Source: Naegleria gruberi
Taxonomy: Eukaryota
Length of the DNA stretch: 64,000 nucleotides
NCBI GenBank assembly: GCA_000004985.1
Contig: GG738852.1
Strand: one strand, 5' to 3'
The position numbers and the translations under genes are program-made. The notes under the pieces were generated by a model. It ran no database searches and had not been told where the DNA came from. It saw only the letters and a list, made by a program, of their open reading frames with translations. Shown here piece after piece: positions 1 to 64,000 of this stretch. Positions within the stretch are counted from its first letter, which is position 1; the number at the start of each line of letters is the position of its first letter.

Positions 1-416
1 ACTCACAACTTGTCAGAAAGAGATCCAATAATCGTTCCAAAAATCATACTACTAAAGAATCCAAATATAAACAACCTAGATATTGTCTCAATTTCATATC
101 CGTACGATTCATAGAGAACATATACATAGGCTCCTATTTTCATCACACACAATAATTTTGACAATTATTCAAAAAGTCGTCATCTTACCTTGAAGCCAAT
201 CACTAAAAGTCATACACAAATACACAACCAAATAATTATTTTGAAATTTTGCAAATGTATTCAATGTGCTCTGAGTGAGATTTGTTGTTGTTGACGATAA
301 AGTAGTAGTAGTAACATTCCGATTATAATAGCCAACACAATTCAGTAGTAAACAAATGACCAATAAAATACCATTGATGAGGAGAAGCATTTTTTGAAAG
401 TGAGGAAAATAAGAAA

Positions 417-430
417 TTGTGGCGGGAAAT
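417..430. promoter_or_regulatory. E2F-like GC box (TTGTGGCGGGAAAT) ~60 bp upstream of ATG 487
   Basis: Isolated GGCGGGAAA core in otherwise AT-rich spacer; matches E2F consensus TTTSGCGGGAAA; same motif recurs at 1685. Confidence 0.35.
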
Positions 431-486
431 ATGAAACTCTTTGGAATAATTATTAAATGTGATTAAAAATCAAACAATTGCTTATT

Positions 487-1593
487 ATGAAAAGGTGGAA
501 AATTGAATTAGTTGGGAAATTATTGAAAAAAATGATAAGTGGACAAGCTGTTGAAACTTTTTCTGATTCAATCGGAGTGAATTTTCTTCCCAGAGAAATT
601 GTCTTTGAAATTTTACAGTATTGCAATTGTATTGATATGATTCTTGCGTGCAGTAAAGTTTGTTGTGAGTGGAGAGAAGTGTCATTTGTATTGATTTCGG
701 ATCAGTGTAAAGATTTGATCAAGAAATTCAAGATTAAATTATTGAATGATTCTGATAGAAGTAATTTAGTCAGATATTTAATAAGAAGGGAGGTATTGAA
801 TCTTGCTCGCAAGACTATTTCAAAATTCAACCAAAATTCAATTGGAAATTATTTTGAAAATAGAGAGACGGAAATTACACAATTGAAAGGTTACTTTTCA
901 CAATTTACAGATTTGCCAAACAAGCTGGAAAATTCAACTATCAAACCAGAAAAACAAGAGAAGGTAGAATCTGATAGTAGTAATCAATTATTTGGGGCCT
1001 TCTCTCGATTTGTTTCAAGTTTCTTTTCAGATTCCAGAATTGATTCATCTACAAATGAGATACCTTTTAAAAGGAGAATTGTAAAAGTTTTAATGAAAGG
1101 AGCTCTCCTATCTGGAAAGACATCATTTATTAAGTGTTCAATAATGAAAAGACCTGTCGATGGAACTATTCGAAATTCAATTCTGCCAGATTTTGGCATG
1201 GTAGAGAGGCAGCTGGACAATGATTTGAGAATTACAACTCAATTATGGGATGAACATCGATACAACAAACCAACAGAATTTTCCAACGTGTTTGCTGTCA
1301 TATTAACCATCGATCCATATAATGTTATAACCCTTAATGAATTGAAAACTTTTATTGAGCCAATCAAAGAGAAACTGAATTCGACCATTGAAGTAATACT
1401 AGTACAGACCAAGAAGGATTTACAAAATGAACGAAATGAAAGAGTAAGATATCTTTCAGAAGAACCATTCGAACAATTTTCCTTTAGAAATTTCAGAGGT
1501 GGTTTATCACACAATATTTCCAACACTAACATTGAAGAACCATCTCTGATTCTTTGGTATTGTACCCTATTGAATTATCTCATGATGCCATAA
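487..1593 (+). CDS. F-box domain protein with C-terminal Ras-like small GTPase domain
   Basis: Track ORF 478..1593 begins with TTG; first ATG at 487 (MKRWKIE). N-terminal F-box (LPREIVFEILQYC...CCEWREV). C-terminal half has P-loop GALLSGKTS, a degenerate DxxGQ (LWDEH) and an NKxD-like TKKD. Confidence 0.55.
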   Translation: MKRWKIELVGKLLKKMISGQAVETFSDSIGVNFLPREIVFEILQYCNCIDMILACSKVCCEWREVSFVLISDQCKDLIKKFKIKLLNDSDRSNLVRYLIRREVLNLARKTISKFNQNSIGNYFENRETEITQLKGYFSQFTDLPNKLENSTIKPEKQEKVESDSSNQLFGAFSRFVSSFFSDSRIDSSTNEIPFKRRIVKVLMKGALLSGKTSFIKCSIMKRPVDGTIRNSILPDFGMVERQLDNDLRITTQLWDEHRYNKPTEFSNVFAVILTIDPYNVITLNELKTFIEPIKEKLNSTIEVILVQTKKDLQNERNERVRYLSEEPFEQFSFRNFRGGLSHNISNTNIEEPSLILWYCTLLNYLMMP

Positions 1594-1684
1594 CTTTTTC
1601 TCATTTCATTAATTAATTTATTCTCAATTAACTACGTATTTATATTATCAAAACAGAATCTTTGCTTTGAAAAAATGTAATAAT

Positions 1685-1697
1685 TTTTGGCGGGAAA
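1685..1697. promoter_or_regulatory. E2F-like site TTTTGGCGGGAAA 30 bp upstream of AAA-ATPase ATG
   Basis: Textbook E2F-type motif TTTGGCGGGAAA directly 5' of the ATG at 1726, in front of a katanin-like cell-cycle gene. Confidence 0.45.
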
Positions 1698-1725
1698 CAA
1701 GTCATTTAAAATTAGCCTTAAAAAA

Positions 1726-3777
1726 ATGCCTGAGGAATCCATCTACAAGAACAACTCATCTGGCATTGCTTCGATATTCTCAGCACATGCGGGTGGTAGT
1801 AATAATGTACAATCCATTCAACCAACGAGGGTTGCTTCGAGAGTAGGCTCTGCAAAAGCACCAACATCATCAGCGAATAGAACTCATACAACAACAACAT
1901 CGTCATCAGCAAGACAACCAGTAAAATCAAATAGAATCGGATCGACCTATGATAAGACCTTTCATAACAAGGTAGATAAGTTGGTGTCGGATCCAATTAG
2001 ACAAGTAACAGGGAGGAAGAATATTCTTGCTAAGGAAGGTGTAATGCCTACAAAACCAACTGATATTGAGAATAATGCTGTGCGAGGAACGGTGGCAAAA
2101 AAACTAGGAGTACAACCTAGTAGGAATAATAATCAAGCAAAACTTACAAGACCTGTTAATGGTGCTTTTGGAAAGGATCAGTGGGAAATTGAATGGGATG
2201 ATAAGGATGAGAAATCTGAAAACATTATACCAAAACAATCAAAACCTTCAAACAATTTATCTGGTGACATTAATAGTATAAATTGGATCGAGAGACTTGG
2301 AAGAGGTAAATGTTCTTCCATTTGTGATGTGAATGGAAGACCAGTTACTAGTATTGAATCGAGCTCTTCTCATTGGTATATTTTAACTTATGAGGAAAAA
2401 TCATTCTTAGACATTGAAACCGAGGATTTTAACATTACCACTTCAATCAAAATTCAAAAAGGAAATGAAAACAGTTTATTTACTATCGTCCTTGACTATG
2501 GAATCAACAAGAGGTGCAAGGATGAGTACATTGCCATTGTAATGAACGTAGCCCAGAAATATTGGAAGATTGAACGAGTGGAAAATAAGAAAGTGGTACC
2601 AGTGCAACAGGCAATAGATAAGAGCTTGGCTCCTCTCAAATATATGGATATTTCTATATCTTTATCTGAGAGAAAGCTCACACTCAAAAACGATAATACT
2701 GAAATATTTACTGATGTTATTCTTCCAATATCTTCGGAAGGCTCTAAGGAGAGACGAGTTGGTCTTGGAGTCATGTCAGCCAAAGTTTCAATTTATGATT
2801 GGACAGTATTTGATCCAAAGACTCAAGAAAAGGAGGAAGATCTTCCGATTGCAGAGAGACCCCTACCTGATTACATTGACAAACACTTGGCTGAAATGAT
2901 AAAGAGAGATATTATAGAATTCAATCCAAATGTGACTTGGGAAAGTATTGCAGAATTGCACGATGCAAAGAGGCTTTTGAAGGAGGCAGTTGTACTTCCT
3001 CTCCTTATGCCTGACATTTTTGCTGGTTTACGATCTCCTTGGAAGGGAGTTCTGCTGTTTGGTCCACCTGGAACTGGTAAGACGATGGTTGCAAGGGCTG
3101 TGGCAACAGAAGGAAAGACCACTTTTTTCAATTGTAGTGCTTCCACTCTGGTTTCGAAATACCACGGAGAGTCTGAAAGATTGGTCAAGACACTTTTCCA
3201 AATGGCCAGATTGTTTAGTCCGAGTACAATTTTCTTTGATGAAATTGATGCCTTAATGATGACAAGAGGAAGCTCTTCAGAGCATGAAGCATCCAGAAGA
3301 CTTAAAAGCGAGATTTTGACCCAAATTGATGGTATCAATAGTCAAAGCAGTAGGGTCATGGTATTGGCAACGACGAACAAACCTTGGGATTTGGATGAGG
3401 CTATGAGAAGAAGACTAGAAAAGAGAATTTACATCCCTCTACCATATGAAAAAACAAGAGTATCCCTCTTTAATATTTTTTTAAAAGATCAAGAGATGGA
3501 AAGTGATGTTTCCACTGAGAGTCTTGCTGTCTTAACAGATGGATACAGTGGTGCAGACATTCATTTATTGTGTAGAGAGGCTGCTCTCAGACCACTGAGG
3601 AAGGAGCTTGATCATAGGTCAACTGAGGAAATTATGAAGTTGAAAGAACGAGGAGAGTTGAAACTCAGTCTCTGTATGGAAGATTTCTCAGAGTCAGTCA
3701 AAACAATGAAACCAAGCGTTTCTCAAAACGAAATTGAAAAGTATCAACAGTGGATGAAGGAATTCCAAAGTGTATAG
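1726..3777 (+). CDS. Meiotic-clade AAA ATPase (katanin p60 / fidgetin-like)
   Basis: Track ORF starts at TTG 1687; first ATG 1726 (MPEESIYK). Walker A GPPGTGKT and Walker B IFFDEID are present. The C-terminal ...EKYQQWMKEFQSV tail is typical of katanin/spastin/fidgetin. The ~400-aa S/T-rich N-terminus is low complexity. Confidence 0.8.
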   Translation: MPEESIYKNNSSGIASIFSAHAGGSNNVQSIQPTRVASRVGSAKAPTSSANRTHTTTTSSSARQPVKSNRIGSTYDKTFHNKVDKLVSDPIRQVTGRKNILAKEGVMPTKPTDIENNAVRGTVAKKLGVQPSRNNNQAKLTRPVNGAFGKDQWEIEWDDKDEKSENIIPKQSKPSNNLSGDINSINWIERLGRGKCSSICDVNGRPVTSIESSSSHWYILTYEEKSFLDIETEDFNITTSIKIQKGNENSLFTIVLDYGINKRCKDEYIAIVMNVAQKYWKIERVENKKVVPVQQAIDKSLAPLKYMDISISLSERKLTLKNDNTEIFTDVILPISSEGSKERRVGLGVMSAKVSIYDWTVFDPKTQEKEEDLPIAERPLPDYIDKHLAEMIKRDIIEFNPNVTWESIAELHDAKRLLKEAVVLPLLMPDIFAGLRSPWKGVLLFGPPGTGKTMVARAVATEGKTTFFNCSASTLVSKYHGESERLVKTLFQMARLFSPSTIFFDEIDALMMTRGSSSEHEASRRLKSEILTQIDGINSQSSRVMVLATTNKPWDLDEAMRRRLEKRIYIPLPYEKTRVSLFNIFLKDQEMESDVSTESLAVLTDGYSGADIHLLCREAALRPLRKELDHRSTEEIMKLKERGELKLSLCMEDFSESVKTMKPSVSQNEIEKYQQWMKEFQSV

Positions 3778-3790
3778 AATGAATAAATTA

Positions 3791-5242
3791 TTAAAATGTT
3801 TTCAATTCGAGATCAAAATATCCAGCTTCATCATTTTGATTTCTAACATCTTCATCATTGATACTGACAATGATTATAGAATGGCCATCGCAAAATACGC
3901 CTCTCACAGAACTATGTGGGAATGTGGCTTTTCCTGGAACTAATTTTTTGATCCATTTTGAAACTTCACCTATTTTAGAAGTGGTTTGAGCTTGTTCTTT
4001 GGTTTCGGTTGGTTCAGGTTTTTCTTCAATGATATCCTGATGTTCTATAATTTCAAAACTGTCTGCCCCATCAATGGTTTCTCTTAAATTGTCGGCTGGA
4101 ATGGTTTCATTTTCTGAAATGTTGTAATTAGAAGTGGTATTTAAAGTTTCCTTCTCCTTAGCTTCCAATTTGTTACCATTCTTCTTATTTACAACACTGG
4201 CTACACTTGCTATTGCTGGAGCAGAAGCTATTGTAGCTGTTGATAATCCACCTCCAACAACCAATGCTGCTCCACCTCCAATCAATCCCACACCTGTCAA
4301 AACTCCAGAAGCAATTCCAACACCAACAGCAACACTACCACAAACAGTTCCAATAATTGGTAGTGCTTTATCCCATGTTGTCAGTTGCTTGTGTTTGGAT
4401 GTATGCAATTTTCCAACTTCAACAGTGAAATGAACTCGTCCAACACCCTCGAATATCCCCATTCTATTTGGTGGTATAAGTAATTGATAGAGAGGACCTA
4501 CTTGAGACAATATTACATTGATGGGATGTTGTGTCCTATTGTCAATTAAAAGTGATCCTCCAAGAGCACCATTCATATAGAGCTTTCTAATAATGAGTGG
4601 TGTATGTATTATATTTGTTGAGAAATGAGGATATGTTTTTAATAATCGAGTCCAATAGATAAAATCCTGATTATTCATGTTGATAATTTCTTCCTCTTCC
4701 TCCGTTAAATTATTTACATCGAGCACCGAATCAGATACTTGAAATATTTGATGGTGTTCAAAATCATCATCGTTAGCAGTTGACACTGGCAAGCTTTCAA
4801 CAGTCACAATTTCAATATCATCATCATCATCCGAATCATCAATATCATTCATATTTACAATATAATTAGATCGTGGATCAAATATTTTGTGATTCTTTCC
4901 ATCCAAATAGTGTTTCCTCACATGTTCTCTACATAGAGCCAACTCACAATCTCCACAATAATAATTCGTTGGTATAATAGCATTCTGTTCATGAAGACAA
5001 ACATCACACGTTGGAAAGGCAAACCTTGCTGGAGCAATTGTTGTGGGCGATAGAGATTCTGTCATTGGACGAAAGGCTATTGTTGTCTGTTCTCCATCAC
5101 CATCACCAATTAATTCATGATTCGGATCGTTGGGTAAATGATTATCATCCGTATTGTCACCTCCCATCAATGTATTGGTTGCATTCTTGATGCTCCCGAA
5201 AAAACTTCCAACAAATGAATTGTTCAAGGTTGAAAAGACCAT
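3791..5242 (-). CDS. Hypothetical protein with B-box-type zinc finger and glycine-zipper TM segment
   Basis: ATG verified (atggtcttttc). Has a CDVCLHEQ...YYCGDCELALCREHVRKH Cys/His cluster, an acidic D/E tract, and a G/A/V-rich GxxxG repeat hydrophobic segment. Confidence 0.5.
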   Translation of the reverse strand: MVFSTLNNSFVGSFFGSIKNATNTLMGGDNTDDNHLPNDPNHELIGDGDGEQTTIAFRPMTESLSPTTIAPARFAFPTCDVCLHEQNAIIPTNYYCGDCELALCREHVRKHYLDGKNHKIFDPRSNYIVNMNDIDDSDDDDDIEIVTVESLPVSTANDDDFEHHQIFQVSDSVLDVNNLTEEEEEIINMNNQDFIYWTRLLKTYPHFSTNIIHTPLIIRKLYMNGALGGSLLIDNRTQHPINVILSQVGPLYQLLIPPNRMGIFEGVGRVHFTVEVGKLHTSKHKQLTTWDKALPIIGTVCGSVAVGVGIASGVLTGVGLIGGGAALVVGGGLSTATIASAPAIASVASVVNKKNGNKLEAKEKETLNTTSNYNISENETIPADNLRETIDGADSFEIIEHQDIIEEKPEPTETKEQAQTTSKIGEVSKWIKKLVPGKATFPHSSVRGVFCDGHSIIIVSINDEDVRNQNDEAGYFDLELKTF

Positions 5243-5278
5243 TTTTTTGATTTTTTTTTAAAAATAGAGCTAATAATG

Positions 5279-5290
5279 TTGGCGCCAAAA
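5279..5290. promoter_or_regulatory. Palindromic E2F-like site TTGGCGCCAAAA in divergent promoter
   Basis: Lies between the minus gene starting at 5242 and the plus gene starting at 5353. Matches the high-affinity palindromic E2F site TTTGGCGCCAAA. Confidence 0.4.
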
Positions 5291-5352
5291 TTTTGTTCCA
5301 ACAAGCATTCGAATTCATTTTTTAAAAAAACCGTTTAATATTATTTAAAAAA

Positions 5353-7062
5353 ATGAGTGAATTGAAGGGAGTGCTTTCTTTTGCTTTTGATCGAATATTT
5401 GGATTGGGAGCAGAACCTTCCGAATCAAACTCTATCGGAGGTGATGGTGATGAATTAATGGAAGGAAGGGATGGTGTACAAAATGGAATTTTAAAGGCAA
5501 CATCACCCATTCATAAAATTCTCACCATTGATGCTGGTTCTTCTAAATTCAAGACTTGTTTTTTCGATTTGGAGAAGAAGGATGCATTTAGATGTGATGA
5601 AGCTAGTTCGGATAGGAAGGCCATGTATACTACGGTGGCTTTGATATTTAGCTTACTGGATTCGTCTGTGAAGAGGATACAAGTTGTTAATCAGGCCTAT
5701 CCTCTTTCGCATCATGTTTCGTTGAATAGAGGAGAGGCATATGTATTCTTTTATAATTGGAAAAATTTAGTCTTTCCAATATCTGATATGATAAATGAAC
5801 GAAAGTCACCCTCTCCTTCTAAAAAGGATTTGACCTATTGTGATGAAAAGACACTATTAATTGGATCAGAGAATATAGAAATTTCTGCAGAGGGAGTTTA
5901 TGTACGAGTTAACAAGGCACATGTGGAAAAAGCAAGATTATTTACTGGAAATTTGCCATTTGTTCTCGAGACTGGGGATAAGATTCTCTTCTCTAAGGAG
6001 GACATTGTTAGGGAACTGTTTCAATATTGTATATATTCACATGCACAATTACCTAATGGTGTGTCAGTTAGCGATTGCTATATATTTGCTTCGATACCTT
6101 CTAAGGTTTTATTTAGAGAAAGAGAAATGCTTCGTGATATTATTAAGAATGTATCCAAGACTGAAAATGTACATTTAGTGAAAGAAGCTGTAGCTCTTTG
6201 TTATTATTTCTACTATTCCTATAATAGAAATGAACAGTTTGAGATAAAGAAGGAAAATGCACCTAAAGCAGTCGCAATTGATATTGGACATTACAGCTCT
6301 GATATTGCTGTTATGGAACTTGTTGATGAGAATAGTATTCGCATGAATAGTGCTTATTGTCTTTATCATGGTGGGCATAAGTTAACCATAGATTTGCTTA
6401 ACATAATGAAGACCCAAGAGCAAGTTGGTACATTGAAGAATAATGAGGAGGAATTCTGGAAGGAAGTCTCAAAAACCAATGAATGTAAAGAAACCATATT
6501 CAATTTAGATACAAAGTGGAACAAGGAGGGAAACTATGAATCTGGTCAGGATGGATGTATTATTGACAATATTTTCCTACCAATTGACTCTATCAAATTA
6601 ATGATGGAAATGAATTTTTCAGATGTCATAGAGACAGCCAAGAAATTAGTGGTGGAGAACTCCAGTCAATATTTAATTTTAGGAGGACCTGTTTCAAAAA
6701 CAAAGCTATTCAGAAATTATATTAGAGGAGTTTTAGGATCAATGTGTGAAATTGTATTCACCAAGAACTTGTTTGATATTTGTATTGGAACTTTTCTGTA
6801 TGCTTGCAATAGAATTTCTCAACCTTTGAATTTTATTTCCTCTCAATCAACCACCTCAGATACTAGTGTACTTTCATCACCCTCATCTGTCAAGTTCACT
6901 AACCTTTCTCCAATTGACCATGTATTTCTTTTCACTGCTAAAGCAATTGTTTGTACAAAAGTTCCAGAGTATATCAACAAGAGATTTAGAGGAATAAGTC
7001 GTGAAATGTACAATCAAATGATTGAAGATAGTAGGTATTTGTTTTTATTTAATAGATTATAA
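5353..7062 (+). CDS. Hypothetical protein with weak actin/Hsp70-like ATPase-fold motifs
   Basis: ATG start. 569 aa. AVAIDIGHYSSDIAV resembles a phosphate-1 motif and LILGGPVSKTKLFRNYIRGVLG an adenosine motif. This is inference only. Confidence 0.4.
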   Translation: MSELKGVLSFAFDRIFGLGAEPSESNSIGGDGDELMEGRDGVQNGILKATSPIHKILTIDAGSSKFKTCFFDLEKKDAFRCDEASSDRKAMYTTVALIFSLLDSSVKRIQVVNQAYPLSHHVSLNRGEAYVFFYNWKNLVFPISDMINERKSPSPSKKDLTYCDEKTLLIGSENIEISAEGVYVRVNKAHVEKARLFTGNLPFVLETGDKILFSKEDIVRELFQYCIYSHAQLPNGVSVSDCYIFASIPSKVLFREREMLRDIIKNVSKTENVHLVKEAVALCYYFYYSYNRNEQFEIKKENAPKAVAIDIGHYSSDIAVMELVDENSIRMNSAYCLYHGGHKLTIDLLNIMKTQEQVGTLKNNEEEFWKEVSKTNECKETIFNLDTKWNKEGNYESGQDGCIIDNIFLPIDSIKLMMEMNFSDVIETAKKLVVENSSQYLILGGPVSKTKLFRNYIRGVLGSMCEIVFTKNLFDICIGTFLYACNRISQPLNFISSQSTTSDTSVLSSPSSVKFTNLSPIDHVFLFTAKAIVCTKVPEYINKRFRGISREMYNQMIEDSRYLFLFNRL

Positions 7063-7107
7063 TGAATCATTAAAGTATATGGATTGGAAAAGACTAAACG
7101 ATTGAAC

Positions 7108-8037
7108 ATGTACAATCTCGAAGACAAGAATGTTCTTGATATTGATACAAGACAAGAAAGACCAACACGCCCAATAGTTTCTTACTTTTCACTTGAGGGA
7201 GATCAGGAGTATATCGACATTGAGATTTACAATGCCACTCTTGAAGAGAGCTCAATTCTCAAATACAAACGGGATATGGCTGTTAAAGGATTTTATTTCG
7301 ATCCAAAATATCAACGTAATTACAGGAGAATTTACACAGAGAGAGGAGCAGAAATATTCGGTTTACAAGAAATGAATTTTGTGAGGAGAGTTAAAATTGT
7401 TGGATTTCCAAAATTCAATCAAAAGAAGAGAAAAATCAAGAAACTAATGGAAACTTGGGGTCATAGTAAGGATGAAATTGATTTTTGTTTGGCAAGTTGC
7501 CGATTCGATTATCAAATTGATAGTGATGACAACCTGATAATACAAGTTTCAAATTTGATTGAAGCGATCAATTTTAATCCAATTGAAATTCACACCAGTT
7601 CAATGATCCCTTGTAACATTTCAGATGCACTCTCAGAGGAAGTTCAGGATAAATTCGAACAAATAGAAGAATTAGTTGTCAATATTGATTTAAAGGATGA
7701 TGTTATTGAATATTTGGAAAAATCCAAGTCAGTCTCTGCTTTGAGATTTTCTGGAAGAGCAAATGGGAAAACACTCAGAACCAGAGGTTTGGATATTCTT
7801 GCCCTGTTGAATGATATGAGTTCTACGACAAGTGAAGCTCCAGGAGAACCCCAACTCGACGAAGCAGAATCAGATCATCAAGACAATAAGAGAGGTCGAG
7901 ATGAATTTGAAGATGAAGATGTTTACAATACATCTCCACCAAGGAAGTGTAGTCCTCCACAAAAGCCCTCTCCACCACTCATTACAAAATCAGTAACATT
8001 TCGAACACAAGAGCAAATAGAAGAGTATTTTGACTGA
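7108..8037 (+). CDS. Hypothetical protein
   Basis: Track ORF 7084 starts at TTG; first ATG 7108 (MYNLEDKN). Acidic S/P-rich C-terminus. No recognised domain. Confidence 0.4.
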   Translation: MYNLEDKNVLDIDTRQERPTRPIVSYFSLEGDQEYIDIEIYNATLEESSILKYKRDMAVKGFYFDPKYQRNYRRIYTERGAEIFGLQEMNFVRRVKIVGFPKFNQKKRKIKKLMETWGHSKDEIDFCLASCRFDYQIDSDDNLIIQVSNLIEAINFNPIEIHTSSMIPCNISDALSEEVQDKFEQIEELVVNIDLKDDVIEYLEKSKSVSALRFSGRANGKTLRTRGLDILALLNDMSSTTSEAPGEPQLDEAESDHQDNKRGRDEFEDEDVYNTSPPRKCSPPQKPSPPLITKSVTFRTQEQIEEYFD

Positions 8038-8170
8038 TTGAACGTCTAAATTTGGAAAATTACCATTGCATATAATCTCAAAATGTTAAATTCCAAATCT
8101 GTCCGAGGGAACATATAACCATGCTAACCTTGTCAGAATATGGAAAATAAGCAAAAACAAAAAGAAAGAC

Positions 8171-9979
8171 ATGAAACGAATCAATAACAAGGTTATCTTT
8201 CTAATAGCTACTGTAATTGTAGCTTTGCTTGCATTAGGAGTTTCCGTCTCCTTGCAACAACAAGTATCTGCTCAAGCAGGTGCCCAAGCTAGTAGTAGTG
8301 GTGCTTCTGTTAATGCTGGAGGCCAAGCCAGTGCTGGAAATCAGAATAACACTCAAGGTGGTGGACAAGGGCAAGGACAAGGACAGCAACAAGGTGGCAC
8401 ACAAGGACAGAACAATACATCTACTCAAGAGTTGAACAAGTTTTTGAATCGTATTGATACTGATTTGAGAATGATTGGAAGCTTTATTGATAGATGTGCA
8501 GGTTTGCAGCAACAAGGCCCAGGTGGTCAACAAGGTGGTCAACCAGGTGGTCCTGGACAAGGACAATTTGGTCAACCAGGCGGACAAGGTGGAATGCCAC
8601 AACAACCTCAACCAATTCAAGACCAAGGACCTCCAACTCAACAACAACAACCTGAATCTATGTGGTATTCAATGTTGGGAATGATTGGCTTACAACAATC
8701 TCCTCAACCACAACTTTCTGCCCAACAACAATTCCCACAACCTTCTCCTCAACCACAGCAATCACCAGCTCAAGCTCAGCAATCACCACAACCTCAACAA
8801 TCACCGGTTCAAGCCCAACCATCTCCACAACCACAGCAATCACCAGCCCAACCTCAACAATCACCACAACCTCAACAATCACCAGTTCAAGCCCAACCTT
8901 CTCCACAACCTTCTACAGTTGGAGCTGGTGCTGGTAGTCAAGAAACTAGACAACAAATTGCTTGTGGAATTGTTACCAAGGCTGCCACTAACTTGTTGAA
9001 TAATACCATGAGTTTAGTTTCCACTGTTAGTAACAATACCCAAATCAGCTCATCACTCAAGCAAGCTGTTGCTCAATTGCTTATTAAGGCAAATTTATTG
9101 TCTTCCAATGCCAAGAATTCAAGTTGGACCAATTTCCTTACCTCATTTGATCAATATGCTGTTAGTTTCTCAGCCTTGCAACAATCTCTCTCCAGACGTC
9201 AACAACAAGGCGGCCAACAAGGAGGACAAGGACAACAAGGCGGCCAACAAGGTGGCCAACAACAAGGTGGTCAAGGACAGCAAGGTGGTCAATTCGGTCC
9301 TCCACAACAAGGTGGTCAACAAGGACAATTTGTGCCACCTCAACAACAAGGTGGTCAACAAGGTCAATTCGGTCAGGGACAACAACAAGGCGGTCAACAA
9401 GGCCAATTCCCTCCACAACAAGGTCAAGATCAACAACAATATTCCTATCCACAACAAGGTGGTCAACAAGGTCAACAATATCCACAACAGCCTTATCAAG
9501 GACAATATGGTCAAGGACAACAAGGAGGTCAACAACAATATCCACAACAGCCTTATCAAGGGCAACAACAATATGGTCAAGCAGGCCAATATGGTCAACA
9601 AGATCAATATGGTCAAGGTCAACAAGGTGGACAACAATATGGTCAACAGTATCCTTACCAAGGACAACAAGGAGGTCAACAACAATATGGCCAAGGTGGA
9701 CAACAATATGGTCAACAAGATCAATACGGTCAAGGACAAAGTCAATACGGTCAACAATATCCACAACAGCCTTATCAAGGTCAACAAGGACAAAGTCAAT
9801 ACGGTCAAGGACAACAAGGAGGTCAACAACAATATCAACCACAGTATCCAACACCTTTCTACCAAAATCCATACCAATACAGAAATCCATACTTTTACCA
9901 AAGCCCAAGTTATCAATACTATCAACCACCACAACAACAACAACAATATGAAGGCTATTATCCAGAATATTATTACTAA
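8171..9979 (+). CDS. Secreted Q/G/P/Y-rich low-complexity (prion-like) protein
   Basis: N-terminal signal/TM (VIFLIATVIVALLALGVSVS). Followed by degenerate repeats QQGGQQGQF, SPQPQQSPAQ and QYGQGQQGGQQQYPQQPYQGQ. Ends in a Y/P-rich tail. Confidence 0.55.
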   Translation: MKRINNKVIFLIATVIVALLALGVSVSLQQQVSAQAGAQASSSGASVNAGGQASAGNQNNTQGGGQGQGQGQQQGGTQGQNNTSTQELNKFLNRIDTDLRMIGSFIDRCAGLQQQGPGGQQGGQPGGPGQGQFGQPGGQGGMPQQPQPIQDQGPPTQQQQPESMWYSMLGMIGLQQSPQPQLSAQQQFPQPSPQPQQSPAQAQQSPQPQQSPVQAQPSPQPQQSPAQPQQSPQPQQSPVQAQPSPQPSTVGAGAGSQETRQQIACGIVTKAATNLLNNTMSLVSTVSNNTQISSSLKQAVAQLLIKANLLSSNAKNSSWTNFLTSFDQYAVSFSALQQSLSRRQQQGGQQGGQGQQGGQQGGQQQGGQGQQGGQFGPPQQGGQQGQFVPPQQQGGQQGQFGQGQQQGGQQGQFPPQQGQDQQQYSYPQQGGQQGQQYPQQPYQGQYGQGQQGGQQQYPQQPYQGQQQYGQAGQYGQQDQYGQGQQGGQQYGQQYPYQGQQGGQQQYGQGGQQYGQQDQYGQGQSQYGQQYPQQPYQGQQGQSQYGQGQQGGQQQYQPQYPTPFYQNPYQYRNPYFYQSPSYQYYQPPQQQQQYEGYYPEYYY

Positions 9980-10047
9980 ACTAATTGTGAGAAACTAACT
10001 GTACATATTATATACATCTCGTGAGATTAATAAAACTATTTATATAT

Positions 10048-12441
10048 TTACAAATGTCTAAGCTCGTTTGCTTTGATTCTATCATTAGGCTGACACCTTA
10101 ACATTAGGAGAATCATATCAATTGTGTAATTGTCGCATTTATGTCGCTTTGAACGTTTCAAATTCTTCTCTAGCAATTCATGAACACTTTCTTCCAAAGC
10201 AATCTGCACAGAACCATCCCTTACCAACATGGATGCAATTTGAGTTTTCTAATATAATGTCAAACGAAATGATTAAAAAAAAACACTTACAAAATCACCA
10301 GTCAATACTTGATAAAGAGTACAACCTAATGACCAAATATCTGTTGCTTGTGACAATTCTCCCTTTCCACACAATAACTCAGGAGCAAGGAAAAGTTCAG
10401 TTCCTCTCAATCCAGCTTTCGTATTCAATTGAGAATTGGTTTGTTTTGATTGTTGAATAGAGGACGAATTTGGTGAATGCTTGGTAGATTCTCCAAAATC
10501 ACCAATAATTACATGAACCCAATCATTCGCCAAATTGATTTCATCTAGGAATATATTAGTTGGCTTCAAATCATTATGAGTAATAAACTTGACTTCATGC
10601 AAATGGAAGAGAGCATCAGCCAACTGTTGAATTAGAGTTAACATGAGCTTTTTCGAGAAGACAAATTCAGGATGTTTCTCCACAAATGACTTTAAATCGC
10701 CATGTTTGTAATACTGCATTACAAAACAAACTGATTGCAGTAGTGGACTTGGGAAAACATCAAGAACTTGAATAATATGTGGATGTTTGCATTCAATCAT
10801 TCTCATACCTTCCTCTCTAACAGCAGCAACTCTCTGCTCATCAATGTAATGCTCAATCCTAATTGACTTGATGGCTACTTGTGTATTGCTCTTCTCATCG
10901 AGAGCCAAGTAGACATTAGCAAAAGAACCTCTACCAATTAACTTTTCAACCACGTAACGATCTTTAAGTCTGTGATCTGCCTGAAGAGTATAATCTTCAT
11001 CCTCATAACAATCATTATCTGTTCCATCTTCACAAATGGAATCCCTTCGAATGACATTATTCTCAAGTGCTTGAGACTTGTAACTCTCTATTATACTACT
11101 GGCAACATATTCTACTTCACTGGCTCTTCTTAGATGATCATTCTGATCGGTCATATATGGCATTGCATCCACATTTTTCAGATCTTCTCTCTTCTCTGGT
11201 ATGACCACTGTTGGTCGATTTGCAGTCTTGAAACTTGTCTTGATAACTGAAGTATTTTCCTGGAGTGGTGAGGTCATTTGGAGAGATCTCTGTAAAAAGC
11301 TTGATTTGAGTGAGGTAATTTTATCCTCAATGTGTGGACTCTTCTTATCGAAATTAGAGTGCATATTGAATGTACTTGTACTGGATTGAGCAAGTTGTTG
11401 TGGTGGCTTTGGATTTTCAATGTCTTCCTCAATGGAAATCAGAGTTGGATTGTTGCTCAATGTTTGTTGTTGTTCGCTGTGATCCATCATGACAACTGGT
11501 GCATAGGTATTGGAAGGCTCCTTATCCTTCTTTTGCTTCTTTCTAAAACATGACATGACGATCAACAATATGGCTATGATAAGAATGGAAGCCAGAATGA
11601 AAAGTCCAACACCAATCATTCCTGCAATGAGTGCTGATTGATCGACAGTACTTGCCTTGGAGTTTCTCAAAATTTGAACAGAGTATGTGCATGATTCACT
11701 CAGACAACCACTCATCAAGACGACCACATAAATTGTTGCCTGTGGATAGTTAGCATTCTCAATTGGGAGAGTAAAGTTAGATTCCTTCTGAGTAAAGATC
11801 AATCTTTTCTGATAATCATAATTGCCGTTTGGTGTTGCCTTCTTGTTAATACCCACAAACACATCGACATATTCGGTTTTATCAGAGGGAGGTCTTGCAA
11901 TTTGTAAGGTAAATGTATCAGTGGCAAAATTAATACTCGAATCGGAGAAACAATTTGGACAAAAGTAATAATCAGAAAGGAGAGCAGGTGTGGTATAATT
12001 ATTTCCAACTCCCAAACTCAAATACTTGTACAATTGTAAAATGTTGAATTTTGTAAACTCCAAGCTAGAAGCAAGAGGATTGTGAATGACGAGAGAATAA
12101 TCAGTATCATGCTTTGAGAAAGCATAATCTGATTTTGAATAATCTGTTGTACCTGTATCGATAAGGGAAATGATAGAAGTATCTCTTGTTCTATTGAATG
12201 TTGTCAAATTATTCGAAGGCATGTAGCCAATCAAGTATCCTGCAAGGTTGGTTTGAAATTCAAACTTCCAATTACCGTAACCAAAGGGAAATGAAAAATA
12301 ATTATTCGAAGAGAGGCCATAAATTGTGTTTTGTTGTTGAAAACTTGGGTTGACCAAAAGTAATAGACAACCAAGCAAAACAAGAGCCAACAGTGAAGAA
12401 TTGACGATTTGGTGGCGATGAGGATTGATTCTCTTGATCAT
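10048..12441 (-). CDS. Receptor-like Ser/Thr protein kinase (signal peptide, ectodomain, 1 TM, kinase); 2 exons
   Basis: join(12441..10291,10248..10048). ATG verified. Signal peptide plus ~300-aa ectodomain, TM IAGMIGVGLFILASILIIAILLIV, and kinase motifs GRGSFANVY, HNDLKPTNIFL, DFG, APE. Exon 1 ends GAT TTT|GTAAGT. A 42-nt intron runs to ttag. Exon 2 (KTQIAS MLVRDG...DRIKANELRHL) is in frame. An alternative 93-nt acceptor (tgcag) is not excluded. Confidence 0.7.
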
Positions 12442-12648
12442 TGAAACAATTTTTTGAAATAAAGTATTTCCAATTTCATCAACTACCCATATTTCATATT
12501 AATTAATTGTTTGGTATGAAAGAGAACACAACCAAAGTCCATATATAGAAATTTTCAAAATCTTTCCATTTTCCCTAAAGGAATGATTTATAAATTTCAA
12601 AATTATTGTAAATTGAGACCAATAGATATACTCACCATTTTAGATTTA

Positions 12649-13755
12649 TTAGTCCTCCTTGGTATCATCCACATCTACTTTCATTGTTACTAATGTAATA
12701 ATTAAATTAGTTATGGAACCAAATATTAAACCAACTGTGGTGCATATTGGGAAATATTGCCAGTCCTTTTCCCAATCGAGAGGAATGACAAATCCACTAA
12801 TCCAAATACAAATTAAATGCACCAAAAGGAAGGTTCTTAATGGGCTAACTGGTTTCAAATTGAATGAAATTGATCTGACTCGAGCAGTTTTTTCCAATAC
12901 AACCAAATTAATATATTCCTTAATATTATTCCACTGCAATAAAGTTGCCATTGGTTGAACAAATATAACCAAACTCGAGAGAATGCACCACACAATGCAA
13001 CACTTGATTTCATCAATTGAGAATATGTGACATTTGGAAAATAATGAAAAGACATAATGATCCTCCGAGTTCAAAATACTTGCTGGAATATTCTTTGCAC
13101 AAATCCAATTATTGTTCAATTGCTGATTATTCATTGGTGTTTGTTCAACATCACTCCTTGCCGATTGGAAATTATTCGACGAAGGTATTCTCATGAATGG
13201 TGTAAATCCAAAGAGAGTGACTCCCACGTAGATTAAACAAGCTCCTCCAAACAACACTCCAAAATATCGGACCATCATTTGCACAAGCAACCCTGAAGGA
13301 GACAATTGCTCATCACCATCATTCCTTTTGTTAGATTCTCTTCCTTTAAATATATTACTACTAAATGTAAAGAGAAGATAGATGGGAATTAATATGAAAA
13401 TTAATAGGAGCATGATTTCAAAGTAGAAGGCTCGCACAAGGAAGGATTCAACAATTTCTTCTCCCATCATCATTAAAACTCCATAAATTATAAAAACAAG
13501 ACACGTAATGATTTGACCAATTAAAAATCGATAATTGGCATTTCCTATAAAACTCTTCAAGGCTGATGATGATTCTGTATTTGTTGTGCTACTAGATTGT
13601 GTATTGTTTACCAAATTTCTTTTTCTTTCCGATAGAGTTTGATTGAGTTGATGTGGATGCATTTTCTTTGAAAATTTAAACAACAAAATTCCTGCAAGAT
13701 GGATAATAACATTTGCTGTTGTTAAAATAATATTTTCATTATTATTTTGTCTCAT
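12649..13755 (-). CDS. Multi-pass transmembrane protein of unknown function
   Basis: Track ORF starts at TTG 13848; first ATG 13755 (MRQNNNEN). At least 7 hydrophobic segments. A possible 15-nt 5' micro-exon (13829..13815, MAPTW) would be joined by a 47-nt GTAATT..TTACAG intron. Low confidence. Confidence 0.5.
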   Translation of the reverse strand: MRQNNNENIILTTANVIIHLAGILLFKFSKKMHPHQLNQTLSERKRNLVNNTQSSSTTNTESSSALKSFIGNANYRFLIGQIITCLVFIIYGVLMMMGEEIVESFLVRAFYFEIMLLLIFILIPIYLLFTFSSNIFKGRESNKRNDGDEQLSPSGLLVQMMVRYFGVLFGGACLIYVGVTLFGFTPFMRIPSSNNFQSARSDVEQTPMNNQQLNNNWICAKNIPASILNSEDHYVFSLFSKCHIFSIDEIKCCIVWCILSSLVIFVQPMATLLQWNNIKEYINLVVLEKTARVRSISFNLKPVSPLRTFLLVHLICIWISGFVIPLDWEKDWQYFPICTTVGLIFGSITNLIITLVTMKVDVDDTKED

Positions 13756-13819
13756 ATTATAATACTCCTGTAAGTATTGTCTGATTACTATTTCCAAGCA
13801 CAAGTTGAAATTACCCAAG

Positions 13820-13845
13820 TTGGCGCCATTTTTTATTCCGCCAAA
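13820..13845. promoter_or_regulatory. Paired E2F-like sites (TTGGCGCC ... TTCCGCCAAA) in MCM promoter
   Basis: GC-rich motifs 70–90 bp upstream of the MCM ATG (13913), in the divergent spacer. MCM genes are canonical E2F targets. The first motif overlaps a possible ATG of the upstream minus gene. Confidence 0.4.
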
Positions 13846-13912
13846 CAACTCTTTTCAAATTTAAAAAAAATGTTTTCTGGTAATGATGATGAATCGGTGT
13901 TAGATTCTTTCG

Positions 13913-15991
13913 ATGGAAGACTTTCAGGTAATCGATGATGATGAGGATGGTGAAAGACAAAGTGCACACCAACCTCAACCTCACAGAAGTTCTATTGGGG
14001 GTGGGCAGATAGCGACACTTTCTTCTTCATCAAATTCTATTGTGGATCCCGCAGCCATCAAGACATCATTTTCTCTCTTTTTACAGAACAATGTATTTCC
14101 TTCACAACAAATAACGGAAAGTATTGATTTGACAAATACATTTAGATTGGACGCAGCTCTCTTGAAACAACATGATGTTAAATTGTACAATATTTTGGTA
14201 CAATTTCCAGAGACTGTCATTTCTATTTTCGACGTTGTTATGGCCGAAGAGTGGCATAAACTCAAAGGAGATGAAGCTCAAATTTCTATTACTGTTAATT
14301 TGGATACACTTAAACCAATGAGAGCTTTGAATCCTTGCGATATCGATAGACTTGTTGGAATTCAAGGAATGGTGACTAGATTGAGTGAAATTATTCCAGA
14401 TATGAGAGGAGCTTATTTCAAGTGTTCTGGTTGCAGTGCCTCAAAATATGTCCCTCTTCAACAGGGAAGAGTTAAAGAACCACCAAAATGTACAAGTGAC
14501 ACTTGTTCTGGTTCCACTTGGATTTTAATACACAACAGATGTCAATACTATGATAAACAAGTTATCAAATTGCAAGAAACTCCAGAAAGCATTCCTGAAG
14601 GTGAAACTCCACATACTGTCAATTTGTGTGTTTTTGATAGTCTTACCGATAGTGTTAAACCTGGTGACAGAGTTAAAGTAACTGCAATTTATAGAGCCAT
14701 CCCAATCAGAATCAGTTCCAAACAAAGAAAAGTTAAGAATATTTTCAAAACATATCTAGACGTGTTGGGTTTCGAAAAGATTGGTATCAGTGTTATGAAT
14801 GCAGAACTAACTACTGCGGCAGCCAAAAGTTCATCCTCTCTGGATGATGCCAACGAAGATGAACAACTCTCCAAATTAATGAATATTACTCCATTAGAAG
14901 AAGCAGAAATCAAGCTTCTCTCTGAAAATCCTAATATTTATCAAATGTTACAAGACTCTATTGCACCTGGTGTGTTTGAAATGACCAGTGTTAAAAAGGG
15001 AATACTTTGTCAATTATTTGGAGGTACCAATAAGAAAATACCGAATGGTCAACTGAGAGGAGAAATTCACATTTTACTTTGTGGTGATCCTGGTGTGAGT
15101 AAGTCGCAACTTTTGATACAGGTACACAAAATTGCACCAAGAGGAATTTATACATCAGGTAAAGGAAGTTCAGCTGTTGGTTTGACAGCCTATGTCACTA
15201 AAGATCCTGATTCAGGTGATATGGTTTTAGAATCAGGGGCCCTTGTATTGTCTGATCTTGGTATTTGTTGTATTGACGAATTTGACAAAATGTCTGATCA
15301 AACTAGATCTGTTCTCCACGAAGTCATGGAACAATGTACAGTATCAGTAGCCAAAGCTGGTATTATTTGTACCCTTAATGCTAGAACCTCAATTTTGGCA
15401 GCTGCCAACCCTAAAGAATCTAGATACAACTCCAATCTTTCAATTGTTGAAAATATCCAACTTCCACCTACCCTTTTATCCCGTTTTGATTTAATCTTCC
15501 TTCTTCATGATACTCCAGATAGAGATAGTGACGAAAAGCTAGCCAAACACATTATTTCGCTTCACTTTGATGTTCCAGAACACGACACCTCAACACTGAT
15601 ACCAAAGGAATTATTAGCAAAATATATTGCCTATGCCAGAAATCGTATACATCCTGTCATTACAGATGATGTGAAACACTATTTAGTTGAAGGTTATTTG
15701 GGTCTAAGAAAGTTTGGATCACATAAGAAGAATATCACAGCAACAACCCGTCAGCTCGAATCTCTTATTCGTTTATCTGAAAGTCTTGCCCGTATGAAAC
15801 TGAAACAAAAAGTAGAAAGAGATGACGTAGAAGAGGCAATGAGGCTTGTGAGAGAGTCCATTTTCAAAGCTGCCTTTGATCCAAAGACAGGAACAATTGA
15901 TATAGATCTGTTGCAAACTGGTCGTTCTGCTGCAGACAGAGAATTAAACGATGATGACACTATGGGACTCGACAGAGAAGATGATATGTAA
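13913..15991 (+). CDS. MCM-family replicative helicase (MCM2-9 family; paralog unresolved, MCM8/MCM4-like)
   Basis: Zn-finger CSGCS...CTSDTC. Walker A GDPGVSKSQLL. MCM box CIDEFDKM...VSVAKAGI...ARTSILAAANP. Arginine finger SRFDLIFLL. Winged-helix-like C-terminus. Confidence 0.85.
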   Translation: MEDFQVIDDDEDGERQSAHQPQPHRSSIGGGQIATLSSSSNSIVDPAAIKTSFSLFLQNNVFPSQQITESIDLTNTFRLDAALLKQHDVKLYNILVQFPETVISIFDVVMAEEWHKLKGDEAQISITVNLDTLKPMRALNPCDIDRLVGIQGMVTRLSEIIPDMRGAYFKCSGCSASKYVPLQQGRVKEPPKCTSDTCSGSTWILIHNRCQYYDKQVIKLQETPESIPEGETPHTVNLCVFDSLTDSVKPGDRVKVTAIYRAIPIRISSKQRKVKNIFKTYLDVLGFEKIGISVMNAELTTAAAKSSSSLDDANEDEQLSKLMNITPLEEAEIKLLSENPNIYQMLQDSIAPGVFEMTSVKKGILCQLFGGTNKKIPNGQLRGEIHILLCGDPGVSKSQLLIQVHKIAPRGIYTSGKGSSAVGLTAYVTKDPDSGDMVLESGALVLSDLGICCIDEFDKMSDQTRSVLHEVMEQCTVSVAKAGIICTLNARTSILAAANPKESRYNSNLSIVENIQLPPTLLSRFDLIFLLHDTPDRDSDEKLAKHIISLHFDVPEHDTSTLIPKELLAKYIAYARNRIHPVITDDVKHYLVEGYLGLRKFGSHKKNITATTRQLESLIRLSESLARMKLKQKVERDDVEEAMRLVRESIFKAAFDPKTGTIDIDLLQTGRSAADRELNDDDTMGLDREDDM

Positions 15992-16212
15992 ATAAAATAT
16001 TAAATTATTTTTTAAAACTCTAATCTCCAACATCAATCCATTTAGATTACCTTACCAGACCATTCAAAGAAACAGAATCAGAGCTAGAATCACCCAGACC
16101 AAGATAAAAATAATGTGTTTGAGATTTTTAAGATTTGGACTATTAATAAAATAATCAACAACGTCATCAACAAAGATATGAAATAGTTTCCAAATTGTTG
16201 TTTATGAAGAAG

Positions 16213-17160
16213 TTAATACTTGGAGAAATTACAAATATTAATTTTACAAGATGTTCTCAAGCTATTTTGTTTTCTAAAAAGTTGATACTTAATTTTCCAC
16301 ATGAGCCCCAATTGAGTTAAATATTTTCTGAATCCTTGTTCTTCCAGCCACCCTCCACCAATCTGAACCACAAATGAATACACAACCCCACATTTTTCAG
16401 GGATTATTGAATCCTCCTCACAACGTTTTCTATACAAATCCACCAGTAAATGATACAGAGCACACCTCATGACTGAAATCAGGCCTCCAACAAATACATC
16501 CACTGAATAATGTTCCTTTGCAAATAGAATACACATACATCCAATCACAACCAAACAAATCAGAAGGACATTCATCAATTTGATAAAGGCTGATGATGAT
16601 CTAGATGATGATAGGGATGAAATTATTGAAATACTCCTTCTGTAATACCACACAAACCAAACAGCAACAATGAGTGTGGTGGCATGTCCAGAAAAGACGT
16701 AATCTCCACATGTTTCACTAAACTCGAAAAGGTTAATAGATTTCCACAACTTTTCTTGAGTCAGCTCTTGAAGATTCGAACATTGTTGAGAGAGTACCCT
16801 TGTTGGGATACTGAAGGTTGTAAAACTAATACAGAGAGTTCTGAGATTGATTAAAGTTGCCCTGATGAATAGAAATCGAGGAAGTATGTAAACCCTTTCC
16901 CTTCCATGCGCCAAACTAATGACCAAAAGAATGAAGACCAGAACGCCTGTCATGATTTCTGTTACTTTGAAGGCACTGGGGTTTGTATGCTTAAATGCGT
17001 TGAGTAGAACATCAGAGGAAGGGGGAGCATGTACATCAACTCTTGGAACAACAAATACCATTGTAACTATCTTTCCAATATTCTCTCCCATACTATCTTT
17101 CTTACATGTACTATAGCTTGAAGAAACTGCTGGTGAAATGAGTGATAAGTCAGCTGACAT
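16213..17160 (-). CDS. Sphingomyelin synthase-like / PAP2-family lipid phosphotransferase
   Basis: ATG verified. Multi-TM. SMS D3 motif CGDYVFSGHATT and D4 motif HYSVDVFVGG...YH are present. The C-terminal ~60 aa may be affected by an unrecognised intron. Confidence 0.6.
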   Translation of the reverse strand: MSADLSLISPAVSSSYSTCKKDSMGENIGKIVTMVFVVPRVDVHAPPSSDVLLNAFKHTNPSAFKVTEIMTGVLVFILLVISLAHGRERVYILPRFLFIRATLINLRTLCISFTTFSIPTRVLSQQCSNLQELTQEKLWKSINLFEFSETCGDYVFSGHATTLIVAVWFVWYYRRSISIISSLSSSRSSSAFIKLMNVLLICLVVIGCMCILFAKEHYSVDVFVGGLISVMRCALYHLLVDLYRKRCEEDSIIPEKCGVVYSFVVQIGGGWLEEQGFRKYLTQLGLMWKIKYQLFRKQNSLRTSCKINICNFSKY

Positions 17161-17434
17161 TTTTTAAGGCATAACTATCTCATTCAGATGACTTTTCATC
17201 CATTAAATCTTTCATATCCTTAATGGTAACGTTCCAAATTGTGTAGGGGAATTTAAAGAGCGCTCTGAATCCTATTCAGCATAGTTAAAGCAGATCAATG
17301 AAGGATTTGATGCTTGCCGATATCAACATTATAATTTGCAACTTTTTGAACTCTTTTGTTTCAATCAAATTCCGTCCTACCTTTAGATTTATTAATTCAA
17401 TCAACTTGAAAGAAATCAAGATCACAGTAAAAAA

Positions 17435-17841
17435 ATGTTCAAACGACTTTTAACTCAACCATTAAAAGTAAGTTTAGTAGTAGAGAAGTTTGGGTCGCTC
17501 ATTTTCAACAGAAGACTTCACAACGATTCTTTTCAACATCATTCCGAAACAATCAACAAAATAATGGATCGAGAGCTCCAAGAAATTTCTTCAATATTGA
17601 TTTGAGAACCTTGATGATTTCTTTGGCTGTGATTAGTATGGGTGTTGGAGCATATTATAATCACAAGACGAAGGAAAGACAATTAGAATACAAGGAAAAG
17701 AGACGAGAGGAAAGGAAGGAAGCCATTCATGAAACAAAAGAAGTTGTGGGTGAGAAAATTAACAAGGCAAAGAATTGGATAAACTCTAAGAGAAATAAGT
17801 CAGTAAATGTGGAAACCAACAATGAAGAGGATAAGAAATAA
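17435..17841 (+). CDS. Small protein with N-terminal presequence-like exon and K/E-rich tail; 2 exons
   Basis: join(17435..17467,17509..17841). Exon 1 is MFKRLLTQPLK|GTAAGT. A 41-nt intron ends in caacag. Exon 2 is in frame (KTSQRFFSTSFRN...). One hydrophobic segment MISLAVISMGVGAYY. Confidence 0.45.
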
Positions 17842-17863
17842 AAAACTTATCGAGGTAAAATGA

Positions 17864-17950
17864 TCCGATGAGACGGAATCGAACCGCCGACCACAGGATG
17901 ACAGTTTTTCTTGCTACAGTCCCATGCTCTACCAGCTGAGCTATCATCGG
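17864..17950 (-). tRNA. tRNA-Tyr(GUA): tRNA-Tyr (anticodon GTA) with 14-nt intron
   Basis: Hand-folded cloverleaf: acceptor CCGATGA/TCATCGG, D-arm GCTC-AGCTGGTA-GAGC, anticodon stem TGGGA/TCCTG with loop CTGTAG-[CAAGAAAAACTGTC]-A, T-arm GGCGG-TTCGATT-CCGTC, discriminator A. The intron 3' of position 37 is typical of eukaryotic tRNA-Tyr. Confidence 0.75.
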
Positions 17951-18247
17951 TTACACTATTTTTATTAAATGGGCTTAATATATTACTCAACCTTAATGAC
18001 ACTGAAACATAAAAATAACTGAACTCTTGAAAATATAAGAAGCAATGAGAGGAATTATAAGTGCTTTGCTCTTAGAACAGATTCATAAAATGATAGAGAA
18101 AGCAGTATATCTAACATTTGGCTGATCTTAATAAGTTTCTTGCTTATTGGTAGAACTCTCTAATATCCATAACCATTTACCTTTTACGGATCTCTTCACA
18201 GTGATGAGAATGGCCATCAACTCATTAAAAGTTCAAGCCACATAAAA

Positions 18248-18922
18248 ATGTCGTGCACAGTTTTAGCTCAGCCTTACTATCAATCTTCCTCATCAAACAC
18301 AACAGTACACAACAATAATTACCGACAAGTGGATGAAGAGTCTGGTTATTTTCCCTCTGGAAGGAATCAAGACTTTGAAAGGTTCAAACGCTACTTTGGC
18401 TCCTCGATACTCTTCCTCATCATTTCTGTTGTATTGACGATGGTGGTGTTTTTCTTGTATATGGCTGATTGTGTTTTTCAAGGTTTGGATGGAGAGGGTA
18501 ATTGTGAAGGAGGAAGTATGATTGCACTGATAATTTCCTCACTATTGGTGATTAGTGGTGCTTTGATTTCAATTGGGTTGTGTTTAAGATATAGGAGAGA
18601 GGCTATAGAGTTTTGGAATGATTTGAAGAGTGCTTCGGTATTGAGGGGAACACTGATATCCAATGCTTATCATCAGCATAAGATTGGTGAAAATGTGAAT
18701 AGTAATAATTCGTCGATGGTACAAGATCAATCAGAGGCTCATTTGGAAACTTCACTTACCTTACCAATTTCTCCAATTAAATTGAGACAATCACAAATGT
18801 ATGATGATAGACCAATAAGGAGCTTTGAGTTTCCTCCTGAATTGGCACTTCCACCCCGAAAATCAAAACAAGATGATGATGATGATGATGATGAAATAGA
18901 TGAGAGTTCAAATTTACTTTAA
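18248..18922 (+). CDS. Small two-TM membrane protein with acidic C-terminus
   Basis: ATG start. Two hydrophobic helices. Poly-D tail DDDDDDDEIDESS. Confidence 0.4.
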   Translation: MSCTVLAQPYYQSSSSNTTVHNNNYRQVDEESGYFPSGRNQDFERFKRYFGSSILFLIISVVLTMVVFFLYMADCVFQGLDGEGNCEGGSMIALIISSLLVISGALISIGLCLRYRREAIEFWNDLKSASVLRGTLISNAYHQHKIGENVNSNNSSMVQDQSEAHLETSLTLPISPIKLRQSQMYDDRPIRSFEFPPELALPPRKSKQDDDDDDDEIDESSNLL

Positions 18923-19032
18923 AATTTAACAAAACAGAAATTGAATACTTATTATTTAATGATGACAGGTGTAATTATCTATTAATCTAAACACAATTGA
19001 ATTACTATGTTAAATAAATAAATTAATAAAAA

Positions 19033-19717
19033 ATGTCAAAAGATCAACAACAGGAAGGATCAGCTCAACCACCATCGGATTTTTTCAAATATCTTCTCGG
19101 AAAATGGAAACGTAATTTAGAGTGGAGAGAATTTGGAGGAATTTGTATGTAATTGTCAAACATTGACGACAATGTTAAATAATTATTATTTATTGAAATG
19201 TTAAATATCTAACAATTTAAATAATATATTGGAATTAATCAAATTGGAATATAAATTAGATCAACACCTATCGACGAGTAATACATTTGTTCAATATGAA
19301 GAAAATTCAAAATATGAAAGTAGTTATGTATCGGATTTGTCAGCAGCAAATGCTGGAAATAGATATGCAAGATTTTCATTCGGAAATTCATTACACGATT
19401 TGAAATTTGCCTATGAAATGATTTTTAGCAATACTAGTACAACACCTTCATCTTCACCTCTATTTTCCAAGTCTAGTTTGAGTTCTCAACAACCAGAATG
19501 TCAAACATTCCAGTGGAAATATCTAGGAGTTGTGTGTAAGGGTGAATATTATTCATCACCTGGTGTGGCAACTTTTAACGTTGTTCTGCCAACAGCTTTT
19601 GTGACAACCACTTATAAAATTGTCGATCAAAATACCATGTCAGTAGTCATTGTAGAAGTTGACGAAAAACAGCAACCAACCATTCAGTATGGTAACATGT
19701 ACAGATTAACTCAATAA
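19033..19717 (+). CDS. Hypothetical protein; 2 exons
   Basis: join(19033..19144,19260..19717). Exon 1 is MSKDQQQEG...FKYLLGKWKRNLEWREFGGI then T|GTATGT. A 115-nt AT-rich intron ends in aaattag. Phase 1 joins in frame (Y QHLSTSNTF...). Confidence 0.45.
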
Positions 19718-19887
19718 ATTATTTATGAAATTTAAATGTATTTATTTGTAAGAGTGAAACTAGTAGGTTACTTAGGGTTTGAATGCATGTTCTGGAAATC
19801 ATTCGTTACCAGAAAGCTCGCATCAACACTCGATTTAATTGTTATAATTGTTGTTGTTGTTGGATAAATTTACACAAAGAGAGAAGC

Positions 19888-21204
19888 TTATTGTTGTTCA
19901 CGACCTCTCTTCTTTTGTTCAAAGACTTGCTTAATGCTTTCTGAAATCTTCAAGTGTTCTGGCTTGGAGAATTTGACAAGCAAGTAATTCTTATCAGCAG
20001 TCTTTCTACCACTTTCAAAGGTTGGTGTACTGCAGAAACATTTCATAAAGTAGTAAACTTGTTTAGCACATGGTAAAATATCATCTTCAGTCTTTCCAGA
20101 GTAATAGACCAAGTTGGAATTCCACTTGTCACCACCACATTTTCTGAGTGATCTGGCAACATAAATGGCAGCACAAGCAATGGTACTTGGTGTATAATTC
20201 AACATGGCTGTATCGTAGAGGGACATTTCAGCAACAAAGGTTGCAATTTGGACTTGAACATTATCAAAGTTACCACTACACTTCAAGTATCTCTTCAAAA
20301 AGACATAGACACTAGCAATAGTCAAGTTAAAGTCGAGAGTCTTCAAGATGAGTCTTTCCATAATGAGGATATCTTCCTTGGTATAGGCCTTACGAGTCAT
20401 CTTGATAAGATGAGAAGTATTGAGTGGTTTGATTTCTTCATACTTTGAAGCAATGAACAATGAGGTAATGGCAACCAAGTGAATCTTATCCAAAGCCATA
20501 TCTGGATGGGAGCTCAAGAATCTATCAAAAATGTTAACACAGAGATACATAGTTTCAGGTGAGAATTCATAATAACCATGAATGGTCATCAACCAATTGA
20601 TAGTCAACAATCTGGTTTGATCATTAAAGTTTGGATGTCTGGACATGTAGGTTGGATCCGGCAAATACTTGGACTCAATTGACTTGTAGTGAGCAAAAAT
20701 ATCCTTAACATATTCAGTACAGGCAAGTGAATTGTTAGTATCATTGGCATCAATCTTTGGACTCATCATCATGGATTCAGAGTTAGTCTTCCTCACTGGA
20801 GAGGTATATAAAGTTTCCTTTTGTGTCTTTTGATTAGTTTGCAAGACGACTGAATTATTAGTTGTAGTTGTGGTGGTTGATGGAGCAGTTGATCTAGCAC
20901 TCAATGGTTGCTTTTGAGTCATAAGACCAGTTGTAGTATTTTGAATGCTACTAGTCTTGATATTAGAAATATCACCCAAAGCACGTCTATTAGCAGCTGT
21001 ATTCATGGTTGAGGTTGGTGCTTGGAATTGCTTGGCAGAAAAGGCAGTCGATGTGGTTGTTGTCTGTTGACCATAGGAAACCAAATTTCTCTTATGACCA
21101 TCGATGGCCATATTATTCAAGGAGGTTGAGAGTTGATTCTCTGTATCAATCATCATGGAATTTTGATTGTACATATCGGATTGGAAAGTATTGGAGCCGA
21201 ACAT
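19888..21204 (-). CDS. Mitotic (A/B-type) cyclin with destruction box
   Basis: ATG verified. D-box RRALGDISN near the N-terminus. Cyclin box LLTINWLMTIHGYYEF...KYEEI, plus the second cyclin fold. Confidence 0.85.
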   Translation of the reverse strand: MFGSNTFQSDMYNQNSMMIDTENQLSTSLNNMAIDGHKRNLVSYGQQTTTTSTAFSAKQFQAPTSTMNTAANRRALGDISNIKTSSIQNTTTGLMTQKQPLSARSTAPSTTTTTTNNSVVLQTNQKTQKETLYTSPVRKTNSESMMMSPKIDANDTNNSLACTEYVKDIFAHYKSIESKYLPDPTYMSRHPNFNDQTRLLTINWLMTIHGYYEFSPETMYLCVNIFDRFLSSHPDMALDKIHLVAITSLFIASKYEEIKPLNTSHLIKMTRKAYTKEDILIMERLILKTLDFNLTIASVYVFLKRYLKCSGNFDNVQVQIATFVAEMSLYDTAMLNYTPSTIACAAIYVARSLRKCGGDKWNSNLVYYSGKTEDDILPCAKQVYYFMKCFCSTPTFESGRKTADKNYLLVKFSKPEHLKISESIKQVFEQKKRGREQQ

Positions 21205-21645
21205 TTTAGGTTAGGAACAATGTATTCTTCTTGTTGATTATGTAATTTGTTGGCAACAATATTATCTACGGAAGATTGTTGTCGAGATAATTTTTTAAAG
21301 ATGATTTTTTGAAAATTTGGCTGTTATTTTGCTTTTAATTAATTTTTAAAAAATTTGTGTAACGGCTATGATTTCTCTTTTCGTTACAGATTGTTTACAA
21401 AACGTAACTGTTTTTGGATCCTATTTAGGCGAGTGCTTGGTGATTGAAGAAGATGATGAGAACCTTGTTGAAGTTGCACTAACGTCGTTATTCAAAGATG
21501 AAGATTTTATTAAATTGTCTTTTTTCACATTTTCAATTATTCTTGAAACCAGACGCTACGTGTCTTATCTTTGCACAGAGTAGTGCTTGAAATTTTACAT
21601 GTTTGATTTGATCTTTCTAATAGACTCGACTTGTAGAAACCTCAC

Positions 21646-22551
21646 TTAAACAAAAATCGAAGAGGGAGAGACTGGATGTGGTACTTGATTCTTGTGACTC
21701 ATTGTTTGGACATAGTGTTGGAAATCCTTCTCTTGTCTGGCTTCTCTCACCTTTTCATCAAAGGTGGTCTTGGTTTCAATTTGGGATGTAAAGGAAAGCT
21801 GCTGCAAGAGTTGTTCAATAATGTGGGATTGTTGGGAGGTATCCTCCATTGTTTCACAAGGTTCCATTTCAAAATATTGACACTGACTCTTAAAGTTTCT
21901 GCTCAATAGTGAGAATAATTGATTGTAAGCTGCTTGAAATTCCTCCTCAAATATTGCCTTGCTTTGGAATGAATCTATTGGTGGTGTCACTTTAAAATTG
22001 ATTGCAACAATGAGAATTGGTATCGAATGGAGGAATGCTAAAAATTTCAATTTGATTTCATAAAAATTCCAAATATTGTTTGATGAAACCTACAATTTTG
22101 TTTGACAATATTCAACAATGCCTCCAAACTGTAATGCAATGAAATATAATCCTTTCTATTAATGACATAGATCAATCCCTTGACTCCAATTAAATTCCTT
22201 CCCTTAAGTAGATTTTCCTTATCCATTTCTACAAAATCCAATTTTTTACCTTCCTTTAATTTAAATTGTTTGAAATCAGAAAAGTTCGGAATGGTCAAAT
22301 AATCCAAAATCTTTTCAATAAGAAATGTTTTTCCACTCATCTTTAATCCCGAAACCACTCTGATGATGTCATCAACATATTCCAATAAGATGTGTTGCCA
22401 TTATTCCATTTTCATTATTAACCGATTCATTTCCAATTTAAAAAACCTACATTTTCTCAACAATCATCCTACTCTTACTCTCTTGTTTAGGCAGTGTTGA
22501 AGAGGAAGATTTGTTTGGTGAATCCTTCTTCTTTGATGAATTTCCTCCCAT
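21646..22551 (-). CDS. Divergent ARF/ARL-like small GTPase-like protein with N-myristoylation motif; 3 exons
   Basis: join(22551..22451,22359..22094,22037..21646). Exon 1 is MGGNSSKKK... (MGxxxS). A 91-nt intron (GTAGGT..atcag) and a 56-nt intron (GTAGGT..ttttag) follow, and all frames are consistent. P-loop GLKMSGKT. ARF-like blocks GLIYVINRKD and PILIVAINFKV. The DxxGQ Gln and NKxD are not conserved. Confidence 0.5.
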
Positions 22552-23037
22552 TTTTTTAATTGTAGAGAGGTTGGCTTCAACTGAGGTGTATAATTGTGGA
22601 GGGAAAGTTTGCGCATCAAGATGCAGTTATAATGCTCAATAAATAATACGAAATTCAGTTAATTAAAATTAATTGTATGATAATATGTCCAATCTCTAGA
22701 ATATGAATTTTATGAATTAATGGTGGGTGTCTATACGCTCAAATGATGATAATTTGCAAGAATACAAAAAGCCTCCGATATTAAGGCTTGCTCATTACAA
22801 AAATTTCTTCCCTCCAAGAATTTTTCTCTCTACAAACACACGAGCCTGTGTAAAGTTCTGCCTATCCTTAAAAAACCATACGAAATAAAAATAATCCACT
22901 GATTCGTATTGCAGCAGTAGTCAAGCTAAAATATTCGCCTTCTCTCGCTGCTCGCAATTTAAGGCTAATTTCATCATCAAGAAAATTAATTCTACCTAAT
23001 ATATTCACAACCACTAACAAGACCAACAACTATAAGG

Positions 23038-24588
23038 ATGGATACTACCGCATCAGACTCTGAAATAGCACATTCAATTATTAATCTTTCATCATCATCA
23101 GCATTAATTGGTTCTTCTAGCAGTCAAATAAGCGATCAACAAGCACTTCAAGACTTTTCCCTCTTCGTCCAGAGAACTGACCAGGAAACTGCATCAACTC
23201 TTCCTATCAATGATCATGAGAGTCCTGTTGAGGGTGAAAAACCTGCCCTTAGAAAGGGAAGACCAAGTAGAAAGAAGGGTAGACTCTACAAACAAACAGA
23301 AAACTTGGAAGACTTTCCAGAACCAATGCCAATTCCAACAGTAGGTTCATCACGAAGAGGTAAAAAGGTTAAGAGTCAATCTCCATCCTCTCCACCTTCC
23401 TATCAGCCTGTATTTTCACAAGCTGTTGTTTCACCTCCACCTTTCTTGCAACCTCCATCAAGCAGCAATCCACAATCAAGCCAATATCCACAACCTTATT
23501 CACCATATATACTTTCATCTCCACCATCATCATCAAAGAAAAGATCTAAATCCAATGCTTCTGACGATGAATATGAAGAAGGAAGAATTACCTTTTCCCA
23601 TACATTACCTCCACTTACTATTCCTCAAGTGAGAGTTCCTCCAGGAACACAACCTGTTTATATTGTTGTTCCAGTCCCAATGTATCATCCTCATCCAACA
23701 AACTATTCTCAACAGCAACAACAACAACAGCAACAGCAATATCAAGAACAAGATAATAGTAGTGATAGTGATTACCAAGCATCAATTATTGAAGATGAAA
23801 TTGAAGAAAGAACCCCTACCAAGAGAAATTATGAAAAGAAGAGAAAGATTGATGAAGAGGAAAAGATAGAAGAAATGAAGAGAAAGAGAATTGAAATTGA
23901 TGATAATAACGATTCTCTCTTTGATAGACTTGTTCCTGGTGAAGGTATTCTCTATAGAAGAAGAAGAAAGTTGAATACCAAGCATAAGGCTGATGAGGCT
24001 AATGGTTGTAGTGATAGAATGTACTCTCTCTTCCCAAAGATTTCAACATGTTGTGGAAAGACAAAGAGTTTAGCCTACAATGGATCTCAAGCAGGTAAAG
24101 GATACCATTACATTCTCAAATACAAACCAACTCAAGTAGAATCAGATAGATTCAATCAAATTATTAAGGATGGTGCTGATTTGTCACTCTTTGTTGAATC
24201 AAGTGATAGTACCAAGTCTCCATTTGCATGTTACTCAACTCTTGGAAAGAGAACTGATAATAGTCCACCAGTTATTGCTTTCCGTGGTGCATCTCAATAC
24301 TTGGAATGTTGCTTTAGAGTTGAAAAGGAAGGTGAAAAGAGACATGGAATTTCTGATTCTTCCAGCTATACTTTGGCTATCAAGTCTGGTGATGAAAAGA
24401 TTGTCTCCTCTCAACCATTCAAATTAATCTCCAAGGAAAAGCCAGAGGAACCATGTGGCAAAGCTCCAACTTGCATTAGAAATAGGCCAAAAATTGAAGA
24501 AACCAAGCTCAAAGTTGAAGAAACCAAGCCAAAAGCAGCTGATGAGCAATCAGCTCTTCAACCAAAACCTGAAGAGAAGCAACAATAA
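23038..24588 (+). CDS. S/P/Q-rich nuclear-type protein with AT-hook (RKGRPSRKKGR)
   Basis: ATG start. AT-hook GRP core. Poly-Q tract. Cys-containing C-terminal domain of unknown family. Confidence 0.45.
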   Translation: MDTTASDSEIAHSIINLSSSSALIGSSSSQISDQQALQDFSLFVQRTDQETASTLPINDHESPVEGEKPALRKGRPSRKKGRLYKQTENLEDFPEPMPIPTVGSSRRGKKVKSQSPSSPPSYQPVFSQAVVSPPPFLQPPSSSNPQSSQYPQPYSPYILSSPPSSSKKRSKSNASDDEYEEGRITFSHTLPPLTIPQVRVPPGTQPVYIVVPVPMYHPHPTNYSQQQQQQQQQQYQEQDNSSDSDYQASIIEDEIEERTPTKRNYEKKRKIDEEEKIEEMKRKRIEIDDNNDSLFDRLVPGEGILYRRRRKLNTKHKADEANGCSDRMYSLFPKISTCCGKTKSLAYNGSQAGKGYHYILKYKPTQVESDRFNQIIKDGADLSLFVESSDSTKSPFACYSTLGKRTDNSPPVIAFRGASQYLECCFRVEKEGEKRHGISDSSSYTLAIKSGDEKIVSSQPFKLISKEKPEEPCGKAPTCIRNRPKIEETKLKVEETKPKAADEQSALQPKPEEKQQ

Positions 24589-25004
24589 TGTACAAATAAA
24601 TCAAACATGTAAAACAATAGTTGTGCTGATTTGTCACTCTTTGTGAAATGATGGCATTTAGCACCACTGAATATCTCACATTTTGTTGATACTGTTGTAG
24701 ATGAAGTATTCCTTCGAGATATCATCATTAATATTACCCATGTTGATTATTTTCATGATTCCTTTATGGAAACCGATAGAGTTTCGTTTTTCAACACAAG
24801 GTTTCTGTCCTGTCATTCATCATCCAATCAAACAAGAGAGTCAACAACAAACCACTGTTGAACCTTCATCATTCACACTATCATCCATAATGGTACCCTG
24901 AAAGTCATTCTAATTAGAGAAAATTACATTCACTAGCTTTTCGTATCGCTATTGGATTTTTCTGTTGAAAACGTTTTTTTTTTGAATTGAAAAATCAAAC
25001 AAAA

Positions 25005-27920
25005 ATGAGTGGTTTGCCCTCAACTTTAGAATCTCCCTCCAAAATTTCTTCAACAGAAGCTACTCCCTTCATCATGCAACAACAACAGGAACCAACAACA
25101 ACATTTTCAGTTACTACAACAACAACAACACCAGTGGACACTAATAGTGACGAGTATATAGATAACACTAATCCTAACCATACAATAATAGATCATCATT
25201 CTCTTTCGTCGGAATCAATGACAGAAAAAACACTTGTAAATAATTCTTTATTCTCCTCACCAGCATTGGTTACTAACGATGCAATTGATCATCATGATGA
25301 AAATAATAGTGATGGAATGACCAAATTAACTTCTCCACAAACTCCTCAACAACAATCACAACAACAACCAATATCATCATCGTCGGCGATGGAAACAGGT
25401 TCAGACAGTTCTTCTCCATGCTCCTCTCCAACAAGTCCAACCATGATGATCACCGATACGAGCCCACCAACAAGTCCTACCGATAATCTTCTTCAAAGTA
25501 ATATTAAGAGAAAGAAATCAGTAACATTTCATCCGAAAATTGTTACCTCTTCGAGACTTCTCTCTCCAGCAACACCACACATCCAAGATGAAGAAACTGA
25601 TGATGCAGTAACAACTCCAGAAAATGATCCATCCAATCATGGCACTAATTCATCAATCTTTTTCAAACATCCATTCTGGTTAGTGAATGCATTTCAAAAA
25701 TCTTGGAGAGCCAAATTACAGGACATGGATGAAGAGGATGAAAATTCTCCCAATTCTCTCACATTGGAGAAGGTTATGAGTCGTTCCATTGATATTGAAA
25801 GCCCTATTTGGTACTTTATTCCAAAGAAATTAATTACCAAATACTCCTCATCACCATTGAATGAAAAACTTGTTGCCGATTCACAAACTACCATCATTGA
25901 TTCGTATGATATTGAGGAGAGTGTACTGGATCCTAAATATGAAGTCTACTTTAATTATTGGGCTCAATTGAGGGATACACTATTCTTAAAGCTGAGGAAG
26001 GAAAATAGGAAAAAGTCTGAAAAGAATTCTTCAAATATTCAATTGTGGCATGGATATCATAATGCTGCCATTCTTTCATTCTTTATTGAGACACAGAGAG
26101 AAAGTTTATGTGATTTGCAGAAGGCTATTCACTTTCGTATTTTTGACCTCTTATTTGAATCAATAGCTCAAAATACAGCTGAAAAGGAGGATAATGTTAC
26201 AGTTATTTCAGATCAAGAATTAACATTGATGAAAACAGTTTGTTTTCTCTATATAGAAACCGACCATTTATTCCATGCTTCGAGTGTGCTCTACCATATT
26301 ATTAGAAATTACTGTTTCACTCCAGAGATTTATCAGAAACTTGTTCAGAAATGGAATAAGGCTTCTGGTACCTCTTCTTCACCTAGTAGTAGTACTGCTA
26401 ATGGCAATAACGAAAACAAGGCCGAGGCTTTCCCTGCTGTCAATATGGACTGGAAGGTCATTTATTTGGTCCTTCGACTAATTTCAAAATATATCGAACA
26501 CAAACAAAATAACTCACAAAGAGAAAATTTCACTTCCCTTTCTCAATATGAAGAATATTGTAAGGTTGGAAAAGGATTTTCTCAACTTTCCATAGATGAT
26601 TTGACTTTCTTCAGAAGTGCAATCATTGAAATAATATGTAAATTCAAGCCAAATCATGATCTCTATAGTTTATGGAAAGGAAAATGGGAAATTCCAGAAA
26701 GTGCTGCTGCTATGAACCCATTAAAGTTTCCAAAACTCGAATCTGAGCAAGAAATCTTGGAAAATTGCTTTTACATTTTACATTTGGTTATTTCCAAAGA
26801 ACGAGAAAGAATGGTCTCTGAAAAGGAATCTCCAGCCACAAATCTGGAAAAGGATTCCATTAAGGATTTCATTCGTGGAAAACCATCAGAAAACAAATCA
26901 TCACTAACTCTAATGGGGCGATTACGAAATTGGTTACACAACCTCAAATCATCATTGAGGAGAACTAATTGGCGTCGTTTGATCATGTACATTGCTGGAA
27001 TTGTTGGAATTGGTATTATAACCAAGATGATTTACCAATTCTTCTCTCCTAGAAGTACTTTCATTGATGAGAGGAATGATTTTAGTTTGAGTAGGAATGA
27101 ATTACATCTTCCTTACTTGACCAATACAACCAGCCAAACTTTCTTACCATCTCCATCACTGCATCAAAGAACTGATTTTGCAGATACTAACAACTTTGGC
27201 TTACCTAAAACCCTCGGAGGTCAAGTCACCAAATCGACAACATCATCAATTATTCCACCACCTATTTCAACACTTGGAACTAATAGCAAGCAACATCCTG
27301 AAAATCTCAATCTCTCCAAAGATAATATTCAAACCATTTTAAAGCCAAGTACATTCAAAGAAGATTTTTACAAAAAGATTGAGTCACCAAATAAGCAACC
27401 AACTGATATTATTGTTGAAAGAGATTTCAATTATATTACCTCATTGAGAAATGAAATGGATCACGTATTTGATGTTACAGAAAGGATGAAAAAGCCAACT
27501 CAACCAAACAAAGTGGAACAACCAAGTAGTACAAACAAGAAACCAATTGTTACCTTCCAGGTAGGCGAGCAACATGATAGAATAGACGATGATGATCTTT
27601 CTCTATCTCATAATAAGAAGCAATCTTCAACAAAACTTTCGCACGACGAGGATCCATCAAACTACACACCAAAGAGTATTGGAGATGAGCTTCCTCCATT
27701 CACTGGAGGTACAAATTCTAATTTGGCTTCCTTTATTGGAACAGAACAACCAGTTCTTACTAACAAGGCAGCAGCCACTGCCAATAACAGACTCAACAAC
27801 CTTAACAGAACTGTCAATGCAACTGCCAACAGAGTGCCAAGACAAACACCAAGAAAGACAACAAATACACCAAATACCACTGGACCAAAGGTGTTCGGCA
27901 AAAGAAAGCAAAACTTGTGA
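25005..27920 (+). CDS. Large low-complexity protein with one predicted TM helix
   Basis: Track ORF starts at TTG 24987; ATG 25005 (MSGLPSTL). T/S/Q-rich N-terminus. TM IMYIAGIVGIGIITKMIY near residue 660. N/T-rich C-terminus. Confidence 0.4.
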   Translation: MSGLPSTLESPSKISSTEATPFIMQQQQEPTTTFSVTTTTTTPVDTNSDEYIDNTNPNHTIIDHHSLSSESMTEKTLVNNSLFSSPALVTNDAIDHHDENNSDGMTKLTSPQTPQQQSQQQPISSSSAMETGSDSSSPCSSPTSPTMMITDTSPPTSPTDNLLQSNIKRKKSVTFHPKIVTSSRLLSPATPHIQDEETDDAVTTPENDPSNHGTNSSIFFKHPFWLVNAFQKSWRAKLQDMDEEDENSPNSLTLEKVMSRSIDIESPIWYFIPKKLITKYSSSPLNEKLVADSQTTIIDSYDIEESVLDPKYEVYFNYWAQLRDTLFLKLRKENRKKSEKNSSNIQLWHGYHNAAILSFFIETQRESLCDLQKAIHFRIFDLLFESIAQNTAEKEDNVTVISDQELTLMKTVCFLYIETDHLFHASSVLYHIIRNYCFTPEIYQKLVQKWNKASGTSSSPSSSTANGNNENKAEAFPAVNMDWKVIYLVLRLISKYIEHKQNNSQRENFTSLSQYEEYCKVGKGFSQLSIDDLTFFRSAIIEIICKFKPNHDLYSLWKGKWEIPESAAAMNPLKFPKLESEQEILENCFYILHLVISKERERMVSEKESPATNLEKDSIKDFIRGKPSENKSSLTLMGRLRNWLHNLKSSLRRTNWRRLIMYIAGIVGIGIITKMIYQFFSPRSTFIDERNDFSLSRNELHLPYLTNTTSQTFLPSPSLHQRTDFADTNNFGLPKTLGGQVTKSTTSSIIPPPISTLGTNSKQHPENLNLSKDNIQTILKPSTFKEDFYKKIESPNKQPTDIIVERDFNYITSLRNEMDHVFDVTERMKKPTQPNKVEQPSSTNKKPIVTFQVGEQHDRIDDDDLSLSHNKKQSSTKLSHDEDPSNYTPKSIGDELPPFTGGTNSNLASFIGTEQPVLTNKAAATANNRLNNLNRTVNATANRVPRQTPRKTTNTPNTTGPKVFGKRKQNL

Positions 27921-27933
27921 GAATAAATATTTT

Positions 27934-28823
27934 TTAATTTGCCTTGTAGAGAATTTCATAATGACCTGGTCTGAAGAGGAGGTGAATAATTGGTTCTTCA
28001 CTTGAACCATCTTCAGGAATGGTATAACCAAATATTGATACATCAGATCTTGTTTGAGCATCCAAAACTTCAATTCTAACCTTAACTCCAAATGCTGCTG
28101 CGAGGGCAGTAATATGAATGTTGTCACTGTCCTTTCCCATAATTTCAATTTCTCTCGAACAGAAATCTTTTGCAGTAGCATATTGATCCAAAAAGAATGG
28201 TAAAAAGTCATCAGAGTTCAATTGAATATAACAAGAAAGCAAAAATCTGAAAAAGCAAATGAGAGCATCTGATTCCATCATGGTATCAGGTGTCTTGTCA
28301 CTGAAATAGTTCTCAATAAGAGTATTCACATCAGCAATAGATCCATCCCTTACTAGCTCAAATACTCTCTTGGTTGATTCATAGAAATCTTCAAGACAAT
28401 ACTCTGGATATTTCAAATCATTAATCAATGCATGATAATACTTGTCAATACGTGAAATTATACTTTTTGTCAATTCAGGATTTTTCTGATCAATCAAATA
28501 TTCCAGCAATTCAAACACAAATCCTCTCAAGAAACAATTGCCATCACCTCTAATTCCTCTAATCTTTTTATATTCCTTCATAAATGAAGATTTTTTAATC
28601 TTTTCCTGAACACTTTGATCATGCATGTTGTATGACAATGTTTCAACAGTTAAATTTGAAGCTTCCGGATCAACGATCGGATACTTTTTAATTTCACTCT
28701 CGATATTCTTTTGTTGATTTTCGAATTGTTCATAAGAATAACCAGCAGCTGCAGCAGAGGAACTACACCATTATTATTTTGAGAATTACCAGTGGCGGCA
28801 GCAGGTGGTAGATGTTGACTCAT
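27934..28823 (-). CDS. OTUB1: Otubain-type OTU deubiquitinase (OTUB1-like); 2 exons
   Basis: join(28823..28790,28748..27934). Catalytic motif IRGDGNCFLRGF. C-terminal LLFRPGHYEILY. The N-terminus aligns to OTUB1 (NIESEIKKYPIVDPEA...KEYKKIRGIRGDGNCF). The initiator exon MSQHLPPAAAT joins only after removing a 41-nt GTAATT..CTGCAG intron. Otherwise there is a +1 frame offset. Confidence 0.8.
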
Positions 28824-28925
28824 TTTTTCTTCTATTATTAGAAGAGGTGAAACTTTACAATAATGAAATGTTCCACAAAATCCAATTCAATTCATTCAGC
28901 AACAATGATCAGTGGAGAAGAAAAT

Positions 28926-31900
28926 TTATTGGTTATGTGGTGTTTGTTTCTCCAAATGGTCAAGAATGGCTTTGGCTGATGGTCTTGATTGATAATCTTT
29001 GGCCAACATGGAAATTGTTAAATCAATCAAGTCTTGAGAGTATTTTCCAGCGTTTGTTAATTTTTCTTTTAGGAATTCTTTAACAGTTTCTGTTTCTTTC
29101 ATCATGTAGAGTTGACTGATTGAGGTATCTGTATCTTTACTCATAATTTGGTATATAGTCACACCTAAACTGTATATATCAGTTGTTGAATTGTATTTTC
29201 CACCGACTGACATTTCAGGAGACATGAAAAGAGGTGTACCACAGTAAGAAACATTTACAGATCCTTGATTTTGACGAGCTAAACCAAAGTCAGCAACAAT
29301 GATGTGGACATCATTTTCATCGATTGATTTGATAAAAATGTTATTTGGTTTGATATCTCTGTGAATTAATGACATGCTTGAGTGAATGTAATCCAAAGCT
29401 TGACATGATTGATCCAAAATCTTTCTAACTATTATTTCTGAACAGTATCCCTCACACTTGATAAGATTGGTTAAATCTCCCTTTTCATAATAATCCATAT
29501 CAATACACAATAATTGATCATTGTCAACAAAGAATTCATTGACTTTGAGAATGTAAGGGTGATTGATATTCATCAATTGAGCCCCTTCTTTCATAATTGA
29601 ATTCAAATCTTCAAAGGATGTGAATTTCATAACTTTGAGCGCCTTTTCATGGTTGTTTCTACTGTCTGTTGCTCTAAAAACTGATCCAAATCCGCCTTGA
29701 CCAATCTTTGACATGTTTTTATATCTTTGTGAAATTGGATCAGACGAGGTGGATGTATTTGAACCTGCAGAATTGTTGTGGAGTGGAGCAAATGACATAC
29801 TGTTGTTTGATGGGAAATCCAAGGAAGCTGATGTTTGCAATTCAATATAAAAACTATTGTTAGGGAAGTTGGCAGTGTTTTGAGAACTTTGTAACTGTTC
29901 TTTTTGGTGTAATCTTTGTGATTCTTGATCTAATTGTTCCTTCTTTCTCTTTGCCTTGATTCTCAATAAGACAACTATTATTACAATCACAACAATAATA
30001 ATTATCAATAGGAGAATGCCTAGAGAGAGGCCAACACCTAGTCCTATACCAAGAGATTGATCGTCTGTTGTGATTCTCTTTGATACTGTTGGTACTGTCG
30101 GTGTTGATGAAGATGTAGCTTGGCTATCAATTACACCAAAAGAAGTAAGGTGAGTCGTATAACAGTTAATATTGAAATATAAAGTATTAGACTCATTCTT
30201 GGTTAAAACAAAGTTAGTAGTTAATCCATCATAGGCCCACTTATTATTGGTTGTATCATAATATGTACAGGTAATGTTACTAGTAGAATTGGCCTTATAC
30301 ACCAAGTTATTGAAATTGATTACAATCTTATTGTTAAGCTTGTTAACTTTAACTAAAGCACCACTCAATTGAACAGAAATATCAATCAGAGGACTAATCA
30401 GGTCAGAAGATACGTATGAAGAGTAGCTAATATCATAAGAAAGAGTATTGTCGAAACCAAGAGCAGATAATTGACTTGAAAAATCAGATGGGAATACTAC
30501 ATTGGTTCCAATCATGGAAACAGCCTTTCCATCCAATTGGTTTAGCAACAATCCTGTTTGCATGTTTGTTTCTCCTTGAGGCAAATCTGTGTGAATAATA
30601 GAGTTGCCAGTAGTATTAGAACTTTGAGAAATTAACAACTTATTCAAGTTGGCCATATTATTGACGAATGGAGCAGGGGAAGAAACGGTGCTCATAATAT
30701 TGAACAAATCTACAATCTCATTGTAATGTTCATTGTCAATAATGAAAGGAAGAACTGAAGGGGAGTAAATATTTGAGGATGCACTAATACTCGAAAAGAT
30801 GTAAGTCATCCAAGATGAAAGACTTGAACTTTGAGTGGAAACAGTGCTTGGTGATAGCGTATTCAATAATACATAGATTGTTCTCAAGGGTGGAACGACC
30901 AAGGCAATAATCTTCTCATCGACGTTATAACCTGTGTTCTTCATTTGATACAGAACTGAACTCATATCAACCAATAATACTACTATTTGATTGGAGGTTG
31001 TTGAATCAAGTAAAGAAGGCAATAGGGCTATTGGAGTGTCTTGAATAAATAAGGACAACAAGGATGAGATATAATTTGCTGTATAAATAGAAATTTGCTT
31101 TTGAGATTTCAACAGTTGATATTGAGTATTGAGATAGTTATATCTGGAAGTGAATGAATTATCAGCAGCAAGACCAGAGGGCAATTTTACAACAATGTTG
31201 TACTTAGCAATTGCTAAAGAACCACTTGTTGTTACAAGCTTGACAATTACATTTAAATTTCCACCATTAACAAATGGAAGTGGTGTTACAGTTACTGATT
31301 TTGGAGTGTTTGAAAGAATTCCAACTCTTGAAGTACCATTATTAACTTGCATAATGAAACCAGATATCTTCTCCTTATTATTCACACACGAAATGACAAA
31401 TGAAGTTTCATAGGCAACATTTGAATTCAAAGGATCATATAATTGGCAACTGAATCTTGGCATCAAATCAACAGTTGTGATCACATTTGCAGATGATTGA
31501 CCTTGCCCATTTGTTACCTTCAATTGAATCTTGTAGTTCTCTCCCTGAATCAATCTAGAACTATCTATCAACAAGTTACTTTGAATGTTGGTTGAAAATG
31601 CAGTATTCCTTGCCGATTGTTGTATAACAGCTGAAACACTATTCTCACCATTGAAAAGTTTGATTGTTCCTTGAATCAATTCCCATTTCAATTCAGAAAT
31701 AGTTGATGCAGAGGTTATAGTGGCCTGAATTAACAAACTCTTTCCGTAAGGATAAACGTCTGGAATGGTATTTAGTTTAATGGCGGGAACATTCTGAGGT
31801 ACATTTACAACACTGATTGTTCCGCTCAGAGTCTGACTAGCTATACCAGAAACCGAAGCAGTTAAACTGATAGTGTAATCTCCTACAGGTAAATTACCAG

Positions 31901-32981
31901 CACCAATTGTCAATGTGTTTGTTGTTCCACTGCAAATGCTTGCAGAAATTTGCTGCTTGGTCTGCTTATCAAAACATGACCAGGAGTATTGAAGTGGAGT
32001 AGTAGAAGGTAAATTATTTAAATATGGATCAAAAACAAAAGTTCCAATTACAATACTGCTTGAAATTGAATAAGTTCTCTCAATATTTGTAAGAAGCAAA
32101 CCGAGTTGATCAAATACAGAGTAAGAAACAGGTACTTTTAAGGAGTATTGAGATGCTTCCACAATGCTAGTGGTGAGGGATCCAGTATATTGGGAGGCAA
32201 AATTATTGGTAAATCTGAATATCTGCTTGCCATAGAGTTGTGTTGACGTGTATGCTAAACTTCCTTCAAATACATTTTGTAAAGTTGTGCCTTGTGTTGG
32301 TACATTAAATTCAATGACACATGTTTGACCAGCACATGTATAACCTCCTGATTGTAAACCAGATACTAGCTCAAAGTTTTGATGAGTTGATACTGTATCA
32401 ATGGAATATTTCTGAGAGGTAGTATAGGTGTTATATGAATTAGAACTGGTTAATGAGACGTTGAGTACCTTTGAATTTCCTTCCATGGAGGAAATAGAAT
32501 TTAGGTAATTGGTTGGAATGATGACAACAGGATTGTTTGTGTTATTTAGAAATAGAGACTGAATTTGTGAAGGACAATTATTGCAATTCCAAACTTGTGA
32601 AATGGACTTGAAACCATAGAATAGATTACTAGTACTTGATCTTACTATGAGTGGCTGATTGAGTGTTAGTGGTGACAGGACACTATTAAGGGAACTTCCA
32701 GATGCTGTCGATAGAATAGAAATTGCACCCATTGCATTCACTTGTAACACCACATTACTTGGTATTAGATTCAATGTTGTTCCGTGCGTTATAGAATGAT
32801 TGAAACCAAGATAAATTCTCAAGCCTTGAGAAGTGAAATCACAACTAACCATGGAAGAATCTCCAAAGGATAAAATATCATTTTGTGAGAAGAAATCTTG
32901 ACAATATTTGGTACTAGATGGTATGTATGCCAGTATTGGAGGATGGTATGGCCAGAATTGTGAGATCACAAGATGTTTCAA
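28926..32981 (-). CDS. Giant receptor-type protein: large ectodomain with GPS/GAIN autoproteolysis motif, single TM, C-terminal Ser/Thr kinase (5' end unresolved)
   Basis: Continuous 1351-codon ORF. GPS motif CTYYDTTNNKWAYDG...NINCYTTHLTSFGVI at ~30290..30135. TM LGIGLGVGLSLGILLLIIIIVVIVIIVVLL at ~30044..29958. Complete kinase domain (GQGGFGSVF, HRDIKPNNIF, DFG, SPE) at ~29714..28929. No signal peptide or ATG lies near the 5' end, and the first Met is ~residue 44. The true 5' exons may be the NHL/EGF gene upstream. Confidence 0.7.
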   Translation of the reverse strand: MKHLVISQFWPYHPPILAYIPSSTKYCQDFFSQNDILSFGDSSMVSCDFTSQGLRIYLGFNHSITHGTTLNLIPSNVVLQVNAMGAISILSTASGSSLNSVLSPLTLNQPLIVRSSTSNLFYGFKSISQVWNCNNCPSQIQSLFLNNTNNPVVIIPTNYLNSISSMEGNSKVLNVSLTSSNSYNTYTTSQKYSIDTVSTHQNFELVSGLQSGGYTCAGQTCVIEFNVPTQGTTLQNVFEGSLAYTSTQLYGKQIFRFTNNFASQYTGSLTTSIVEASQYSLKVPVSYSVFDQLGLLLTNIERTYSISSSIVIGTFVFDPYLNNLPSTTPLQYSWSCFDKQTKQQISASICSGTTNTLTIGAGNLPVGDYTISLTASVSGIASQTLSGTISVVNVPQNVPAIKLNTIPDVYPYGKSLLIQATITSASTISELKWELIQGTIKLFNGENSVSAVIQQSARNTAFSTNIQSNLLIDSSRLIQGENYKIQLKVTNGQGQSSANVITTVDLMPRFSCQLYDPLNSNVAYETSFVISCVNNKEKISGFIMQVNNGTSRVGILSNTPKSVTVTPLPFVNGGNLNVIVKLVTTSGSLAIAKYNIVVKLPSGLAADNSFTSRYNYLNTQYQLLKSQKQISIYTANYISSLLSLFIQDTPIALLPSLLDSTTSNQIVVLLVDMSSVLYQMKNTGYNVDEKIIALVVPPLRTIYVLLNTLSPSTVSTQSSSLSSWMTYIFSSISASSNIYSPSVLPFIIDNEHYNEIVDLFNIMSTVSSPAPFVNNMANLNKLLISQSSNTTGNSIIHTDLPQGETNMQTGLLLNQLDGKAVSMIGTNVVFPSDFSSQLSALGFDNTLSYDISYSSYVSSDLISPLIDISVQLSGALVKVNKLNNKIVINFNNLVYKANSTSNITCTYYDTTNNKWAYDGLTTNFVLTKNESNTLYFNINCYTTHLTSFGVIDSQATSSSTPTVPTVSKRITTDDQSLGIGLGVGLSLGILLLIIIIVVIVIIVVLLRIKAKRKKEQLDQESQRLHQKEQLQSSQNTANFPNNSFYIELQTSASLDFPSNNSMSFAPLHNNSAGSNTSTSSDPISQRYKNMSKIGQGGFGSVFRATDSRNNHEKALKVMKFTSFEDLNSIMKEGAQLMNINHPYILKVNEFFVDNDQLLCIDMDYYEKGDLTNLIKCEGYCSEIIVRKILDQSCQALDYIHSSMSLIHRDIKPNNIFIKSIDENDVHIIVADFGLARQNQGSVNVSYCGTPLFMSPEMSVGGKYNSTTDIYSLGVTIYQIMSKDTDTSISQLYMMKETETVKEFLKEKLTNAGKYSQDLIDLTISMLAKDYQSRPSAKAILDHLEKQTPHNQ

Positions 32982-33225
32982 TTATTCCAGTAATGAATCT
33001 GCTGTTTGTTCAGGAAGGGGAAAGTGTTCGAATTATAATTTATGTTCCTGCAATACAGGATATACTGGTCCAAATTGCGATATTGCTATTTGTTATGGAA
33101 AATTGCAAAATGACACCACCGTTTGTTCCTCTTTTGGTGATTGTATTTCCTATAACAACTGCCAATGCAAACTTGGATATAGAGGAAACCAATGTCAATT
33201 TCTGCAAATGGCAGATATCAGGTGA
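32934..33225 (+). other. Inverted EGF-repeat coding segment (plus strand) at junction of NHL/EGF gene and GPS-kinase ORF
   Basis: The plus-strand frame encodes GGWYGQNCEITRC..CSGRGKCSNYNLCSCNTGYTGPNCDIAICYGKLQNDTTVCSSFGDCISYNNCQCKLGYRGNQCQF. These are 2.5 tenascin-type EGF repeats, paralogous to those encoded on the minus strand at 33230–33800. It is bounded by ccag| (32933) and CAG|GTGAGA (33225/6), with an in-frame TGA at 33223–33225. Confidence 0.4.
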
Positions 33226-36200
33226 GATACATAACCCATTTGAGCTACAAATATTACTGTTGTTTGAGGCTACATCATTACAGATAGTATATTGGCAATT
33301 ACTTCCAACATATCCTAAATTACATGAACATAAATTTGGACCTACACAAGTTCCATTACCACAACCGAGCCCGAATAATGCATTTCCCACTGTGTTTTTA
33401 ACACCTGCACACAAATATGATTGACACTCTGAGTCAAAATATCCTGCATTACAAGTACAATTATTAGAACTTAAACAGGCTCCTTTTCCAGAGCAAACGT
33501 TGGAAGATGCTGATGATTTTCCAAAGCATGCTGTAATTTGACATTCAGTTCCAGTATACCCATTCGAGCATGAGCATGTGTTGGGGAGAGAGCAGTTTCC
33601 CCTACCTGAACACACATTTGAATCATTAGAATATTTACCATAGCAGATGGCAAGTTGACAATTAAGCCCAGAAAATCCATTGAAACAGGTACAATTATTT
33701 GGAGAGTTACACAATCCATGGCCACTGCAAGTGGTAAGCTCATTAGAAACTCCAAAACAGGAGGCAATACATTGAGTGAAATTCCCATTAAGCCCATAAC
33801 CACTCGGACAGTAAGGAGCCAATCTTCTTATTCTGTTGTTCCCTTTATCGCTGATTAGTATTTCTCCACTATTGGCAATAAAAGTTGTTTGATATAAATA
33901 GTTGAATAAGGCACTTGTAGAGTTGCCTATGTCACCATATAATCCATTAATTGAATCATCTCCTCCAACAGCATTAATATTTCCATCAGGACCAATAACC
34001 CGAATCGAATGTTCATTAGTATAGTAAATAAAATCTCCATTCTTAGAAACAGCTACACTAGTCGTGTGCATACAGGCACCAATAGCTGGAACTCCAATAG
34101 CAAATTCATCACAGGAGCTAGTTGACCCACCAACAGTACTAATAATTCCAGTGTCTGCTGAAACTTTTCTTATTCTAAAATTTTCAGATATAAAAATATC
34201 ACCCAAACTACTAATTGCCAATGAGGAAGTGTATTGTAATTGAGCAGATGTGGCCAGAACATTGTTTCCATAAGTTCCACTTACTCCAGTTCCTGCAACC
34301 GGGTACACAGTTCCGCTCAGTGTTATTTTGTAAAGTCTTGGATTGGCAGATGTAAGAACAAGAATTTCACCAGTTATTGGTGATAGAGCAATACATTGAA
34401 CATCCAATGGAGCATTGATTGCTAGTGTTCCATCAGGGACAATGTTTTTGTCTCCATTTCCAGCTGTTGTTAAATGTGAGTTCACCAAAGCAAACAATTC
34501 CACTTACCAATTGTAGTTATTATTCCATTCGTTGAAACCTTGCGAACTCGGGAATTCATAGAATCTGCAATATAGACCTCACCTGAGCCACTGACTGCCA
34601 CACAACGAGGAGAGTTTAATTGGGCATTAATTGCCAAACCCCCATCTCCACTAAATCCACTTGTGCCATTGCCCGCAAATGTTACTATAGTATTATTAGG
34701 ATATAAAATTCGTATTCTGTCATTGAAGGTGTCTGATAACATTATTAAGCTTGATAATTTTTACAATTTAAAACTTACCAGCAATATATATTTCCCCAGT
34801 ATTAGCAGCTACTGCATGTTGTGGTTGTGCTAATTGAGCATTTATTCCCAATCCACGATCTCCAGAAAATGAGCCACCATGACCTGCAATAGTTGTAATA
34901 ATTCCTGAGCTATAAGAAACAAGTCTCACTCTGTTATTGTATTGATCTATTTAAGAATACTGTGTTAATTAAAGAGTAACAAAAGAATACGTACCTACAA
35001 TATATAAATCTCCAGAGGTATAATTGGCTGTGAGGGAAAATGGTTTAATTTGTACATTCTTTGCTAGCCCACCATTTCCAAGATCACCAATTACTGGAGA
35101 AACAGGACATATTCCATTTCCTGTTATAGTTGAAATAATTCCATTCGAATCTATTTTCCTTACAACACATTCACCATCAGAAGAAAAGAAAATATCACCC
35201 TTAGAAGTGGTGGTAATTGAAAATGGATATGATATCAATGCATTGATGGCCAACCCTCCATCTCCTGAGTTCATTATTAATTTTCTAATATTAAAAACGA
35301 AACAAACCTGAATAGCCAGCAGTGCCTGATCCTGCTATTGTAATAATTGTAGAATTGGATTTAAAAATTCTTCTAATTCTATGAGTTTCATAGTCAGCAA
35401 TAATAAAGTCACCATTTGATGCTATAGCAAAGGAGCGAAAACGACTAAGATAACTTGAAGTTGCAATAACGTTATCTGAATTGTATCCACAGAATCCATA
35501 AACTCCAGCTTTACAAAATTAATTCATTGTCCTTAATAACAATACTTACCAATGGTTGAAATAATTCCATTAGCGCCTATTTTTCTAAGTAAACAATTAA
35601 AAGAATCAGCAAAGTAAACAGTTCCATCATTTGCAACATTAATACCAAAAGGAAATCTCAAGTTGGAATTAATTGCCAATTGACCATCTTTTTGTTTTAA
35701 AATCAAAAAGAAAACTCAATACTTACCAGCACTGTACCCTTCGGTTCCATAAACCCCAGCAACAGTAACAATAGTTCCATTAGTGAATATCTTTCTAATT
35801 CTATGTTTTTCAGCTTCTGTGAGATACAAATCCCCATTAGCACTGAATGATATTCCCATCGGATTCATTAACATGGCATTAATAGCCAATGCTCCATCGC
35901 CATAATTTGAACTGGCAAAACCAGTTCCTGCATACGTTGTAACAATTCCATTCGCAATCTTTCGAATGAATGCACCATATGAAAGAGGATTGAAAAAAGA
36001 TCCGAATAAAGTATTTTCAGCAATGTACACATGTTGAGTAATTGGATGTATAGCAACTGCACTTGGTGAGTAAAGAGAGACACGTAAAGGATCATATCCC
36101 TCTCCCTTTACATTCAATCCACCAGCAATGGTAGAAACATTATAGCTTGGATAGAATGGTGTTGTTACTCCTGCAACAGCATGTGGTTGGTTACAAACAA

Positions 36201-36249
36201 TTGAGAGTGCAACCACCACAGCAAAAAGAATCGATACCAAAGTGTGCAT
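33040..36249 (-). CDS. Secreted NHL-repeat (beta-propeller) protein with tenascin-type EGF repeat array; 7 exons
   Basis: join(36249..35727,35687..35550,35508..35308,35264..34995,34946..34779,34732..34508,34463..33040). Signal peptide MHTLVSILFAVVVALSIVC. About 12 NHL repeats (GDGG.A..A.L..P.G....NG..Y.AD..N.RIRK). Then ~7 EGF repeats (CSG.G.C.....C.C..GY.G..C). All six introns are phase 1 and 39/41/43/48/46/44 nt long, with GTAAGT/GTTTGT/GTACGT donors. EGF periodicity is lost at 33226 (..CSSNGLCIS|PDICHLQKLTL..), and the last 60 aa are non-EGF down to the TAA at 33040. Confidence 0.75.
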
Positions 36250-36848
36250 GAGGTTGCTGTTTGGTTTTTTTCTTTCTCTGAAACCAAAAGACACTATTAC
36301 CCGTGTATGTCATGATGACATTAGGGGTTCATTTGGGAACTTGCCTTGACCTGTCATTCTGGAACAAGAAGGTAATGAATATTATTATGAACCTCAAAAT
36401 CGGGAATTTTGAAACAAGAAGTAATAATAACTATCATTTTTGAAGCATGAATCCTTACCAGCAAAATTGTATTTTTTATATAAAATTAAAAATTAAATAT
36501 TAAAAATATTGGCGTCCAGGCATTAAGGGAGCATACTTGATAACGGGTAAAAGAAGCGGAATATCATGAATGTAATCATGGTGTATATGAATTTGGTGTG
36601 CCTTTTCGTTCATGTGCGTTAGTAGAGGAACTTTTAATAGGCTGAATCACTCGGAATGCTACAGGGGTTCATTTCCAGAATTTTATTGATTGGTTATTTC
36701 AATTTCTCGAATTAAGAGAAATATCTACAGAACCATCTCTTGACCACTTGTCTCGGTCGTTTGTACGTGTTTCGAATAATAAACTTATATTGAATTTTCT
36801 TAATAATAATATCTGATAGTTGGTAGCAATAAAAACACAACCCAAAAA

Positions 36849-37644
36849 ATGCTTCGAGAGGCTAGAGTTTCAGATAAAGAGAAAAAGAGAATTGTTGATG
36901 AATTTCTTCACCTTATTACCAATAGCAAGGCTTTCGATAGCAAGTGTCTTAATACGGAAACAATCGATTGTTTTGTTCTCCCATTCTTTGAGTGGAATGG
37001 CGTAACTTTAACGATGGAACTTTTGAAAAAGGCTAATTATCAAGAGTTGATTGCCAAGTTGGAACAATCGCCAATATTCTATCCTATATTAGTTAGTTCA
37101 ATCTTTTTTCATTTTGGAATGGCTTATCAATGGAAGAAGAACTCAAACTCAAACTTAGAAATTCCAAGATGAGTTGCAAGGAAGAAGCTTTACTAATCAA
37201 GAGAAATTGAACATGGAAAGTATTCAACCAATCATCAAAAGTGAATTCCTTAAAGAAGCTGCCAGAATTGTTTCCAAATCACATCAAGAGAAAATCCCAA
37301 GCCCTCCTTCCCTTATTGTCCTTCATGAACTTGAAAAAATGGACCTAGATACTGCTGTTAAAGCCATGTTCAATATTGAGCAAAATTTAATGCTCAAACT
37401 AGCTGAACAAAAGGATGAAACAAACGAATTGGTTACGGCCATTGGGCAATTAATGGTGGAAACAAACAAATTGGTTAAGGCCACTGAGCAAAATTTCATG
37501 AGCAAACTTGATGAACTAAAGGTGGAAAATAGCAAATTGATGAAAGAAATTAAAAGTTGGAAGGATGAAAAGGCGTATAAGAAATGTGATTGTGATTGTT
37601 TGGGTTGCAAGGATTGTTCCAAGAAGACGAATCACTGTAAATAA
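36849..37644 (+). CDS. Coiled-coil protein with C-terminal Cys cluster; 2 exons
   Basis: join(36849..37091,37159..37644). Exon 1 ends ..FYPIL|GTTAGT. A 67-nt intron runs to cttag. Exon 2 KFQDELQGRSF... is in frame. Heptad-rich middle. C-terminal CDCDCLGCKDCSKKTNHCK. Confidence 0.5.
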
Positions 37645-37839
37645 ATGAATCTTGATACTGCCATGTTCAACATTGATTATCATCATTCTTTCTTCTTCTG
37701 CGAACATAAAGTTGCATTGCACTAAAATTATGTTTGAGAATCTCATTTTGTATTAATATTCAATCTTTTTCAATTTTGATTGAGTGAGATATTCAAATAG
37801 TCTCCCTAAGCCAATCAAAAAATCAAAAAAAAGAACATA

Positions 37840-38331
37840 ATGCAAACCATTAACAATACAATAGAAAACTCCACAGAACATGTTCGGAACAATATTTCCA
37901 TACTCCATTCAATATGGTTTTTAATCATCCAACACCCATTCATCATGTTTCTAATGGATTTAATTCAAGTCTTTAGAGAACTCGATTCTGAATTGAGATT
38001 CAGTGGATTTTCTCAAATATTAATAGCTTGCTTACTGACCAAACATTTTCATCAGCATTCAGAAGCTTTCTTATCAGTAGTGTGGCGACTTTTATTCTCA
38101 TCACAAGAGAAACTGTGTGGCGACTCTATTTGTCTCACACTCGATAAATGTCATGAAGAATCAAGGGTTGAACTCTTCCAAACTTTATTCACATCAAAAT
38201 GTGTTTTGGCAGACTTACAACACGCACACATTCATCACATTCTGAATTTATTACAGCCCTACCTTTCAGAAAGAGAAATATTCATAGCAATTTCAATGAT
38301 GAGGCCATTTCTTGCCTCCCCTACTTCTTAG
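37840..38331 (+). CDS. Hypothetical protein
   Basis: ATG start. 163 aa, His/Cys-rich. No recognised domain. Confidence 0.35.
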   Translation: MQTINNTIENSTEHVRNNISILHSIWFLIIQHPFIMFLMDLIQVFRELDSELRFSGFSQILIACLLTKHFHQHSEAFLSVVWRLLFSSQEKLCGDSICLTLDKCHEESRVELFQTLFTSKCVLADLQHAHIHHILNLLQPYLSEREIFIAISMMRPFLASPTS

Positions 38332-38435
38332 TTTCTAAAAATTCTTCATTAACCATTGTGAGACACTGTAAATAATTTTAATTGGTGGAATGTTTAGCTC
38401 TGCACTGCGCTTGGATCTGAACATGTGGATGAAGG

Positions 38436-38484
38436 AAGGAATTCTTTTTTGGAGTGGTTACATAACCAAAAAAGAATTCCTTCA
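38436..38484. repeat. Perfect 18-bp inverted repeat / hairpin (13-nt loop) in intergenic spacer
   Basis: Left arm GAAGGAATTCTTTTTTGG (38436–38453). Loop agtggttacataa. Right arm CCAAAAAAGAATTCCTTC (38467–38484). It lies between the stop of the 37840 gene and the serpin ATG. Confidence 0.6.
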
Positions 38485-38569
38485 TGAGGTATGTAACACC
38501 ACCAACAAACTCTTTAAATTTCTCTTCAATTAATTTCACTCAACTGAAAAAATATCTTTAAACCTAATC

Positions 38570-39721
38570 ATGGGACAATATCAATCAACATTAATCACCT
38601 CTCATAACAAGTTTGCTTCTTCCTTGTTTCAATCAATTACCACCAAAAACAAGCAAACTAATATAATCTTCTCACCAATTTCCATTTATTTAACTGTATT
38701 GATGGCCACCGGTGGTTCTAATGGCCAAACATTGTCAGAGTTTGGCAAGGGTATTTTCCTTGATCAATCACCATCCACTGTTGAAGTGTTTAGACTCATT
38801 ATCGAACCATTTGCTTCCAATTTCTTTGATAATCTCAACACCTCAATCATCAATGTTGCTAACAATGTCTTTGTTGAGAGAAATGCCATTTTGAATGAAA
38901 ATTACAAGGAACATGTTCAAAAGGCCTTCCAAGTCAATGTTGAACAATGTGATTTTGCAGGAAATGCCAATGGTGAAGCTGTGAATATTAATCAATGGGT
39001 TTCTTCACATACCAATCAAAAGATTAATAATTTAATTCCACCTAATCACCTTAATTCTCTCACACGATTAGTTCTCGTCAATGCAGTTCATTTCCTTGGA
39101 AAATGGAAGGAAGTTTTCAACATTTCTAATAGTTATACGACCACATTCCATGGCGCTGGTGGTGACAGCACTTGTACTATCATGCAAAAAGAAAGAACCA
39201 AAGAACAATATGGTGCTGAAGGTCTCTATCATTGGGTCACCATGTCATTCAATGATGCCAAGTATAAGCTGACCATTGTTGCTGTCAAAGATAACTCACA
39301 TCAAACAACTTTCGATGATTGGTTCTCTAAGAAATTGAGTCAAGGATTCGAAAGTGGCTTCCCTACCAGAGAAACTCAAATGCACTCGTGTGGCTTCCCA
39401 AGATTTGAACTCGAACAAGGAATGGAATTGAATGAAATTTTACAAGCTTCTCCATTCAACATTCAAAAAGCATTTACAACTAATGCTGATTTCTCAAATT
39501 TGATCGTCAATGATCAAATTCATATCAATGCTGTCATTCATAAGGCCTATATTAAGGTGAATGAAAACGGTGCTGAGGCAGGAGCTGCTCTTAGTATGGA
39601 TTGTGCTACTTTTAGTATTGTGAAAAATCCAGAATTTCTGGTCACCTCACCATTTGCTTTCATCCTTACTGATGATTCTACCAAGTCAATTCTATTTGCT
39701 GGTAAGGTTAACACATTGTAA
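38570..39721 (+). CDS. Serpin (serine protease inhibitor)
   Basis: ATG start. 383 aa. Serpin core, with hinge GAEAGAALSMD and reactive-centre loop ...CATFSIVKNPEF, followed by the C-terminal serpin signature FILTDDSTKSILFAGKV. Confidence 0.85.
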   Translation: MGQYQSTLITSHNKFASSLFQSITTKNKQTNIIFSPISIYLTVLMATGGSNGQTLSEFGKGIFLDQSPSTVEVFRLIIEPFASNFFDNLNTSIINVANNVFVERNAILNENYKEHVQKAFQVNVEQCDFAGNANGEAVNINQWVSSHTNQKINNLIPPNHLNSLTRLVLVNAVHFLGKWKEVFNISNSYTTTFHGAGGDSTCTIMQKERTKEQYGAEGLYHWVTMSFNDAKYKLTIVAVKDNSHQTTFDDWFSKKLSQGFESGFPTRETQMHSCGFPRFELEQGMELNEILQASPFNIQKAFTTNADFSNLIVNDQIHINAVIHKAYIKVNENGAEAGAALSMDCATFSIVKNPEFLVTSPFAFILTDDSTKSILFAGKVNTL

Positions 39722-39959
39722 AAGAGTAAGGTTTGGATGGAGTTGTTCGAATAGCTCAATCTTCCTTAATTACTTTCGAATAGAACAACATCCTCAATAA
39801 ACTATTCCTTTCAACCAATGTACCTCATAATACTATTAATAATATTTTAAAAATAAACCATTTATTTTCCTCATCACCCAACAGGACTCCGTACCAATTA
39901 AACTTTTTTAAAACTGCAACCTAAAAATTGAAGAATTTGATTTTAAAAAAAACATAAAA

Positions 39960-40214
39960 ATGGCCTACTATGATGAGATTGAAATTGAGGACATGATCTT
40001 CAATGAGGAGGAAGGTTCCTACTATTATCCTTGTCCTTGTGGTGATATCTTTTCAATCACATTGCAAGAATTGTATAATGGTGATGAAATTGCTCACTGT
40101 CCAAGTTGTTCACTTGTTATTAGAGTAATTTATGATCCCGAGGATTTTAAACAAGAAGAGGAAGGTGCTGCCGATGATACTGAAGGTGCTGCGGAGGAAA
40201 TTGAAACACAATAA
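39960..40214 (+). CDS. DPH3: Diphthamide biosynthesis protein 3 (DPH3/Kti11, CSL zinc finger)
   Basis: YYYPCPCGDIFSITLQELYNGDEIAHCPSCSLVIRVIYD matches the DPH-type CSL domain. Acidic C-terminus. Confidence 0.8.
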   Translation: MAYYDEIEIEDMIFNEEEGSYYYPCPCGDIFSITLQELYNGDEIAHCPSCSLVIRVIYDPEDFKQEEEGAADDTEGAAEEIETQ

Positions 40215-40427
40215 TTTTAATAATATTATATATATTTATAATATTTACTAAATTACTCTCTAACCGACACTTCAATGCGAAAATTAGATTAAAAGGAGAG
40301 CACAAACTCTAACACTAGGAAATTAACGATACTAATAATTAATTCGATATTATCATCATTTAAATGAAATTAATTATCCAATTAATTAAATAATAATATA
40401 CAAGTAATAAATTAATTTATAAACCAT

Positions 40428-41137
40428 TTAGAGGAGAGTGAGCATATTTTCAGCAGTTGTCTTTTCCAATTGACCTGGAGAATCTTCAACGAACAATTCC
40501 TTAACTTTACCATTTTCAATAAGCATACTGAAACGCTTAGATCTCTTTCCCAAACCAGCGGCAGTCAAATCGACTTCAAGACCAACTTGTCTAGTGAATT
40601 CACCCAATGGATCAGCAATGAATTCAATTTCTTCATTACCAGAAGCAACCTTTTCCTTCCAGGCCTTCATGACAAAACTATCATTGACACTGAGGCAGAT
40701 AATCTTGGAAATACCCTTTTCCTTCAATGCTTTAGAATTGTTAAGGTAACTTGGAACGTGCTTGTTTGAACAGACTGGAGTGAAAGCACCCTATTATTAT
40801 ATAATTGTTGTGTGATGTAATAATAATGGATATATAATTAATTCCGATCATTCCGATCAATTAATTCCAAAAATATTAAAATTATTATAAAATTGTTATC
40901 AAACAAGAAGAATACATTAGTAAATTCTAACGAAATGATACTTACTGGGACACCAAAGACAATAACCTTTCCAGAAGTGAACAAATCATCAGTAGTAACA
41001 GCTTCATTGGTAACCTTGAAGAGTTTAACTGGAGTGGATGGCTTGACTTCAACATTGGTGTGGGCAGATCTGAATGAAACAACAGTTGATCCAATCAATG
41101 ATTGTTTTTTGAAGAGAGGAATGGTCTTACGGAGCAT
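40428..41137 (-). CDS. Peroxiredoxin-5-type (atypical 2-Cys) peroxiredoxin with mitochondrial-type presequence; 2 exons
   Basis: join(41137..40946,40790..40428). Exon 1 is MLRKTIPLFKK...VIVFGVP|GTAAGT. A 155-nt AT-rich intron ends in ..aatag. Exon 2 is GAFTPVCSNKHVPSYL...FVEDSPGQLEKTTAENMLTLL (PRDX5 family). Confidence 0.8.
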
Positions 41138-41355
41138 TTTGTTCTGATTTTTTTGAAACTTTAATATTAATAAATATTCAATCATGCAAATGTTTGGGAT
41201 TCTCAAGCCAATATTCATCTTGTCTTTTAGTTAAGAATCTTCAAAAATACGCACTCCTTAAACTCTCATTCATTGGTTAGATTGGTGAAGAGAATATTAA
41301 ATTGATTTTCAAATGAGTTAAATTTTATTAAAAACTACTAAGGATGTGAATCAAT

Positions 41356-44300
41356 TTACTTCTTAATGGTCACTTCACTGGCTGCACATGGAGAGAATTT
41401 AATGTAAACTTCACCCATGGCTGGAGTGGCAAGAGCAGAATCTTTCTTACTGCCAATTAATTTACCTTCCTTGGCTTTCCAATATTCAGCTTCTCTGAGG
41501 ATAAATCTTCTCTCACGTCCAATATTGTGTAAACGAAGGAGGTCTCCAACTTTGACTCTGAATTCACCCATATATTGATCTCTTGTCTTTTGATAGTCCA
41601 TACATTTGACAATTAAATAATCTTCATAATCAAAGATGTGAATAGTATGTGGTTCATGCCAATCAGGATTGACAGTTCTATTGACAATCTTGGTTCTAAC
41701 CTTTTGTTTCTTAGAACCCTTTCTGGTATTCTTTTCATTCAATTTAACTCTGAGGTAAGGATCTGCTGAGCCATGGTCAACCGGTAATAAATTTCTACCT
41801 CTGGAAACTTCCATTTTGAGACCTTCAGGTTTTGGTGCAATATATTTTGGAATGAGATTTACAATATTCTTTTCACCACATCCAACAATCTTCCATCCAC
41901 CCTTGTATAATTCAATGACACACATTGTTACAATAATGTCATTATCACTTTCATCAGCACTATCGTAACCATCCTCATTGACTTCATACTTTTCTTCCTT
42001 CTTAGTATACTTGTCAAGGAAAACACTTCCTGCAGTTTGAACACGAATAATTTCTTGACCTGTTCTCATGCCAACAACACGGCAGTAAACTTGTGAATTT
42101 TCATTGAGGACACTTCTTGATTTGACTTCAATATTTGCAACAATGTATTTGACATTGGAGCTTTCAACAAGATCACGAACACGAACGTCGAATTGTTCTT
42201 CATCATCTTGAGTATAGATGGTTAAAAAGTTAATTGGACGATGCTTGAGTTTGGCATCCATATCACTATATCCATCAAAGACTTTACCAATATATCTTCC
42301 AAAGTGATCATAGAGTTCAACTTCTGCATTGAGAATATGCTTCTGACCACCATTACCAACTACACCGAAACCAAGAACCAAATCTCTCTTATCCTTGACA
42401 AAGTCCTTTGAAACTGAAGTTGTTTCCTTTGCTGGAACTCTGAAAATATCATTAGATGGTTCACTGATATCAAATTGGCACTTTTGCAAGATGGATCTCA
42501 AATATTTACGAGCTGGTGATTGGAATTCTATGATTTCATCCAAAACTTCAATGAACCATTCGTCTCTTTGACCTCCACGATAAGCAATGACAGCCAAATT
42601 GGCATGTTGATGACAATTGAATACTTCCAAAGCATCTGTTGAACCATCAACATTGTAAACATTTCTCATTTTGGCAATACACATGTCAACCTTTTCGTCA
42701 ACATTCCACAATCTGAATGCATTGATTTGCTTTTCAGGAATGAGTGAATAATCCAAACCTTCCTCTTCTTCATTTCCAGAAATATCCTTGAATTTCAACA
42801 AGAAGCACATAAAGTATGGAGCATGAGGTTCCTTGCTATAGTTCAAATCAACACGGTGGAATGAGGACAAACTTTGCAACATTTGATCTTGTCTTGGAAG
42901 TTCATGTTCTTCATCCTCATCTTCTTCTTTGAGAACAAATGAACCAGTCATTTGAATATCACTGTTAGAGTCATTCTTTTTTGAAAGGGCAAGTTTTCTC
43001 TTTCTCAAATCATTTTCTTCATTGACCATGATTGGCTTAGCTCCTGTTAAGAGTTTACCATATTGTGAGAATTCTAACACTTGGAGAGCATCTAAGTTCT
43101 TTACAGTTGAAAAATCGAATCCAACAGTTCTGACTTCTTGCTTTGAGATACGGAAACAACGTGGTTTTTCTTTCTTTTCTTCTGACTTTTCTTCCACAAC
43201 AATCAAATCCAAGTCATCACCAACAGAAACAACTTCTTCAACATTTTCCTTCTTTTCTTGAGGCTTTTCAGCATCACTGGCCTTGTCTTGTTCTGCTAAC
43301 AACTTTTCTGCCTCTCTTTCACGTTCTTCTTCCTCAATTTCTGCCTGTGTTGTCAATTCAATACAAGGAGGTAAATCAATTGTGGTAACATAGGATTGAA
43401 TTTGAGCTTTCAACTTTGGATCGATAAGTGGATGGACACCATATGAATATTCGCCAATATTGCTAATCTTCCATTTGGTAAGTCCAATAAATGATCCAGA
43501 AGATACCATCGAGTTGATTTGATTCTTCTTTGAGGTAAAGTTAATTCCTGAAGATTCATTTGGATTTCTCAAACAAGTCAACTTGCAAGCAATGAAACTT
43601 TGGTGAGCCTTATCAGCAGTGTTCAATTGATATCTGTACAAGTCACCAACTGATGGAGTGGAAATCTTAACAAATGGATCTTTGAGTTCTTGGAAGCCAG
43701 AATCTTGAGCATTGGAAGAAGCAGTCACAACAACCATGATGGAGTGGACAGATTTTGGAAGACGACTCAAATCAATTTCTGCACACAAATCATTTTCCTT
43801 TCCAGACTCGAAGAGATTGTCCTTGTAGAATACAGCTGCAGGAGTTGGTTTGATGGCATGTGAAGAGGTTGACAAGTTATTACTTGAAGCTGTGTTAGAT
43901 GTGGCATTTCTAGGAGAATTGTTTCCAACACTTGGCTTATCGTTAGCAATTGATGAGCTTGAATTTCCAGCAGTAGAAGCTGTATTGGTATGATTTTCAA
44001 TTCTAGCAAGTGAGAGCTTTGGTGTGTATTGATCAATGTGACCAAGACGAGTTCCATATTTACCAAAGAATAGTACTGTAGTTGTTAAATAATATCTAGA
44101 GTATGATCTTCCTGAAAGGGCTTGCCATCCAATGAAAATCTTGACACGATCCTCATTGAAAGTGTAGCTCTTTTGCATGGAAATTTGTGATGCAATGGAT
44201 GGCTTTTCACTTTCCTTCTTTTCATTTTCATCGTAAGGATTTACATCCTTCTTGGCATTGATTTCTTGAAGGAGAGCTTCATCTTTCAAGGTTGGAATGA

Positions 44301-45654
44301 ATGGTGGTTTTTCAGCACTCACTTGAACAGATGACAAATATTTGTGAACCTCTTCAACAATCAATTGATCGATCAAAATCGATCCAGTCAATTCAGAATA
44401 GACACGAACAATATATTCTTCATCATCATCATGATCATCATCTTTGAGTAAATTAGCAATGGCCATATTTTCCTTATTCAAATTCTTCTTTTCCTCCTGA
44501 CGAAGGTGAATAATATAAGTTAAACGATTCTTCATGGAAATGAAAATATTCTCTGGCAATACATCCTTACACATGGCATACATGAAAGCATCAATAAATC
44601 TCTCATTGTGTCCAATATCTACTTGTTTTGAGACAATTTGCCAATAATAACTTGAATTTACACTTGCAGATGTTTCATCTTCTTGGGTAGTTTCATCATT
44701 TTCTTGTTCTGCTGGTTTCAAGTGACTGGAATTTCCAGGACTTTGTGAAATTGATGAATTATCCATAGCTGATCCTTCATCATCGTCATCATCCTTATTG
44801 GTATTCTCTTTTTCCTTTCCAGGTACCACAGATGTTGAAATAACTTCAGCATCTCCTCCTCTCAATTGAATAATTGCAAAAACTTGACCACTGACATCTC
44901 TTTGATTATCAAGTTTTGAAGAAATGGCAAGTTTCAATTCTTGATCATTAACATATTGATACAAATTACAACTAGCAAATGACAGTTCCGATAAAACTGT
45001 TCCAGCATAACAAGAAGCAAGGAAAACAATACAACGAACTTCTTGATCAACTTGTGAAAGATCCAATTCAATATATTCATTGCTATCAGAAATAGCTTTT
45101 TCAAGAGGAATTGTGTCATCTTTCAATTGTTCCTTCCTATTGTTGTTTTGATTAATATAGTTCAATTAGTTTTGTTATTATTTTAGAATAATAATATTGT
45201 AATTTGTTATATGAACATGTTAATATCTAAATAAACATAAGAAGAATACATACATTCTATTAGAATCTAGATTTTTAAATCCATTTCTATCATCACCACT
45301 ATGTTTTAATCCCTTCACTTGATCCAAGTTATTGAAAAAACAAACATCATGAATACCACCATATTTGTTTAAAAGAATGGCAACTAAATCAACATCGTGT
45401 GTTAGTGTAGATTTTGATTTCCATTGTAAAGTTGCTATAAATCGTGTATTAGAAATATTGGATGTGGCTAATGATGGACTTGTTGATGATTCCGTATTTT
45501 GTTGTGGATTGATTGGTGGTAAATTAAAGACAAAATTATGACTGTTTTTAAAGGGAAAAGTTGAGAATGTTGTAGGATTTGTTGTGCTGTGGGTGATGGA
45601 AAGAGGTGAATTTGGAGGTGAGAGAGCAGCAGCAAGTTTGGTTTTATTTAACAT
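41356..45654 (-). CDS. Large multi-TerD-like-domain protein with C-terminal C2 domain; 2 exons
   Basis: join(45654..45254,45136..41356). Exon 1 has the TerD signature THDVDLVAILLNKYGGIHDVCFFNNLDQVKGLKHSGDDRNGFKNLD, then AT|GTATGT. A 117-nt intron ends in ..caacaatag, and G completes an ATG codon in frame. Further TerD-like modules (..VFAIIQLRGGDAEV.., ..HANLAVIAYRGGQRDEWFIEV.., ..YCRVVGMRTGQEIIRV..). C-terminal C2 domain (LLPVDHGSADPYLRVKL...NPDWHEPHTIHIF). Confidence 0.6.
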
Positions 45655-45832
45655 TTTTTTATGATTGTTTATTGAAGAACGTTGATGGATGACATGACAA
45701 GTTTTTATCTACAGTTTGATTTTTCTTAAATCTTCTGATTGAAACTTTCCTTAAAACTTATTTCTCCCTAACAAACGTTTTTTCAAAATTATCATCACTT
45801 CAAGGTAACAACAACAATTTTCAAACTACAAT

Positions 45833-45846
45833 TTTGGCGGTCAAAT
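45833..45846. promoter_or_regulatory. E2F-like motif TTTTGGCGGTCAAA in divergent promoter
   Basis: GC box in the AT-rich spacer between the TerD/C2 gene (start 45654, minus) and the kelch gene (start 46068, plus). Weaker match than the other sites. Confidence 0.25.
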
Positions 45847-46067
45847 TCATTTCTTATTATTCGTTGAGCAAAAATCAAAAGAAGAGAGAACTGCTTTTGC
45901 TATCTATTTTCATAACTTGGAAAACTTTCAAAAAATTAAAAGAAAAAATTTAATGCTTCTTGTGTTGGATAACAGTGTTGCAGCGGTTCGATAGTAAGAA
46001 GAAGACTTGAACACAATTCTCTCTCTTGTTATCACTTACAACATTTAATTCTTTTTCTCTCTACAAA

Positions 46068-49000
46068 ATGCCTCCTAATCAAAGTAGTAGCAGCTCTAGT
46101 AACAGTCCCTATATGATACCTCCTCATTTAGCTACGCCCTCTCATCATCATGAAAGACATTCATCAGAGTATTCGGAAGAGTCAACCATTTTGACTACAC
46201 GAGGAGATAATCATTTTAGAAATAATTCTCAACCTGCATCATTTACTACAAATAATTTGGCATCTAGATCAAAATCTAATCCACCTGTAGGAACCAAAAT
46301 ATATGGACAAGGAATGCCAATACCTTTTGGAGTCCTTGATAGTTATACACCACCTCCTTTGAAATCTAGTAATAGTACTTCAAATGTAAATACAAAATCA
46401 CCATCCATCCCTCCTTCATCTCCATCAACAATAGGAAAAAACAAAAAAGAAGAAATACAAATTAATAATACATCGGAATGGTTTACATTGACAACACAGA
46501 ATCATGATTCTTTATTTCCTCTGGAAGGTCATCAAATTTTCTACTGGGAACAATGTTTGGAGGATGAAGATGATTTGACGAGTAGTGTTGAATCGACATC
46601 AATTTTCAATAGGTCACTCAACATGATTGTATTATTTGGAGGAACAGGTCCTATTCGTGGTAATACTAATCAAATATATTGTATGGTACAAAAACATTCG
46701 AGTATCAATTCAAAGCCAACTACTAATATTTCAAATTCTCAAAGTTGTTCACACCAATGGATTCCAGTCCCAAGTCATTATATTCCAAATTATTTTCCAC
46801 CTTCTCTCACTAGTGCCAGTAGTAATGATATTGAGAAATTAGAAAGAAAATCCTCCAAATCTAATATTTTGAGTAATTCTAACCAAGGTGCATCATCTCC
46901 AAGACGTTCATCATTCGAATTATCTTCAATTGCAGAGGATGGATCAACTGAAATACCACTCTACAAATCAAGATATGACCACTCATTAGTATTATGTGGA
47001 AATAATAAGGCTTACCTGTTTGGTGGAAGAAATGGCATGTTCACCAAGACTCCACTTCAAGACTTTATTCTCTACTCTCTTGATATGGATATTTCCAATC
47101 AATTCACATGGGAGATGGCCCACATCCCACCAAAGAATGATAGAGACCCATCAATATTGAAACAATCTCAAAGAGGGTTGGACGATTTATACAACAGAGA
47201 GTCACCAATTCCAAGATATGGACATTCATGTTGTGCTGTAAATCAAAAACAATCGGTACTCCAACGATCTAATAGTACTAACACAGGAAGCTCTCAAGCT
47301 ATCATAGAATTGAATTCTGAATCTGATACACTCTCTGATTTATCTATTGGAGGTTTAAATAACAATTTTGAAAGCAATTCTTCAAGTGCCAGTACTGGGT
47401 CAACCAGATTTAACACTGATGGAGGTGTTGTTTTAGATTGTGCAATGCTTCTCTTTGGAGGAGTAGCATTCACAGATTATTCTGGCTCTAAAAAATGTAA
47501 AGAAACTAACGATTTTTGGATGTTTAATTGTAAGGAACGAAAATGGCTTTCTTATCCAAGCATTATTCAGAGATACTTTAAAAATTCTTCTAGCATTTTA
47601 CAATTCAAAACTGATGACAAGTATATGCAAGAAATTTCTCTCTCCTCTTCAGCAAGTGGAACAAGCTCTTCCAATAGCGAGAGTAGAAAACAAACCAAAA
47701 AACCAGCAAACAATAATATTATTTCAATCCACAGCTCATTCGTACCAGAGGCCAGGTATGGCCATCAGATGTGTGTTGTATCCAACTCGTTGATTTTCGT
47801 AATTGGTGGAGCGACACTAAATAAGGACGCCATGTACAAAGATGTTTGGGTTCTTTCGCTTAGTACTTTCGAATGGAGAAAGGTAAATTTGCTTCACAAT
47901 AAGAATAATGAACAGTTTATCAATAAGATACCTATTCGTTACGCTTCTCACGTAGTTGTTGGTAGAAGAATATTACTCTATGGAGGACAGTTATCATACA
48001 AAACTGGTGATTATCTGACAGAGCTTCTTTGTTTTGATACTGAAACCTATAGATTTTCAATAATTGAAAACAGTATTTCTCCAAAATTTGATACTGGCCT
48101 TGTAAAGGCAACTATGATTCTTTACGGAATTGATCTTTTAATTATTGGAGGTAAAAGAGGTGTTAGCTCATATAGATATAACGATAGTGTTCAGGCATTC
48201 TCTTTCAAATTGCATTCCATATCCAAAACTAATCAAAAATTTATTAGAGAAAACACTAAAATGAAAAAATCTAATCAAATTCTGACTCCTAACGAAATTA
48301 CATTTGAGATACCTACATTTGGAGATGAAGATGATGAGTTTGATATTGCTAATTCTGTTAAAATTGATTTAATATCTCAAATTCTATTAAGTGAAATGTC
48401 AAGCAGTGATTTCTCAAGAAAAGAGGCTCTTAAATACCTTTCAGAAGTGAAGCAAATAGATATTGTAAAACAATTATTTAGAAACAATTCCATTCACAAA
48501 GCTCTATCGATAATTATGCAATCGGGATCCAAGTCTGATATCAGACAGACTGCCAAAGTTTTAATCAGATACTTTAAAGATACTGACCAAGGTACACTAC
48601 CATTTATCATTGCTCGACAAGTACTAAAATTCATTGAAAGCTATTTGACCTTGATTAACACCCTTATCAAACTTCGAGAACCAATCAGCCAAACATTACA
48701 TTTAGATTATCTTAATTTATTCCACTTAATGTGTCAAAATTTTGAATATTATGAATCTCTATCAAAGGAGCTCATTTCAGTGTTTCAACAATGTTTCAAG
48801 TTGAGTGATCCATTATCAAAGGCATCCCTAGATATTTTACAACTAGCCGTTTCATCTGTTGAGTTCTTATCACTTAATGCAATGCATTTCGCATCAAAGT
48901 GTGATAAGGAAACAAGTATAATATTTAGAGATTTTATAACTCTTTGCAACGAGGCTAAATCCAAGACAGCTAAAAACTTGGAAGATAATCCAATAGAAAT

Positions 49001-49142
49001 GCAAGGATCTATCCTTAAGCTTGATGAATTGGTAAACAAACTTCGCCAATCCCTCTTCAGACTTTCATCAAGAAGCAAACCAATCAAAAAATACCTTGGA
49101 AAATTACTGAAACGAAGTGAAGAAGATGATGATGATATGTAA
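46068..49142 (+). CDS. Kelch-repeat (beta-propeller) protein with helical C-terminal domain
   Basis: Track ORF starts at TTG 46026; ATG 46068 (MPPNQSSS). Six kelch-like blades (..RYDHSLVL..LFGGRNG; ..RYGHSCCAV; ..LLFGGVAF..DFWMF..KWL; ..RYGHQMCVV..IFVIGG..VWVLSL..EWRKV; ..ASHVVVGRRILLYGG; ..ATMILYGIDLLIIGG). S/N-rich N-terminus. Confidence 0.6.
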   Translation: MPPNQSSSSSSNSPYMIPPHLATPSHHHERHSSEYSEESTILTTRGDNHFRNNSQPASFTTNNLASRSKSNPPVGTKIYGQGMPIPFGVLDSYTPPPLKSSNSTSNVNTKSPSIPPSSPSTIGKNKKEEIQINNTSEWFTLTTQNHDSLFPLEGHQIFYWEQCLEDEDDLTSSVESTSIFNRSLNMIVLFGGTGPIRGNTNQIYCMVQKHSSINSKPTTNISNSQSCSHQWIPVPSHYIPNYFPPSLTSASSNDIEKLERKSSKSNILSNSNQGASSPRRSSFELSSIAEDGSTEIPLYKSRYDHSLVLCGNNKAYLFGGRNGMFTKTPLQDFILYSLDMDISNQFTWEMAHIPPKNDRDPSILKQSQRGLDDLYNRESPIPRYGHSCCAVNQKQSVLQRSNSTNTGSSQAIIELNSESDTLSDLSIGGLNNNFESNSSSASTGSTRFNTDGGVVLDCAMLLFGGVAFTDYSGSKKCKETNDFWMFNCKERKWLSYPSIIQRYFKNSSSILQFKTDDKYMQEISLSSSASGTSSSNSESRKQTKKPANNNIISIHSSFVPEARYGHQMCVVSNSLIFVIGGATLNKDAMYKDVWVLSLSTFEWRKVNLLHNKNNEQFINKIPIRYASHVVVGRRILLYGGQLSYKTGDYLTELLCFDTETYRFSIIENSISPKFDTGLVKATMILYGIDLLIIGGKRGVSSYRYNDSVQAFSFKLHSISKTNQKFIRENTKMKKSNQILTPNEITFEIPTFGDEDDEFDIANSVKIDLISQILLSEMSSSDFSRKEALKYLSEVKQIDIVKQLFRNNSIHKALSIIMQSGSKSDIRQTAKVLIRYFKDTDQGTLPFIIARQVLKFIESYLTLINTLIKLREPISQTLHLDYLNLFHLMCQNFEYYESLSKELISVFQQCFKLSDPLSKASLDILQLAVSSVEFLSLNAMHFASKCDKETSIIFRDFITLCNEAKSKTAKNLEDNPIEMQGSILKLDELVNKLRQSLFRLSSRSKPIKKYLGKLLKRSEEDDDDM

Positions 49143-49639
49143 CAATAATTCATAAATGAAAGTAATAATCTGAGTAGATTGGGTATTATGTTTTTTTCTG
49201 GGACAATCATCAATTATCATTGGCCAATTAGAAGACATGTCAATTTACACATTGACATTTAAAAATTAATTATAGCAAGTCTTTTGCCATCGTATCGCTT
49301 ACCAAATATATATCTGTATGTACATTGCTGGTTGAGTTGACTTACTGAGCAACACCATAACATATCAGCTGGAATAGTTCATTTAACTACAGTACAAACG
49401 TTTCTAATAATGCTTTACATACCAACACTAGTCATTTCCCTCCATATTTAAAAACCCTTTCGTTATCTAAATGATCGGCAGCACTAAGGTGTCAGTGGCT
49501 TGTATTAGAACAAATAAGCTGTAGCCTTCCAAATATTAACAAGAAAACCCGACATATTATTTGAACGTTAAAGTGCACTCACCATCTATCGATTATGCCA
49601 CAAGCTGCATTGCAACATTATTAAAAAAACAATTTAAAG

Positions 49640-50938
49640 ATGTTCGACACCTCGGTACTAGAAGAACCAATAGATCTCTACTCAATATTGATGCTCCAGC
49701 AAAGCAATACCACCACTACCAACTCAACCACAACAAATTCTACCGTTACGCATGCTAGCATCGCAGCAACTTTCCCACAAATGATGGAGAATGCTCTCTC
49801 AATCTCCAATTCAATCTTGTACATTATCATCTACTCTATTCTCATGGCTATCATGACTGGTTTCCTCATCAAATACAAGCAAGACATGAAGAGAAACCAG
49901 AAAATTCTCTATGGTCTTGTCTTTTTATGTATTCTCACACAATATTTTGGTTTAATTTTCAGATTAGTTTACAATGGTGAAGCCCTATGGATGAACATGA
50001 CATTTCCTGATTATTCGAAATCATTGACCCAAATCAACTACTACAAGACTGTTCTCTATGTATTTTCATTCCTTGAAAATTTGTTTGTTGTCTTTCAGAC
50101 TGTTAATATTATCATTGTGATTTGTTTTATGCAGAACTTGTTGTAAGTATTTTCTGATATGATTATTTAAACATTACATCATGTTAGTTTGAATACTGTC
50201 AAATTGTCAGGTGCTATGACCAATGGAGTTTATAAAGGGTTGAAGTGGACTATTAACATTGTGAGCTTACTTTGTGCTGTCATCATGAGTATTATGGTCA
50301 TTTTGAATAGTGCCATTGGATTAATATCTAAAATGCAGGTTGCCAACTTGAATACCCTTCCAATTATTGTTACCATCTTTTTAATTTTCCTAGCAACTGT
50401 CATTGTTGAAACTGTATTGTTCCTTGCCTTGGGTATTCGTTTATTGTTAGTTGTGAGAAAGAACAGTCTCAATATTTCACAAGCTAAGGACAAGATTTCA
50501 TTCCTTCAAAGACCTGAAGTCAGAATTAGTGGATTAATTATTGGAATGTTAGTCAGTGCCTATATCCAAGTATTGGCAGCTGTTGTATCTGTTTTCACTA
50601 CTTCCTATGCCTCCTATTTGCACATTTTTGATTACTTTTTACAAGCTTTTGGTATTCTAGTTTTTGCAGTATTCGTCTTGCTTCTCTACAATCCATTGGT
50701 TTCGTATAGTGTTTCCTCTAAATCTTCAACATCAAGCCAAGCTCTCGATGATGTCAAGACCCACAGTGAAAGAACTGACTCTGCACACAACAGAAGACTC
50801 TCCTCTGCTCGAAGTGCCATCAACAAACAAACCAGTAATTTGAGTGATGCCTATGAGAAGGTACTTTCTCCTTCCACAACTACATCTACTTCGGTCTCTT
50901 CTCCCATCGGAAACAATGATTCTTTCACTAAGGTGTAA
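49640..50938 (+). CDS. Seven-transmembrane receptor-like protein (GPCR-like), paralog 1; 2 exons
   Basis: join(49640..50142,50188..50938). Exon 1 ends ..QNL TT|GTAAGT. A 45-nt intron ends in gttag, phase 2 in frame. Seven hydrophobic helices (3 in exon 1, 4 in exon 2) and an S/T-rich cytoplasmic tail. Confidence 0.6.
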
Positions 50939-51159
50939 ATAAACCCACAACAACAGATTCAATTTTTACACCTTTTAAAAGACCGTTCGTTATGTGGTTT
51001 TATGGCGTACAATTTACAAATGAAATCCAAGTCAAATTGCCAAACAGAGAAATTTACAAAACCAAACAGAGATATGAGTGAGGGTTTCTAAATCCCTACC
51101 CATCAATAACAATGTTGAAAGATGGCAACAACAAGATTCAAAAAAAAAGTTAAGAACAA

Positions 51160-52491
51160 ATGTTTTGGGACAATCGACATCATTTTCACACTTTCAATAG
51201 TGGTTCTCTGCAAACATCATCAACAACAACACTTCTCTCCACAACAGCAACATCAACAACAAATACTTCATCAACAAACACAACAACAGATTACTCCAAA
51301 ATAATTCCTCAGCTGACAGAGAATGCATCGTCAATAGCAAATTCCATATTCTTTATTATTATTTATTCGATTCTGTTGGCATGTATTTTGGCTTTTTATA
51401 TTAAATCGAGAAAGCAAATGAAGAGGAATCAGAAAATTCTCTTTCTATTGGTTGGAATTTGTATTATTGTGCAATATTTGGGTTTAGTTTGGAGATTAGT
51501 TTATAATGGAACAGGTCTACACATTAACATTAATTATTCTGACTATTCTGAAATTACCAATTTCGAAGAGTATTTAATTGTACTCTATGTTTCATCAACT
51601 TTTGAGAATGCACTCGTATTGAGTCAGGTGATTAATATTATTATTGTCACTTGCTTTATTCAGAACATGTTGTAAGTAATTTTGTGACACAAATTCCACA
51701 ATATTGACATTCACAGTTTGAGAACTGTTGAGAATGCTGGAGCTATGAGTAAGAAAGTCTACAAGATTTTGAAATATCTCATCAATATCGCTAGTATATT
51801 ATTTGCAGTACTTGTCACACCACTTATCATTCTCAATTCTTCCATTAATTTGGCAACCAAAATGCAAGTTGTGAAATTTGACGTTACACCAATCATTGTG
51901 GTTATTGTAGTCACATTTGTCTTGGTAATATTTGGAGAATTAACAATATTTATTACATTAGGAGCCAGATTATTGTACGTTGTAAAACAGAACTCTCTCA
52001 AAATATCACAAATGAAACATAGTGAACAAGCAACTTTGAAAGAGATTCTTCAAAGACCTTATTCGAAAATTGTTGGACTTATCCTTGGAATTTTATTGAG
52101 CTCACTGCTCCAATTTATTGCTGGAATTATTTCGTTTTTGACCTCAAACTATGCTTCATATTTACATATATTGGATTATTTCTTACAAGCTTTTGGAATT
52201 TTACTGTTTGCAGTTCTGGTCTTGCTTGTTTACAATCCATTGGTACTTTCACATAATAGTATTGGAAGCTCAACTGTGAATCCAAATGATGAGCCACCTT
52301 CTCAGATTTCCAGTGCCAGACTACCATCCTCAAAAAGAAAAACCATGAGTACAAAGAGTATGGAATTGAGACACTCACCAAAGAATCAAACTACAAGTCA
52401 ACATGAAAAGGAGGAACACATTGATGAAAGTGTCTCTACTCGCAATGATGGTGAGCAACCAATCTCCACTCCAGGTGAATCTCAAGTTTAA
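51160..52491 (+). CDS. Seven-transmembrane receptor-like protein, paralog 2 (tandem duplicate of 49640 gene); 2 exons
   Basis: join(51160..51671,51717..52491). Same architecture. A 45-nt intron (GTAAGT..cacag) sits at the identical position after ..CFIQNM TT. Collinear similarity to paralog 1 (IIIYSIL..KRNQKIL..YNG, SYASYLHI.DYFLQAFGIL.FAV.VLL.YNPLV). Confidence 0.6.
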
Positions 52492-52621
52492 TACCAATTG
52501 GAATAAACCAGAGTGCACCAATTCCATCACAACAAAACCAACTTTCTAATAATGTGATTCTAAACAAACTAATCTCATAATCTCATTCAGTTGATCATTT
52601 AATTTGAATACACTAAAAAAA

Positions 52622-53863
52622 ATGCCTTGTTCCACTAATAACGATCCCAATGCGTTATTTTACGACTTGACTGATTCCTTCAGTGCAGAGAGACAATTAT
52701 TTACTCACTGCATTCAAAATGATGAAATTTTAAATAATCTCATAATGTTTTCCTCCATTGGACAAATTGTTCCGAATCTTTATATTGGATATGAACAGTC
52801 AGATCATACTAGATATCCAAAAGATGAAGATGATATTTATAATGATATTTTGGATATGGATGGTCTCAAGAGTATTCGAGTGAAATTGAAAAATGTCAAG
52901 TTGGTGCCTGATGATGGTTTAGTGGTGCGTTCTTGCAATGGCTATAGTACCATTCAATTTAATCCATTAGAAATACACGAAAAAGAATTGACAGAATTTG
53001 AATTTGAAAAGAAGGGAAAAGTCCCGATCATGATTGAATTCAAGAAGGAAAATACCCAAATTCATGCACTTAATCAAGATTTACTATGCTACTTGTTCCA
53101 GTTTGTTGACACTAAGAGTTTACTTGCAAATTACTCTCAAGTCTGTTCGAATTGGTTCAGAATGATCTATTTTGATAAATCAAATGCAATGAATTATCTA
53201 TTCGAGAATAGGACAGTTTCTTTCTTTGAGAAGAGAGGTGCAAGCTCTGAAACAATTCACACCTTGAAAAGATTGAACGAAAGATATCAACTAGATTGGT
53301 TGGAAACATACATGATGAGTGGAATGTTTCATTTTGAAATGGATGGAGAGGAAATTATGGACGAATTACAGACTCTGCTAGTATATTCTAGTGAGGAAAA
53401 ATCATTTTTCTACACTTCAATTATCTTGGATCCACTTCAATATTTAAGAGATGTTATAACAGAGGATCACATCTTGTTCGAGAAACTTTCCAAACATACT
53501 CGTAAAGTAGTTTCAGTTTCAAAGAATTGTATCAGTTCAGCCATTGATCAACATATTCTAAATGGATTTGTCTCCAATTTGGTTGGTTTGGACTCCACTG
53601 ATGATAATGTGTTATCAATTGTGGAGAGAATCTTACTCTCCCCATGCACAACCCCTCTCGCAAAAGATCAATTATCAATTGATATTAAAAAGTCAATCCC
53701 TTTCTACATTGACTTTTTAAGAGAATTGAGTGTTAAATTGCAACCTTTACTTGCCCAAACTCAATATATGCACACTAAATCACCCGAAAGAGCAGAGGCA
53801 ATATATTGGATTAATGCTTGTTTAATTCGAATGAGGGAAAAAGCTCATCATTTCCTTTGCTAA
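52622..53863 (+). CDS. F-box protein
   Basis: Track ORF starts at TTG 52604; ATG 52622 (MPCSTNND). F-box LNQDLLCYLFQFVDTKSLLANYSQVCSNWFRMIY. The rest is unrecognised. Confidence 0.5.
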   Translation: MPCSTNNDPNALFYDLTDSFSAERQLFTHCIQNDEILNNLIMFSSIGQIVPNLYIGYEQSDHTRYPKDEDDIYNDILDMDGLKSIRVKLKNVKLVPDDGLVVRSCNGYSTIQFNPLEIHEKELTEFEFEKKGKVPIMIEFKKENTQIHALNQDLLCYLFQFVDTKSLLANYSQVCSNWFRMIYFDKSNAMNYLFENRTVSFFEKRGASSETIHTLKRLNERYQLDWLETYMMSGMFHFEMDGEEIMDELQTLLVYSSEEKSFFYTSIILDPLQYLRDVITEDHILFEKLSKHTRKVVSVSKNCISSAIDQHILNGFVSNLVGLDSTDDNVLSIVERILLSPCTTPLAKDQLSIDIKKSIPFYIDFLRELSVKLQPLLAQTQYMHTKSPERAEAIYWINACLIRMREKAHHFLC

Positions 53864-53885
53864 TGAGTACAAACATACAAGTGGA

Positions 53886-54401
53886 TTGTGTAATTTAGAA
53901 CCTCTTAATTTTGGAAAATTATTGGAAAACAGGAAACTTTACAACTCATCAAATGAATCATCATTGGAAAATGTTGATTCTTACTTGCCAGCAACATATA
54001 GGGTTGATTTGATGCACTTGTTGTTGAATGGAAAGAAGGGCAATACTGAAAGTGAACCACTTAGTTTGGTAGATCCCCACCTATTTCTACAACCAATTCA
54101 TGCCATTCAATTTTTAAAAGAACATATCATTGATTTGAGTAAGGTTATGGACACAGCCACAACAGAAATTGAACGTTCTGAATGGATTGATAAATACAGT
54201 GAGGAATATAGAATATTCATATCAACAATTCATGAAAAATCAATCACTCCACCAAAGCAAGTAGACCTCTTCTTCCATTTACACATGTTGCACCCAAACA
54301 ATTTCATTCAAGATTGTCAAAGATTGGCCAAATCCATTAAGGAACACCAATTTAATTTTGAATGGCAGAAAAACGAAGCTTCTCGGGAGTATGATGAATA
54401 A
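53886..54401 (+). CDS. Hypothetical ORF downstream of F-box gene (possibly a 3' exon of it)
   Basis: 171-codon ORF beginning at TTG, 22 nt after the upstream stop. First Met ~residue 43. No clean GT..AG joining to the F-box ORF was found. Confidence 0.25.
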   Translation: MCNLEPLNFGKLLENRKLYNSSNESSLENVDSYLPATYRVDLMHLLLNGKKGNTESEPLSLVDPHLFLQPIHAIQFLKEHIIDLSKVMDTATTEIERSEWIDKYSEEYRIFISTIHEKSITPPKQVDLFFHLHMLHPNNFIQDCQRLAKSIKEHQFNFEWQKNEASREYDE

Positions 54402-54499
54402 GCCATCATCTCATTAAATTCTTCTCCATTATCATCAACTCTTGAATATTTAATTAAAATTAATATTTTAAAATTTTGTATTAAAAAAATTAAAAAAAA

Positions 54500-55918
54500 A
54501 TGGCGCGTATTGAAAATGTGCAATCAGCATTCACCTCTAGTTTTCAACAAATTCTCGAGATGGGCAATATAAAAGATCCCAATCTGGAGAGGGCTCTTGA
54601 GTTGTTGCGAGAAAAAATTATTCTTCAAGGATTACCTTCGGAATCATTGGTAGGTTGTTTTCCGATGATGATTTGTTATTTAATAATCGGAAAGAAACAC
54701 AAAGATGCCATCTTGTTGGGAAAGTATGATGAAAAGTGTGAGGATTGTACTCTGAGATTCATGTTGGAAAAGTGTGATTATAAACGTGTTTTGGAATGTG
54801 AGGAAAAAGGTGATACAACAGAATTGTTGGAGAGTATTAAAAATTTTGAAAGGAAGAGATTTCAATATGAAGATGAATGGGATAAGGAAATGGAAAATAA
54901 TACATGTTTTAAATGTCAAAAATTAATTGCTGATAATAGTATTAGAAGAAGAGTGTGGCTTGCTTTATTACGGATAAAACAAGTTGATTTGGATCATTAT
55001 GTGACACTTGTAAAACAAGGATCACAAGCTGAGGACTATGAATCTTTCTTGAGAGATGTTGATAGAACTATTGGATATTTTCCTGTATGTACAATATATT
55101 TGGAGAATGTTCTGACATAATATTCATTTGTGAAACTTAGCATTTAAAAAGAAGTGGAATTTCAAAAAATAGACAAGAAACACTCAAATATGTATTATAT
55201 AAGAAAATGAAAAGAGTTATCAATAGTTTCCTCCTAACATACGGACACAAGTTTAGTTTTATTCAAGGAATGACTGTTATTTGTACATTTTTGCTCATGC
55301 ACATGTCAGAAGTGGAAGCCTTCTATTTCTTTGAGAGATTGATCACTAAAGTTTTTCCAACGTATGTGAATCCAGCTCAAAGAGTGGGCAATTCTTCAGG
55401 TAATAGTGCTGAGAAGGGTATTGAAGGAGTTTATGCTGCCTGTTACTTACTTGATCAATTGATGAAAGATCATGATCCAGAGCTTTTCAAAATTTTATCT
55501 CCATCCAAATTATGGGCTTTTGCATGTAAGTTGAAATGCTTATTAATTGGAATTCAAGTCTAAATGTTTTTTATTAGATATTAAGGCAATAATGTGTGCT
55601 ATGAGTGACGTACAAAAAACAGCAGTGTATTGGGATTTCTTCATGGCAACAGGTTTTCATATGATTGTATTGTGTGTTTTTGGCATGGTGAAAGTTGAAC
55701 GAGAAAAAATCATTGCTCATTTCAAAAAAGAGAAGGACTCTATGAAAACTATTACATTTATCAAAGATGAAATCATTCCAAACTCTGACCCACAAAAGGT
55801 GATAACAGAGGCTTGCAATACCATGGAGTGTGTGAGTGAAAATTTTTACGATCTTCTTGTGCGTCATACTACAGACCTAGCTCTTTGTATTGACCTGAAA
55901 AACAAAACTGTTAAATAA
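54500..55918 (+). CDS. TBC-domain Rab GTPase-activating protein; 3 exons
   Basis: join(54500..55084,55141..55525,55578..55918). Exon 1 has the arginine-finger motif RRRVWLALLRI...RDVDRTIGYFP. Donor CCT|GTATGT, then a 56-nt intron. Exon 2 has the glutamine-finger motif FSFIQGMTVICTFLL. Donor T|GTAAGT, then a 52-nt intron, phase 1. Exon 3 ..IKAIMCAMSD..WDFFMATGF. Both junctions restore the track ORF frames exactly. Confidence 0.75.
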
Positions 55919-55922
55919 ATTA

Positions 55923-57050
55923 TTATTGGTCAATTTCCTTTAAAATCTTATCAATTTGTTGTGTTTCAGAGGAGGCATCACCGAGTAAGTCATCTTCATC
56001 GTCATTATTTTCATTATCGCTCATTTCTCCAAATTCATCATCTGAGGAAAATTCTTTCAGATCACTTGTCTTTTCACTTGGGGAAATAAGCTCCTCATCT
56101 ACAAGTCCCAATTTCTTCTTTCTATATTCTTCTAATTTCTTCATTTCTGCTTTGGTTAACTCTTTAATCTTGGTCAATTTTTCTTTCACTTCACTTGACA
56201 TTTCACTCTCCTCACAAAAGAAATTTTCAAAAATGATATGTCTGAAACATTGTAACAGAATCATCTTATCTTGTGAAATTTCTTGTGTCAGCAAGTTTTT
56301 GATTAATGATTTCGATCTCATTTCCTCACCTTCTTCATCATTGTCATCTCTCTTATCCTTTTCAATACCCATAACTTTGAGAAGTGATTTTACCTTTTCA
56401 GAGGCACCTACAATAATTTCACCTTTTTGTCTTCTCTCAGCAAGTACCTTTTCCTTTTCAATAATATGCTTTTTAGTTGGAAAGTTCTTTCTACGTTCCT
56501 CTCTATACTTTTCAATATCCTCTGGTGTTTCCATTGGTTTTTTGTAAAGCATTGAAAAGATTGGATTCTTGTAATTCTTTTTGTAATCTTGCAAAAATTT
56601 GATATATTCAGGAATATTTTCCTCATTCAAATCACCCTTATTTCCATCCTGTGAATCATGTTCATTATTTTCTGAAGAGGAGGAAGAGGCAGTTGCAACT
56701 TCATTTTCAATTTTTGGTTCCTTTGACTTGTTTTCCTCAGAATCATCCTCTGCAACCACTTCAGAAGCGTCTCTTTTTCTGTAATTATCTCTTGGTTTAT
56801 AGTGCCCTCCACGTCCTCCTCCGTGATGATGATGATTATTTCCTCTGTAGTGTCCTCCTCTTCCATTGCCTCTGTATGAATGACCACCTCCACGTCCACC
56901 ACCACCTCGAGCTAAACCTCCTCTTCCTGCACTATACATTGCTTGTAACCATGCTTGAGGATGTACCTTTTTTCCTTCCGAAGAAGCATTGCTTGATGAT
57001 GCTGATTCGGATGTCGTCTTGTTTGTTGAATTTGGTTTTTGTTCACTCAT
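55923..57050 (-). CDS. RGG-box / K,E-rich nucleolar-type protein (hypothetical)
   Basis: N-terminal RGG/GRGG repeats (ARGGGGRGGGHSYRGNGRGGHYRGNNHHHHGGGRGGHY). Acidic S-rich region. K/E-rich coiled-coil C-terminus. The stop lies 4 nt from the stop of the convergent TBC gene. Confidence 0.45.
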   Translation of the reverse strand: MSEQKPNSTNKTTSESASSSNASSEGKKVHPQAWLQAMYSAGRGGLARGGGGRGGGHSYRGNGRGGHYRGNNHHHHGGGRGGHYKPRDNYRKRDASEVVAEDDSEENKSKEPKIENEVATASSSSSENNEHDSQDGNKGDLNEENIPEYIKFLQDYKKNYKNPIFSMLYKKPMETPEDIEKYREERRKNFPTKKHIIEKEKVLAERRQKGEIIVGASEKVKSLLKVMGIEKDKRDDNDEEGEEMRSKSLIKNLLTQEISQDKMILLQCFRHIIFENFFCEESEMSSEVKEKLTKIKELTKAEMKKLEEYRKKKLGLVDEELISPSEKTSDLKEFSSDDEFGEMSDNENNDDEDDLLGDASSETQQIDKILKEIDQ

Positions 57051-57150
57051 TTTTTTATTTGAAGTTTTTCATATAATTGAGTTTATTGCTAATGCTCTGA
57101 ATTAATGTTGATTTTAATAAATTGAAAATTAAATTACATTTATTCTTGTA

Positions 57151-60100
57151 TTAGTACAACTTAGAGAATAAACCCTTTTTAACAGGTATTCTATTATTAT
57201 TACTTGCTGATCCAGGTGTTTGAGAACTCATTGGTCTTGCCTTTTGGATAGGACTGGGGGTGTCTCTACTGAAAGAGATGTTATCAAGTGGTGAGGCTGT
57301 CAATGAGGATGTGTTTAATCCAGGTGATCTTGGTGACATTACTGGTATTCCGTCAACCAAAGACTTGCTCATATCCATGCTTGAACTAGATACATTCATT
57401 GGTCCAGCAGAGAATACACCGGTAATCTTTTGTTTGAGTTTTTGAAGTTGGTATTCATACTCTTCTTGTTCCTTCTTATTAACAAGATAATCTTGTTGCA
57501 ATTGAGCTTTTTGTTCCAGTTTGGTATTTTGGAATTTCTTGTTCAAATCCTCCGATTCGATTTGAAGTTGTCTTTCCATTTCCCACATTTGTCTTTCGTA
57601 TTCTAAACGCTTAGATCTTTCCTTCTTTTCATTATCAACTTCTCTCCATATTTCTCTCGATTTTTCATTTCTAATCTTTTGAAGCAATGTCTTTCTAATT
57701 TCTTCTCTTCTCTTTTCCTTATCAACCTCCCATTGCAAGTGAGCTTGCTTTTCGATGACTTGAACCTCTTCTTCTTGCTTCTTTTGGAGGAGTTTTCTCT
57801 TTTGTTGCTCCAAATACTCTTTTTTACATTGGATCATATCATCTTTTTCTGCTCTTATCAATGCCTTTCTAGCAATTGCTTTCTTTTCTCTATCATACAT
57901 TAAGACAGCCTTCTTGAGATGTTGTTGTTGCTTGACTTTTTCAGATTCTTCAACCTTTCTGAGCTTTTGCTTCTCCAGCTCCTTCTTAAAGAGTTTTTGT
58001 TGCTCTTCCCTTAAAATTTCTTGCATAATACTTTCCCATTGTTTCTTTTCCCAATCAAGTCTCTCTTGCTCTAACTTGATACGAGCAGTTTCTGCTACTC
58101 GGAGAAGATCTTGATCCTTTTGTTGCTTGGATTTTTTCTCAAGATCGAGTTTTTCAACAGCAGATTGTTTTCTCTTTTCTGCTTCAAGTTCAACTCTTTC
58201 CTTTTCTCTTCTTCTTGCCTCCATTTGTTCCCTTCTTTCTTGGATACGTTGTTGTTTCTCAACTGCCAATCTTTGATTTTCTCGTTCAATAAGACTGGCC
58301 TTTCTTCTCTCGAGCTCTTCTTTGAGGAGAGCCTTTCGTTCTTCCTCCATCTTGATACGTTCCTTTTCTTGTTGCTCCTTCTCTGCTCTTTCCTTTTCTA
58401 ATTTTTCTCTTTCAATTCTTTGGAGTTCAAGCATTCTTTCCTTTTGCTTGGCTTTAAGGATTTCGAGCTTTCTCTTTTCCAACTCCTTAGCTTCTCTCTT
58501 TTCTCTTTCAATCTTTTCTTGCTCCACACGAAGTTTTTCAATTCGTTCTCTTTCTTCTCTTTCTTTTTCTTCTCTTTCTCTTCGCTCTTTTTCCTCCTTT
58601 TCTCTCTTTTCTTGTTCTATCTTTTCTCTTTCCTTCTTGTCTTGCAAGATTCTCTCAAAGATTTCCTTATTCTTCTCGTATTCTTCCTTCTCTTTCTTAA
58701 TTCTAATCTGTTCTCTAATCTTTCTAGCGACACATCTTCCAAGGAAACCTCTGCCAACTCTTTGCATTTTTATAATGTACTTTTCAAGCTTTTTGTTTCT
58801 TGCTGATTCTAACATTTTGTAAGTATCCGACTTTAAAAATACCTTAGTCTTACCGACTTGGACCTTGTCCTTTCCAAGACTTAAAGAAGAAATAATCTTT
58901 TCTGATGAACTCTTAAAATCAGTACTGGATCCCTCTCCAATAATAACATTATACTTATTAAAGAAGAGTTCATGAGGAATTCTCACACTGTAACCTTCCT
59001 TTCTAATTCTAATAGTTTCCAAAACACCAGACGAGTTCAATTGTTTGACAACTTCTGCATTGCTGAACAATCCAGGTTTCTTAGCAGGGTGAGGTTTGAT
59101 GGTTCTGATCCAATGTGGAGAGGTACTATTAATCAAGTCTAGCAATTCGATCAATTGCTTCTTGAAAGATCCAGTTACGGTAGATGGTTTCTTGTCCTTC
59201 TTATTGGAAGTGAAATCCTTCTTTTCTGGACAAATAGTCTTTGCAACAAACTCAATCTTACTTTGACTAATGATATCAATAATGTCATCTCTCAAAATAT
59301 CCTTATTTTTTTCAATCCAATCCTTAATATTATATTTAACTTCTCCAGCATAGTGCTTGACTGCGAATTCTTCTTTCCACAATGGTGCATGAATAAAGTA
59401 CTCGTGTGATTTGTAAGTTTGAGTAATCATTTCAAAAAATTTCTGATCTGTTGCTGACTGAAGTGCACTTTGGTCGTCAAGTACCTTCAAAATACCAGAC
59501 TTTGAACCTTGAATCATATCGAGACAAGGTTGATTATCCTTAAAGGTGACTTCTGTGACATCGATTCCTTCATTTTCACATTCCTTCTTATCTCTTTTAA
59601 ATGTGTAAGAGTTGTAGTGAGCTTGAAGTGCTTCATTGGCAAAATTGATACAAAATTGTTCGAATGTGTTGAATTCAAACTTTTCAAACCCAAAGATATC
59701 CAACAAGCCAATAAAGCTGGTGTAATCATTAGAGTTGGTATTGTCGTTAATTTTTGCAACCAACCAATCAAACATATTAGAATATAAATTTTTGGATAAG
59801 GCATCTCTCGAATCAGAGGCAGCTTCTGGGGTGAGTGGAGACTCGAAAATTTTAGCCATGACAGCATAAGTCTTGACTGTTAAGGCCTTCTTCAAAGCAG
59901 CAGGTTCAATTTGTAACAATGTACAAGCTTTCTTGAGAGGCTCATCATTTTCCAAGGTTGATCCAGTGTCTTCATTTGGAATTTTGACAAATTTGATATT
60001 TTGAAGATGTAAAATTGCAGCACACACTTTAAAAACAGTATCTCTAATCTCATCCTCAAACCCAATGACCTTAAAGGCGTTTACCATGGCATGAAAATCA

Positions 60101-61167
60101 GAAACATCGTCAATAGTGTCCACTTTGAAACAATTTCCTTTCATGATACTGTCATAATCTTGAGCTTTAGTTAAGAAGAGTTCCTTCTTTTTTGCTTCAT
60201 CCATACCAGCAAGCATTTGATAGAAAATGTGATATGATCTTTCATTAGGTCCCTGCTTCATTAAACGGGATTTTTCCAACAAGTCTATTTCCATGTTAAT
60301 TAATTGAATCCAAACCAAACTTACAGTTTTCTGTGACGGCACCCTTAATGATACCATGTGAGTCAAATTGAAGTTTAATAAATTTACCAAATCTAGAAGA
60401 GTTATCATTGTTCTTTGTTTTAGCGTTACCAAAAGCTTCTAGAATTGGAGAAGCTTGTTGAATTTTAGAACTCATCCCATCCGCCACACTCTTAACATTA
60501 GGATCGTTTGTCATTGTTGATGAAAGTTTACATAAATATTTGATAACAGATTTACAGGCCTCAGTTTTACCTATTAAATTTGATATTAAAAGTGATCAAA
60601 ATACTTAATGAAAAATTAAAACTTACCAGCACCACTTTCACCTGAAATTAGCAAGGTTTGATTTCCTTCCCCTCCTTTCATTGCTCTGTAGGCTCGGTCG
60701 GCAATTTGCCAACAATGTGGATTTAAGCCCTTCTTTCTCTCGACGTAATTAATCATGAATTCATCCTTACAGTATGGGATGGTCCACTTGAACGGATTGA
60801 GGGAGATGATAAGACCTCCAATAAATGTATAAATTTTGTCTTCCTTGAAACGGTTTTGAACACAATACAGCAATGATGATTCGTTAAGTTCAATCAAATC
60901 CAGCAAGTCATCATTCACTGCAGTTAATATATCTTCTTTGTACATGTTGAGATCACTTTCGGTAACCCAGGCATCTTCAACACCTTGCGATGAGCAAAGG
61001 TAAGGCGTTGGAATTTTGTTTGTTTGCTTCTTTTCATCAATATCCTTAATATTACCTATAACCCATGAGTGAACAGGATGATTAAATAAAACCTTAGCAC
61101 CCTTTTCCCAACTTGTGGATTTTGCAGCAGCAGGTTTTGCTACTAATGTTGAAGCCCTAGGTGGCAT
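57151..61167 (-). CDS. Unconventional myosin heavy chain with long E/R/K-rich single-alpha-helix/coiled-coil region; 3 exons
   Basis: join(61167..60627,60570..60325,60284..57151). Exon 1 ends at the P-loop GESGAG|GTAAGT. A 56-nt intron follows. Exon 2 (G)[12 protein letters not shown]...[15 protein letters not shown] (switch I). Donor T|GTAAGT, then a 40-nt intron. Exon 3 [23 protein letters not shown]...switch II DIFGFE...IQ motif...~450 aa of E/K/R repeats...S/P-rich tail. Confidence 0.85.
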
Positions 61168-61371
61168 TAAATATTTTTTCTTTGATAAATAATAACTGTA
61201 AAACCGTTACATTTATCAAAAAGAAGCGATCCGATTTACAGTTTAAATCTAAAACTACTAGTATGTAAGTGTAACGAGATCTGTTTATGAAAAGAAAAAA
61301 CCACAAATCCTGTTTTGATTCTTGTTCAATTATTGATTTCAATTTAAAATTAATTATTCAAGAATAAAAAA

Positions 61372-62151
61372 ATGAATTGTTTACATTCTCTAGTGTCGTC
61401 AGCATCATCAGATCAGGATTGTTATCATGGCAATGATGATCATCATAGTGGAATGATAACTCTGAGGTTTGGAAAGGATTATTTTTTAGATTGCAATAAA
61501 GAATCAACATTAGAACCAATTTTAAACGAATTGTGTAAATTAATTGTAAATTTAGAATCGGGACTTGGTGATGACAACAAGAATAATTTAATTAATATTG
61601 TCAGGGAACAATCTTTTTATTTTGCACACCTGCCACAAAAACCACTCAGAACAAATATTCCAATTTATCATTATTTGGATGGATTTAATTTGGAATTTGT
61701 GGAATTACGTAGTTTTTATTTGGATGGATTATTTGGACTTGTTGGTGGTAAAGGTGGTTTCGGAAGTTTGCTTAGGCAACAAAAGTCAAAGAAGAAAACC
61801 ACCAATTTCAGTGCCATGAGAGATTTGAGTGGCAAAAGATTTAAACAAGTAACTGATAGATTGAAATTGAAATCATGGACTGAATTAATGGAAAAGAGAA
61901 AACAAGAATTTAAGGAAAAGAAAGAAAAGGAAAGAGCTGAAAAGATGGAAAAACTTAGAGAAAAACTCAATGAGCAAAGATTACTCATTCGTGAAAAGGA
62001 GGAACAAGTAGCATCAGCTGTTAAAATTGCACTTGCTGAACAATCAAAAGTGGTATCAGGTCAATCGAAAGCTCCAGCCACAACAGCTAATAAGAGAAAG
62101 TCCAAATTTGATCACGATTTGGGTTCTGATGACTCTGATGAAGAAATATAA
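61372..62151 (+). CDS. SDE2: SDE2 homolog (ubiquitin-fold N-terminus with GG|KGGFGS processing site)
   Basis: GLVGGKGGFGSLLRQQKSKKKTTNFSAMRDLSGKRFKQV matches the SDE2 UBL-end diglycine/KGGFGS motif, followed by a K/E-rich helical C-terminus. ATG start. Confidence 0.65.
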   Translation: MNCLHSLVSSASSDQDCYHGNDDHHSGMITLRFGKDYFLDCNKESTLEPILNELCKLIVNLESGLGDDNKNNLINIVREQSFYFAHLPQKPLRTNIPIYHYLDGFNLEFVELRSFYLDGLFGLVGGKGGFGSLLRQQKSKKKTTNFSAMRDLSGKRFKQVTDRLKLKSWTELMEKRKQEFKEKKEKERAEKMEKLREKLNEQRLLIREKEEQVASAVKIALAEQSKVVSGQSKAPATTANKRKSKFDHDLGSDDSDEEI

Positions 62152-62176
62152 ATGCAATTGTGGATAATGTGATATT

Positions 62177-63982
62177 TTACTTTCTCTTCTTCTTTTCTGT
62201 TAACATTTCAATCTTATCCTTTTGTCTTTGTTCCTTAATTGACAAGTCTCCATGAGACTTGGTTGAGAGATCACGTAATTTCACAAGTTTGTCAGGTACG
62301 TCTTGTTCAGCTTCTTCCAAAACCTTGATAAGAGGAGTACACAATTGAACATCTTCTGGTGTGAAGAATGAAACAGAGTTACCTTCCTTTCCAGCTCTAC
62401 CAGTTCTACCAATTCTATGGATATATGAGTCAATTTCGTGTGGCATATCATAATTGATAACATATTTCACATTTTCCACATCCAAACCTCTAGCAGCAAC
62501 ATCAGTGGCGACGAGAATAGGTGTCTTTCCACTTCTGAATTCTTCCAAAACCCATTCTCTTTCTTCTTGCTTTCTTTCACCGTGAATACTGAGTGATGGC
62601 CACCCAGCTTCTCTCAATCTCTCTGTCACAACATCAGTTCTCTTCTTTGTTTTACAAAATACTAATGTTCTGCAATCCTCTGGATTCTTAATTAATTTAT
62701 CTAATAAATCTGTCAATCTGGCAATCTTGTCTGATTCTTGAATAAATAAAAATGATTGTTTAACTCTGTGATTTGCTGATGTTTCTATGGAACCTATATT
62801 TACAATAAAATGTGGCTCTGCCTTACTAACATATGACATGGCCATGGATTGGACAGATCTATTCCAAGTAGCACTGAAAAATAATGTTTGTCTATCTGGA
62901 GTAACTTGAGATGTAATTTGTGAAATTTGTGGATTGAAACCCATATCCAACATTCTATCAGCTTCATCCAAAACAAGATATGAGCATCGTTTCATGTTTG
63001 TAATACCTGCCTGTAAAAAGTCAAGAAGTCTACCAGGTGTAGCAATGATAACTTGTGGTTTGGATCTACATTCCTTGATTTGAGTCTTTCTAACTTCACC
63101 ACCATAGAGACAGGCAATTTTCAAAGCTCTATCCTTACTATCTGGAACGAAAGCATTGCAAAAGTTTTCACAAGCTCCATGAATTTGGATGGCCAATTCT
63201 CTGGTTGGTGTCAAAATAACCATAATTGGTCCATCTCCTTTCTTTAATTCCTTTTGTGCCAAAACATGCATCAAACCTGGTAATAAAAAGGCCAATGTTT
63301 TACCACTACCTGTTTCAGCAAGACCAATCATATCATTTCCACTCATAACAATTGGCCATGCTTGTTTTTGAATAGCTGTTGGTTCTTTGAAATTCATTTC
63401 CTTAAATTGATTTTGAATAAAGTGTGGGAAATTGATATGATTAAATTGTGTAATTGGCTTTGGAATTGGAGCACCTTTACGTGAGCAGAATGCTTTAATA
63501 TCTTCCTTGTTTCTAATTTCATCTTCATTAGTCATTTTCTTAATATCTGGATGTTCAACATATGGAATTTTAACAATATTCAAATCTTCAAAATCTGTTG
63601 GAGTTTCCAATTCAAAATTATAAAAATTATTTAGTAAATCCTCCTTCTTTTTTGTTGGTTTTGATTTAGATTCTCCTAATTGTGCAAGAAATTCTTCATC
63701 TTGTTCAATTGTGTCTTCAACAACTTCCTTTTGTTTTTCCTCCCTTTTTAGCTTTTTGGATTTTTTCTTTTCCTTCCTATCCTTCCTTTTTGGTTTAGCT
63801 TTTTCTAATTGTTCTTGTTCTTGTTGTTGCTGTTGTTGTATTTGTTCAGGAGTCATCAGTGATTTGAATTCCTTTGGTGGGTTTTTCTCTACCACTACTG
63901 GTTCTTCATATTCTTCCGATTTTCTCTTTCCGAGCAAGGAACGAGCTGATGATAATTTTTCCTTTAGTTTTTGGCTTTTCAT
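62177..63982 (-). CDS. DEAD-box ATP-dependent RNA helicase (DDX5/Dbp2-like) with K/E-rich N-terminal extension
   Basis: Track ORF runs to the window edge (TTG at 64000); first ATG ~63982 (MKSQKLK). Q-motif FKEPTAIQ. Motif I AETGSGKT. Ia PTRELA. II DEAD. III SAT. V/VI ARGLD, HRIGRTGRAG. The stop lies 25 nt from the convergent SDE2 stop. Confidence 0.85.
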   Translation of the reverse strand: MKSQKLKEKLSSARSLLGKRKSEEYEEPVVVEKNPPKEFKSLMTPEQIQQQQQQEQEQLEKAKPKRKDRKEKKKSKKLKREEKQKEVVEDTIEQDEEFLAQLGESKSKPTKKKEDLLNNFYNFELETPTDFEDLNIVKIPYVEHPDIKKMTNEDEIRNKEDIKAFCSRKGAPIPKPITQFNHINFPHFIQNQFKEMNFKEPTAIQKQAWPIVMSGNDMIGLAETGSGKTLAFLLPGLMHVLAQKELKKGDGPIMVILTPTRELAIQIHGACENFCNAFVPDSKDRALKIACLYGGEVRKTQIKECRSKPQVIIATPGRLLDFLQAGITNMKRCSYLVLDEADRMLDMGFNPQISQITSQVTPDRQTLFFSATWNRSVQSMAMSYVSKAEPHFIVNIGSIETSANHRVKQSFLFIQESDKIARLTDLLDKLIKNPEDCRTLVFCKTKKRTDVVTERLREAGWPSLSIHGERKQEEREWVLEEFRSGKTPILVATDVAARGLDVENVKYVINYDMPHEIDSYIHRIGRTGRAGKEGNSVSFFTPEDVQLCTPLIKVLEEAEQDVPDKLVKLRDLSTKSHGDLSIKEQRQKDKIEMLTEKKKRK

Positions 63983-64000
63983 TTTTTTTTTGAAGTTCAA

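Follow-up and report, generated by a model that had tools for sequence, protein, structure and literature searches.

A 64,000-nt stretch of Naegleria gruberi nuclear DNA (the window) carries short GC boxes in otherwise AT-rich spacers, and a sequence-only reading had taken them for E2F-type sites that mark an S-phase regulon. This raises the question of whether the boxes are functional sites, which factors would bind them and what kind of genes they would control. All the boxes listed by that reading were found in the window and fit the E2F consensus, with strict matches in five spacers. Their coordinates and those of the adjacent genes are given in Table 1.

Table 1. E2F-type sites in the window and the genes next to them.
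Feature	Position	Strand	Details
E2F-like site TGTGGCGGGAAA	418..429	+	58 bp upstream of ATG 487
F-box + weak Ras-like GTPase gene, putative target	487..1593	+	Pfam F-box E=1.4e-5
Perfect bidirectional E2F-type site TTTTGGCGGGAAA	1685..1697	+	28 bp upstream of ATG 1726
Katanin-p60-like AAA ATPase, XP_002680717	1726..3777	+	Pfam AAA, AAA_lid_3, Vps4_C
Uncharacterised gene	3791..5242	-	shares divergent spacer with 5353-7062
Palindromic E2F-type site TTGGCGCCAAAA	5279..5290	.	within 110-bp divergent spacer 5243-5352
Naegleria-restricted protein, putative target	5353..7062	+	actin/Hsp70-like (ASKHA) phosphate and adenosine motifs
PIG-F-like gene across MCM4 spacer	12649..13755	-	Pfam PIG-F
Distal MCM4 E2F-type site TTGGCGCC / TTGGCGCCA	13820..13827 / 13820..13828	.	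motif match
Proximal MCM4 E2F-type site TTCCGCCAAA (TTTGGCGGAA on minus strand)	13836..13845	-	25-34 bp upstream of ATG 13870
MCM4 gene	13870..15991	+	Pfam MCM, MCM_OB, MCM_lid; best named matches MCM4
Weaker, more distal site TTTTGGCGG	45832..45840	+	spacer between TerD/C2 gene and Kelch gene

The window consists of 14.3 kb of spacer (37 spacers, 31% GC) and 49.7 kb of coding sequence. The strict pattern TTTSSCGS occurs six times in the spacers, against a simulated mean of 0.71, and this number was reached in none of 400 spacer-restricted simulations. The six matches fall in 5 of the 37 spacers, only one of which lies beyond 14 kb. The coding sequence contains two strict matches, which makes the density in the spacers about 10-fold higher. 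When the whole window was compared with dinucleotide-preserving shuffles, TTTSGCGS was observed five times (0.9 expected), TGGCGCCA twice (0.08 expected) and GGCGGGAA three times (0.2 expected), the TTTSGCGS count being attained by 2 of the 100 shuffles. GGCGCCA ranked third among the spacer 7-mers in over-representation. An additional TTTGGCGC match, at 16908, falls within coding sequence and was excluded from the promoter sites. The site at 45832 is 186 and 235 bp away from the two flanking ATGs, and the B-type cyclin gene of the window has no E2F-type site. For the F-box gene, the Ras match of the product (E=3.3e-4) falls short of the Pfam curated cut-off.

MCM4 is a canonical E2F target, and it is the sole gene of that kind as well as the sole replication gene in the window. 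The best 120 matches listed in the MCM protein search were all MCM4 orthologues. In this assembly the gene carries a 1-nt frameshift at about 13934 and the long ORF starts at 13913, while N-terminal homology and the unbroken frame of P0242 place the start at ATG 13870. The paired motifs reported upstream of the helicase gene are therefore present, but at 25-50 bp from the start codon and not at 70-90 bp. The proximal sites read TCCGCCAAA in N. gruberi and ACCGCCAAA in N. fowleri, neither containing GGGCGG/CCGCCC, and a distal counterpart in N. fowleri, ATGGCGGTC, keeps the spacing of ~15-16 bp seen in N. gruberi. A strict site was found at the MCM4 promoter in five out of six heterolobosean taxa: in N. 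gruberi, N. fowleri, N. lovaniensis, an environmental Naegleria and Willaertia magna, CCGCCAAA stands in one orientation 32-50 bp before the ATG, and the Willaertia and environmental-Naegleria sites are exactly TTCCCGCCAAAA. The Acrasis promoter has merely a degenerate TTTTAGCGCC. The boxes are thus kept upstream of MCM4 orthologues in Naegleria and Willaertia although the flanks cannot be aligned and the neighbouring genes differ among the taxa. Synteny is not conserved across species around either MCM4 or katanin, which makes the footprints more convincing. The PIG-F-like gene across the spacer is probably not the owner of the sites, since the site stays with MCM4 in species where the upstream neighbour is a different one.

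The product of 1726..3777 is 100% identical to the N. gruberi 'katanin p60 subunit'. Its promoter carries a strict site in three of five heterolobosean taxa, the orthologous sites being TTTCCCGC in N. fowleri and TTTTTGGCGC in an environmental heterolobosean, and a relaxed one (TTGGCGG) in Acrasis; the Willaertia katanin promoter lacks the site. In the 22-kb katanin locus of N. fowleri the single TTTSSCGS is located 24-31 bp before the katanin ATG. A study of axoneme elimination in EMBO Reports does not deal with the katanin XP_002680717.

GGCGCC occurs in the window only in the site of the divergent spacer and in the distal MCM4 site. Searches of Pfam (E<=1) and of the PDB with phmmer assigned nothing to either product of the divergent gene pair. 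For 5353-7062, only 3-5 homologues were found, all Naegleria-like, an exhaustive HMM search retrieving no more than 5 relatives; a remote relative, P0248, matches Pfam HSP70, and AlphaFold2 on a 3-sequence alignment gave a pLDDT of 41. Two of three promoters in this orthologous set hold a strict site and one a relaxed site, with TTTTGGCGGGAAA in locus L010 and GGCGGG in locus L009. The latter, 23 kb from N. lovaniensis, contains a single GGCGGG, placed in the spacer of the 5353-7062 orthologue. No orthologue of 3791-5242 was found beside the 5353-7062 orthologues in the loci compared; the site accompanies the 5353-7062 orthologue where the neighbour in the other species differs. Both genes had been predicted to be cell-cycle regulated; for 5353-7062 this prediction gains comparative support through its putative site, and the comparison turned up nothing for 3791-5242.

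In the orthologous promoters of MCM4, the katanin-like gene and 5353-7062, the element is found 20-65 bp before the ATG, and neither the neighbours nor the flanking sequence are conserved around it. The sequence covered was the 64-kb window and ~173 kb of fetched loci. The strict site was present in 10 of 14 target promoters, compared with about 3 of ~86 promoters of other genes in the fetched loci (Fisher p=1.5e-8). With N. gruberi left out and N. fowleri and N. lovaniensis counted once, 6 of 10 target promoters still had it (p=1.7e-5). The 8-mer has a background rate of 4.6e-5 per bp, which corresponds to 0.003 in a 70-bp window, and the binomial probability of a site in at least 6 of 10 such windows is ~2e-13. 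A shared repeat or transposon origin was ruled out because the sequences flanking the sites are not similar to one another. On this comparative evidence the putative sites are kept by selection at MCM4, the katanin-like ATPase and 5353-7062 across heterolobosean species. Alignment of 17 sites gave TTTTGGCG[G>C][G/T]AAA (looser: TTTTGGCG[G/C]NAAA), which corresponds to the E2F consensus rather than to an Sp1 box; TTGGCG with A/T flanks is the invariant part, in a matrix that is partly fixed by the search pattern with which the sites were found. As by-catch, sites 20-40 bp upstream were seen for an Acrasis NEK1-like kinase and for the XMAP215 of N. lovaniensis.

The presumed binding machinery is encoded in N. 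gruberi, with a single copy each of E2F, DP, DEL and RB according to Medina et al. 2016; their sequences are in the source data of that paper (PMC4862756; NgruRB listed in source data file 6), and the NgruDEL sequence has two DNA-binding domains. The DNA-binding domain of NgruE2F matches that of human E2F4 (1CF7 chain A, the E2F4-DP2-DNA crystal structure) with an E-value of 7e-25, and its recognition helix (RRXYD) is identical to the human one over a 24-letter stretch. NgruDP matches Pfam DP and E2F_TDP. The E2F8-DNA structure 4YO2 also appeared in the NgruE2F structure search. The site consensus of the atypical E2F7/8 (DEL) proteins is TTCCCGCCAAAA, which the MCM4 sites of Willaertia and the environmental Naegleria match, and N. 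gruberi has a DEL; on sequence alone, E2F/DP, DEL or both are indistinguishable as occupants.

That the boxes are chance GC-rich words in AT-rich spacers could be argued from their length of only 8-12 bp and from the two shuffles that reached the whole-window TTTSGCGS count. The spacer-restricted simulations speak against this, and the cross-species data, in which independent promoters of orthologues carry the site at a matching position, effectively refute it. A conserved element read by another factor, such as a C2H2 protein of the Sp/KLF-like GC-box type or another CpG-recognising one, would make the resemblance to E2F sites coincidental. GGCGGG, which overlaps the GC-box core, is indeed present in several sites, but the invariant TTGGCG with its A/T flanks, the palindromic TTGGCGCCAA form typical of E2F, the presence of a canonical E2F target and a recognition helix the same as in humans make this highly improbable. 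An Sp1/KLF-type GC box as such was rejected because its core is not conserved: neither the proximal MCM4 sites of N. gruberi and N. fowleri nor the palindromic GGCGCC sites contain GGGCGG/CCGCCC.

The sites could also be bound by E2F-family proteins and yet represent a general, constitutive promoter element, or a broad mark of proliferation and mitosis, instead of a G1/S replication regulon. The conserved targets beyond MCM4, namely the katanin-like microtubule-severing ATPase and the lineage-restricted protein, are not replication genes, and the by-catch sites at NEK1-like and XMAP215 genes point the same way. A precedent is the ubiquitous E2F-like motif of Cryptosporidium parvum, also conspicuous in an AT-rich, compact protist genome, whose variants DTTGSCGCCH and TTTGGCGGGAAV are identical to the two of Naegleria; it precedes ~2,379 genes, which are spread over 163 of 200 expression clusters and have no profile in common (Oberstaller et al. 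2013, PMC3734150). An E2F motif alone is therefore no proof of S-phase control. Another is Dictyostelium, like Naegleria an amoeba that has one gene each for E2F, DP and Rb. Its RblA represses 57 S-phase genes as well as 41 mitotic ones, and the mitotic and microtubule genes under its control include clasp, eb1 and kinesins (Strasser et al. 2012, PMC3386910). A similar combination is seen in the heterolobosean taxa compared, with MCM4 alongside katanin, NEK and XMAP215, although the Dictyostelium regulon is known from expression in an rblA knockout and the Naegleria case from the conservation of cis-elements. On the other hand, the motif is sparse (5 of 37 window spacers and, within the fetched loci, ~3 of 86 promoters of other genes, or about 4-14% of spacers), which argues against a general promoter element; the B-type cyclin of the window lacks it, and Naegleria has an RB, whereas no RB orthologue was found in Cryptosporidium (PMC3734150). 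Altogether, we consider the constitutive or broad alternative unlikely.

It is very probable that the boxes are functional binding sites of E2F-family winged-helix factors (E2F/DP and/or DEL), given the enrichment, the conservation in orthologous promoters and an E2F with a human-identical helix. The binders would be the single E2F/DP heterodimer of N. gruberi and/or the atypical, E2F7/8-like DEL, on a GGCG[G/C] core between a T-run and an A-run. With a distance of 20-65 bp to the start codon, and in spacers this short, the sites probably coincide with the transcription start or lie close to it. If the analogy with animals, plants and Dictyostelium holds, promoters bound by E2F/DP would be kept off by the RB-family pocket protein outside the proliferative window, until phosphorylation of RB by CDK frees them. 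We infer E2F binding of the sites, cell-cycle periodicity of the targets and a regulatory role of RB; RNA-seq of N. gruberi in mitotic synchrony has been published (Kennard et al., PMC10802493). The putative targets are MCM4, the katanin-like gene, the ASKHA-like protein and the F-box gene, with NEK1-like and XMAP215 as by-catch. An S-phase regulon of E2F/DP targets would be an extrapolation from n=1, as MCM4 is the only replication gene in the window, and the other targets (katanin; NEK and XMAP215 in relatives) suggest a wider set for proliferation and mitosis.

The sites resemble the G1/S elements (TTTSSCGC) of the animal and plant E2F/DP-RB systems in consensus, with a CG core between T- and A-runs, in their promoter-proximal position and in being paired at an MCM gene, and E2F, DP, a DEL/E2F7-8 type and RB are likewise encoded in N. 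gruberi. They differ in their closeness to the ATG (20-65 bp, within spacers 50-170 bp long), in being putative sites deduced from sequence, and in their host lineage, Heterolobosea (Discoba), where the conserved targets include lineage-specific genes. The literature searches yielded no description of E2F sites or other defined promoter elements for Naegleria or the rest of the Heterolobosea, nor any EMSA, ChIP or DAP-seq results on E2F/DP occupancy. The sites are thus apparently an undescribed, if expected, instance of the ancient E2F/RB cell-cycle switch, and a cell-cycle specialist would not be surprised by them. E2F, DP and RB had already been catalogued in N. gruberi (Medina 2016).

The heterolobosean lineage is informative here because its kinetoplastid relatives have, to our knowledge, lost gene-specific transcriptional control. 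TTTSSCGS within ~70 bp of the ATG offers a simple tag for predicting proliferation-linked genes, lineage-restricted ones included, in both N. gruberi and the pathogen N. fowleri, and the compact promoters (<120 bp) are possible proliferation-specific drivers or reporters. It is conceivable, though doubtful, that beyond replication the heterolobosean E2F/RB module controls the microtubule machinery that is rebuilt at each Naegleria mitosis. If so, the E2F box of the katanin-like, NEK1-like and XMAP215 genes would open the first cis-regulatory access to the microtubule network specific to mitosis, and would provide cis-level evidence from Discoba that the E2F regulon of the ancestral eukaryote already joined S-phase and mitotic genes.

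E2F-type boxes (strict consensus TTTSSCGS) were found at every position where the sequence-only reading had placed them. The GC content is 35% in the window and 31% in its spacers, and about 78% of the window consists of simple ATG-to-stop ORFs. Against dinucleotide-preserving shuffles of the whole window, TTTSGCGS was observed five times (0.9 expected), TGGCGCCA twice (0.08 expected), and GGCGGGAA three times (0.2 expected). The location of the boxes is more telling than these raw counts. Counting both strands, TTTSSCGS matches at eight positions: six are in the 14.3 kb of spacers, spread over 5 of the 37, and two are in coding sequence (49.7 kb). In spacers simulated with a first-order Markov model the mean was 0.71, and six matches were reached in none of 400 runs. 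The whole window holds nine all-G/C hexamers with a central CpG (SSCGSS), of which four are promoter boxes, and GGCGCCA ranked third when the 7-mers of the spacers were enumerated without bias. Outside the motif, the sites show no similarity to one another, which rules out that the boxes are repeat copies. Four of the five E2F-bearing spacers fall in the first 14 kb, among about eight spacers there, while 14001-64000 has a single weak, distal site at 45832. This grouping could be a local co-regulated cluster or a chance effect; it has no synteny in other species.

The ORF at 13913-15991 was 100% identical to an N. gruberi protein on a 939-kb contig, and its best named relatives were MCM4 proteins (orthologues: N. 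lovaniensis, 85% identity; N. fowleri, 84%; Willaertia magna, 74%; Acrasis kona, 58%). The AAA ATPase at 1726-3777 is N. gruberi XP_002680717, annotated as a katanin p60 subunit. Pfam assigned no family to 3791-5242, 5353-7062, 7108-8037, or 8171-9979. The last of these, which has the highest GC (0.42-0.43) and strongest strand skew of the window and ORFs overlapping on both strands, is probably a low-complexity repeat-coding gene. The two TerD-containing ORFs are probably exons of one gene with a short intron at ~45166-45219. The gene maps derive from ORFs or automated calls.

Coordinates of sites, genes, and side observations in the window and in the loci fetched from relatives
Sequence	Coordinates	Feature
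Window	418-429	E2F-type site, F-box gene
Window	487-1593	F-box, sub-threshold Ras match (Pfam)
Window	1685-1697	E2F-type site, katanin-like gene
Window	1726-3777	AAA, AAA_lid_3, Vps4_C (Pfam)
Window	5279-5290	E2F-type site, divergent spacer 3791-5242/5353-7062
Window	9209; 9239	Unit AACAAGGCGGCCAACA, 30 bp apart, in 8171-9979
Window	10273-12441	Protein kinase (Pfam)
Window	12649-13755	PIG-F (Pfam)
Window	13820-13828; 13836-13845	E2F-type sites, MCM4
Window	13913-15991	MCM, MCM_OB, MCM_lid (Pfam)
Window	19888-21204 (-)	B-type cyclin: Cyclin_N, Cyclin_C, D-box RRALGDISN
Window	21360-21365; 21405-21410	Myb-type hexamers TAACGG; TAACTG
Window	41356-45165 (-)	TerD, C2
Window	45220-45654 (-)	TerD
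Window	45832-45840	E2F-type site
W. magna L004	12236-12243	AACCGCCAAAA, 20 bp upstream of 734-aa gene
L001; L003	1662-1669; 678-684	CCCGCCAA(A/T), divergent spacer
N. lovaniensis L009	3715-9830 (-)	XMAP215/TOG gene
N. lovaniensis L009	9863-9872	GGCGGG, 33-42 bp upstream of XMAP215/TOG ATG
A. kona L011	300-311	Perfect palindromic TTTTGGCGCCAAA, 20-30 bp before NEK1-like ATG
A. kona L011	330-2933	NEK1-like kinase (PDB 4APC, E=6e-85)
Environmental L012	15-42; 240-267	~27-bp direct repeat CATTGCGCCAAAAA[C/T]ATTACAAAG

The N-termini of the MCM4 orthologues (MISLSDNEE...) align with the frame from ATG 13870 (MFSGNDDES...), not with that from ATG 13913. P0242, the 737-aa MCM4 from a near-identical environmental contig, has a continuous frame (...MFSGNDDESVLDSFDGRLSGNHDDEDGERQ; the same stretch is given as ...SGNHDDEDGERQ) and reads through without a break. 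Thus, the window carries an extra G at ~13934 (13930-13936) relative to that contig, and its MCM4 N-terminus is frameshifted. The extra G, possibly a polymorphism of the strain or an error of the assembly, probably explains the 'partial' status of the reference model XP_002680720 (602 aa). With the start at 13870, MCM4 has the paired sites 25-50 bp upstream, closer than the 70-90 bp of the sequence-only reading.

Gene order at MCM4 is not conserved among the fetched orthologous loci. The upstream neighbour is PIG-F in N. gruberi, a tandem fatty-acid hydroxylase gene in N. fowleri, N. lovaniensis, and environmental Naegleria, and an unrelated divergent gene in Willaertia. The spacers are unalignable, yet in each of five taxa the sense strand carries CCGCCAAA 32-50 bp ahead of the ATG: N. 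gruberi (TTCCGCCAAA), N. fowleri (AACCGCCAAAA), N. lovaniensis (GCCCGCCAAAA), environmental Naegleria (TTCCCGCCAAAA), and W. magna (TTCCCGCCAAAAAA). N. gruberi and N. fowleri have in common a further, distal site at a distance of 15-16 bp; in environmental Naegleria the second site is TTTCCCGG, at 11 bp. Only a degenerate TTTTAGCGCC occupies the equivalent place in Acrasis, where the start codon is our own judgement. The 734-aa Willaertia gene with an upstream site lies directly downstream of MCM4 and has no Pfam or PDB match. The CCCGCCAA(A/T) site, ~200 bp upstream of a histidyl-tRNA synthetase gene, is kept in N. fowleri and N. lovaniensis, but this conservation carries little weight since the two are close relatives.

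For the katanin-like gene, TTTCCCGC lies 24-31 bp upstream of the N. fowleri ATG and is the sole strict match in a 22-kb locus; in an environmental heterolobosean, TTTTTGGCGC lies at a distance of 26-35 bp, and Acrasis has TTGGCGG at -33 to -39. The Willaertia katanin-like promoter is without a site. Upstream of the environmental gene in L012, a direct repeat duplicates the E2F-like element at a distance of 225 bp. In Acrasis, the NEK1-like kinase gene lies immediately upstream of the katanin-like gene, so that two adjacent microtubule/cell-cycle genes both have E2F-type sites.

Homologues of 5353-7062 were found in Naegleria only. A perfect TTTTGGCGGGAAA precedes the ATG of the environmental orthologue by 16-28 bp, and in N. 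lovaniensis the sole GGCGGG of the 23-kb locus lies in the spacer between the orthologue and the divergent XMAP215 gene. In N. lovaniensis, model P0244 (951 aa) seems to be a fusion of the 5353-7062 and 7108-8037 orthologues. The 5353-7062 product carries the motifs DxG, DxGxxxxD, and GGxS, and its remote relative P0248 matches Pfam HSP70. The sole record of the exact 569-aa product comes from a metagenome contig in ENA, and the N. gruberi proteins at NCBI do not include it; the reference may lack an annotation of the gene or have a different model of it.

Across 196 kb, the background of the strict 8-mer was 4.6e-5 per bp, or 0.003 per 70-bp window. Strict sites were present in 10 of 14 target promoters, covering MCM4, katanin-like, and 5353-7062 and leaving out the F-box gene, 3791-5242, and the 45832 site, compared with ~3 of 86 other promoters of the same loci (Fisher p=1.5e-8). 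Without the discovery species, and with the close relatives N. fowleri and N. lovaniensis counted once, 6 of 10 targets had a site (p=1.7e-5). The sites are thus enriched and conserved. Seventeen aligned sites gave TTTTGGCG[G>C][G/T]AAA, the core columns being partly fixed by the search pattern.

The factors are present as well: NgruE2F, NgruDP, NgruDEL, and NgruRB are given in the source data of Medina et al. 2016 (PMC4862756). The DNA-binding domain of NgruE2F matched human E2F4 in the E2F4-DP2-DNA crystal structure (1CF7) with E=7e-25 and an identical 24-residue recognition segment, and NgruDP matched Pfam DP and E2F_TDP. Given these matches, both factor and sequence specificity would be expected to be conserved. 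On the best-supported reading, the boxes serve as E2F-family sites in a few promoters, where they lie at the transcription start or close to it. E2F-family factors would occupy them there, and RB would gate these promoters, by likeness to other eukaryotes. We infer periodic expression as well.

The sequence-only reading had proposed an E2F-driven S-phase regulon. The enrichment and the conservation at MCM4 support the boxes as probable E2F sites, but 'S-phase' is a weaker label than 'E2F site', because MCM4 is the sole replication gene among the available targets, the remaining conserved ones are an ATPase of the microtubule-severing type and a protein restricted to the lineage, and the by-catch sites lie 20-40 bp upstream of the Acrasis NEK1-like kinase and N. 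lovaniensis XMAP215. A mixed regulon has a precedent in Dictyostelium, where Rb represses S-phase and also mitotic or microtubule genes (PMC3386910). Cryptosporidium calls for caution in taking an E2F motif as an S-phase mark: DTTGSCGCCH and TTTGGCGGGAAV, the same two variants as in Naegleria, lie there upstream of ~2,400 genes with no common expression profile (PMC3734150). Naegleria has far fewer occurrences of the motif, and it has RB. The window's B-type cyclin has no E2F site. The Myb-type hexamers 156-206 bp upstream of its ATG recall plant MSA / 3R-Myb G2/M elements, but, being so short, may well be chance matches.

Full-text literature searches (Naegleria with E2F; Naegleria promoter motifs) found no description of these sites. 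According to a 2025 review (PMC12183034), it is unknown which transcription factors act on the cilia genes of Naegleria, and mitotic-synchrony RNA-seq of N. gruberi has been published (PMC10802493). The canonical E2F element, known elsewhere, is now documented in Heterolobosea by comparative evidence.

Follow-up and report, generated by a model that had tools for sequence, protein, structure and literature searches.

The window analysed here, a 64,000-nucleotide stretch of Naegleria gruberi nuclear DNA, contains on the minus strand at 28926..32981 one open frame of 1351 codons plus stop, which very probably covers two-thirds of a gene, at its 3′ end; the product would be a type-I, single-pass receptor Ser/Thr kinase of ~2,370 aa. 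A GPS motif, a TM helix and a kinase domain follow one another in this single frame; the juxtamembrane region is homologous to GAIN/GPS modules, the region before it appears homologous to REJ proteins, and the HL[T/S] tripeptide of the GPS is conserved among relatives. The predicted N-terminal part of the full protein would, in all likelihood, run from a signal peptide through NHL β-propeller(s), ~8 EGF repeats and a spacer to a REJ-like β-sandwich array. For the C-terminal part, the well-supported order is GAIN, a ~23-aa Ser/Thr/Pro-rich stalk, TM helix, a ~80-aa juxtamembrane region and an active-looking Ser/Thr kinase. We are highly confident of the receptor architecture and of the homology. 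The features, in the direction of the gene, are:

36169..36249, minus strand: start codon (36249) and predicted signal peptide, MHTLVSILFAVVVALSIVCNQPHAVAG (hydrophobic N-terminus, read by eye)
33811..36168, minus strand: NHL-repeat (teneurin-type) β-propeller region, exons 1-7 (Pfam TEN_NHL/NHL)
35726-35688, 35549-35509, 35307-35265, 34994-34947, 34778-34733 and 34507-34464, minus strand: six GT..AG introns of 39-48 nt
33211..33810, minus strand: EGF-like repeats (teneurin/EGF_2 type), ending ...CSSNGLCISPDIC (Pfam EGF_2, 1.7e-15)
32941..33210, plus strand: 270-bp piece with ~2.5 further EGF repeats, inverted relative to the gene (mapping of EFC35246.1)
28926..32981, minus strand: large terminal ORF with ectodomain, GAIN/GPS, TM helix and kinase (open for 1351 codons)
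31170..32033, minus strand: REJ-like region of three β-sandwich domains in tandem, ORF aa 317-604
30612..31124, minus strand: GAIN subdomain A, helical bundle, ORF aa ~620-790 (AF2 model)
30123..30584, minus strand: GAIN subdomain B, β-sandwich including the GPS, ORF aa ~800-953 (alignment, profile, AF2)
30123..30269, minus strand: GPS motif, aa 905-953, within GAIN subdomain B
30144..30152, minus strand: H944-L945↓T946, predicted autoproteolysis site (turn between the last two β-strands in AF2; conserved H and L)
29967..30053, minus strand: single TM helix, aa ~977-1005 (sequence read directly)
28956..29723, minus strand: Ser/Thr kinase domain, aa 1087-1342 (Pfam Pkinase, PF00069, E = 6.9e-52)

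The stop-free stretch stands in DNA of 35% GC, and plus-strand translation of the same interval meets many stops. A first-pass annotation of this DNA had proposed a single 4-kb ORF; the uninterrupted frame stands, and its strand is corrected to minus. Its description of the ectodomain as S/T/N-rich agrees with the composition (S 14.9%, T 10%, N 9.3%), and, as it also claimed, the ORF has neither a signal peptide nor a plausible start codon. The TM helix, which it placed ~35 aa past the GPS, begins 31 residues after T946, so that the GPS adjoins the first TM helix; a basic stop-transfer stretch, RIKAKRKK, follows the helix. The kinase domain that it called complete and cytoplasmic carries all of the readable catalytic motifs, namely GQGGFG (GxGxxG), ALKVMK (VAIK-Lys), HRDIKPNN, DFG and SPE, and by these motifs it appears catalytically intact. 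The closest solved kinases are STK24/MST3, CDPK1 and NEK1 (each ~1e-29). Pfam gave no 7tm, PLAT or PKD_channel match on the window protein; a single hydrophobic segment is followed by Pkinase.

The GPS motif reads C905-TYYDTTNNK-W-AYDG-L...NIN-C940-YTT-HL↓TSFGVI. Two of the four canonical GPS cysteines are kept, the first (C905) and the third (C940), while GL stands in place of the canonical "GC" and Thr in place of the last Cys. Of the two conserved Trp residues one is kept and the first is Tyr here; HLTSF is present. The C-x-C...W...GC...C-x-C pattern reported at first is therefore absent and the label "canonical" was wrong: this is a two-Cys variant. A Pfam search of the full ORF at E<=0.1 returned no GPS, GAIN or REJ match. 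The isolated piece aligned with Pfam GPS (PF01825) over profile positions 2-45 of 45 at 16.8-20.6 bits (E 0.01 to 7e-4), just below the gathering cut-off of 22.5 bits, and 19 of 25 homologues matched the same profile at E<=0.01 (best E 5.8e-11). In the 25-sequence alignment C286, Y288, W296, G300, C321, H325, L326 and F329 are near-invariant. H-L-[T/S] varies little or not at all among the aligned homologues (no variation of H and L in alignment A3), and the Phe at +3 and the β-strand after the cleavage site are conserved as well. Judged from these sequences, the motif is far beyond chance when the homologues are taken into account.

We compared a profile of the homologue region with 177,635 PDB sequences. 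The only matches were GAIN domains of adhesion GPCRs (ADGRG6 1.7e-10, ADGRL3 1e-8, ADGRG1 2e-7), aligned over about 110-130 residues, beyond the 40-aa motif and into subdomain B. When the two canonical four-Cys members were left out, adhesion GPCRs were still the sole PDB matches (ADGRG1 4.9e-4, ADGRL3 7.3e-4), with E-values spanning 4.9e-4 to 7e-3 for this two-Cys-only profile. Single-sequence phmmer of the window protein against PDB found nothing relevant. An AlphaFold (AF2) model (pLDDT 83.5) has a helical subdomain A, comprising all of model residues 1-170, and a β subdomain B; HLT (residues 325-327) occupies the final β-turn, between strands E314-323 and E328-333. The model thus predicts what GAIN requires, subdomains A and B with the cleavage site before the last β-strand, and a GAIN fold does appear to precede the HL↓T site, as the first-pass annotation had suggested checking. 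Foldseek against PDB gave no significant GAIN match (top, a ZU5 domain, E 0.017). Subdomain A is conserved in the kinase-bearing full-length paralogues only. With a significant family profile, conserved HL[T/S] and a continuous ORF, the core of the earlier reading, a GPS/GAIN module followed by one TM helix and then a Ser/Thr kinase, is supported.

Upstream of the GAIN domain, phmmer matches aa 317-604 with the part annotated as REJ in four REJ proteins (whole-library E 1.6e-6 to 9e-4), with common motifs that include LxYxWxC and GxYxFxL. The fold of this region is three β-sandwiches. Pfam REJ matched neither the window protein nor four paralogues.

If the protein behaves as adhesion GPCRs and polycystin-1 do, its GAIN domain would self-cleave between L945 and T946 in the ER. 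The large N-terminal fragment would then remain attached, non-covalently, to the C-terminal one (stalk, TM helix, kinase) through the latter's β-strand TSFGVI. A ligand or a mechanical pull on the NHL/EGF/REJ part would loosen or remove the N-terminal fragment, and its release would make the fragment left in the membrane change conformation or oligomeric state, and with it kinase activity. On this analogy, autoproteolysis itself is slightly favoured, and a link from cleavage or shedding to the output of the kinase may be put forward tentatively. Because certain genuine GAIN domains remain uncleaved, an HLT motif is no proof of cleavage. It could be speculated that the GAIN domain is real but non-cleaving, like that of the adhesion GPCRs that do not cleave, and forms a rigid juxtamembrane stalk or spacer on a kinase run by ordinary ligand-induced dimerisation; we consider this somewhat unlikely. 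It would fit the presence of only one of the two GPS disulfides, the Trp-to-Tyr change and the sub-threshold Pfam score. The tethered-agonist mechanism of adhesion GPCRs requires a 7TM pocket; the window protein has no 7TM domain and therefore no pocket to take such an agonist, which would also suit a spacer. In addition, uncleaved GAIN domains with an intact fold are known, for example that of BAI3 (Araç 2012, PMC3321182). However, H and L (-2, -1) and T/S (+1) are near-invariant in ~25 paralogues and orthologues that share 23-33% identity overall, a pattern which indicates that the catalytic triad itself is under selection; the conservation of Phe +3 and the next β-strand likewise argues against loss of cleavage.

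The 5′ part had been expected upstream, and seven exons there encode a predicted signal peptide followed by NHL propellers and EGF repeats. For the NHL region, just one combination of splice sites leaves the frame open and the NHL consensus intact. The EGF repeats at 33211..33810 are 100% identical to aa 2-131 of EFC35246.1 (P0125), from a 1203-bp N. gruberi contig of the same genome project with an intact, un-inverted EGF-to-ORF join. Residues 136-225 of that protein map to the plus strand within the inverted piece, while the inversion junctions lack its aa 132-135 and 226-237 (16 codons lost). Because of the inverted piece, the minus-strand frame meets a stop at 33040, between the EGF exons and the ORF, and is broken there. 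In the GCA_000004985.1 assembly, the join of the ORF to the upstream exons is interrupted by this 270-bp inversion, which reflects a mis-assembly or, alternatively, a null allele carried by one haplotype.

The reference annotation of the locus is P0001, a 290-aa kinase-only "predicted protein" of N. gruberi (939-kb contig) that begins at M1062, downstream of the TM helix, and is 100% identical to the kinase part of the ORF. The other annotated piece of the locus is a 384-aa partial protein on a separate contig, and no protein covering the window ectodomain was present in the protein collections searched. One possibility is that the locus in the sequenced haplotype is a broken gene or pseudogene, in which the inversion splits the signal-peptide/NHL/EGF exons from the ORF, leaving no receptor or a cytosolic kinase only. 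Consistent with this are the inverted segment with its lost codons and in-frame stop, the kinase-only model and the ectodomain that no collected protein covers. Nevertheless, this is unlikely. The 1351-codon ORF is fully open and 98.6-100% identical (BLAST pieces) to the un-inverted EFC35246.1, and so bears no sign of decay. The intact contig from the same project fits a mis-assembly or a heterozygous variant, and a candidate long intron, with its donor near 33233 and its acceptor near 32929, might in principle remove the inverted piece and preserve the frame.

The window gene belongs to a multigene family, so far of Naegleria (Heterolobosea). Exhaustive phmmer with the ectodomain found 35 proteins, some with a canonical four-Cys GPS. 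Four of the matches, NAEGRDRAFT_70317, _70916, _49308 and FDP41_013523, are full-length and collinear (E 4e-89 to 9e-124, query residues 1-981). GPS, TM helix and kinase lie in one polypeptide in the first three of these (N. gruberi) and in FDP41_013523 and FDP41_011216 of N. fowleri. P0004, from an environmental contig, runs from EGF through kinase in one predicted chain of 578 aa, and transcript P0154 of Protostelium nocturnum (EP01117_P012933) encodes GPS, TM helix and kinase in one protein. The search for relatives that had been proposed thus yielded seven other genes or transcripts with the fusion (at least six Naegleria/heterolobosean genes and the Protostelium transcript). The Naegleria paralogues and orthologues share NHL, EGF, REJ-like, GAIN/GPS, TM and kinase parts with the window protein, except that FDP41_011216 lacks NHL, and the window flanks and the paralogues carry the same Pfam set. 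The named Naegleria relatives are genes other than the window locus, with 24-34% identity to its product over the ~1000-aa ectodomain. Three layouts occur in the family: NHL-EGF-REJ-GAIN-TM-kinase, NHL-EGF-GAIN-TM with a short tail, and NHL-EGF-TM-kinase. In databases the paralogues are named "predicted protein" and FDP41_011216 is auto-named "GPS domain-containing protein" (UniProt); we found no paper giving a function for any named Naegleria relative.

These relatives also bear on whether the ectodomain-TM part and the kinase could be two adjacent genes or transcripts that are in frame by accident, as the reference start at M1062, past the TM helix, might suggest. This is very improbable: no stop occurs within the 1351 codons, independent pipelines annotated the same fusion in three paralogues of N. 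gruberi and in two genes of N. fowleri, it recurs in the predicted protein P0004, and the juxtamembrane segment FPS..S..F.PL is conserved in P0002, P0003, P0004, P0121 and the window protein. The continuity of ectodomain and kinase noted at first therefore holds, here as a single ORF and elsewhere as one polypeptide. That the "GPS" is a chance HLT tripeptide in the low-complexity sequence of an unrelated mucin-like stalk, as the S/T/N-rich composition and the empty full-ORF Pfam and single-sequence PDB searches might suggest, is effectively refuted, since with homologues the motif is far beyond chance.

We found no paper describing a GAIN/GPS module paired with a one-pass Ser/Thr kinase. The receptor class was first put forward as undescribed; this agrees with the searchable literature, but paralogues of the same architecture were already deposited. 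According to a 2025 GAIN-domain paper, GAIN is known only from adhesion GPCRs and PKD1-like proteins. Polycystin-1, PKDREJ and sea-urchin REJ proteins have, as the window protein appears to have, a REJ-type β-sandwich array, then GAIN with an HL↓T GPS, then the first TM helix. Subdomain A of the window protein, with about 9-10 helices, is rich as in the PKD1 type, for which models have up to eight (PMC11697300), and cleavage of PC1 reportedly requires the REJ region (Qian 2002). In contrast, PKD1-like proteins have 11 TM helices, PLAT and channel-like parts where the window protein has one TM helix and a Ser/Thr kinase, four GPS cysteines rather than two, and N-terminal LRR, C-lectin and PKD repeats instead of NHL and EGF repeats. 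In adhesion GPCRs a 7TM domain (family B2) with G-protein output follows GAIN, whereas the window protein has kinase output and lacks both the HormR domain and one GPS disulfide.

Animal RTKs, TGF-β receptors, plant RLKs and Entamoeba TMKs resemble the window protein in being type I, in having an adhesive or ligand-binding region outside the cell and in the likely activation logic, a change of oligomeric state. To our knowledge, no GAIN domain occurs in these four groups. The window kinase is a generic Ser/Thr ePK, nearest STE20/CDPK/NEK and not of TK, TKL or Pelle type. The teneurin NHL and EGF Pfam models fit the N-terminal exons best, but NHL precedes EGF, the reverse of the teneurin order, and the YD shell and toxin domain are absent. 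Teneurins are type II membrane proteins, while the window protein is type I; the teneurin resemblance is limited to single domains. In Protostelium (Amoebozoa), P0154 differs from the window protein in its canonical four-Cys GPS (Pfam 3e-10), its kinase of the PK_Tyr_Ser-Thr (TK/TKL-like) type and its short ectodomain, and it probably arose by a separate shuffling of domains in a different supergroup. It is conceivable that Naegleria, and independently at least one amoebozoan, use a self-cleaving GAIN domain as the sensor of single-pass receptor kinases, release of the N-terminal fragment by force or ligand switching the kinase.

These data correct the kinase-only reference annotation of the locus and flag a probable mis-assembly or structural variant. 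Reviews take GAIN as a hallmark of two receptor families; a conserved family with REJ-GAIN on a one-pass Ser/Thr kinase would extend the range of uses known for the module, and in sister families a bare TM tail follows the GAIN domain. If the proposed mechanism is true, GAIN autoproteolysis would have a third signalling context besides the 7TM and channel cores, the module would work without a tethered-agonist pocket, and the REJ-GAIN cassette would have been a mobile unit early in eukaryote evolution. With one TM helix and an enzymatic read-out, the protein would offer a much simpler system for studying GAIN cleavage and N-terminal fragment loss apart from tethered agonism. The family, with at least two members in the pathogen N. 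fowleri, would also add a class of receptors to what little is known of signalling at the Naegleria cell surface.

The interval 28926..32981 named in the first-pass annotation is correct and holds a single uninterrupted frame of 1351 codons, but the gene lies on the minus strand. A plus-strand reading of these coordinates was dropped, since it contains stops throughout. Over its kinase end, the ORF shows 100% identity to P0001, an N. gruberi “predicted protein” of 290 aa from a 939-kb contig. The window itself is gene-dense eukaryotic nuclear DNA with a GC content of 35%; the neighbors include MCM, a myosin, a DEAD-box helicase and a Vps4-type AAA ATPase, and no tRNA genes were found in it. 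A bacterial or viral origin was rejected on the basis of the GT..AG introns of approximately 40 nt, these housekeeping neighbors and the 100% N. gruberi match.

Elsewhere in the window, 10273..12441 (minus strand) encodes a second single-pass receptor-type kinase that is unrelated to the GAIN receptor gene. A signal peptide and an ectodomain of approximately 260 aa, in which Pfam found no match, precede its TM helix; on the other side are a long juxtamembrane stretch rich in Q and S and a Pkinase domain (7.7e-41). The ORF stops after position 195 of the 263 in the Pkinase profile, probably at an intron. At 8171..9979 (plus strand) an ORF encodes a signal peptide and, after it, low-complexity repeats extremely rich in Q, G, P and Y (QQGGQQGQ..., SPQPQQ...), coincident with a local rise in GC (42%) and a strong AT skew; as expected for repetitive sequence, other frames and the opposite strand contain long ORFs that overlap it. 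A 1269-aa ORF at 41356..45165 (minus strand) has both a TerD domain (3.7e-13) and, at its C-terminus, a C2 domain (1.1e-16), a pairing that looks unusual for a eukaryote.

The membrane-spanning and cytoplasmic parts of the receptor are as follows, in ORF residues:

Approximately aa 977-1005, minus strand: one hydrophobic TM helix, followed by RIKAKRKK
aa 1087-1342, minus strand: complete Pkinase domain (Pfam E = 6.9e-52)

The complete protein kinase domain reported in the first reading is borne out by the Pfam match and by the catalytic motifs GQGGFG, ALKVMK (with its lysine), HRDIKPNN (the Ser/Thr signature), DFG and SPE. The closest solved kinases are STK24/MST3, CDPK1 and NEK1 (each approximately 1e-29), and the domain reads as a generic Ser/Thr ePK that is neither TK nor TKL.

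Upstream of the TM helix, which the first-pass annotation had placed about 35 aa beyond the GPS, H944-L945-T946-SFGVI occurs at a measured distance of 31 residues. The GPS had also been described as canonical, with four cysteines, but the sequence has only two (C-TYYD-x5-W-xYDG-L ... C-YTT-HL|TSFGVI). The usual disulfide pattern of a GPS is C1-C3 and C2-C4; here, cysteines 1 and 3 are retained while 2 and 4 are both substituted. The Pfam search of the full ORF that found Pkinase gave no match to GPS, GAIN or REJ, and with the excised piece the GPS model matched from end to end at 20.6 bits, just below the gathering score of 22.5 bits. When the GPS region was searched by single-sequence phmmer, the PDB yielded weak, irrelevant matches only.

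We scanned 1.84 billion representatives exhaustively with HMMER, using the ectodomain (990 aa) as query, and identified 35 proteins. Four matched the query over its full length (E = 4e-89 to 9e-124) and approximately 25 matched its final 150-230 residues, most of the latter carrying C-x-[YF]-[YFL]-[DN]-x5-W-x2-[DSNE]-G ... C-x-[TS]-x-H-L-[TS]-x-F-x-[VI]. The weakest matches include textbook four-cysteine proteins that pass the Pfam GPS threshold and bear a Pfam REJ domain (P0145, P0155 and P0148, the last from the urchin Diadema). In a 25-sequence alignment of the homologous region (A1), little or no variation occurs at C286, Y288, W296, G300, C321, H325, L326 and F329, and 19 of the members match Pfam GPS. 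When a profile of A1 was searched against all PDB sequences, the only matches at E<0.5 were GAIN domains of adhesion GPCRs: ADGRG6 (1.7e-10), ADGRL3 (1.1e-8), ADGRG1 (1.7e-7), ADGRG3, ADGRF1, ADGRE5, latrophilin-1 and BAI3. These alignments span approximately 130 residues, far past the 40-aa motif. Because A1 held two canonical GPS proteins, we repeated the search with the 18 two-cysteine sequences only (A3); again, adhesion-GPCR GAIN domains were the only matches at E<0.01 (ADGRG1 4.9e-4, ADGRL3 7.3e-4).

The predicted fold agrees with the module proposed in the first reading. An AlphaFold2 model of aa 620-985 built on A1 (m3b7937b9d1a9, mean pLDDT 83.5) has a helical bundle at model residues 1-170 and a β-sandwich at 185-333; HLT sits in a tight turn joining the last two strands, and TSFGVI makes up the terminal strand, an arrangement known from GAIN domains. 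Foldseek gave one high-probability PDB match to this model, the ZU5-containing cytoplasmic domain of UNC5b (probability 0.97, E = 0.017). This result is uninformative in itself; it is in line with the proposals that the ZU5 fold is related to GPS (PMC3482391) and that GAIN, ZU5 and Nup98 form an autoproteolytic superfamily (PMC3482391; Liao 2014, cited in PMC11697300). Together, the A1 and A3 profiles and the model identify the juxtamembrane module, at the family level, as a GAIN domain that has diverged and keeps one disulfide.

Further toward the N-terminus, aa 317-604 match the Pfam-REJ-annotated stretch of four otherwise unrelated proteins (E = 1.6e-6 to 9e-4, whole-library corrected). In the alignment they share LxYxWxC, LxxGxYxFxLTV and GxxYxFxL with REJ proteins, and AlphaFold2 models this region as three β-sandwich domains (pLDDT 79.9). 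On the strength of these matches, motifs and model, the ectodomain is predicted to carry a REJ-then-GAIN pairing, though the window protein itself has no Pfam REJ score. This order is otherwise typical of polycystin-1, PKDREJ and suREJ proteins.

The missing 5′ portion was correctly anticipated to lie upstream. An ATG at 36249 on the same strand opens a start that resembles a signal peptide, and 33211..36249 (minus strand) contains seven exons with six short GT..AG introns (39-48 nt) between them. The introns begin with GTAAGT, GTTTGT or GTACGT and fall between or within NHL repeat units; the large 3′ exon is intron-free. The 5′ exons encode approximately 12 NHL repeats (Pfam TEN_NHL/NHL) followed by repeats of the EGF type. 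Kinship with teneurins, raised by the TEN_NHL and EGF_TEN matches, was rejected: neither the domain order nor the topology fits, and the YD and toxin parts are absent, so that the resemblance appears to be at the domain level only.

The EGF exon extends to ...CISPDIC at 33211 and then runs into nonsense and a stop, because the adjoining segment encodes its EGF repeats on the plus strand; the resulting in-frame stop is at 33040. The arrangement was compared at the protein level with EFC35246.1 (P0125), a partial N. gruberi protein of 384 aa from a separate 1203-bp contig:

33600..33211, minus strand: EFC35246.1 aa 2-131
32941..33210, plus strand: EFC35246.1 aa 136-225 (the EGF-coding 270-bp segment, inverted relative to this protein)
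32945..32526, minus strand: EFC35246.1 aa 238-377

The pieces are 98-100% identical to the window, and in EFC35246.1 all three have one orientation, with the junction reading ...CISPDIC-QCFNGWYGQ...GNQCQFLQIDLDGPNAILSASYPPILAY... Sixteen codons are absent at the two window junctions, QCFN (4) and DLDGPNAILSAS (12). Compared with another contig from this genome project, then, the assembly has a small inverted segment with deletions at its junctions. Either the region is mis-assembled or the inversion is a heterozygous structural variant (null allele) that breaks the gene. With the segment un-inverted the gene encodes a protein of approximately 2,371 aa, within the range of its paralogues (2,142-2,807 aa). 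The inversion explains why the reference annotation of 28926..36249 (minus strand) consists of P0001 only, starting at ORF M1062, and why no protein covering the window ectodomain was found in the collections searched. Approximately 2,000 aa of the gene product are without a deposited model, the 384-aa partial protein being the other deposit.

Searching other genomes for GPS, TM helix and kinase in a single polypeptide identified N. gruberi NAEGRDRAFT_70317, _70916 and _49308, and N. fowleri FDP41_013523 and FDP41_011216, the latter automatically named “GPS domain-containing protein” in UniProt. A 578-aa environmental protein (P0004) has the order EGF, GPS, TM, kinase. H-L-T or H-L-S is retained in every kinase-bearing member. 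The layout also occurs in a 527-aa transcript product of the amoebozoan Protostelium nocturnum (P0154, EukProt EP01117_P012933), which combines a canonical four-cysteine GPS (Pfam 3e-10) with a TK/TKL-type kinase (2.5e-67) and is probably an independent fusion. Naegleria also encodes NHL-EGF-TM-kinase proteins without GAIN (P0002/P0163, P0003) and numerous short-tailed EGF-GAIN-TM proteins (P0127-P0142), several of them with NHL-like repeats (P0127, P0128). The NHL, EGF, GAIN and kinase modules have clearly been shuffled within one lineage-specific expansion. The cytoplasmic tails of P0127-P0142 are approximately 40-60 residues long, and HLTSFAVID-N-KK, very conserved after the predicted cleavage site, is common to the EGF-GAIN-TM set.

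Topology, domain identities, the conserved catalytic tripeptide and the intact kinase active site are established at the sequence level, and we regard the architecture and homology as very probably correct. By analogy with adhesion GPCRs and polycystin-1 (Araç 2012, PMC3321182; PMC11697300), the GAIN domain would cleave itself at L945|T946 in the ER, and the N-terminal fragment (NHL-EGF-REJ-GAIN) would remain held by the TSFGVI strand of the C-terminal fragment. A ligand or traction on the N-terminal fragment, exerted for example by prey, substrate or neighboring cells, could then loosen or remove it, and its loss may change oligomerization of the C-terminal fragment and so alter trans-phosphorylation by the kinase. 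Lacking a 7TM pocket, the receptor cannot use classic tethered agonism, so any effect would have to be steric or come from clustering. The main rival explanation is that the GAIN domain is a purely structural, non-cleaving stalk. We consider autoproteolysis plausible and, if anything, slightly favored, while the coupling of kinase control to cleavage is a tentative suggestion, somewhat less likely than not.

The first reading had not recognized a described receptor class, and the full-text literature searched, which takes in few subscription journals, contained no description of a GPS/GAIN-kinase receptor or of Naegleria GAIN domains. What was already known is the deposited paralogue sequences, one with its automatic GPS label. 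The GAIN receptor kinase is real, conserved and experimentally tractable, with a putative function, and as a GPS-TM-kinase receptor it would give the GAIN module a third output context.

What the first reader, a model, noticed from the sequence alone, without database searches (positions are those of the whole stretch)
28926..36249. NHL-propeller/EGF gene and GPS-kinase ORF may be one giant teneurin-like receptor kinase
The NHL/EGF gene and the GPS–TM–kinase ORF lie head-to-tail on the minus strand. Only 58 nt separate the NHL/EGF stop (33040) from the start of the kinase ORF (32981). The upstream gene supplies what the downstream ORF lacks: an ATG, a signal peptide and a secreted N-terminus. 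The upstream gene's EGF array ends abruptly, mid-repeat, at 33226. Together they would form signal peptide – ~12 NHL repeats – ~7+ EGF repeats – large GAIN/GPS ectodomain – TM – kinase. This is reminiscent of teneurins and polycystins but with a kinase output.
Basis: inference. Interest (0 to 1): 0.7.

Follow-up and report, generated by a model that had tools for sequence, protein, structure and literature searches.

The report
Receptor-kinase gene split by small inversion
The two neighbouring reading frames are the two halves of one very large Naegleria gruberi surface-receptor kinase gene, which in this scaffold is broken by a 267-bp flipped segment, while an unbroken copy of the same stretch sits on a separate small contig of the same assembly.

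Summary
The window is Naegleria gruberi NEG-M (four ORFs match EFC proteins exactly). The "58-nt gap" lies inside about 267 bp (32941-33207) whose plus strand encodes the missing EGF repeats 5b-7, so this block is inverted. About 53 nt are lost at the two junctions.

A 1203-bp contig of the same assembly (EFC35246.1) reads straight through in the un-inverted order at 99% identity. Five homologues (four N. gruberi, one N. fowleri) are single chains with the same collinear order.

The restored protein has 2371 aa:
- signal peptide
- about 12 NHL blades
- 7 EGF repeats
- REJ-like beta-sandwich module
- GAIN/GPS domain (HL|T)
- one transmembrane helix
- Ser/Thr kinase that looks active

It is not a teneurin, polycystin or adhesion GPCR. 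It belongs to an uncharacterised family found so far only in Naegleria. The public annotation lists only the 5' half (966 aa, with a nonsense tail).

I cannot tell here whether the inversion is a real heterozygous null allele (my preference) or an assembly or clone artefact.

The parts
36169..36249 (-). Start codon (36249) and predicted signal peptide MHTLVSILFAVVVALSIVCNQPHAVAG
   Evidence: (gene model) and inspection of the hydrophobic N-terminus. The homologues start the same way.
33211..36249 (-). 5' half of the gene, exons 1-7: 36249-35727, 35687-35550, 35508-35308, 35264-34995, 34946-34779, 34732-34508, 34463-33211. Introns: 35726-35688, 35549-35509, 35307-35265, 34994-34947, 34778-34733, 34507-34464.
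   Evidence: The model is in frame across six GT..AG introns of 39-48 nt. It equals the public model P0041 except at intron 5.
33840..36160 (-). About 12 NHL blades, probably two six-bladed beta-propellers
   Evidence: Pfam NHL and TEN_NHL hits, internal repeats by tblastn, motif count.
33211..33759 (-). EGF repeats 1-4 and the first part of EGF5, ending ...CSSNGLCISPDIC
   Evidence: Pfam EGF_2 1.7e-15, 39-aa periodicity, collinear with P0008 aa 2-131.
33208..33210 (.). Junction J1 of the inversion. The CAT codon here replaces Gln132 of the intact copy, and about 10 nt encoding (Q)CFN are missing.
   Evidence: tblastn of P0008; sequence.
32941..33207 (+). Inverted block. The plus strand encodes GWYGQNC...GYRGNQCQFLQ, i.e. 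the end of EGF5 plus EGF6 and EGF7.
   Evidence: Pfam EGF hits on the plus-strand ORF. It is 98% identical to P0008 aa 136-225 on the opposite strand from its flanks. It is collinear in all homologues.
32941..32942 (.). Junction J2, with 2-nt overlap (GG/CC) between the block and the downstream flank. About 41-43 nt encoding IDLDGPNAILSASY are missing.
   Evidence: The intact copy has 321 nt here against 268 nt in the window, a loss of 53 nt.
33040..33210 (-). Nonsense tail (HLQKL...SCIAGT, 56 aa) and premature stop produced by reading the inverted block antisense
   Evidence: The same tail is in the public model P0041.
31188..32942 (-). Membrane-distal ectodomain: Cys-containing linker followed by REJ-like tandem beta-sandwich (Ig/FN3/PKD-like) domains
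30120..31187 (-). GAIN-like domain: helical subdomain followed by a beta-sandwich. The GPS motif is at 30275-30129 and the putative cleavage site H944-L945|T946 at 30152-30144.
29964..30053 (-). Single transmembrane helix LGIGLGVGLSLGILLLIIIIVVIVIIVVLL, followed by RIKAKRKK (type I topology)
   Evidence: Weak Pfam TM-region hits.
28926..29723 (-). Ser/Thr protein kinase domain with all catalytic motifs (GQGGFGSV, ALK-V, HRDIKPNN, DFG, SPE) and stop codon 28928-28926
   Evidence: Pfam Pkinase 6.9e-52. Nearest solved kinases are STK24/MST3, CDPK1 and NEK1, about 1e-28. Coordinates.

Best explanation
The interval 36249-28926 (minus strand) is one gene of Naegleria gruberi. It encodes a type-I receptor Ser/Thr kinase of about 2371 aa:
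- signal peptide
- about 12 NHL blades
- 7 tenascin/teneurin-type EGF repeats
- REJ-like beta-sandwich module
- GAIN domain with an HL|T GPS site about 30 residues before a single TM helix
- a cytoplasmic kinase that looks catalytically competent

In this scaffold the gene is broken. A 267-bp block (32941-33207) encoding the end of EGF5 plus EGF6-7 is inverted, and about 53 nt are deleted at the two junctions. These deletions remove a conserved EGF cysteine and the conserved linker IDLDGPNAILSAS. Transcription from the native promoter would therefore yield only a secreted NHL-EGF fragment with a 56-aa nonsense tail. The REJ-GAIN-TM-kinase part has no start codon or signal peptide of its own.

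An intact version exists on a 1203-bp contig of the same assembly. I favour (about 0.6) that the scaffold carries a recent heterozygous null allele and the small contig is the other haplotype.

Inferred, not shown: in the intact protein the propellers and EGF array bind a ligand or surface. The GAIN domain self-cleaves at HL|T while keeping the fragments associated. Force-driven or ligand-driven changes at this juxtamembrane module regulate oligomerisation and activation of the kinase.
For: Organism and scaffold:
- Four window ORFs match N. gruberi NEG-M proteins exactly, on a 938,756-bp scaffold.

Inversion:
- The plus-strand ORF 32908-33225 gives EGF Pfam hits.
- P0008 (EFC35246.1, 1203-bp contig) maps as aa 2-131 to minus 33600-33211, aa 136-224 to plus 32941-33207, and aa 239-377 to minus 32942-32526. 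Residues 132-135 and 225-238 are absent.
- A simple flip cannot restore both frames (my arithmetic), which fits the 53-nt loss.

One gene:
- An exhaustive HMMER search found four full-length relatives aligned over the whole ectodomain, each with 780-1560 residues N-terminal to the match.
- Pfam shows NHL + EGF + Pkinase in each and in XP_002673750.1.
- MAFFT shows that the inverted block and both deleted pieces are collinear and conserved in all of them.

Domains.

Recent event:
- The 3' half is still a 1351-codon open frame in DNA of 35% GC.

Haplotype reading:
- P0008 differs from the window at two further residues in mid-contig (I/V, S/R).
- N. gruberi is reported to be heterozygous (PMC9928731).
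Against: - No reads were available, so the inverted arrangement rests on one consensus sequence.
- The intact arrangement rests on one tiny contig whose DNA I could not fetch.
- GAIN/GPS and REJ are below Pfam thresholds in this family, and Foldseek against PDB found nothing significant.
- The AF2 models are of moderate quality (pLDDT 69 and 65).
- There is no expression, cleavage or kinase-activity data. The signalling mechanism is inference only.
Confidence: 0.88

Rival explanations
1. Assembly or cloning artefact. The real NEG-M genome has only the intact gene. The inverted, deleted version in the main scaffold comes from a rearranged clone or a mis-join, and the 1203-bp contig holds the correct reads that could not be merged.
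For: - The intact order exists in the same assembly.
- The 3' half shows no decay at all: 1351 codons remain open.
- No other public protein supports the inverted form except the model built on this scaffold.
Against: - A consensus at about 8x Sanger coverage would normally follow the majority of reads (inference).
- The junctions look like double-strand-break or template-switch repair, with 1-2 nt of overlap and small deletions, rather than a repeat-induced mis-join. The EGF repeats are only about 47-50% identical to each other.
- The contig differs from the scaffold at two further residues.
Confidence: 0.27
2. Two independent genes, as in the public annotation: a secreted 966-982-aa NHL/EGF protein ending at 33040, and a separate (unannotated) membrane kinase gene.
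For: - The public model P0041 ends at 33040.
- Intergenic distances in this genome are short: about 100 nt to the next gene's ATG.
Against: - The last 56 aa of the model are the antisense reading of EGF-coding DNA.
- The kinase ORF has no ATG before codon 44, no signal peptide, and starts inside that antisense DNA.
- All homologues are single chains.
- The intact contig bridges the two halves.
Confidence: 0.03
3. The 1203-bp contig is a fragment of a second, nearly identical paralogous copy elsewhere in the genome, not an allele. The copy in this window would then be a pseudogene beside an intact duplicate.
For: - There is 99% rather than 100% identity.
- The family has several paralogues in N. 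gruberi.
Against: - The known paralogues are only 25-35% identical.
- No second near-identical protein was found for any other part of the gene.
- The contig is centred exactly on the inversion, as expected for unplaceable allelic reads.
Confidence: 0.07
4. A programmed, reversible DNA inversion switch that turns the receptor on and off.
For: Both orientations of the block exist in one clonal assembly.
Against: - 53 nt of conserved coding sequence are lost at the junctions, so flipping back cannot restore the frame (arithmetic).
- There are no flanking inverted repeats at the breakpoints. The only inverted repeat nearby is EGF-versus-EGF at 72% identity.
- No recombinase gene was noticed nearby.
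Confidence: 0.01

Closest known systems
Naegleria NHL-EGF-REJ/GPS-TM-kinase proteins (N. fowleri XP_044565022.1; N. gruberi XP_002674574.1, XP_002673894.1, XP_002676784.1, XP_002673750.1), all named only 'predicted/uncharacterized protein'
   Same: - Same domain order from end to end.
- 30-34% identity across the whole ectodomain.
- Conserved EGF-to-ectodomain linker, the GPS site H-L-[ST], the TM helix and the kinase.
   Different: - The copy in this window is disrupted.
- The number of NHL blades and EGF repeats varies (2142-2807 aa).
- One paralogue (XP_002676784.1) has HGN in place of HRD and looks like a pseudokinase.
- XP_002673750.1 lacks the HL[ST] site.
Polycystin-1 / sea-urchin REJ (PKD1-like) family
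   Same: A large ectodomain in which a REJ module is followed by a GAIN/GPS site just outside the membrane (family features from PMC3321182 and PMC1934368).
   Different: - One TM helix and a kinase, instead of 11 TM helices, a PLAT domain and a channel-like C-terminus.
- The second GPS disulfide is lost.
Adhesion GPCRs (GAIN domain, tethered-agonist receptors)
   Same: - A GAIN-like fold: helical subdomain plus beta-sandwich ending in a GPS with HL|T, directly before the first TM helix.
- Adhesion-type repeats lie N-terminal to it.
   Different: - There is no 7TM domain, so the output is a Ser/Thr kinase.
- A tethered-agonist mechanism has no obvious receiver here.
Teneurins
   Same: Pfam's teneurin-derived NHL and EGF models hit (TEN_NHL, EGF_TEN, EGF_Teneurin).
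   Different: - Type I rather than type II topology.
- NHL lies before EGF rather than after it.
- No YD/Rhs shell, FN-plug, TTR or toxin-like domain was detected.
Single-pass receptor Ser/Thr kinases (plant RLKs, TGF-beta receptors)
   Same: Ectodomain, one TM helix and a cytoplasmic Ser/Thr kinase.
   Different: - The kinase is closest to STE20, CDPK and NEK-type kinases, not to the TKL group.
- The ectodomain is unrelated and about ten times larger, with a putative autoproteolytic module.

Membership tests
Naegleria NHL-EGF-REJ/GPS-TM-kinase family (unnamed) | Collinear homology over the whole length, with NHL, EGF, ectodomain, TM and kinase in one chain | tested here: met
   Met for the restored sequence. 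The scaffold copy itself is interrupted.
GAIN/GPS domain (Arac et al. 2012, PMC3321182) | GPS motif with conserved Cys/Trp and an H-L|T/S cleavage site | tested here: met
   The alignment with bona fide GPS proteins P0014 and P0019 shows C, W, C and HL[TS]F conserved. The second disulfide pair has been lost on both sides together. Pfam GPS hits are sub-threshold: 15.9 bits for this protein, 4 of 6 family members, best E=0.0037.
GAIN/GPS domain (Arac et al. 2012, PMC3321182) | Fold of about 320 aa: alpha-helical subdomain A followed by beta-sandwich subdomain B | tested here: inconclusive
GAIN/GPS domain (Arac et al. 2012, PMC3321182) | Immediately precedes the first TM helix | tested here: met
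   T946 lies 30 residues before the TM helix at 977-1006.
GAIN/GPS domain (Arac et al. 2012, PMC3321182) | Autoproteolysis with the fragments remaining associated | not testable with these tools
   This needs biochemistry.
REJ module (Pfam PF02010) | Significant match to the REJ profile | tested here: inconclusive
   24.3 bits against a cutoff of 25 on a 300-aa segment, but no hit on a 586-aa segment. Transitive support comes from the phmmer hits P0014 and P0019, which have REJ at 1.7e-47 and 9e-19. The model is all-beta, like Ig/PKD domains.
Polycystin-1 (PKD1-like) family | 11-TM region with a PLAT domain after the GPS | tested here: not met
   There is a single TM helix followed by a kinase, and no PLAT or PKD_channel hit.
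Adhesion GPCR | 7TM (secretin-like) domain after the GAIN domain | tested here: not met
   One TM helix and no 7tm_2 hit.
Teneurin | Type II topology; EGF, then NHL, then a YD-repeat shell and a toxin-like C-terminus | tested here: not met
   There is an N-terminal signal peptide, NHL lies before EGF, and there are no YD/Rhs/Tox-GHH hits.
Eukaryotic protein kinase (Ser/Thr) | Pkinase fold with the Gly-loop, VAIK Lys, HRD, DFG and APE motifs | tested here: met
   Pfam 176.9 bits. The motifs are GQGGFGSV, ALKV, HRDIKPNN, DFG and SPE. The nearest PDB kinases are Ser/Thr kinases. Activity was not tested.

The most novel reading that the evidence does not exclude
Naegleria has a third class of GAIN-domain membrane proteins besides adhesion GPCRs and PKD1-like proteins. 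These are single-pass receptor Ser/Thr kinases in which a polycystin-like REJ-GAIN/GPS module self-cleaves at HL|T and couples adhesion or mechanical input to a kinase. If so, the REJ-GAIN sensor arose early in eukaryote evolution (Naegleria is a distant relative of animals) and is modular with respect to its membrane output. In addition, the NEG-M reference strain would be heterozygous for a fresh null allele of one such receptor, created by a 267-bp inversion.
Probability: 0.4. Interest if true: 0.65.

Novelty: new variant of a known kind. Interest (0 to 1): 0.45.

Why it matters
For the genome:
- It corrects the reference annotation. One 966-aa 'predicted protein' with a nonsense tail, plus 4 kb of unannotated ORF, are in fact a single 2371-aa receptor kinase.
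- It flags a structural difference between the main scaffold and an unplaced contig.

For biology:
- The family joins a REJ + GAIN/GPS ectodomain to a kinase. That ectodomain is otherwise known from polycystins and adhesion GPCRs.
- I found no paper describing this combination. Arac et al. 2012 list only two families that use GAIN.
- If GPS cleavage occurs, these proteins give a simple single-TM system for asking what GAIN autoproteolysis does when no 7TM receiver for a tethered agonist is present. They also push the origin of the module back to early in eukaryote evolution, since Naegleria is only distantly related to animals.

Tried and rejected
- **Simple flip of the block.** Frame arithmetic shows that no pair of breakpoints restores both frames. 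The 53-nt loss explains this.
- **Cryptic splicing over the inverted block.** 63 GT..AG pairs are in frame, but none has a donor resembling the gene's own (GT[ACT]NG[TA]). Rejected.
- **Recent inverted duplication.** The block is only 47-50% identical at protein level to the other EGF repeats, so it is an original part of the array.
- **Paralogues elsewhere in the window.** None found.
- **First homologue search with the whole kinase ORF.** It returned only generic kinases, because the word index was swamped.
- **Search with the 2371-aa restored protein.** Timed out.
- **The look-up of encoding contigs.** It has no record for P0008, P0041 or three window ORFs, so I could not obtain the DNA of the 1203-bp contig or any independent assembly.
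- **Profile search of the GAIN region against PDB sequences.** Nothing found.
- **Foldseek against PDB.** Nothing significant.
- **The afdb50 structure library.** Unavailable.
- **Literature searches for GAIN/GPS kinases in Naegleria.** Nothing found.
- **The 2010 genome paper and the 2011 review.** Neither is held in the library.
- **Dictyostelid origin,** my first guess from base composition. Wrong; the organism is Naegleria gruberi.


Full report
**1. What is in the sequence**

The window is eukaryotic, about 35% GC, with very short introns. The minus strand carries two features.

- An NHL/EGF gene starts at ATG 36249. I could splice it in frame across six canonical GT..AG introns of 39-48 nt, giving 982 aa with a stop at 33042-33040.
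- After 58 nt comes a 1351-codon open frame, 32981-28926. It has no ATG before codon 44 and no signal peptide.

Pfam confirms the domain types: NHL and TEN_NHL, EGF_2 (1.7e-15) and Pkinase (6.9e-52). The EGF array actually breaks at 33208-33211, after ...CSSNGLCISPDIC. The upstream ORF holds 4 complete EGF repeats plus part of a fifth.

**2. The missed feature: an inversion**

The ORF list showed a plus-strand ORF at 32908-33225 whose translation is plainly EGF-like. Pfam agrees, with EGF_2 at 2.5e-8 and EGF_Teneurin at 5.7e-9.

The '58-nt gap', the 56-aa tail of the upstream gene (HLQKL...IAGT) and the first 13 codons of the kinase ORF (from its TTG start at 32981 down to 32943) are all antisense readings of EGF-coding DNA. 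The block is only 47-50% identical at protein level to the other EGF repeats and has no copy elsewhere in the window. It is therefore an original part of the array lying in the wrong orientation, not a recent inverted duplication.

**3. Organism and the intact copy**

An exhaustive HMMER search with the ectodomain (window 30027-32927, minus strand) gave 16 hits.

- Four are full-length relatives of 2142-2807 aa, aligned over the entire query. Each has 780-1560 residues N-terminal to the match.
- One is a 384-aa fragment, P0008, at 99% identity.

The cluster look-up names these as Naegleria fowleri and N. gruberi proteins. P0008 is EFC35246.1/XP_002667990.1, 'predicted protein, partial [N. gruberi]', on a 1203-bp contig. 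Four of ten window ORFs match N. gruberi NEG-M proteins exactly, on a 938,756-bp scaffold. The window is therefore the NEG-M reference scaffold, and P0008 comes from a separate small contig of the same assembly.

tblastn places P0008 on the window as follows:

| P0008 residues | Window position |
|---|---|
| aa 2-131 | minus 33600-33211 |
| aa 136-224 | plus 32941-33207 |
| aa 239-377 | minus 32942-32526 |
| aa 132-135 (QCFN) | no counterpart |
| aa 225-238 (IDLDGPNAILSASY) | no counterpart |

Between Cys131 and Pro239 the intact copy has 321 nt and the window has 268 nt, so 53 nt are lost. This explains why no simple flip can restore both reading frames (my arithmetic).

The junctions show 1-2 nt of overlap and no flanking inverted repeat. 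That pattern is typical of break repair or template switching (inference).

**4. One gene**

Pfam finds NHL + EGF + Pkinase in a single chain in N. fowleri XP_044565022.1 and in N. gruberi XP_002674574.1, XP_002673894.1, XP_002676784.1 and XP_002673750.1.

In a MAFFT alignment the inverted block and both deleted pieces are collinear with all five homologues. The deleted pieces are a conserved EGF cysteine and the conserved linker CQ[YF]h.V.LD....I.S. The intact order is therefore ancestral, and the scaffold order is derived. Using P0008 only for the 18 missing residues, the restored protein is 2371 aa.

**5. Public annotation**

The database holds a 966-aa N. gruberi model, P0041, on this scaffold.

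- It equals my 5' model, except that it splices out 16 residues of an NHL blade at intron 5.
- It ends in the same nonsense tail.

No protein matching the kinase ORF at high identity exists, apart from the P0008 fragment, which overlaps only its first ~135 residues. The 3' 4 kb of the gene is therefore unannotated.

**6. Domain anatomy of the 3' half**

*Kinase.* All catalytic motifs are present. The nearest solved structures are STK24/MST3, CDPK1 and NEK1 at about 1e-28. This is a generic Ser/Thr kinase, not a TKL or Tyr kinase.

*GPS/GAIN.*
- Pfam GPS covers the whole 45-residue motif but scores below threshold (15.9 bits). It is the only recurrent Pfam hit across six family members (4 of 6, best E=0.0037).
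- Alignment with two bona fide REJ + GPS proteins that the ectodomain search itself recovered shows the first Cys, the Trp, the third Cys and H-L-[TS]-x-F conserved. These are P0014 and P0019, with GPS at 1.5e-9 and 7.6e-7. The second disulfide has lost both cysteines together.
- UniProt names an N. lovaniensis relative a 'GAIN-B domain-containing protein'.
- An AF2 model of the 356 residues before the TM helix (pLDDT 69) has a helical half followed by a beta-sandwich.
- The site HL|T lies 30 residues before the TM helix, which fits the rule that GAIN domains immediately precede the first TM helix (PMC3321182).

*REJ.*
- Pfam gives 24.3 bits against a cutoff of 25 on one segment, but no hit on a longer segment.
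- Homology to P0014 and P0019 (REJ at 1.7e-47 and 9e-19) supports the assignment.
- An all-beta AF2 model that resembles Ig, FN3 and PKD domains also supports it.

**7. Real allele or artefact?**

This cannot be settled without reads.

For a real, recent, heterozygous inversion:
- The main consensus carries it.
- The junctions look like repair products, not repeat-driven mis-joins.
- The small contig is centred on the inversion, as expected for allelic reads that could not be placed.
- The contig differs from the scaffold at two further mid-contig residues.
- N. gruberi is reported to be heterozygous (PMC9928731).

For an artefact:
- The 3' half shows no decay at all.
- No independent data support the inverted form.

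I put this at about 0.6 real allele, 0.27 artefact and 0.07 near-identical paralogue. A reversible switch is excluded by the junction deletions. Rescue by cryptic splicing is not supported.

**8. Mechanism**

Shown: the domain order, type-I topology, intact catalytic motifs, and the conserved HL[ST] site in four of five homologues.

Inferred: the propellers and EGF array bind a ligand or surface. The GAIN domain self-cleaves. The juxtamembrane REJ-GAIN module transmits binding or force to the kinase, probably through changes in oligomerisation.

**9. Comparison and novelty**

The protein is a member of an uncharacterised family found so far only in Naegleria. It resembles polycystin-1/REJ proteins and adhesion GPCRs in its REJ-GAIN/GPS ectodomain, but it fails their defining membrane parts (11 TM helices with PLAT, or 7TM). 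It shares only domain types with teneurins.

I found no paper describing a GAIN-domain receptor kinase in Naegleria. Arac et al. 2012 describe GAIN use by two membrane protein families. I rate the family architecture a new variant of a known kind. The locus itself is a broken or mis-assembled copy, which lowers the interest of this particular finding.

Noticed in passing
window 34733-34826 (intron 5 region): The public N. gruberi model for the 5' half (P0041, 966 aa) splices out 16 residues (DTFNDRIRILYPNNTI) that form a good NHL blade motif. The shorter 46-nt intron (34778-34733) keeps them and looks like the correct call.
   Followed up: partly
homologues P0005 (XP_002674574.1) and P0006 (XP_002673894.1): Both models end abruptly inside the kinase domain, right after GTPLFM/GTPIFM. 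Pfam Pkinase matches only profile positions 1-164 of 263, and an odd tail follows. The 3' ends probably read through a missed intron.
   Followed up: no
homologue P0023/P0007 (XP_002676784.1): This paralogue has HGNIKTSN instead of HRD, and a degenerate Gly-loop and lysine region. The family therefore probably includes a pseudokinase receptor. XP_002673750.1 (P0024) lacks the HL[ST] GPS site.
   Followed up: no
window 8724-9790: There are tandem, imperfect 18-117-nt repeats inside a 602-aa plus-strand ORF (8171-9979). They encode Q/P- and Q/G/Y-rich low-complexity (prion-like) sequence. GC rises locally to 42%, and spurious long ORFs appear on both strands.
   Followed up: partly
window 27934-28823 minus strand: An OTU-type cysteine-protease-like gene, with one short intron after ATG 28823, starts only about 100 nt downstream of the kinase stop codon. 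This illustrates how compact the genome is.
   Followed up: no
ENA-derived proteins P0007, P0010, P0016, P0026, P0029: Short contigs in ENA assemblies encode proteins at least 90% identical to N. gruberi NEG-M proteins. A second N. gruberi-like data set therefore exists in public assemblies, but none of its proteins covers this locus.
   Followed up: no

What the first reader, a model, noticed from the sequence alone, without database searches (positions are those of the whole stretch)
32900..33260. ~300-bp EGF-coding segment in inverted orientation at the junction (possible micro-inversion or misassembly)
Between 32934 and 33225 the plus strand, not the minus strand, carries clean tenascin-type EGF periodicity (C.G.G.C.....C.C..GY.G..C) with ~70–85% nucleotide similarity to the minus-strand repeats just to the right. 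The segment is bounded by an acceptor-like ccag and a donor-like CAG|GTGAGA, and it ends in an in-frame TGA. The left flank (≤32981) is solid minus-strand coding, so no plus-strand gene can be assembled. The minus-strand gene reads this segment as non-EGF filler (PDICHLQKLTLVSS...) down to a stop. The simplest explanations are a recent local inversion or inverted duplication within an EGF repeat array, or an assembly error in a repetitive region. Either would explain why the two flanking ORFs do not join.
Basis: seen in the sequence. Interest (0 to 1): 0.65.

Follow-up and report, generated by a model that had tools for sequence, protein, structure and literature searches.

The report
Micro-inversion splits a Naegleria receptor-kinase gene
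A ~265-bp piece of an EGF-repeat array in a Naegleria gruberi receptor-kinase gene sits flipped, with small losses at both ends, cutting the gene in two; the un-flipped version survives on a 1.2-kb orphan scaffold of the same assembly, so this is an ordinary structural allele that matters mainly for annotation.

Summary
The + strand at 32941-33209 encodes the tail of one EGF unit plus two complete six-cysteine units, scoring above Pfam thresholds, inside a minus-strand gene.

The window is the N. gruberi NEG-M reference scaffold. The annotated protein XP_002680894.1 (966 aa) is 100% identical. It ends by reading the flipped block antisense for 55 codons to a stop at 33040.

A second protein from the same assembly, EFC35246.1, lies on a 1,203-bp orphan scaffold and is collinear. 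It matches 33600-33211 (-), then 32941-33210 (+), then 32945-32526 (-) at 98-100% identity. It also holds 4 + 12 residues (QCFN; DLDGPNAILSAS) that the window lacks. The second piece is a motif conserved in all paralogs.

So the window carries a derived inversion of 264-269 bp. It has deletions of about 10-11 and 38-42 nt, and apparent 4-nt and 1-nt junction microhomologies. It separates the signal peptide, NHL and EGF half from a 4-kb ORF for the rest of the ectodomain, TM helix and Ser/Thr kinase.

Most likely this is a heterozygous, gene-disrupting allele made by template switching or microhomology-mediated end joining. It is not an inverted duplication, a plus-strand exon or a switch. An artefact is not fully excluded. 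Interest is low.

The parts
32941..33209 (+). Inverted block. On the + strand it encodes the tail of EGF unit 5 (GWYGQNCEITR, 32941-32973), EGF unit 6 (32974-33090), EGF unit 7 (32991-33195 region: 33091-33195) and 'QFLQ' (33196-33207). The block's ends are ambiguous by the junction overlaps (32941/32945 .. 33208/33209).
   Evidence: tblastn of EFC35246.1 (P0008): aa 136-225 match 32941..33210 on the + strand, 88/90 identical. Pfam EGF hits are above cut-off.
32941..32944 (.). Left junction. The four bases GGAT can be read both as the start of the block (GGA T of G136-W137) and as the end of the downstream half (AT CC of Y238-P239 on the minus strand). This is an apparent 4-nt microhomology. 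Three of the four bases are fixed by the protein sequence of the intact allele; the fourth is a wobble position in both readings.
   Evidence: The + and - HSPs overlap at 32941-32945. The window's only junction-adjacent change, Tyr238 to His (CAT), is what the junction itself creates.
33209..33209 (.). Right junction. A single T is shared by the block's last codon (AT- of Ile225) and by the CA- of Gln132 on the minus strand. The resulting codons read Met on the + strand and His on the - strand.
   Evidence: HSP ends at 33210 (+) and 33211 (-).
33211..33810 (-). Genuine minus-strand EGF array. It comprises a Cys-rich lead-in, units 1-4, and the head of unit 5, which ends at its fourth Cys (TGC 33213-33211).
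   Evidence: Translation. Pfam EGF_2 and EGF_Teneurin. 130/130 identity to P0008. Coordinates.
33040..33210 (-). Spurious C-terminal tail of the annotated protein XP_002680894.1. The 55 codons HLQKLTLVSS...CIAGT are the antisense reading of the flipped block, ending at stop TAA 33042-33040.
   Evidence: The P0027 sequence ends with exactly this peptide. Translation.
33811..36249 (-). 5' half of the gene: start codon, signal peptide and NHL-repeat propeller, with six introns of 39-48 nt (GTAAGT/GTTTGT/GTACGT ... AG).
   Evidence: Sequence. Intron coordinates and spliced translation. 100% identity to P0027. Pfam NHL and TEN_NHL.
28926..32944 (-). Uncoupled 3' half of the gene: post-EGF linker (from ...PPILAYIPSSTKYCQDFF), about 900-aa ectodomain, GPS-like motif (30269-30132), TM helix (30053-29964) and Ser/Thr protein kinase domain (29723-28956). 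It has no start codon or signal peptide of its own. No annotated protein for it was found in the collections.
   Evidence: ORF 28926..32981. Pkinase 176.9 bits. P0008 aa 238-377 match 32945..32526, 138/140. Exact look-ups with four Met starts were negative. Coordinates.
32945..32981 (-). Chance upstream extension of the downstream ORF (KHLVISQFWPY). It is an antisense read of the flipped block, not coding sequence.
   Evidence: Homology to the intact allele stops at 32945/32944.

Best explanation
The window is the Naegleria gruberi NEG-M reference scaffold.

**Ancestral state (shown).** The locus encodes one receptor of about 2,370 aa. Its parts, in order, are: signal peptide, NHL propeller, seven tenascin/teneurin-type EGF units, a large ectodomain, one TM helix and a Ser/Thr kinase.

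**State in the main scaffold (shown).** The last 2.3 EGF units (264-269 bp) lie in reverse-complement orientation. About 10-11 nt (codons QCFN) and 38-42 nt (codons DLDGPNAILSAS) were lost at the two breakpoints.

**Consequences, read from the sequence.** Transcription and translation from the gene's start run into the flipped block. It is read antisense as 55 unrelated residues and stops at 33040. The 4-kb ORF for the rest of the ectodomain, the TM helix and the kinase is left without a start or signal peptide. It is also in a different frame.

**Allele status (inferred).** This is a null or truncating allele. The intact allele of the same strain survives as a 1,203-bp orphan scaffold centred on the rearrangement. 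That is the pattern expected when reads of the second haplotype cannot be merged across a structural difference. The strain would therefore be heterozygous.

**Origin (inferred).** There are two candidate routes:
- One replication template switch: copying the opposite strand between two inner switch points and returning further on. This gives an inversion flanked by two deletions in a single step.
- Two breaks rejoined by microhomology-mediated end joining after resection.

The event is probably recent. The flipped block and the 1,351-codon downstream ORF are still stop-free.
For: **Identity of the window.**
- P0027 (XP_002680894.1, NAEGRDRAFT_63886) and P0028 are 100% identical to window ORFs. 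Both lie on one 938,756-bp contig.
- P0027 ends in the antisense tail.

**Collinear allele.**
- P0008 (EFC35246.1, N. gruberi, 1,203-bp contig) reads ...CISPDICQCFNGWYGQNC...GNQCQFLQIDLDGPNAILSASYPPILAYIPSS....
- It aligns to the window as 33600-33211 (-) 130/130, 32941-33210 (+) 88/90 and 32945-32526 (-) 138/140. Residues 132-135 and 226-237 are absent from the window.

**Polarity of the change.**
- The piece missing from the window matches a motif kept in every paralog after the last EGF, 'CQYH.V.LD.S.A.IYS'.
- QCFN supplies the fifth Cys of unit 5.
- The collinear form is therefore ancestral.

**One gene, not two.** The reconstructed 2,371-aa protein aligns in a single HSP across the junction with N. 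fowleri and N. gruberi paralogs, for example aa 744-2360 against P0004 at 38% identity.

**Not a duplication.** EGF coding occurs nowhere else in the window. Identities between units are a uniform 52-65%.

**Allelic pattern.**
- The orphan contig spans about 390 nt on one side and 430 nt on the other side of the block.
- It differs by two single-base amino-acid changes away from the junctions (I/V, S/R).
- Naegleria is described as a heterozygous diploid (PMC9928731).

**Mechanism.**
- The overlapping HSP ends give GGAT and T as junction overlaps.
- The four-point template-switch model produces reverse-complement fragments whose outcome depends on the order of the switch points (PMC5453318).
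Against: - The DNA of the orphan scaffold could not be fetched. Breakpoints, microhomology and deletion sizes are therefore inferred from its protein, and one of the four 'GGAT' bases is a wobble position.
- No reads, depth or transcripts were available. Heterozygosity and the reality of the flipped form in the cells are inferred, not shown.
- The orphan contig is low quality at both ends: a 1-nt frameshift in its last ~25 nt and an odd first residue. Its two internal differences could therefore be sequencing errors rather than allelic SNPs.
- An allele that has been dead for long should have decayed. The intact 1,351-codon ORF means the event is recent, or the downstream half is still used in some way.
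Confidence: 0.77

Rival explanations
1. Artefact. The real genome holds only the collinear form. The flipped form in the main scaffold comes from a rearranged clone or a consensus or assembly error.
For: A collinear version exists in the same project. No read evidence is available here.
Against: - The EGF units are only 52-65% identical, too diverged to confuse an assembler.
- A 265-bp block with both junctions fits inside single reads, so the arrangement must be present in the reads.
- The flipped form, not the collinear one, was placed in the 939-kb scaffold. This suggests it had the better read and mate-pair support (inference).
- Paired deletions with junction overlaps are what a cellular repair or replication event leaves. 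A rearrangement inside an E. coli clone could look the same, though.
Confidence: 0.12
2. The two forms are recent paralogous copies at different loci, one intact and one rearranged, rather than alleles.
For: Only 1.2 kb of the collinear copy is assembled, so its wider context is unknown. The family has several members in N. gruberi.
Against: - The known paralogs are only about 30-37% identical, whereas the orphan is 98-100% identical.
- The orphan contig is centred on the rearrangement and stops about a read length away. That fits a haplotype bubble better than a separate locus whose flanks should also have assembled.
Confidence: 0.07
3. The flipped allele still makes a full-length receptor. 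A cryptic 385-nt intron (donor GTAATG at 33281, acceptor AG at 32897) would remove the unit 5 head plus the flipped block in frame. This would yield a receptor with four EGF units.
For: This splice is in frame and cuts exactly at the end of EGF unit 4 (...SNCQYTI|YFFSQND...). It would explain why the downstream 1,351-codon ORF is intact.
Against: - The six real introns of this gene are 39-48 nt. All have G at +5 and T at +6. The cryptic donor is GTAATG and the intron would be eight times longer.
- The product would lack the conserved post-EGF motif and the 'PPILAYIPSSTKYC' stretch.
- There is no transcript evidence.
Confidence: 0.04
4. The block is functional as it lies: a plus-strand exon or antisense gene, or a programmed invertible switch.
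For: There is an open 105-aa + strand ORF with acceptor- and donor-like strings at its ends.
Against: - Both flanks are minus-strand coding up to the junctions. The 'splice sites' are antisense codons of that coding sequence.
- No other + strand EGF or partner exon exists in the window.
- No inverted repeats bound the block beyond 1-4 nt.
- The deletions of 4 + 12 codons make the flip irreversible.
Confidence: 0.01

Closest known systems
Short-range replication template-switch mutations (four-point model, Loytynoja & Goldman 2017, PMC5453318) and the related FoSTeS/MMBIR models (PMC2621351)
   Same: [quoted passage not shown] With the inner points nested, one event yields an inversion flanked by two small deletions, with short homology at the switches. 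This matches the structure seen here.
   Different: The events catalogued in humans are mostly tens of bases; this one is about 265 bp. The switch-point homologies here are inferred from a protein, not from the ancestral DNA.
Two-break inversion repaired by microhomology-mediated (alternative) end joining
   Same: An inverted fragment, loss of a few to tens of bases at each junction, and 1-4 nt junction overlaps.
   Different: It needs two simultaneous breaks about 310 bp apart. It cannot be told apart from template switching using the sequence alone.
Orphan 'haplotig' scaffolds in assemblies of heterozygous diploids
   Same: A read-length contig, near-identical to a main scaffold, centred on a structural difference and carrying its own partial gene model. 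Naegleria is reported as a heterozygous diploid (PMC9928731).
   Different: Allelic status has not been verified by depth or linkage here.
Teneurin/tenascin-type EGF arrays (Pfam EGF_2, EGF_Teneurin, EGF_TEN)
   Same: Six-Cys units of 38-43 aa with C-x-C-x2-G-[YFW]-x-G-x2-C ends. Pfam scores are above cut-off on both the flipped and the un-flipped units.
   Different: The context is a protist NHL-EGF-ectodomain-TM-Ser/Thr kinase receptor family, not a teneurin or tenascin.
Site-specific invertible DNA switches (Hin/Gin-type segments, shufflons) and scrambled or inverted gene segments of ciliate germlines
   Same: A coding segment found in the opposite orientation within a gene.
   Different: There are no boundary inverted repeats or pointers. 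Content was lost at both ends, so the change is irreversible. The genetic code is standard with long ORFs. No recombinase was seen among the ORFs scanned.

Membership tests
EGF-like domain (Pfam EGF_2 PF07974 / EGF_Teneurin PF23106) | Six cysteines with canonical spacing | tested here: met
   Two full C-x10-C-x5-C-x5-C-x-C-x8-C units in the + frame at 32974-33195.
EGF-like domain (Pfam EGF_2 PF07974 / EGF_Teneurin PF23106) | Profile score at or above Pfam's gathering cut-off | tested here: met
   EGF_Teneurin 36.3 bits against a cut-off of 24.3. EGF_2 34.5 bits against 22.1. Both for the 105-aa + strand ORF.
Inversion relative to an ancestral collinear sequence | The same sequence is present in the reverse orientation between unchanged flanks, compared with a reference form | tested here: met
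   P0008 aligns minus / plus / minus at 98-100% identity. Paralogs show that the collinear order is the family norm.
Simple balanced inversion | No gain or loss of sequence at the breakpoints; re-inversion restores the original | tested here: not met
   Residues 132-135 and 226-237 of the intact form are missing. No choice of breakpoints gives a continuous ORF on re-inversion.
Inverted duplication | A direct-orientation source copy is retained | tested here: not met
   Only one match to the block in the window. Its units are 52-65% identical to every neighbour, the same as the neighbours are to each other.
Microhomology-associated rearrangement (template switch / MMEJ) | Short homology shared by the joined ends at each junction | tested here: inconclusive
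   The overlaps GGAT (32941-44) and T (33209) are deduced from overlapping HSP ends and from the codons allowed by P0008. The ancestral DNA could not be retrieved.
Allelic haplotig of the same strain | Comes from the same genome project and is near-identical in the flanks | tested here: met
   EFC35246.1 and EFC48150.1 are both N. gruberi GenBank proteins, on contigs of 1,203 bp and 938,756 bp. Flank identity is 130/130 and 138/140.
Allelic haplotig of the same strain | The two forms occur at about 1:1 read depth in the same flanking context | not testable with these tools
   No reads are available.
Site-specific invertible switch | Inverted repeats (recombination sites) at both boundaries | tested here: not met
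   The repeat finder shows only diverged similarity between EGF units and no boundary repeats. The junction overlaps are 4 nt and 1 nt.
Site-specific invertible switch | A dedicated recombinase encoded nearby | not tested
   The ten largest other ORFs were scanned and gave ordinary eukaryotic domains. The scan was not exhaustive.
Spliceosomal intron of this gene that contains the block | Donor, acceptor and length like the gene's other introns | tested here: not met
   The real introns are 39-48 nt with GT[ATC][ATC]GT donors. The in-frame candidates around the block are 160-457 nt and all lack G at +5.
GAIN domain with GPS motif (side observation, 30132-31184 minus strand) | A helical subdomain followed by a beta-sandwich whose last strands carry C...W...C..HL[TS].F, placed just before the first TM helix | tested here: inconclusive
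   - The AF2 model (pLDDT 73.9) has helices at residues 11-188, then strands at 196-353 ending at the HLT motif.
- The motif is conserved in the paralogs.
- It ends 26 residues before the TM helix.
- Against this: Pfam GPS scores 13.8 bits, below the cut-off of 22.5, and Foldseek against PDB gave no hit at E<=0.001.

The most novel reading that the evidence does not exclude
The flipped form is not just a dead allele. One reading is that it is kept because it makes a secreted NHL-EGF ectodomain fragment (982 aa), which would act alongside the full-length receptor made from the other allele. Another is that template-switch inversions inside EGF arrays recur and diversify or silence members of Naegleria's large NHL-EGF-GAIN-like receptor-kinase family in clonal lineages.
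Probability: 0.05. Interest if true: 0.45.

Novelty: new member of a known kind. Interest (0 to 1): 0.2.

Why it matters
The value is mainly practical.

- **Annotation errors in the N. gruberi reference.**
  - The last 55 residues of XP_002680894.1 are an antisense artefact.
  - The 4-kb TM + kinase half of the gene has no protein model in the collections searched.
  - The only correct record of the EGF-to-ectodomain junction is a 'partial' protein on an orphan scaffold.
  - Kinome and receptor censuses, and domain-architecture counts, will therefore mis-score this gene as a secreted NHL-EGF protein, and will miss a receptor kinase.
- **A structural difference in strain NEG-M.** The locus is a concrete case, apparently resolved to near base level, of structural difference within the sequenced strain. 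The species' heterozygosity has been used as an argument for sex.
- **An example of mechanism.** It is a tidy natural case of an inversion flanked by deletions, of the kind predicted by template-switch models, and larger than most catalogued cases.

None of this is surprising to a specialist.

Tried and rejected
1. **A 'seamless' re-inversion of 32933-33206.** It gave a perfect-looking EGF unit, CISPDIC-H-C-IGGWYGQNC. P0008 showed that this was partly coincidence. Bases 32925-32945 are the minus-strand codons HPPILAY of the downstream half, and the true unit reads QCFNGWYG.
2. **Rescue by splicing.** I enumerated every in-frame GT..AG pair across the block. None resembles the gene's real introns. 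This is kept only as a low-probability rival.
3. **Recent inverted duplication.** Rejected on the identities between units and the single tblastn match.
4. **Ciliate-style scrambled gene or invertible switch.** Rejected: standard genetic code, no boundary repeats, and loss of content.
5. **Searches that led nowhere.**
   - The search for homologous proteins with the 1,351-aa ORF returned only distant kinases and missed P0008.
   - The look-up of encoding contigs found no record for the MCM ORF, a neighbouring ORF, P0008 or P0027. The orphan scaffold's DNA was therefore not obtained.
   - Exact look-ups of the downstream ORF from four Met starts were negative.
   - The N. gruberi genome papers (Cell 2010; Res Microbiol 2011) are not held.

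Full report
**What is at the coordinates.**

The + strand between 32908 and 33225 is an open 105-aa frame. Its translation...GWYGQNCEITR CFNYSSNESAVCSGRGKCSNYNLCSCNTGYTGPNCDIAI CYGKLQNDTTVCSSFGDCISYNNCQCKLGYRGNQC QFLQ..., holds two complete six-cysteine EGF units and the tail of a third. It scores above Pfam's cut-offs: EGF_Teneurin 36.3 bits against 24.3, and EGF_2 34.5 against 22.1.

This is not something EGF-coding DNA does on its reverse strand. The antisense of the true minus-strand array next door has 5-16 stops per frame and no cysteine pattern. The block itself has 2-5 stops in every minus-strand frame.

Whole units are 52-65% identical, and only 39-61-nt stretches reach 70-79%.

**Context.**

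The window is eukaryotic. It holds MCM, myosin, a DEAD-box helicase, kelch and C2/TerD proteins and is about 35% G+C.

To the right of the block, the minus strand carries a gene with a signal peptide, NHL repeats and an EGF array. Six introns of 39-48 nt interrupt it. To the left lies a 1,351-codon minus-strand ORF with a TM helix and a protein kinase domain (Pkinase 176.9 bits). It has no start or signal peptide of its own.

The window proved to be the Naegleria gruberi NEG-M reference. XP_002680894.1 (NAEGRDRAFT_63886, 966 aa) and XP_002680724.1 are 100% identical to window ORFs, and both lie on one 938,756-bp contig. The annotated 966-aa protein ends ...CISPDIC-HLQKLTLVSSISKFALAVVIGNTITKRGTNGGVILQFSITNSNIAIWTSISCIAGT. 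Its last 55 residues are the flipped block read backwards, down to the stop at 33040.

**The decisive comparison.**

I ran an exhaustive HMMER search with the downstream ectodomain. It found four full-length paralogs at about 30-34% identity, in N. fowleri and N. gruberi. All have the layout NHL - EGF array - ectodomain - TM - kinase.

It also found one 384-aa fragment at 98% identity. That fragment is EFC35246.1 / XP_002667990.1, 'predicted protein, partial [Naegleria gruberi]', on a 1,203-bp contig. It is collinear...CNDVASNNSNICSSNGLCISPDIC-QCFN-GWYGQNCEITRCFNYSS...GYRGNQCQFLQ-IDLDGPNAILSAS-YPPILAYIPSSTKYCQDFF....

Against the window it splits into three pieces:
- aa 2-131 match 33600-33211 on the minus strand, 130/130 identical.
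- aa 136-225 match 32941-33210 on the plus strand, 88/90.
- aa 238-377 match 32945-32526 on the minus strand, 138/140.

Residues 132-135 (QCFN) and 226-237 (DLDGPNAILSAS) have no counterpart in the window.

**Which form is ancestral.**

QCFN supplies the fifth cysteine of EGF unit 5. The 12-13-residue piece after the last EGF corresponds to a motif kept by every paralog: CQYHGVQLDGSTSVIYSS, CQYHQVYLDISNALIYSY, CQYHEVYLNTSSAIIFSF and so on.

I built a protein from the window's 5' exons, the P0008 bridge and the downstream ORF (2,371 aa). It aligns in one BLASTP segment straight across the junction with the paralogs, for example aa 744-2360 against the N. fowleri protein at 38% identity.

The collinear form is therefore ancestral, and the two window ORFs are halves of one gene. 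The window carries a derived inversion of 264-269 bp with deletions at both ends.

This also explains why no re-inversion restores a continuous frame. The two flanks sit in different frames because 3n+1 and 3n+2 bases were lost.

**Anatomy of the junctions.**

At the left junction, the + and - matches overlap at 32941-32945. The bases GGAT can belong either to GGA-T(GG) of Gly136-Trp137 or to (T)AT-CC(T) of Tyr238-Pro239. The window's His in place of Tyr238 is exactly what joining at that point produces.

At the right junction, one T (33209) is shared between AT- of Ile225 and CA- of Gln132. That creates the window's Met on the + strand and His on the - strand.

These are apparent 4-nt and 1-nt microhomologies. 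They are deduced from the protein of the intact form, because its DNA could not be fetched.

They are not splice signals.

**How it most likely arose, and what it does.**

An inversion flanked by two small deletions, with short junction homology, is the outcome of a single switch-and-return of the replicating strand onto the opposite template when the inner switch points are nested (four-point model, PMC5453318; related MMBIR model, PMC2621351). It is also the outcome of two breaks rejoined by microhomology-mediated end joining. The sequence cannot separate these two routes.

Functionally, the allele in the main scaffold can encode at most a 982-aa secreted NHL-EGF fragment with a nonsense tail. 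The kinase half is uncoupled from it.

The orphan contig is about as long as two overlapping reads. It is centred on the rearrangement and is identical or nearly so in the flanks. It carries two single-base amino-acid differences away from the junctions. This is the pattern of a second haplotype that the assembler could not merge. Naegleria is described as a heterozygous diploid (PMC9928731).

I therefore read the locus as heterozygous for a recent gene-disrupting structural mutation (confidence about 0.77). It looks recent because the block and the 4-kb downstream ORF are still free of stops.

**Rivals.**

- *Cloning or consensus artefact (0.12).* It cannot be excluded without reads. Against it: the repeats are too diverged to mislead an assembler; both junctions fit within single reads; and it was the flipped form that was placed in the large scaffold.
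- *Paralogous rather than allelic copy (0.07).* It fits poorly with 98-100% identity, when the known paralogs are at 30-37%.
- *Rescue by a cryptic 385-nt in-frame intron, 33281 to 32897 (0.04).* It is possible on paper but unlike the gene's real introns.
- *A plus-strand exon or a programmed switch (0.01).* It is contradicted by the minus-strand coding that abuts both junctions, the lack of boundary repeats and the loss of sequence.

**Comparison with what is known, and verdict.**

The EGF units are ordinary tenascin/teneurin-type units. The rearrangement is an ordinary class of mutation, and the orphan scaffold is an ordinary by-product of assembling a heterozygous genome. I found no paper in the held library describing this locus or this receptor family.

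It is a new instance of a known kind. It is useful for correcting the annotation of NAEGRDRAFT_63886, and as a documented structural difference within strain NEG-M. It is not surprising. Interest is 0.2.

**Side observation.**

Just before its TM helix, the downstream ectodomain ends in CTYYDTTNNKWAYDGL...NINCYTTHLTSFGV. This motif is conserved in all paralogs. Pfam GPS matches it weakly, at 13.8 bits against a cut-off of 22.5.

GAIN domains are described in adhesion GPCRs and PKD1-like proteins, always just before the first TM helix (PMC3321182). A GAIN-like module in front of a single-pass Ser/Thr kinase may deserve its own look.

Noticed in passing
[not shown]
   Followed up: partly
window 34733-34778 and 34685-34732 (-): The annotated model XP_002680894.1 skips 16 residues (DTFNDRIRILYPNNTI) by using a later acceptor for intron 5. 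The 46-nt intron 34778..34733 keeps a canonical NHL blade (IADTFNDRIRIL) and gives 982 aa rather than 966 aa.
   Followed up: partly
window 28926-32944 (-) and 24987-27920 (+): Two long intact ORFs have no 100%-identical N. gruberi protein in the collections searched, although neighbouring genes do. One is the TM + kinase half of the split gene. The other is a 977-aa ORF whose best matches are N. lovaniensis and other Naegleria-like proteins at 56-63% identity. They look like gaps in the reference annotation.
   Followed up: partly
window 8171-9998: The G+C content rises to 42% and long ORFs overlap on both strands. The cause is imperfect tandem repeats of 12-117 nt (CAACAAGGTGGT... and similar) that encode a Q/G/P-rich low-complexity protein.
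   Followed up: partly
orphan scaffold protein P0008 (EFC35246.1), last 7 residues and first residue: The partial protein ends ...NNPVSSFQPIT where the window reads ...NNPVVIIPTNY. This is a 1-nt deletion in the last ~25 nt of the 1,203-bp contig. The protein also starts with G where the window has R. Both suggest low-quality read ends in that contig.
   Followed up: no
model m046a027a994a (window 30096-31184, -): The only high-probability Foldseek match was the UNC5b ZU5-UPA-death domain structure 3g5b (probability 0.92, TM-score 0.23, E-value 0.09). Significance is unclear.
   Followed up: no
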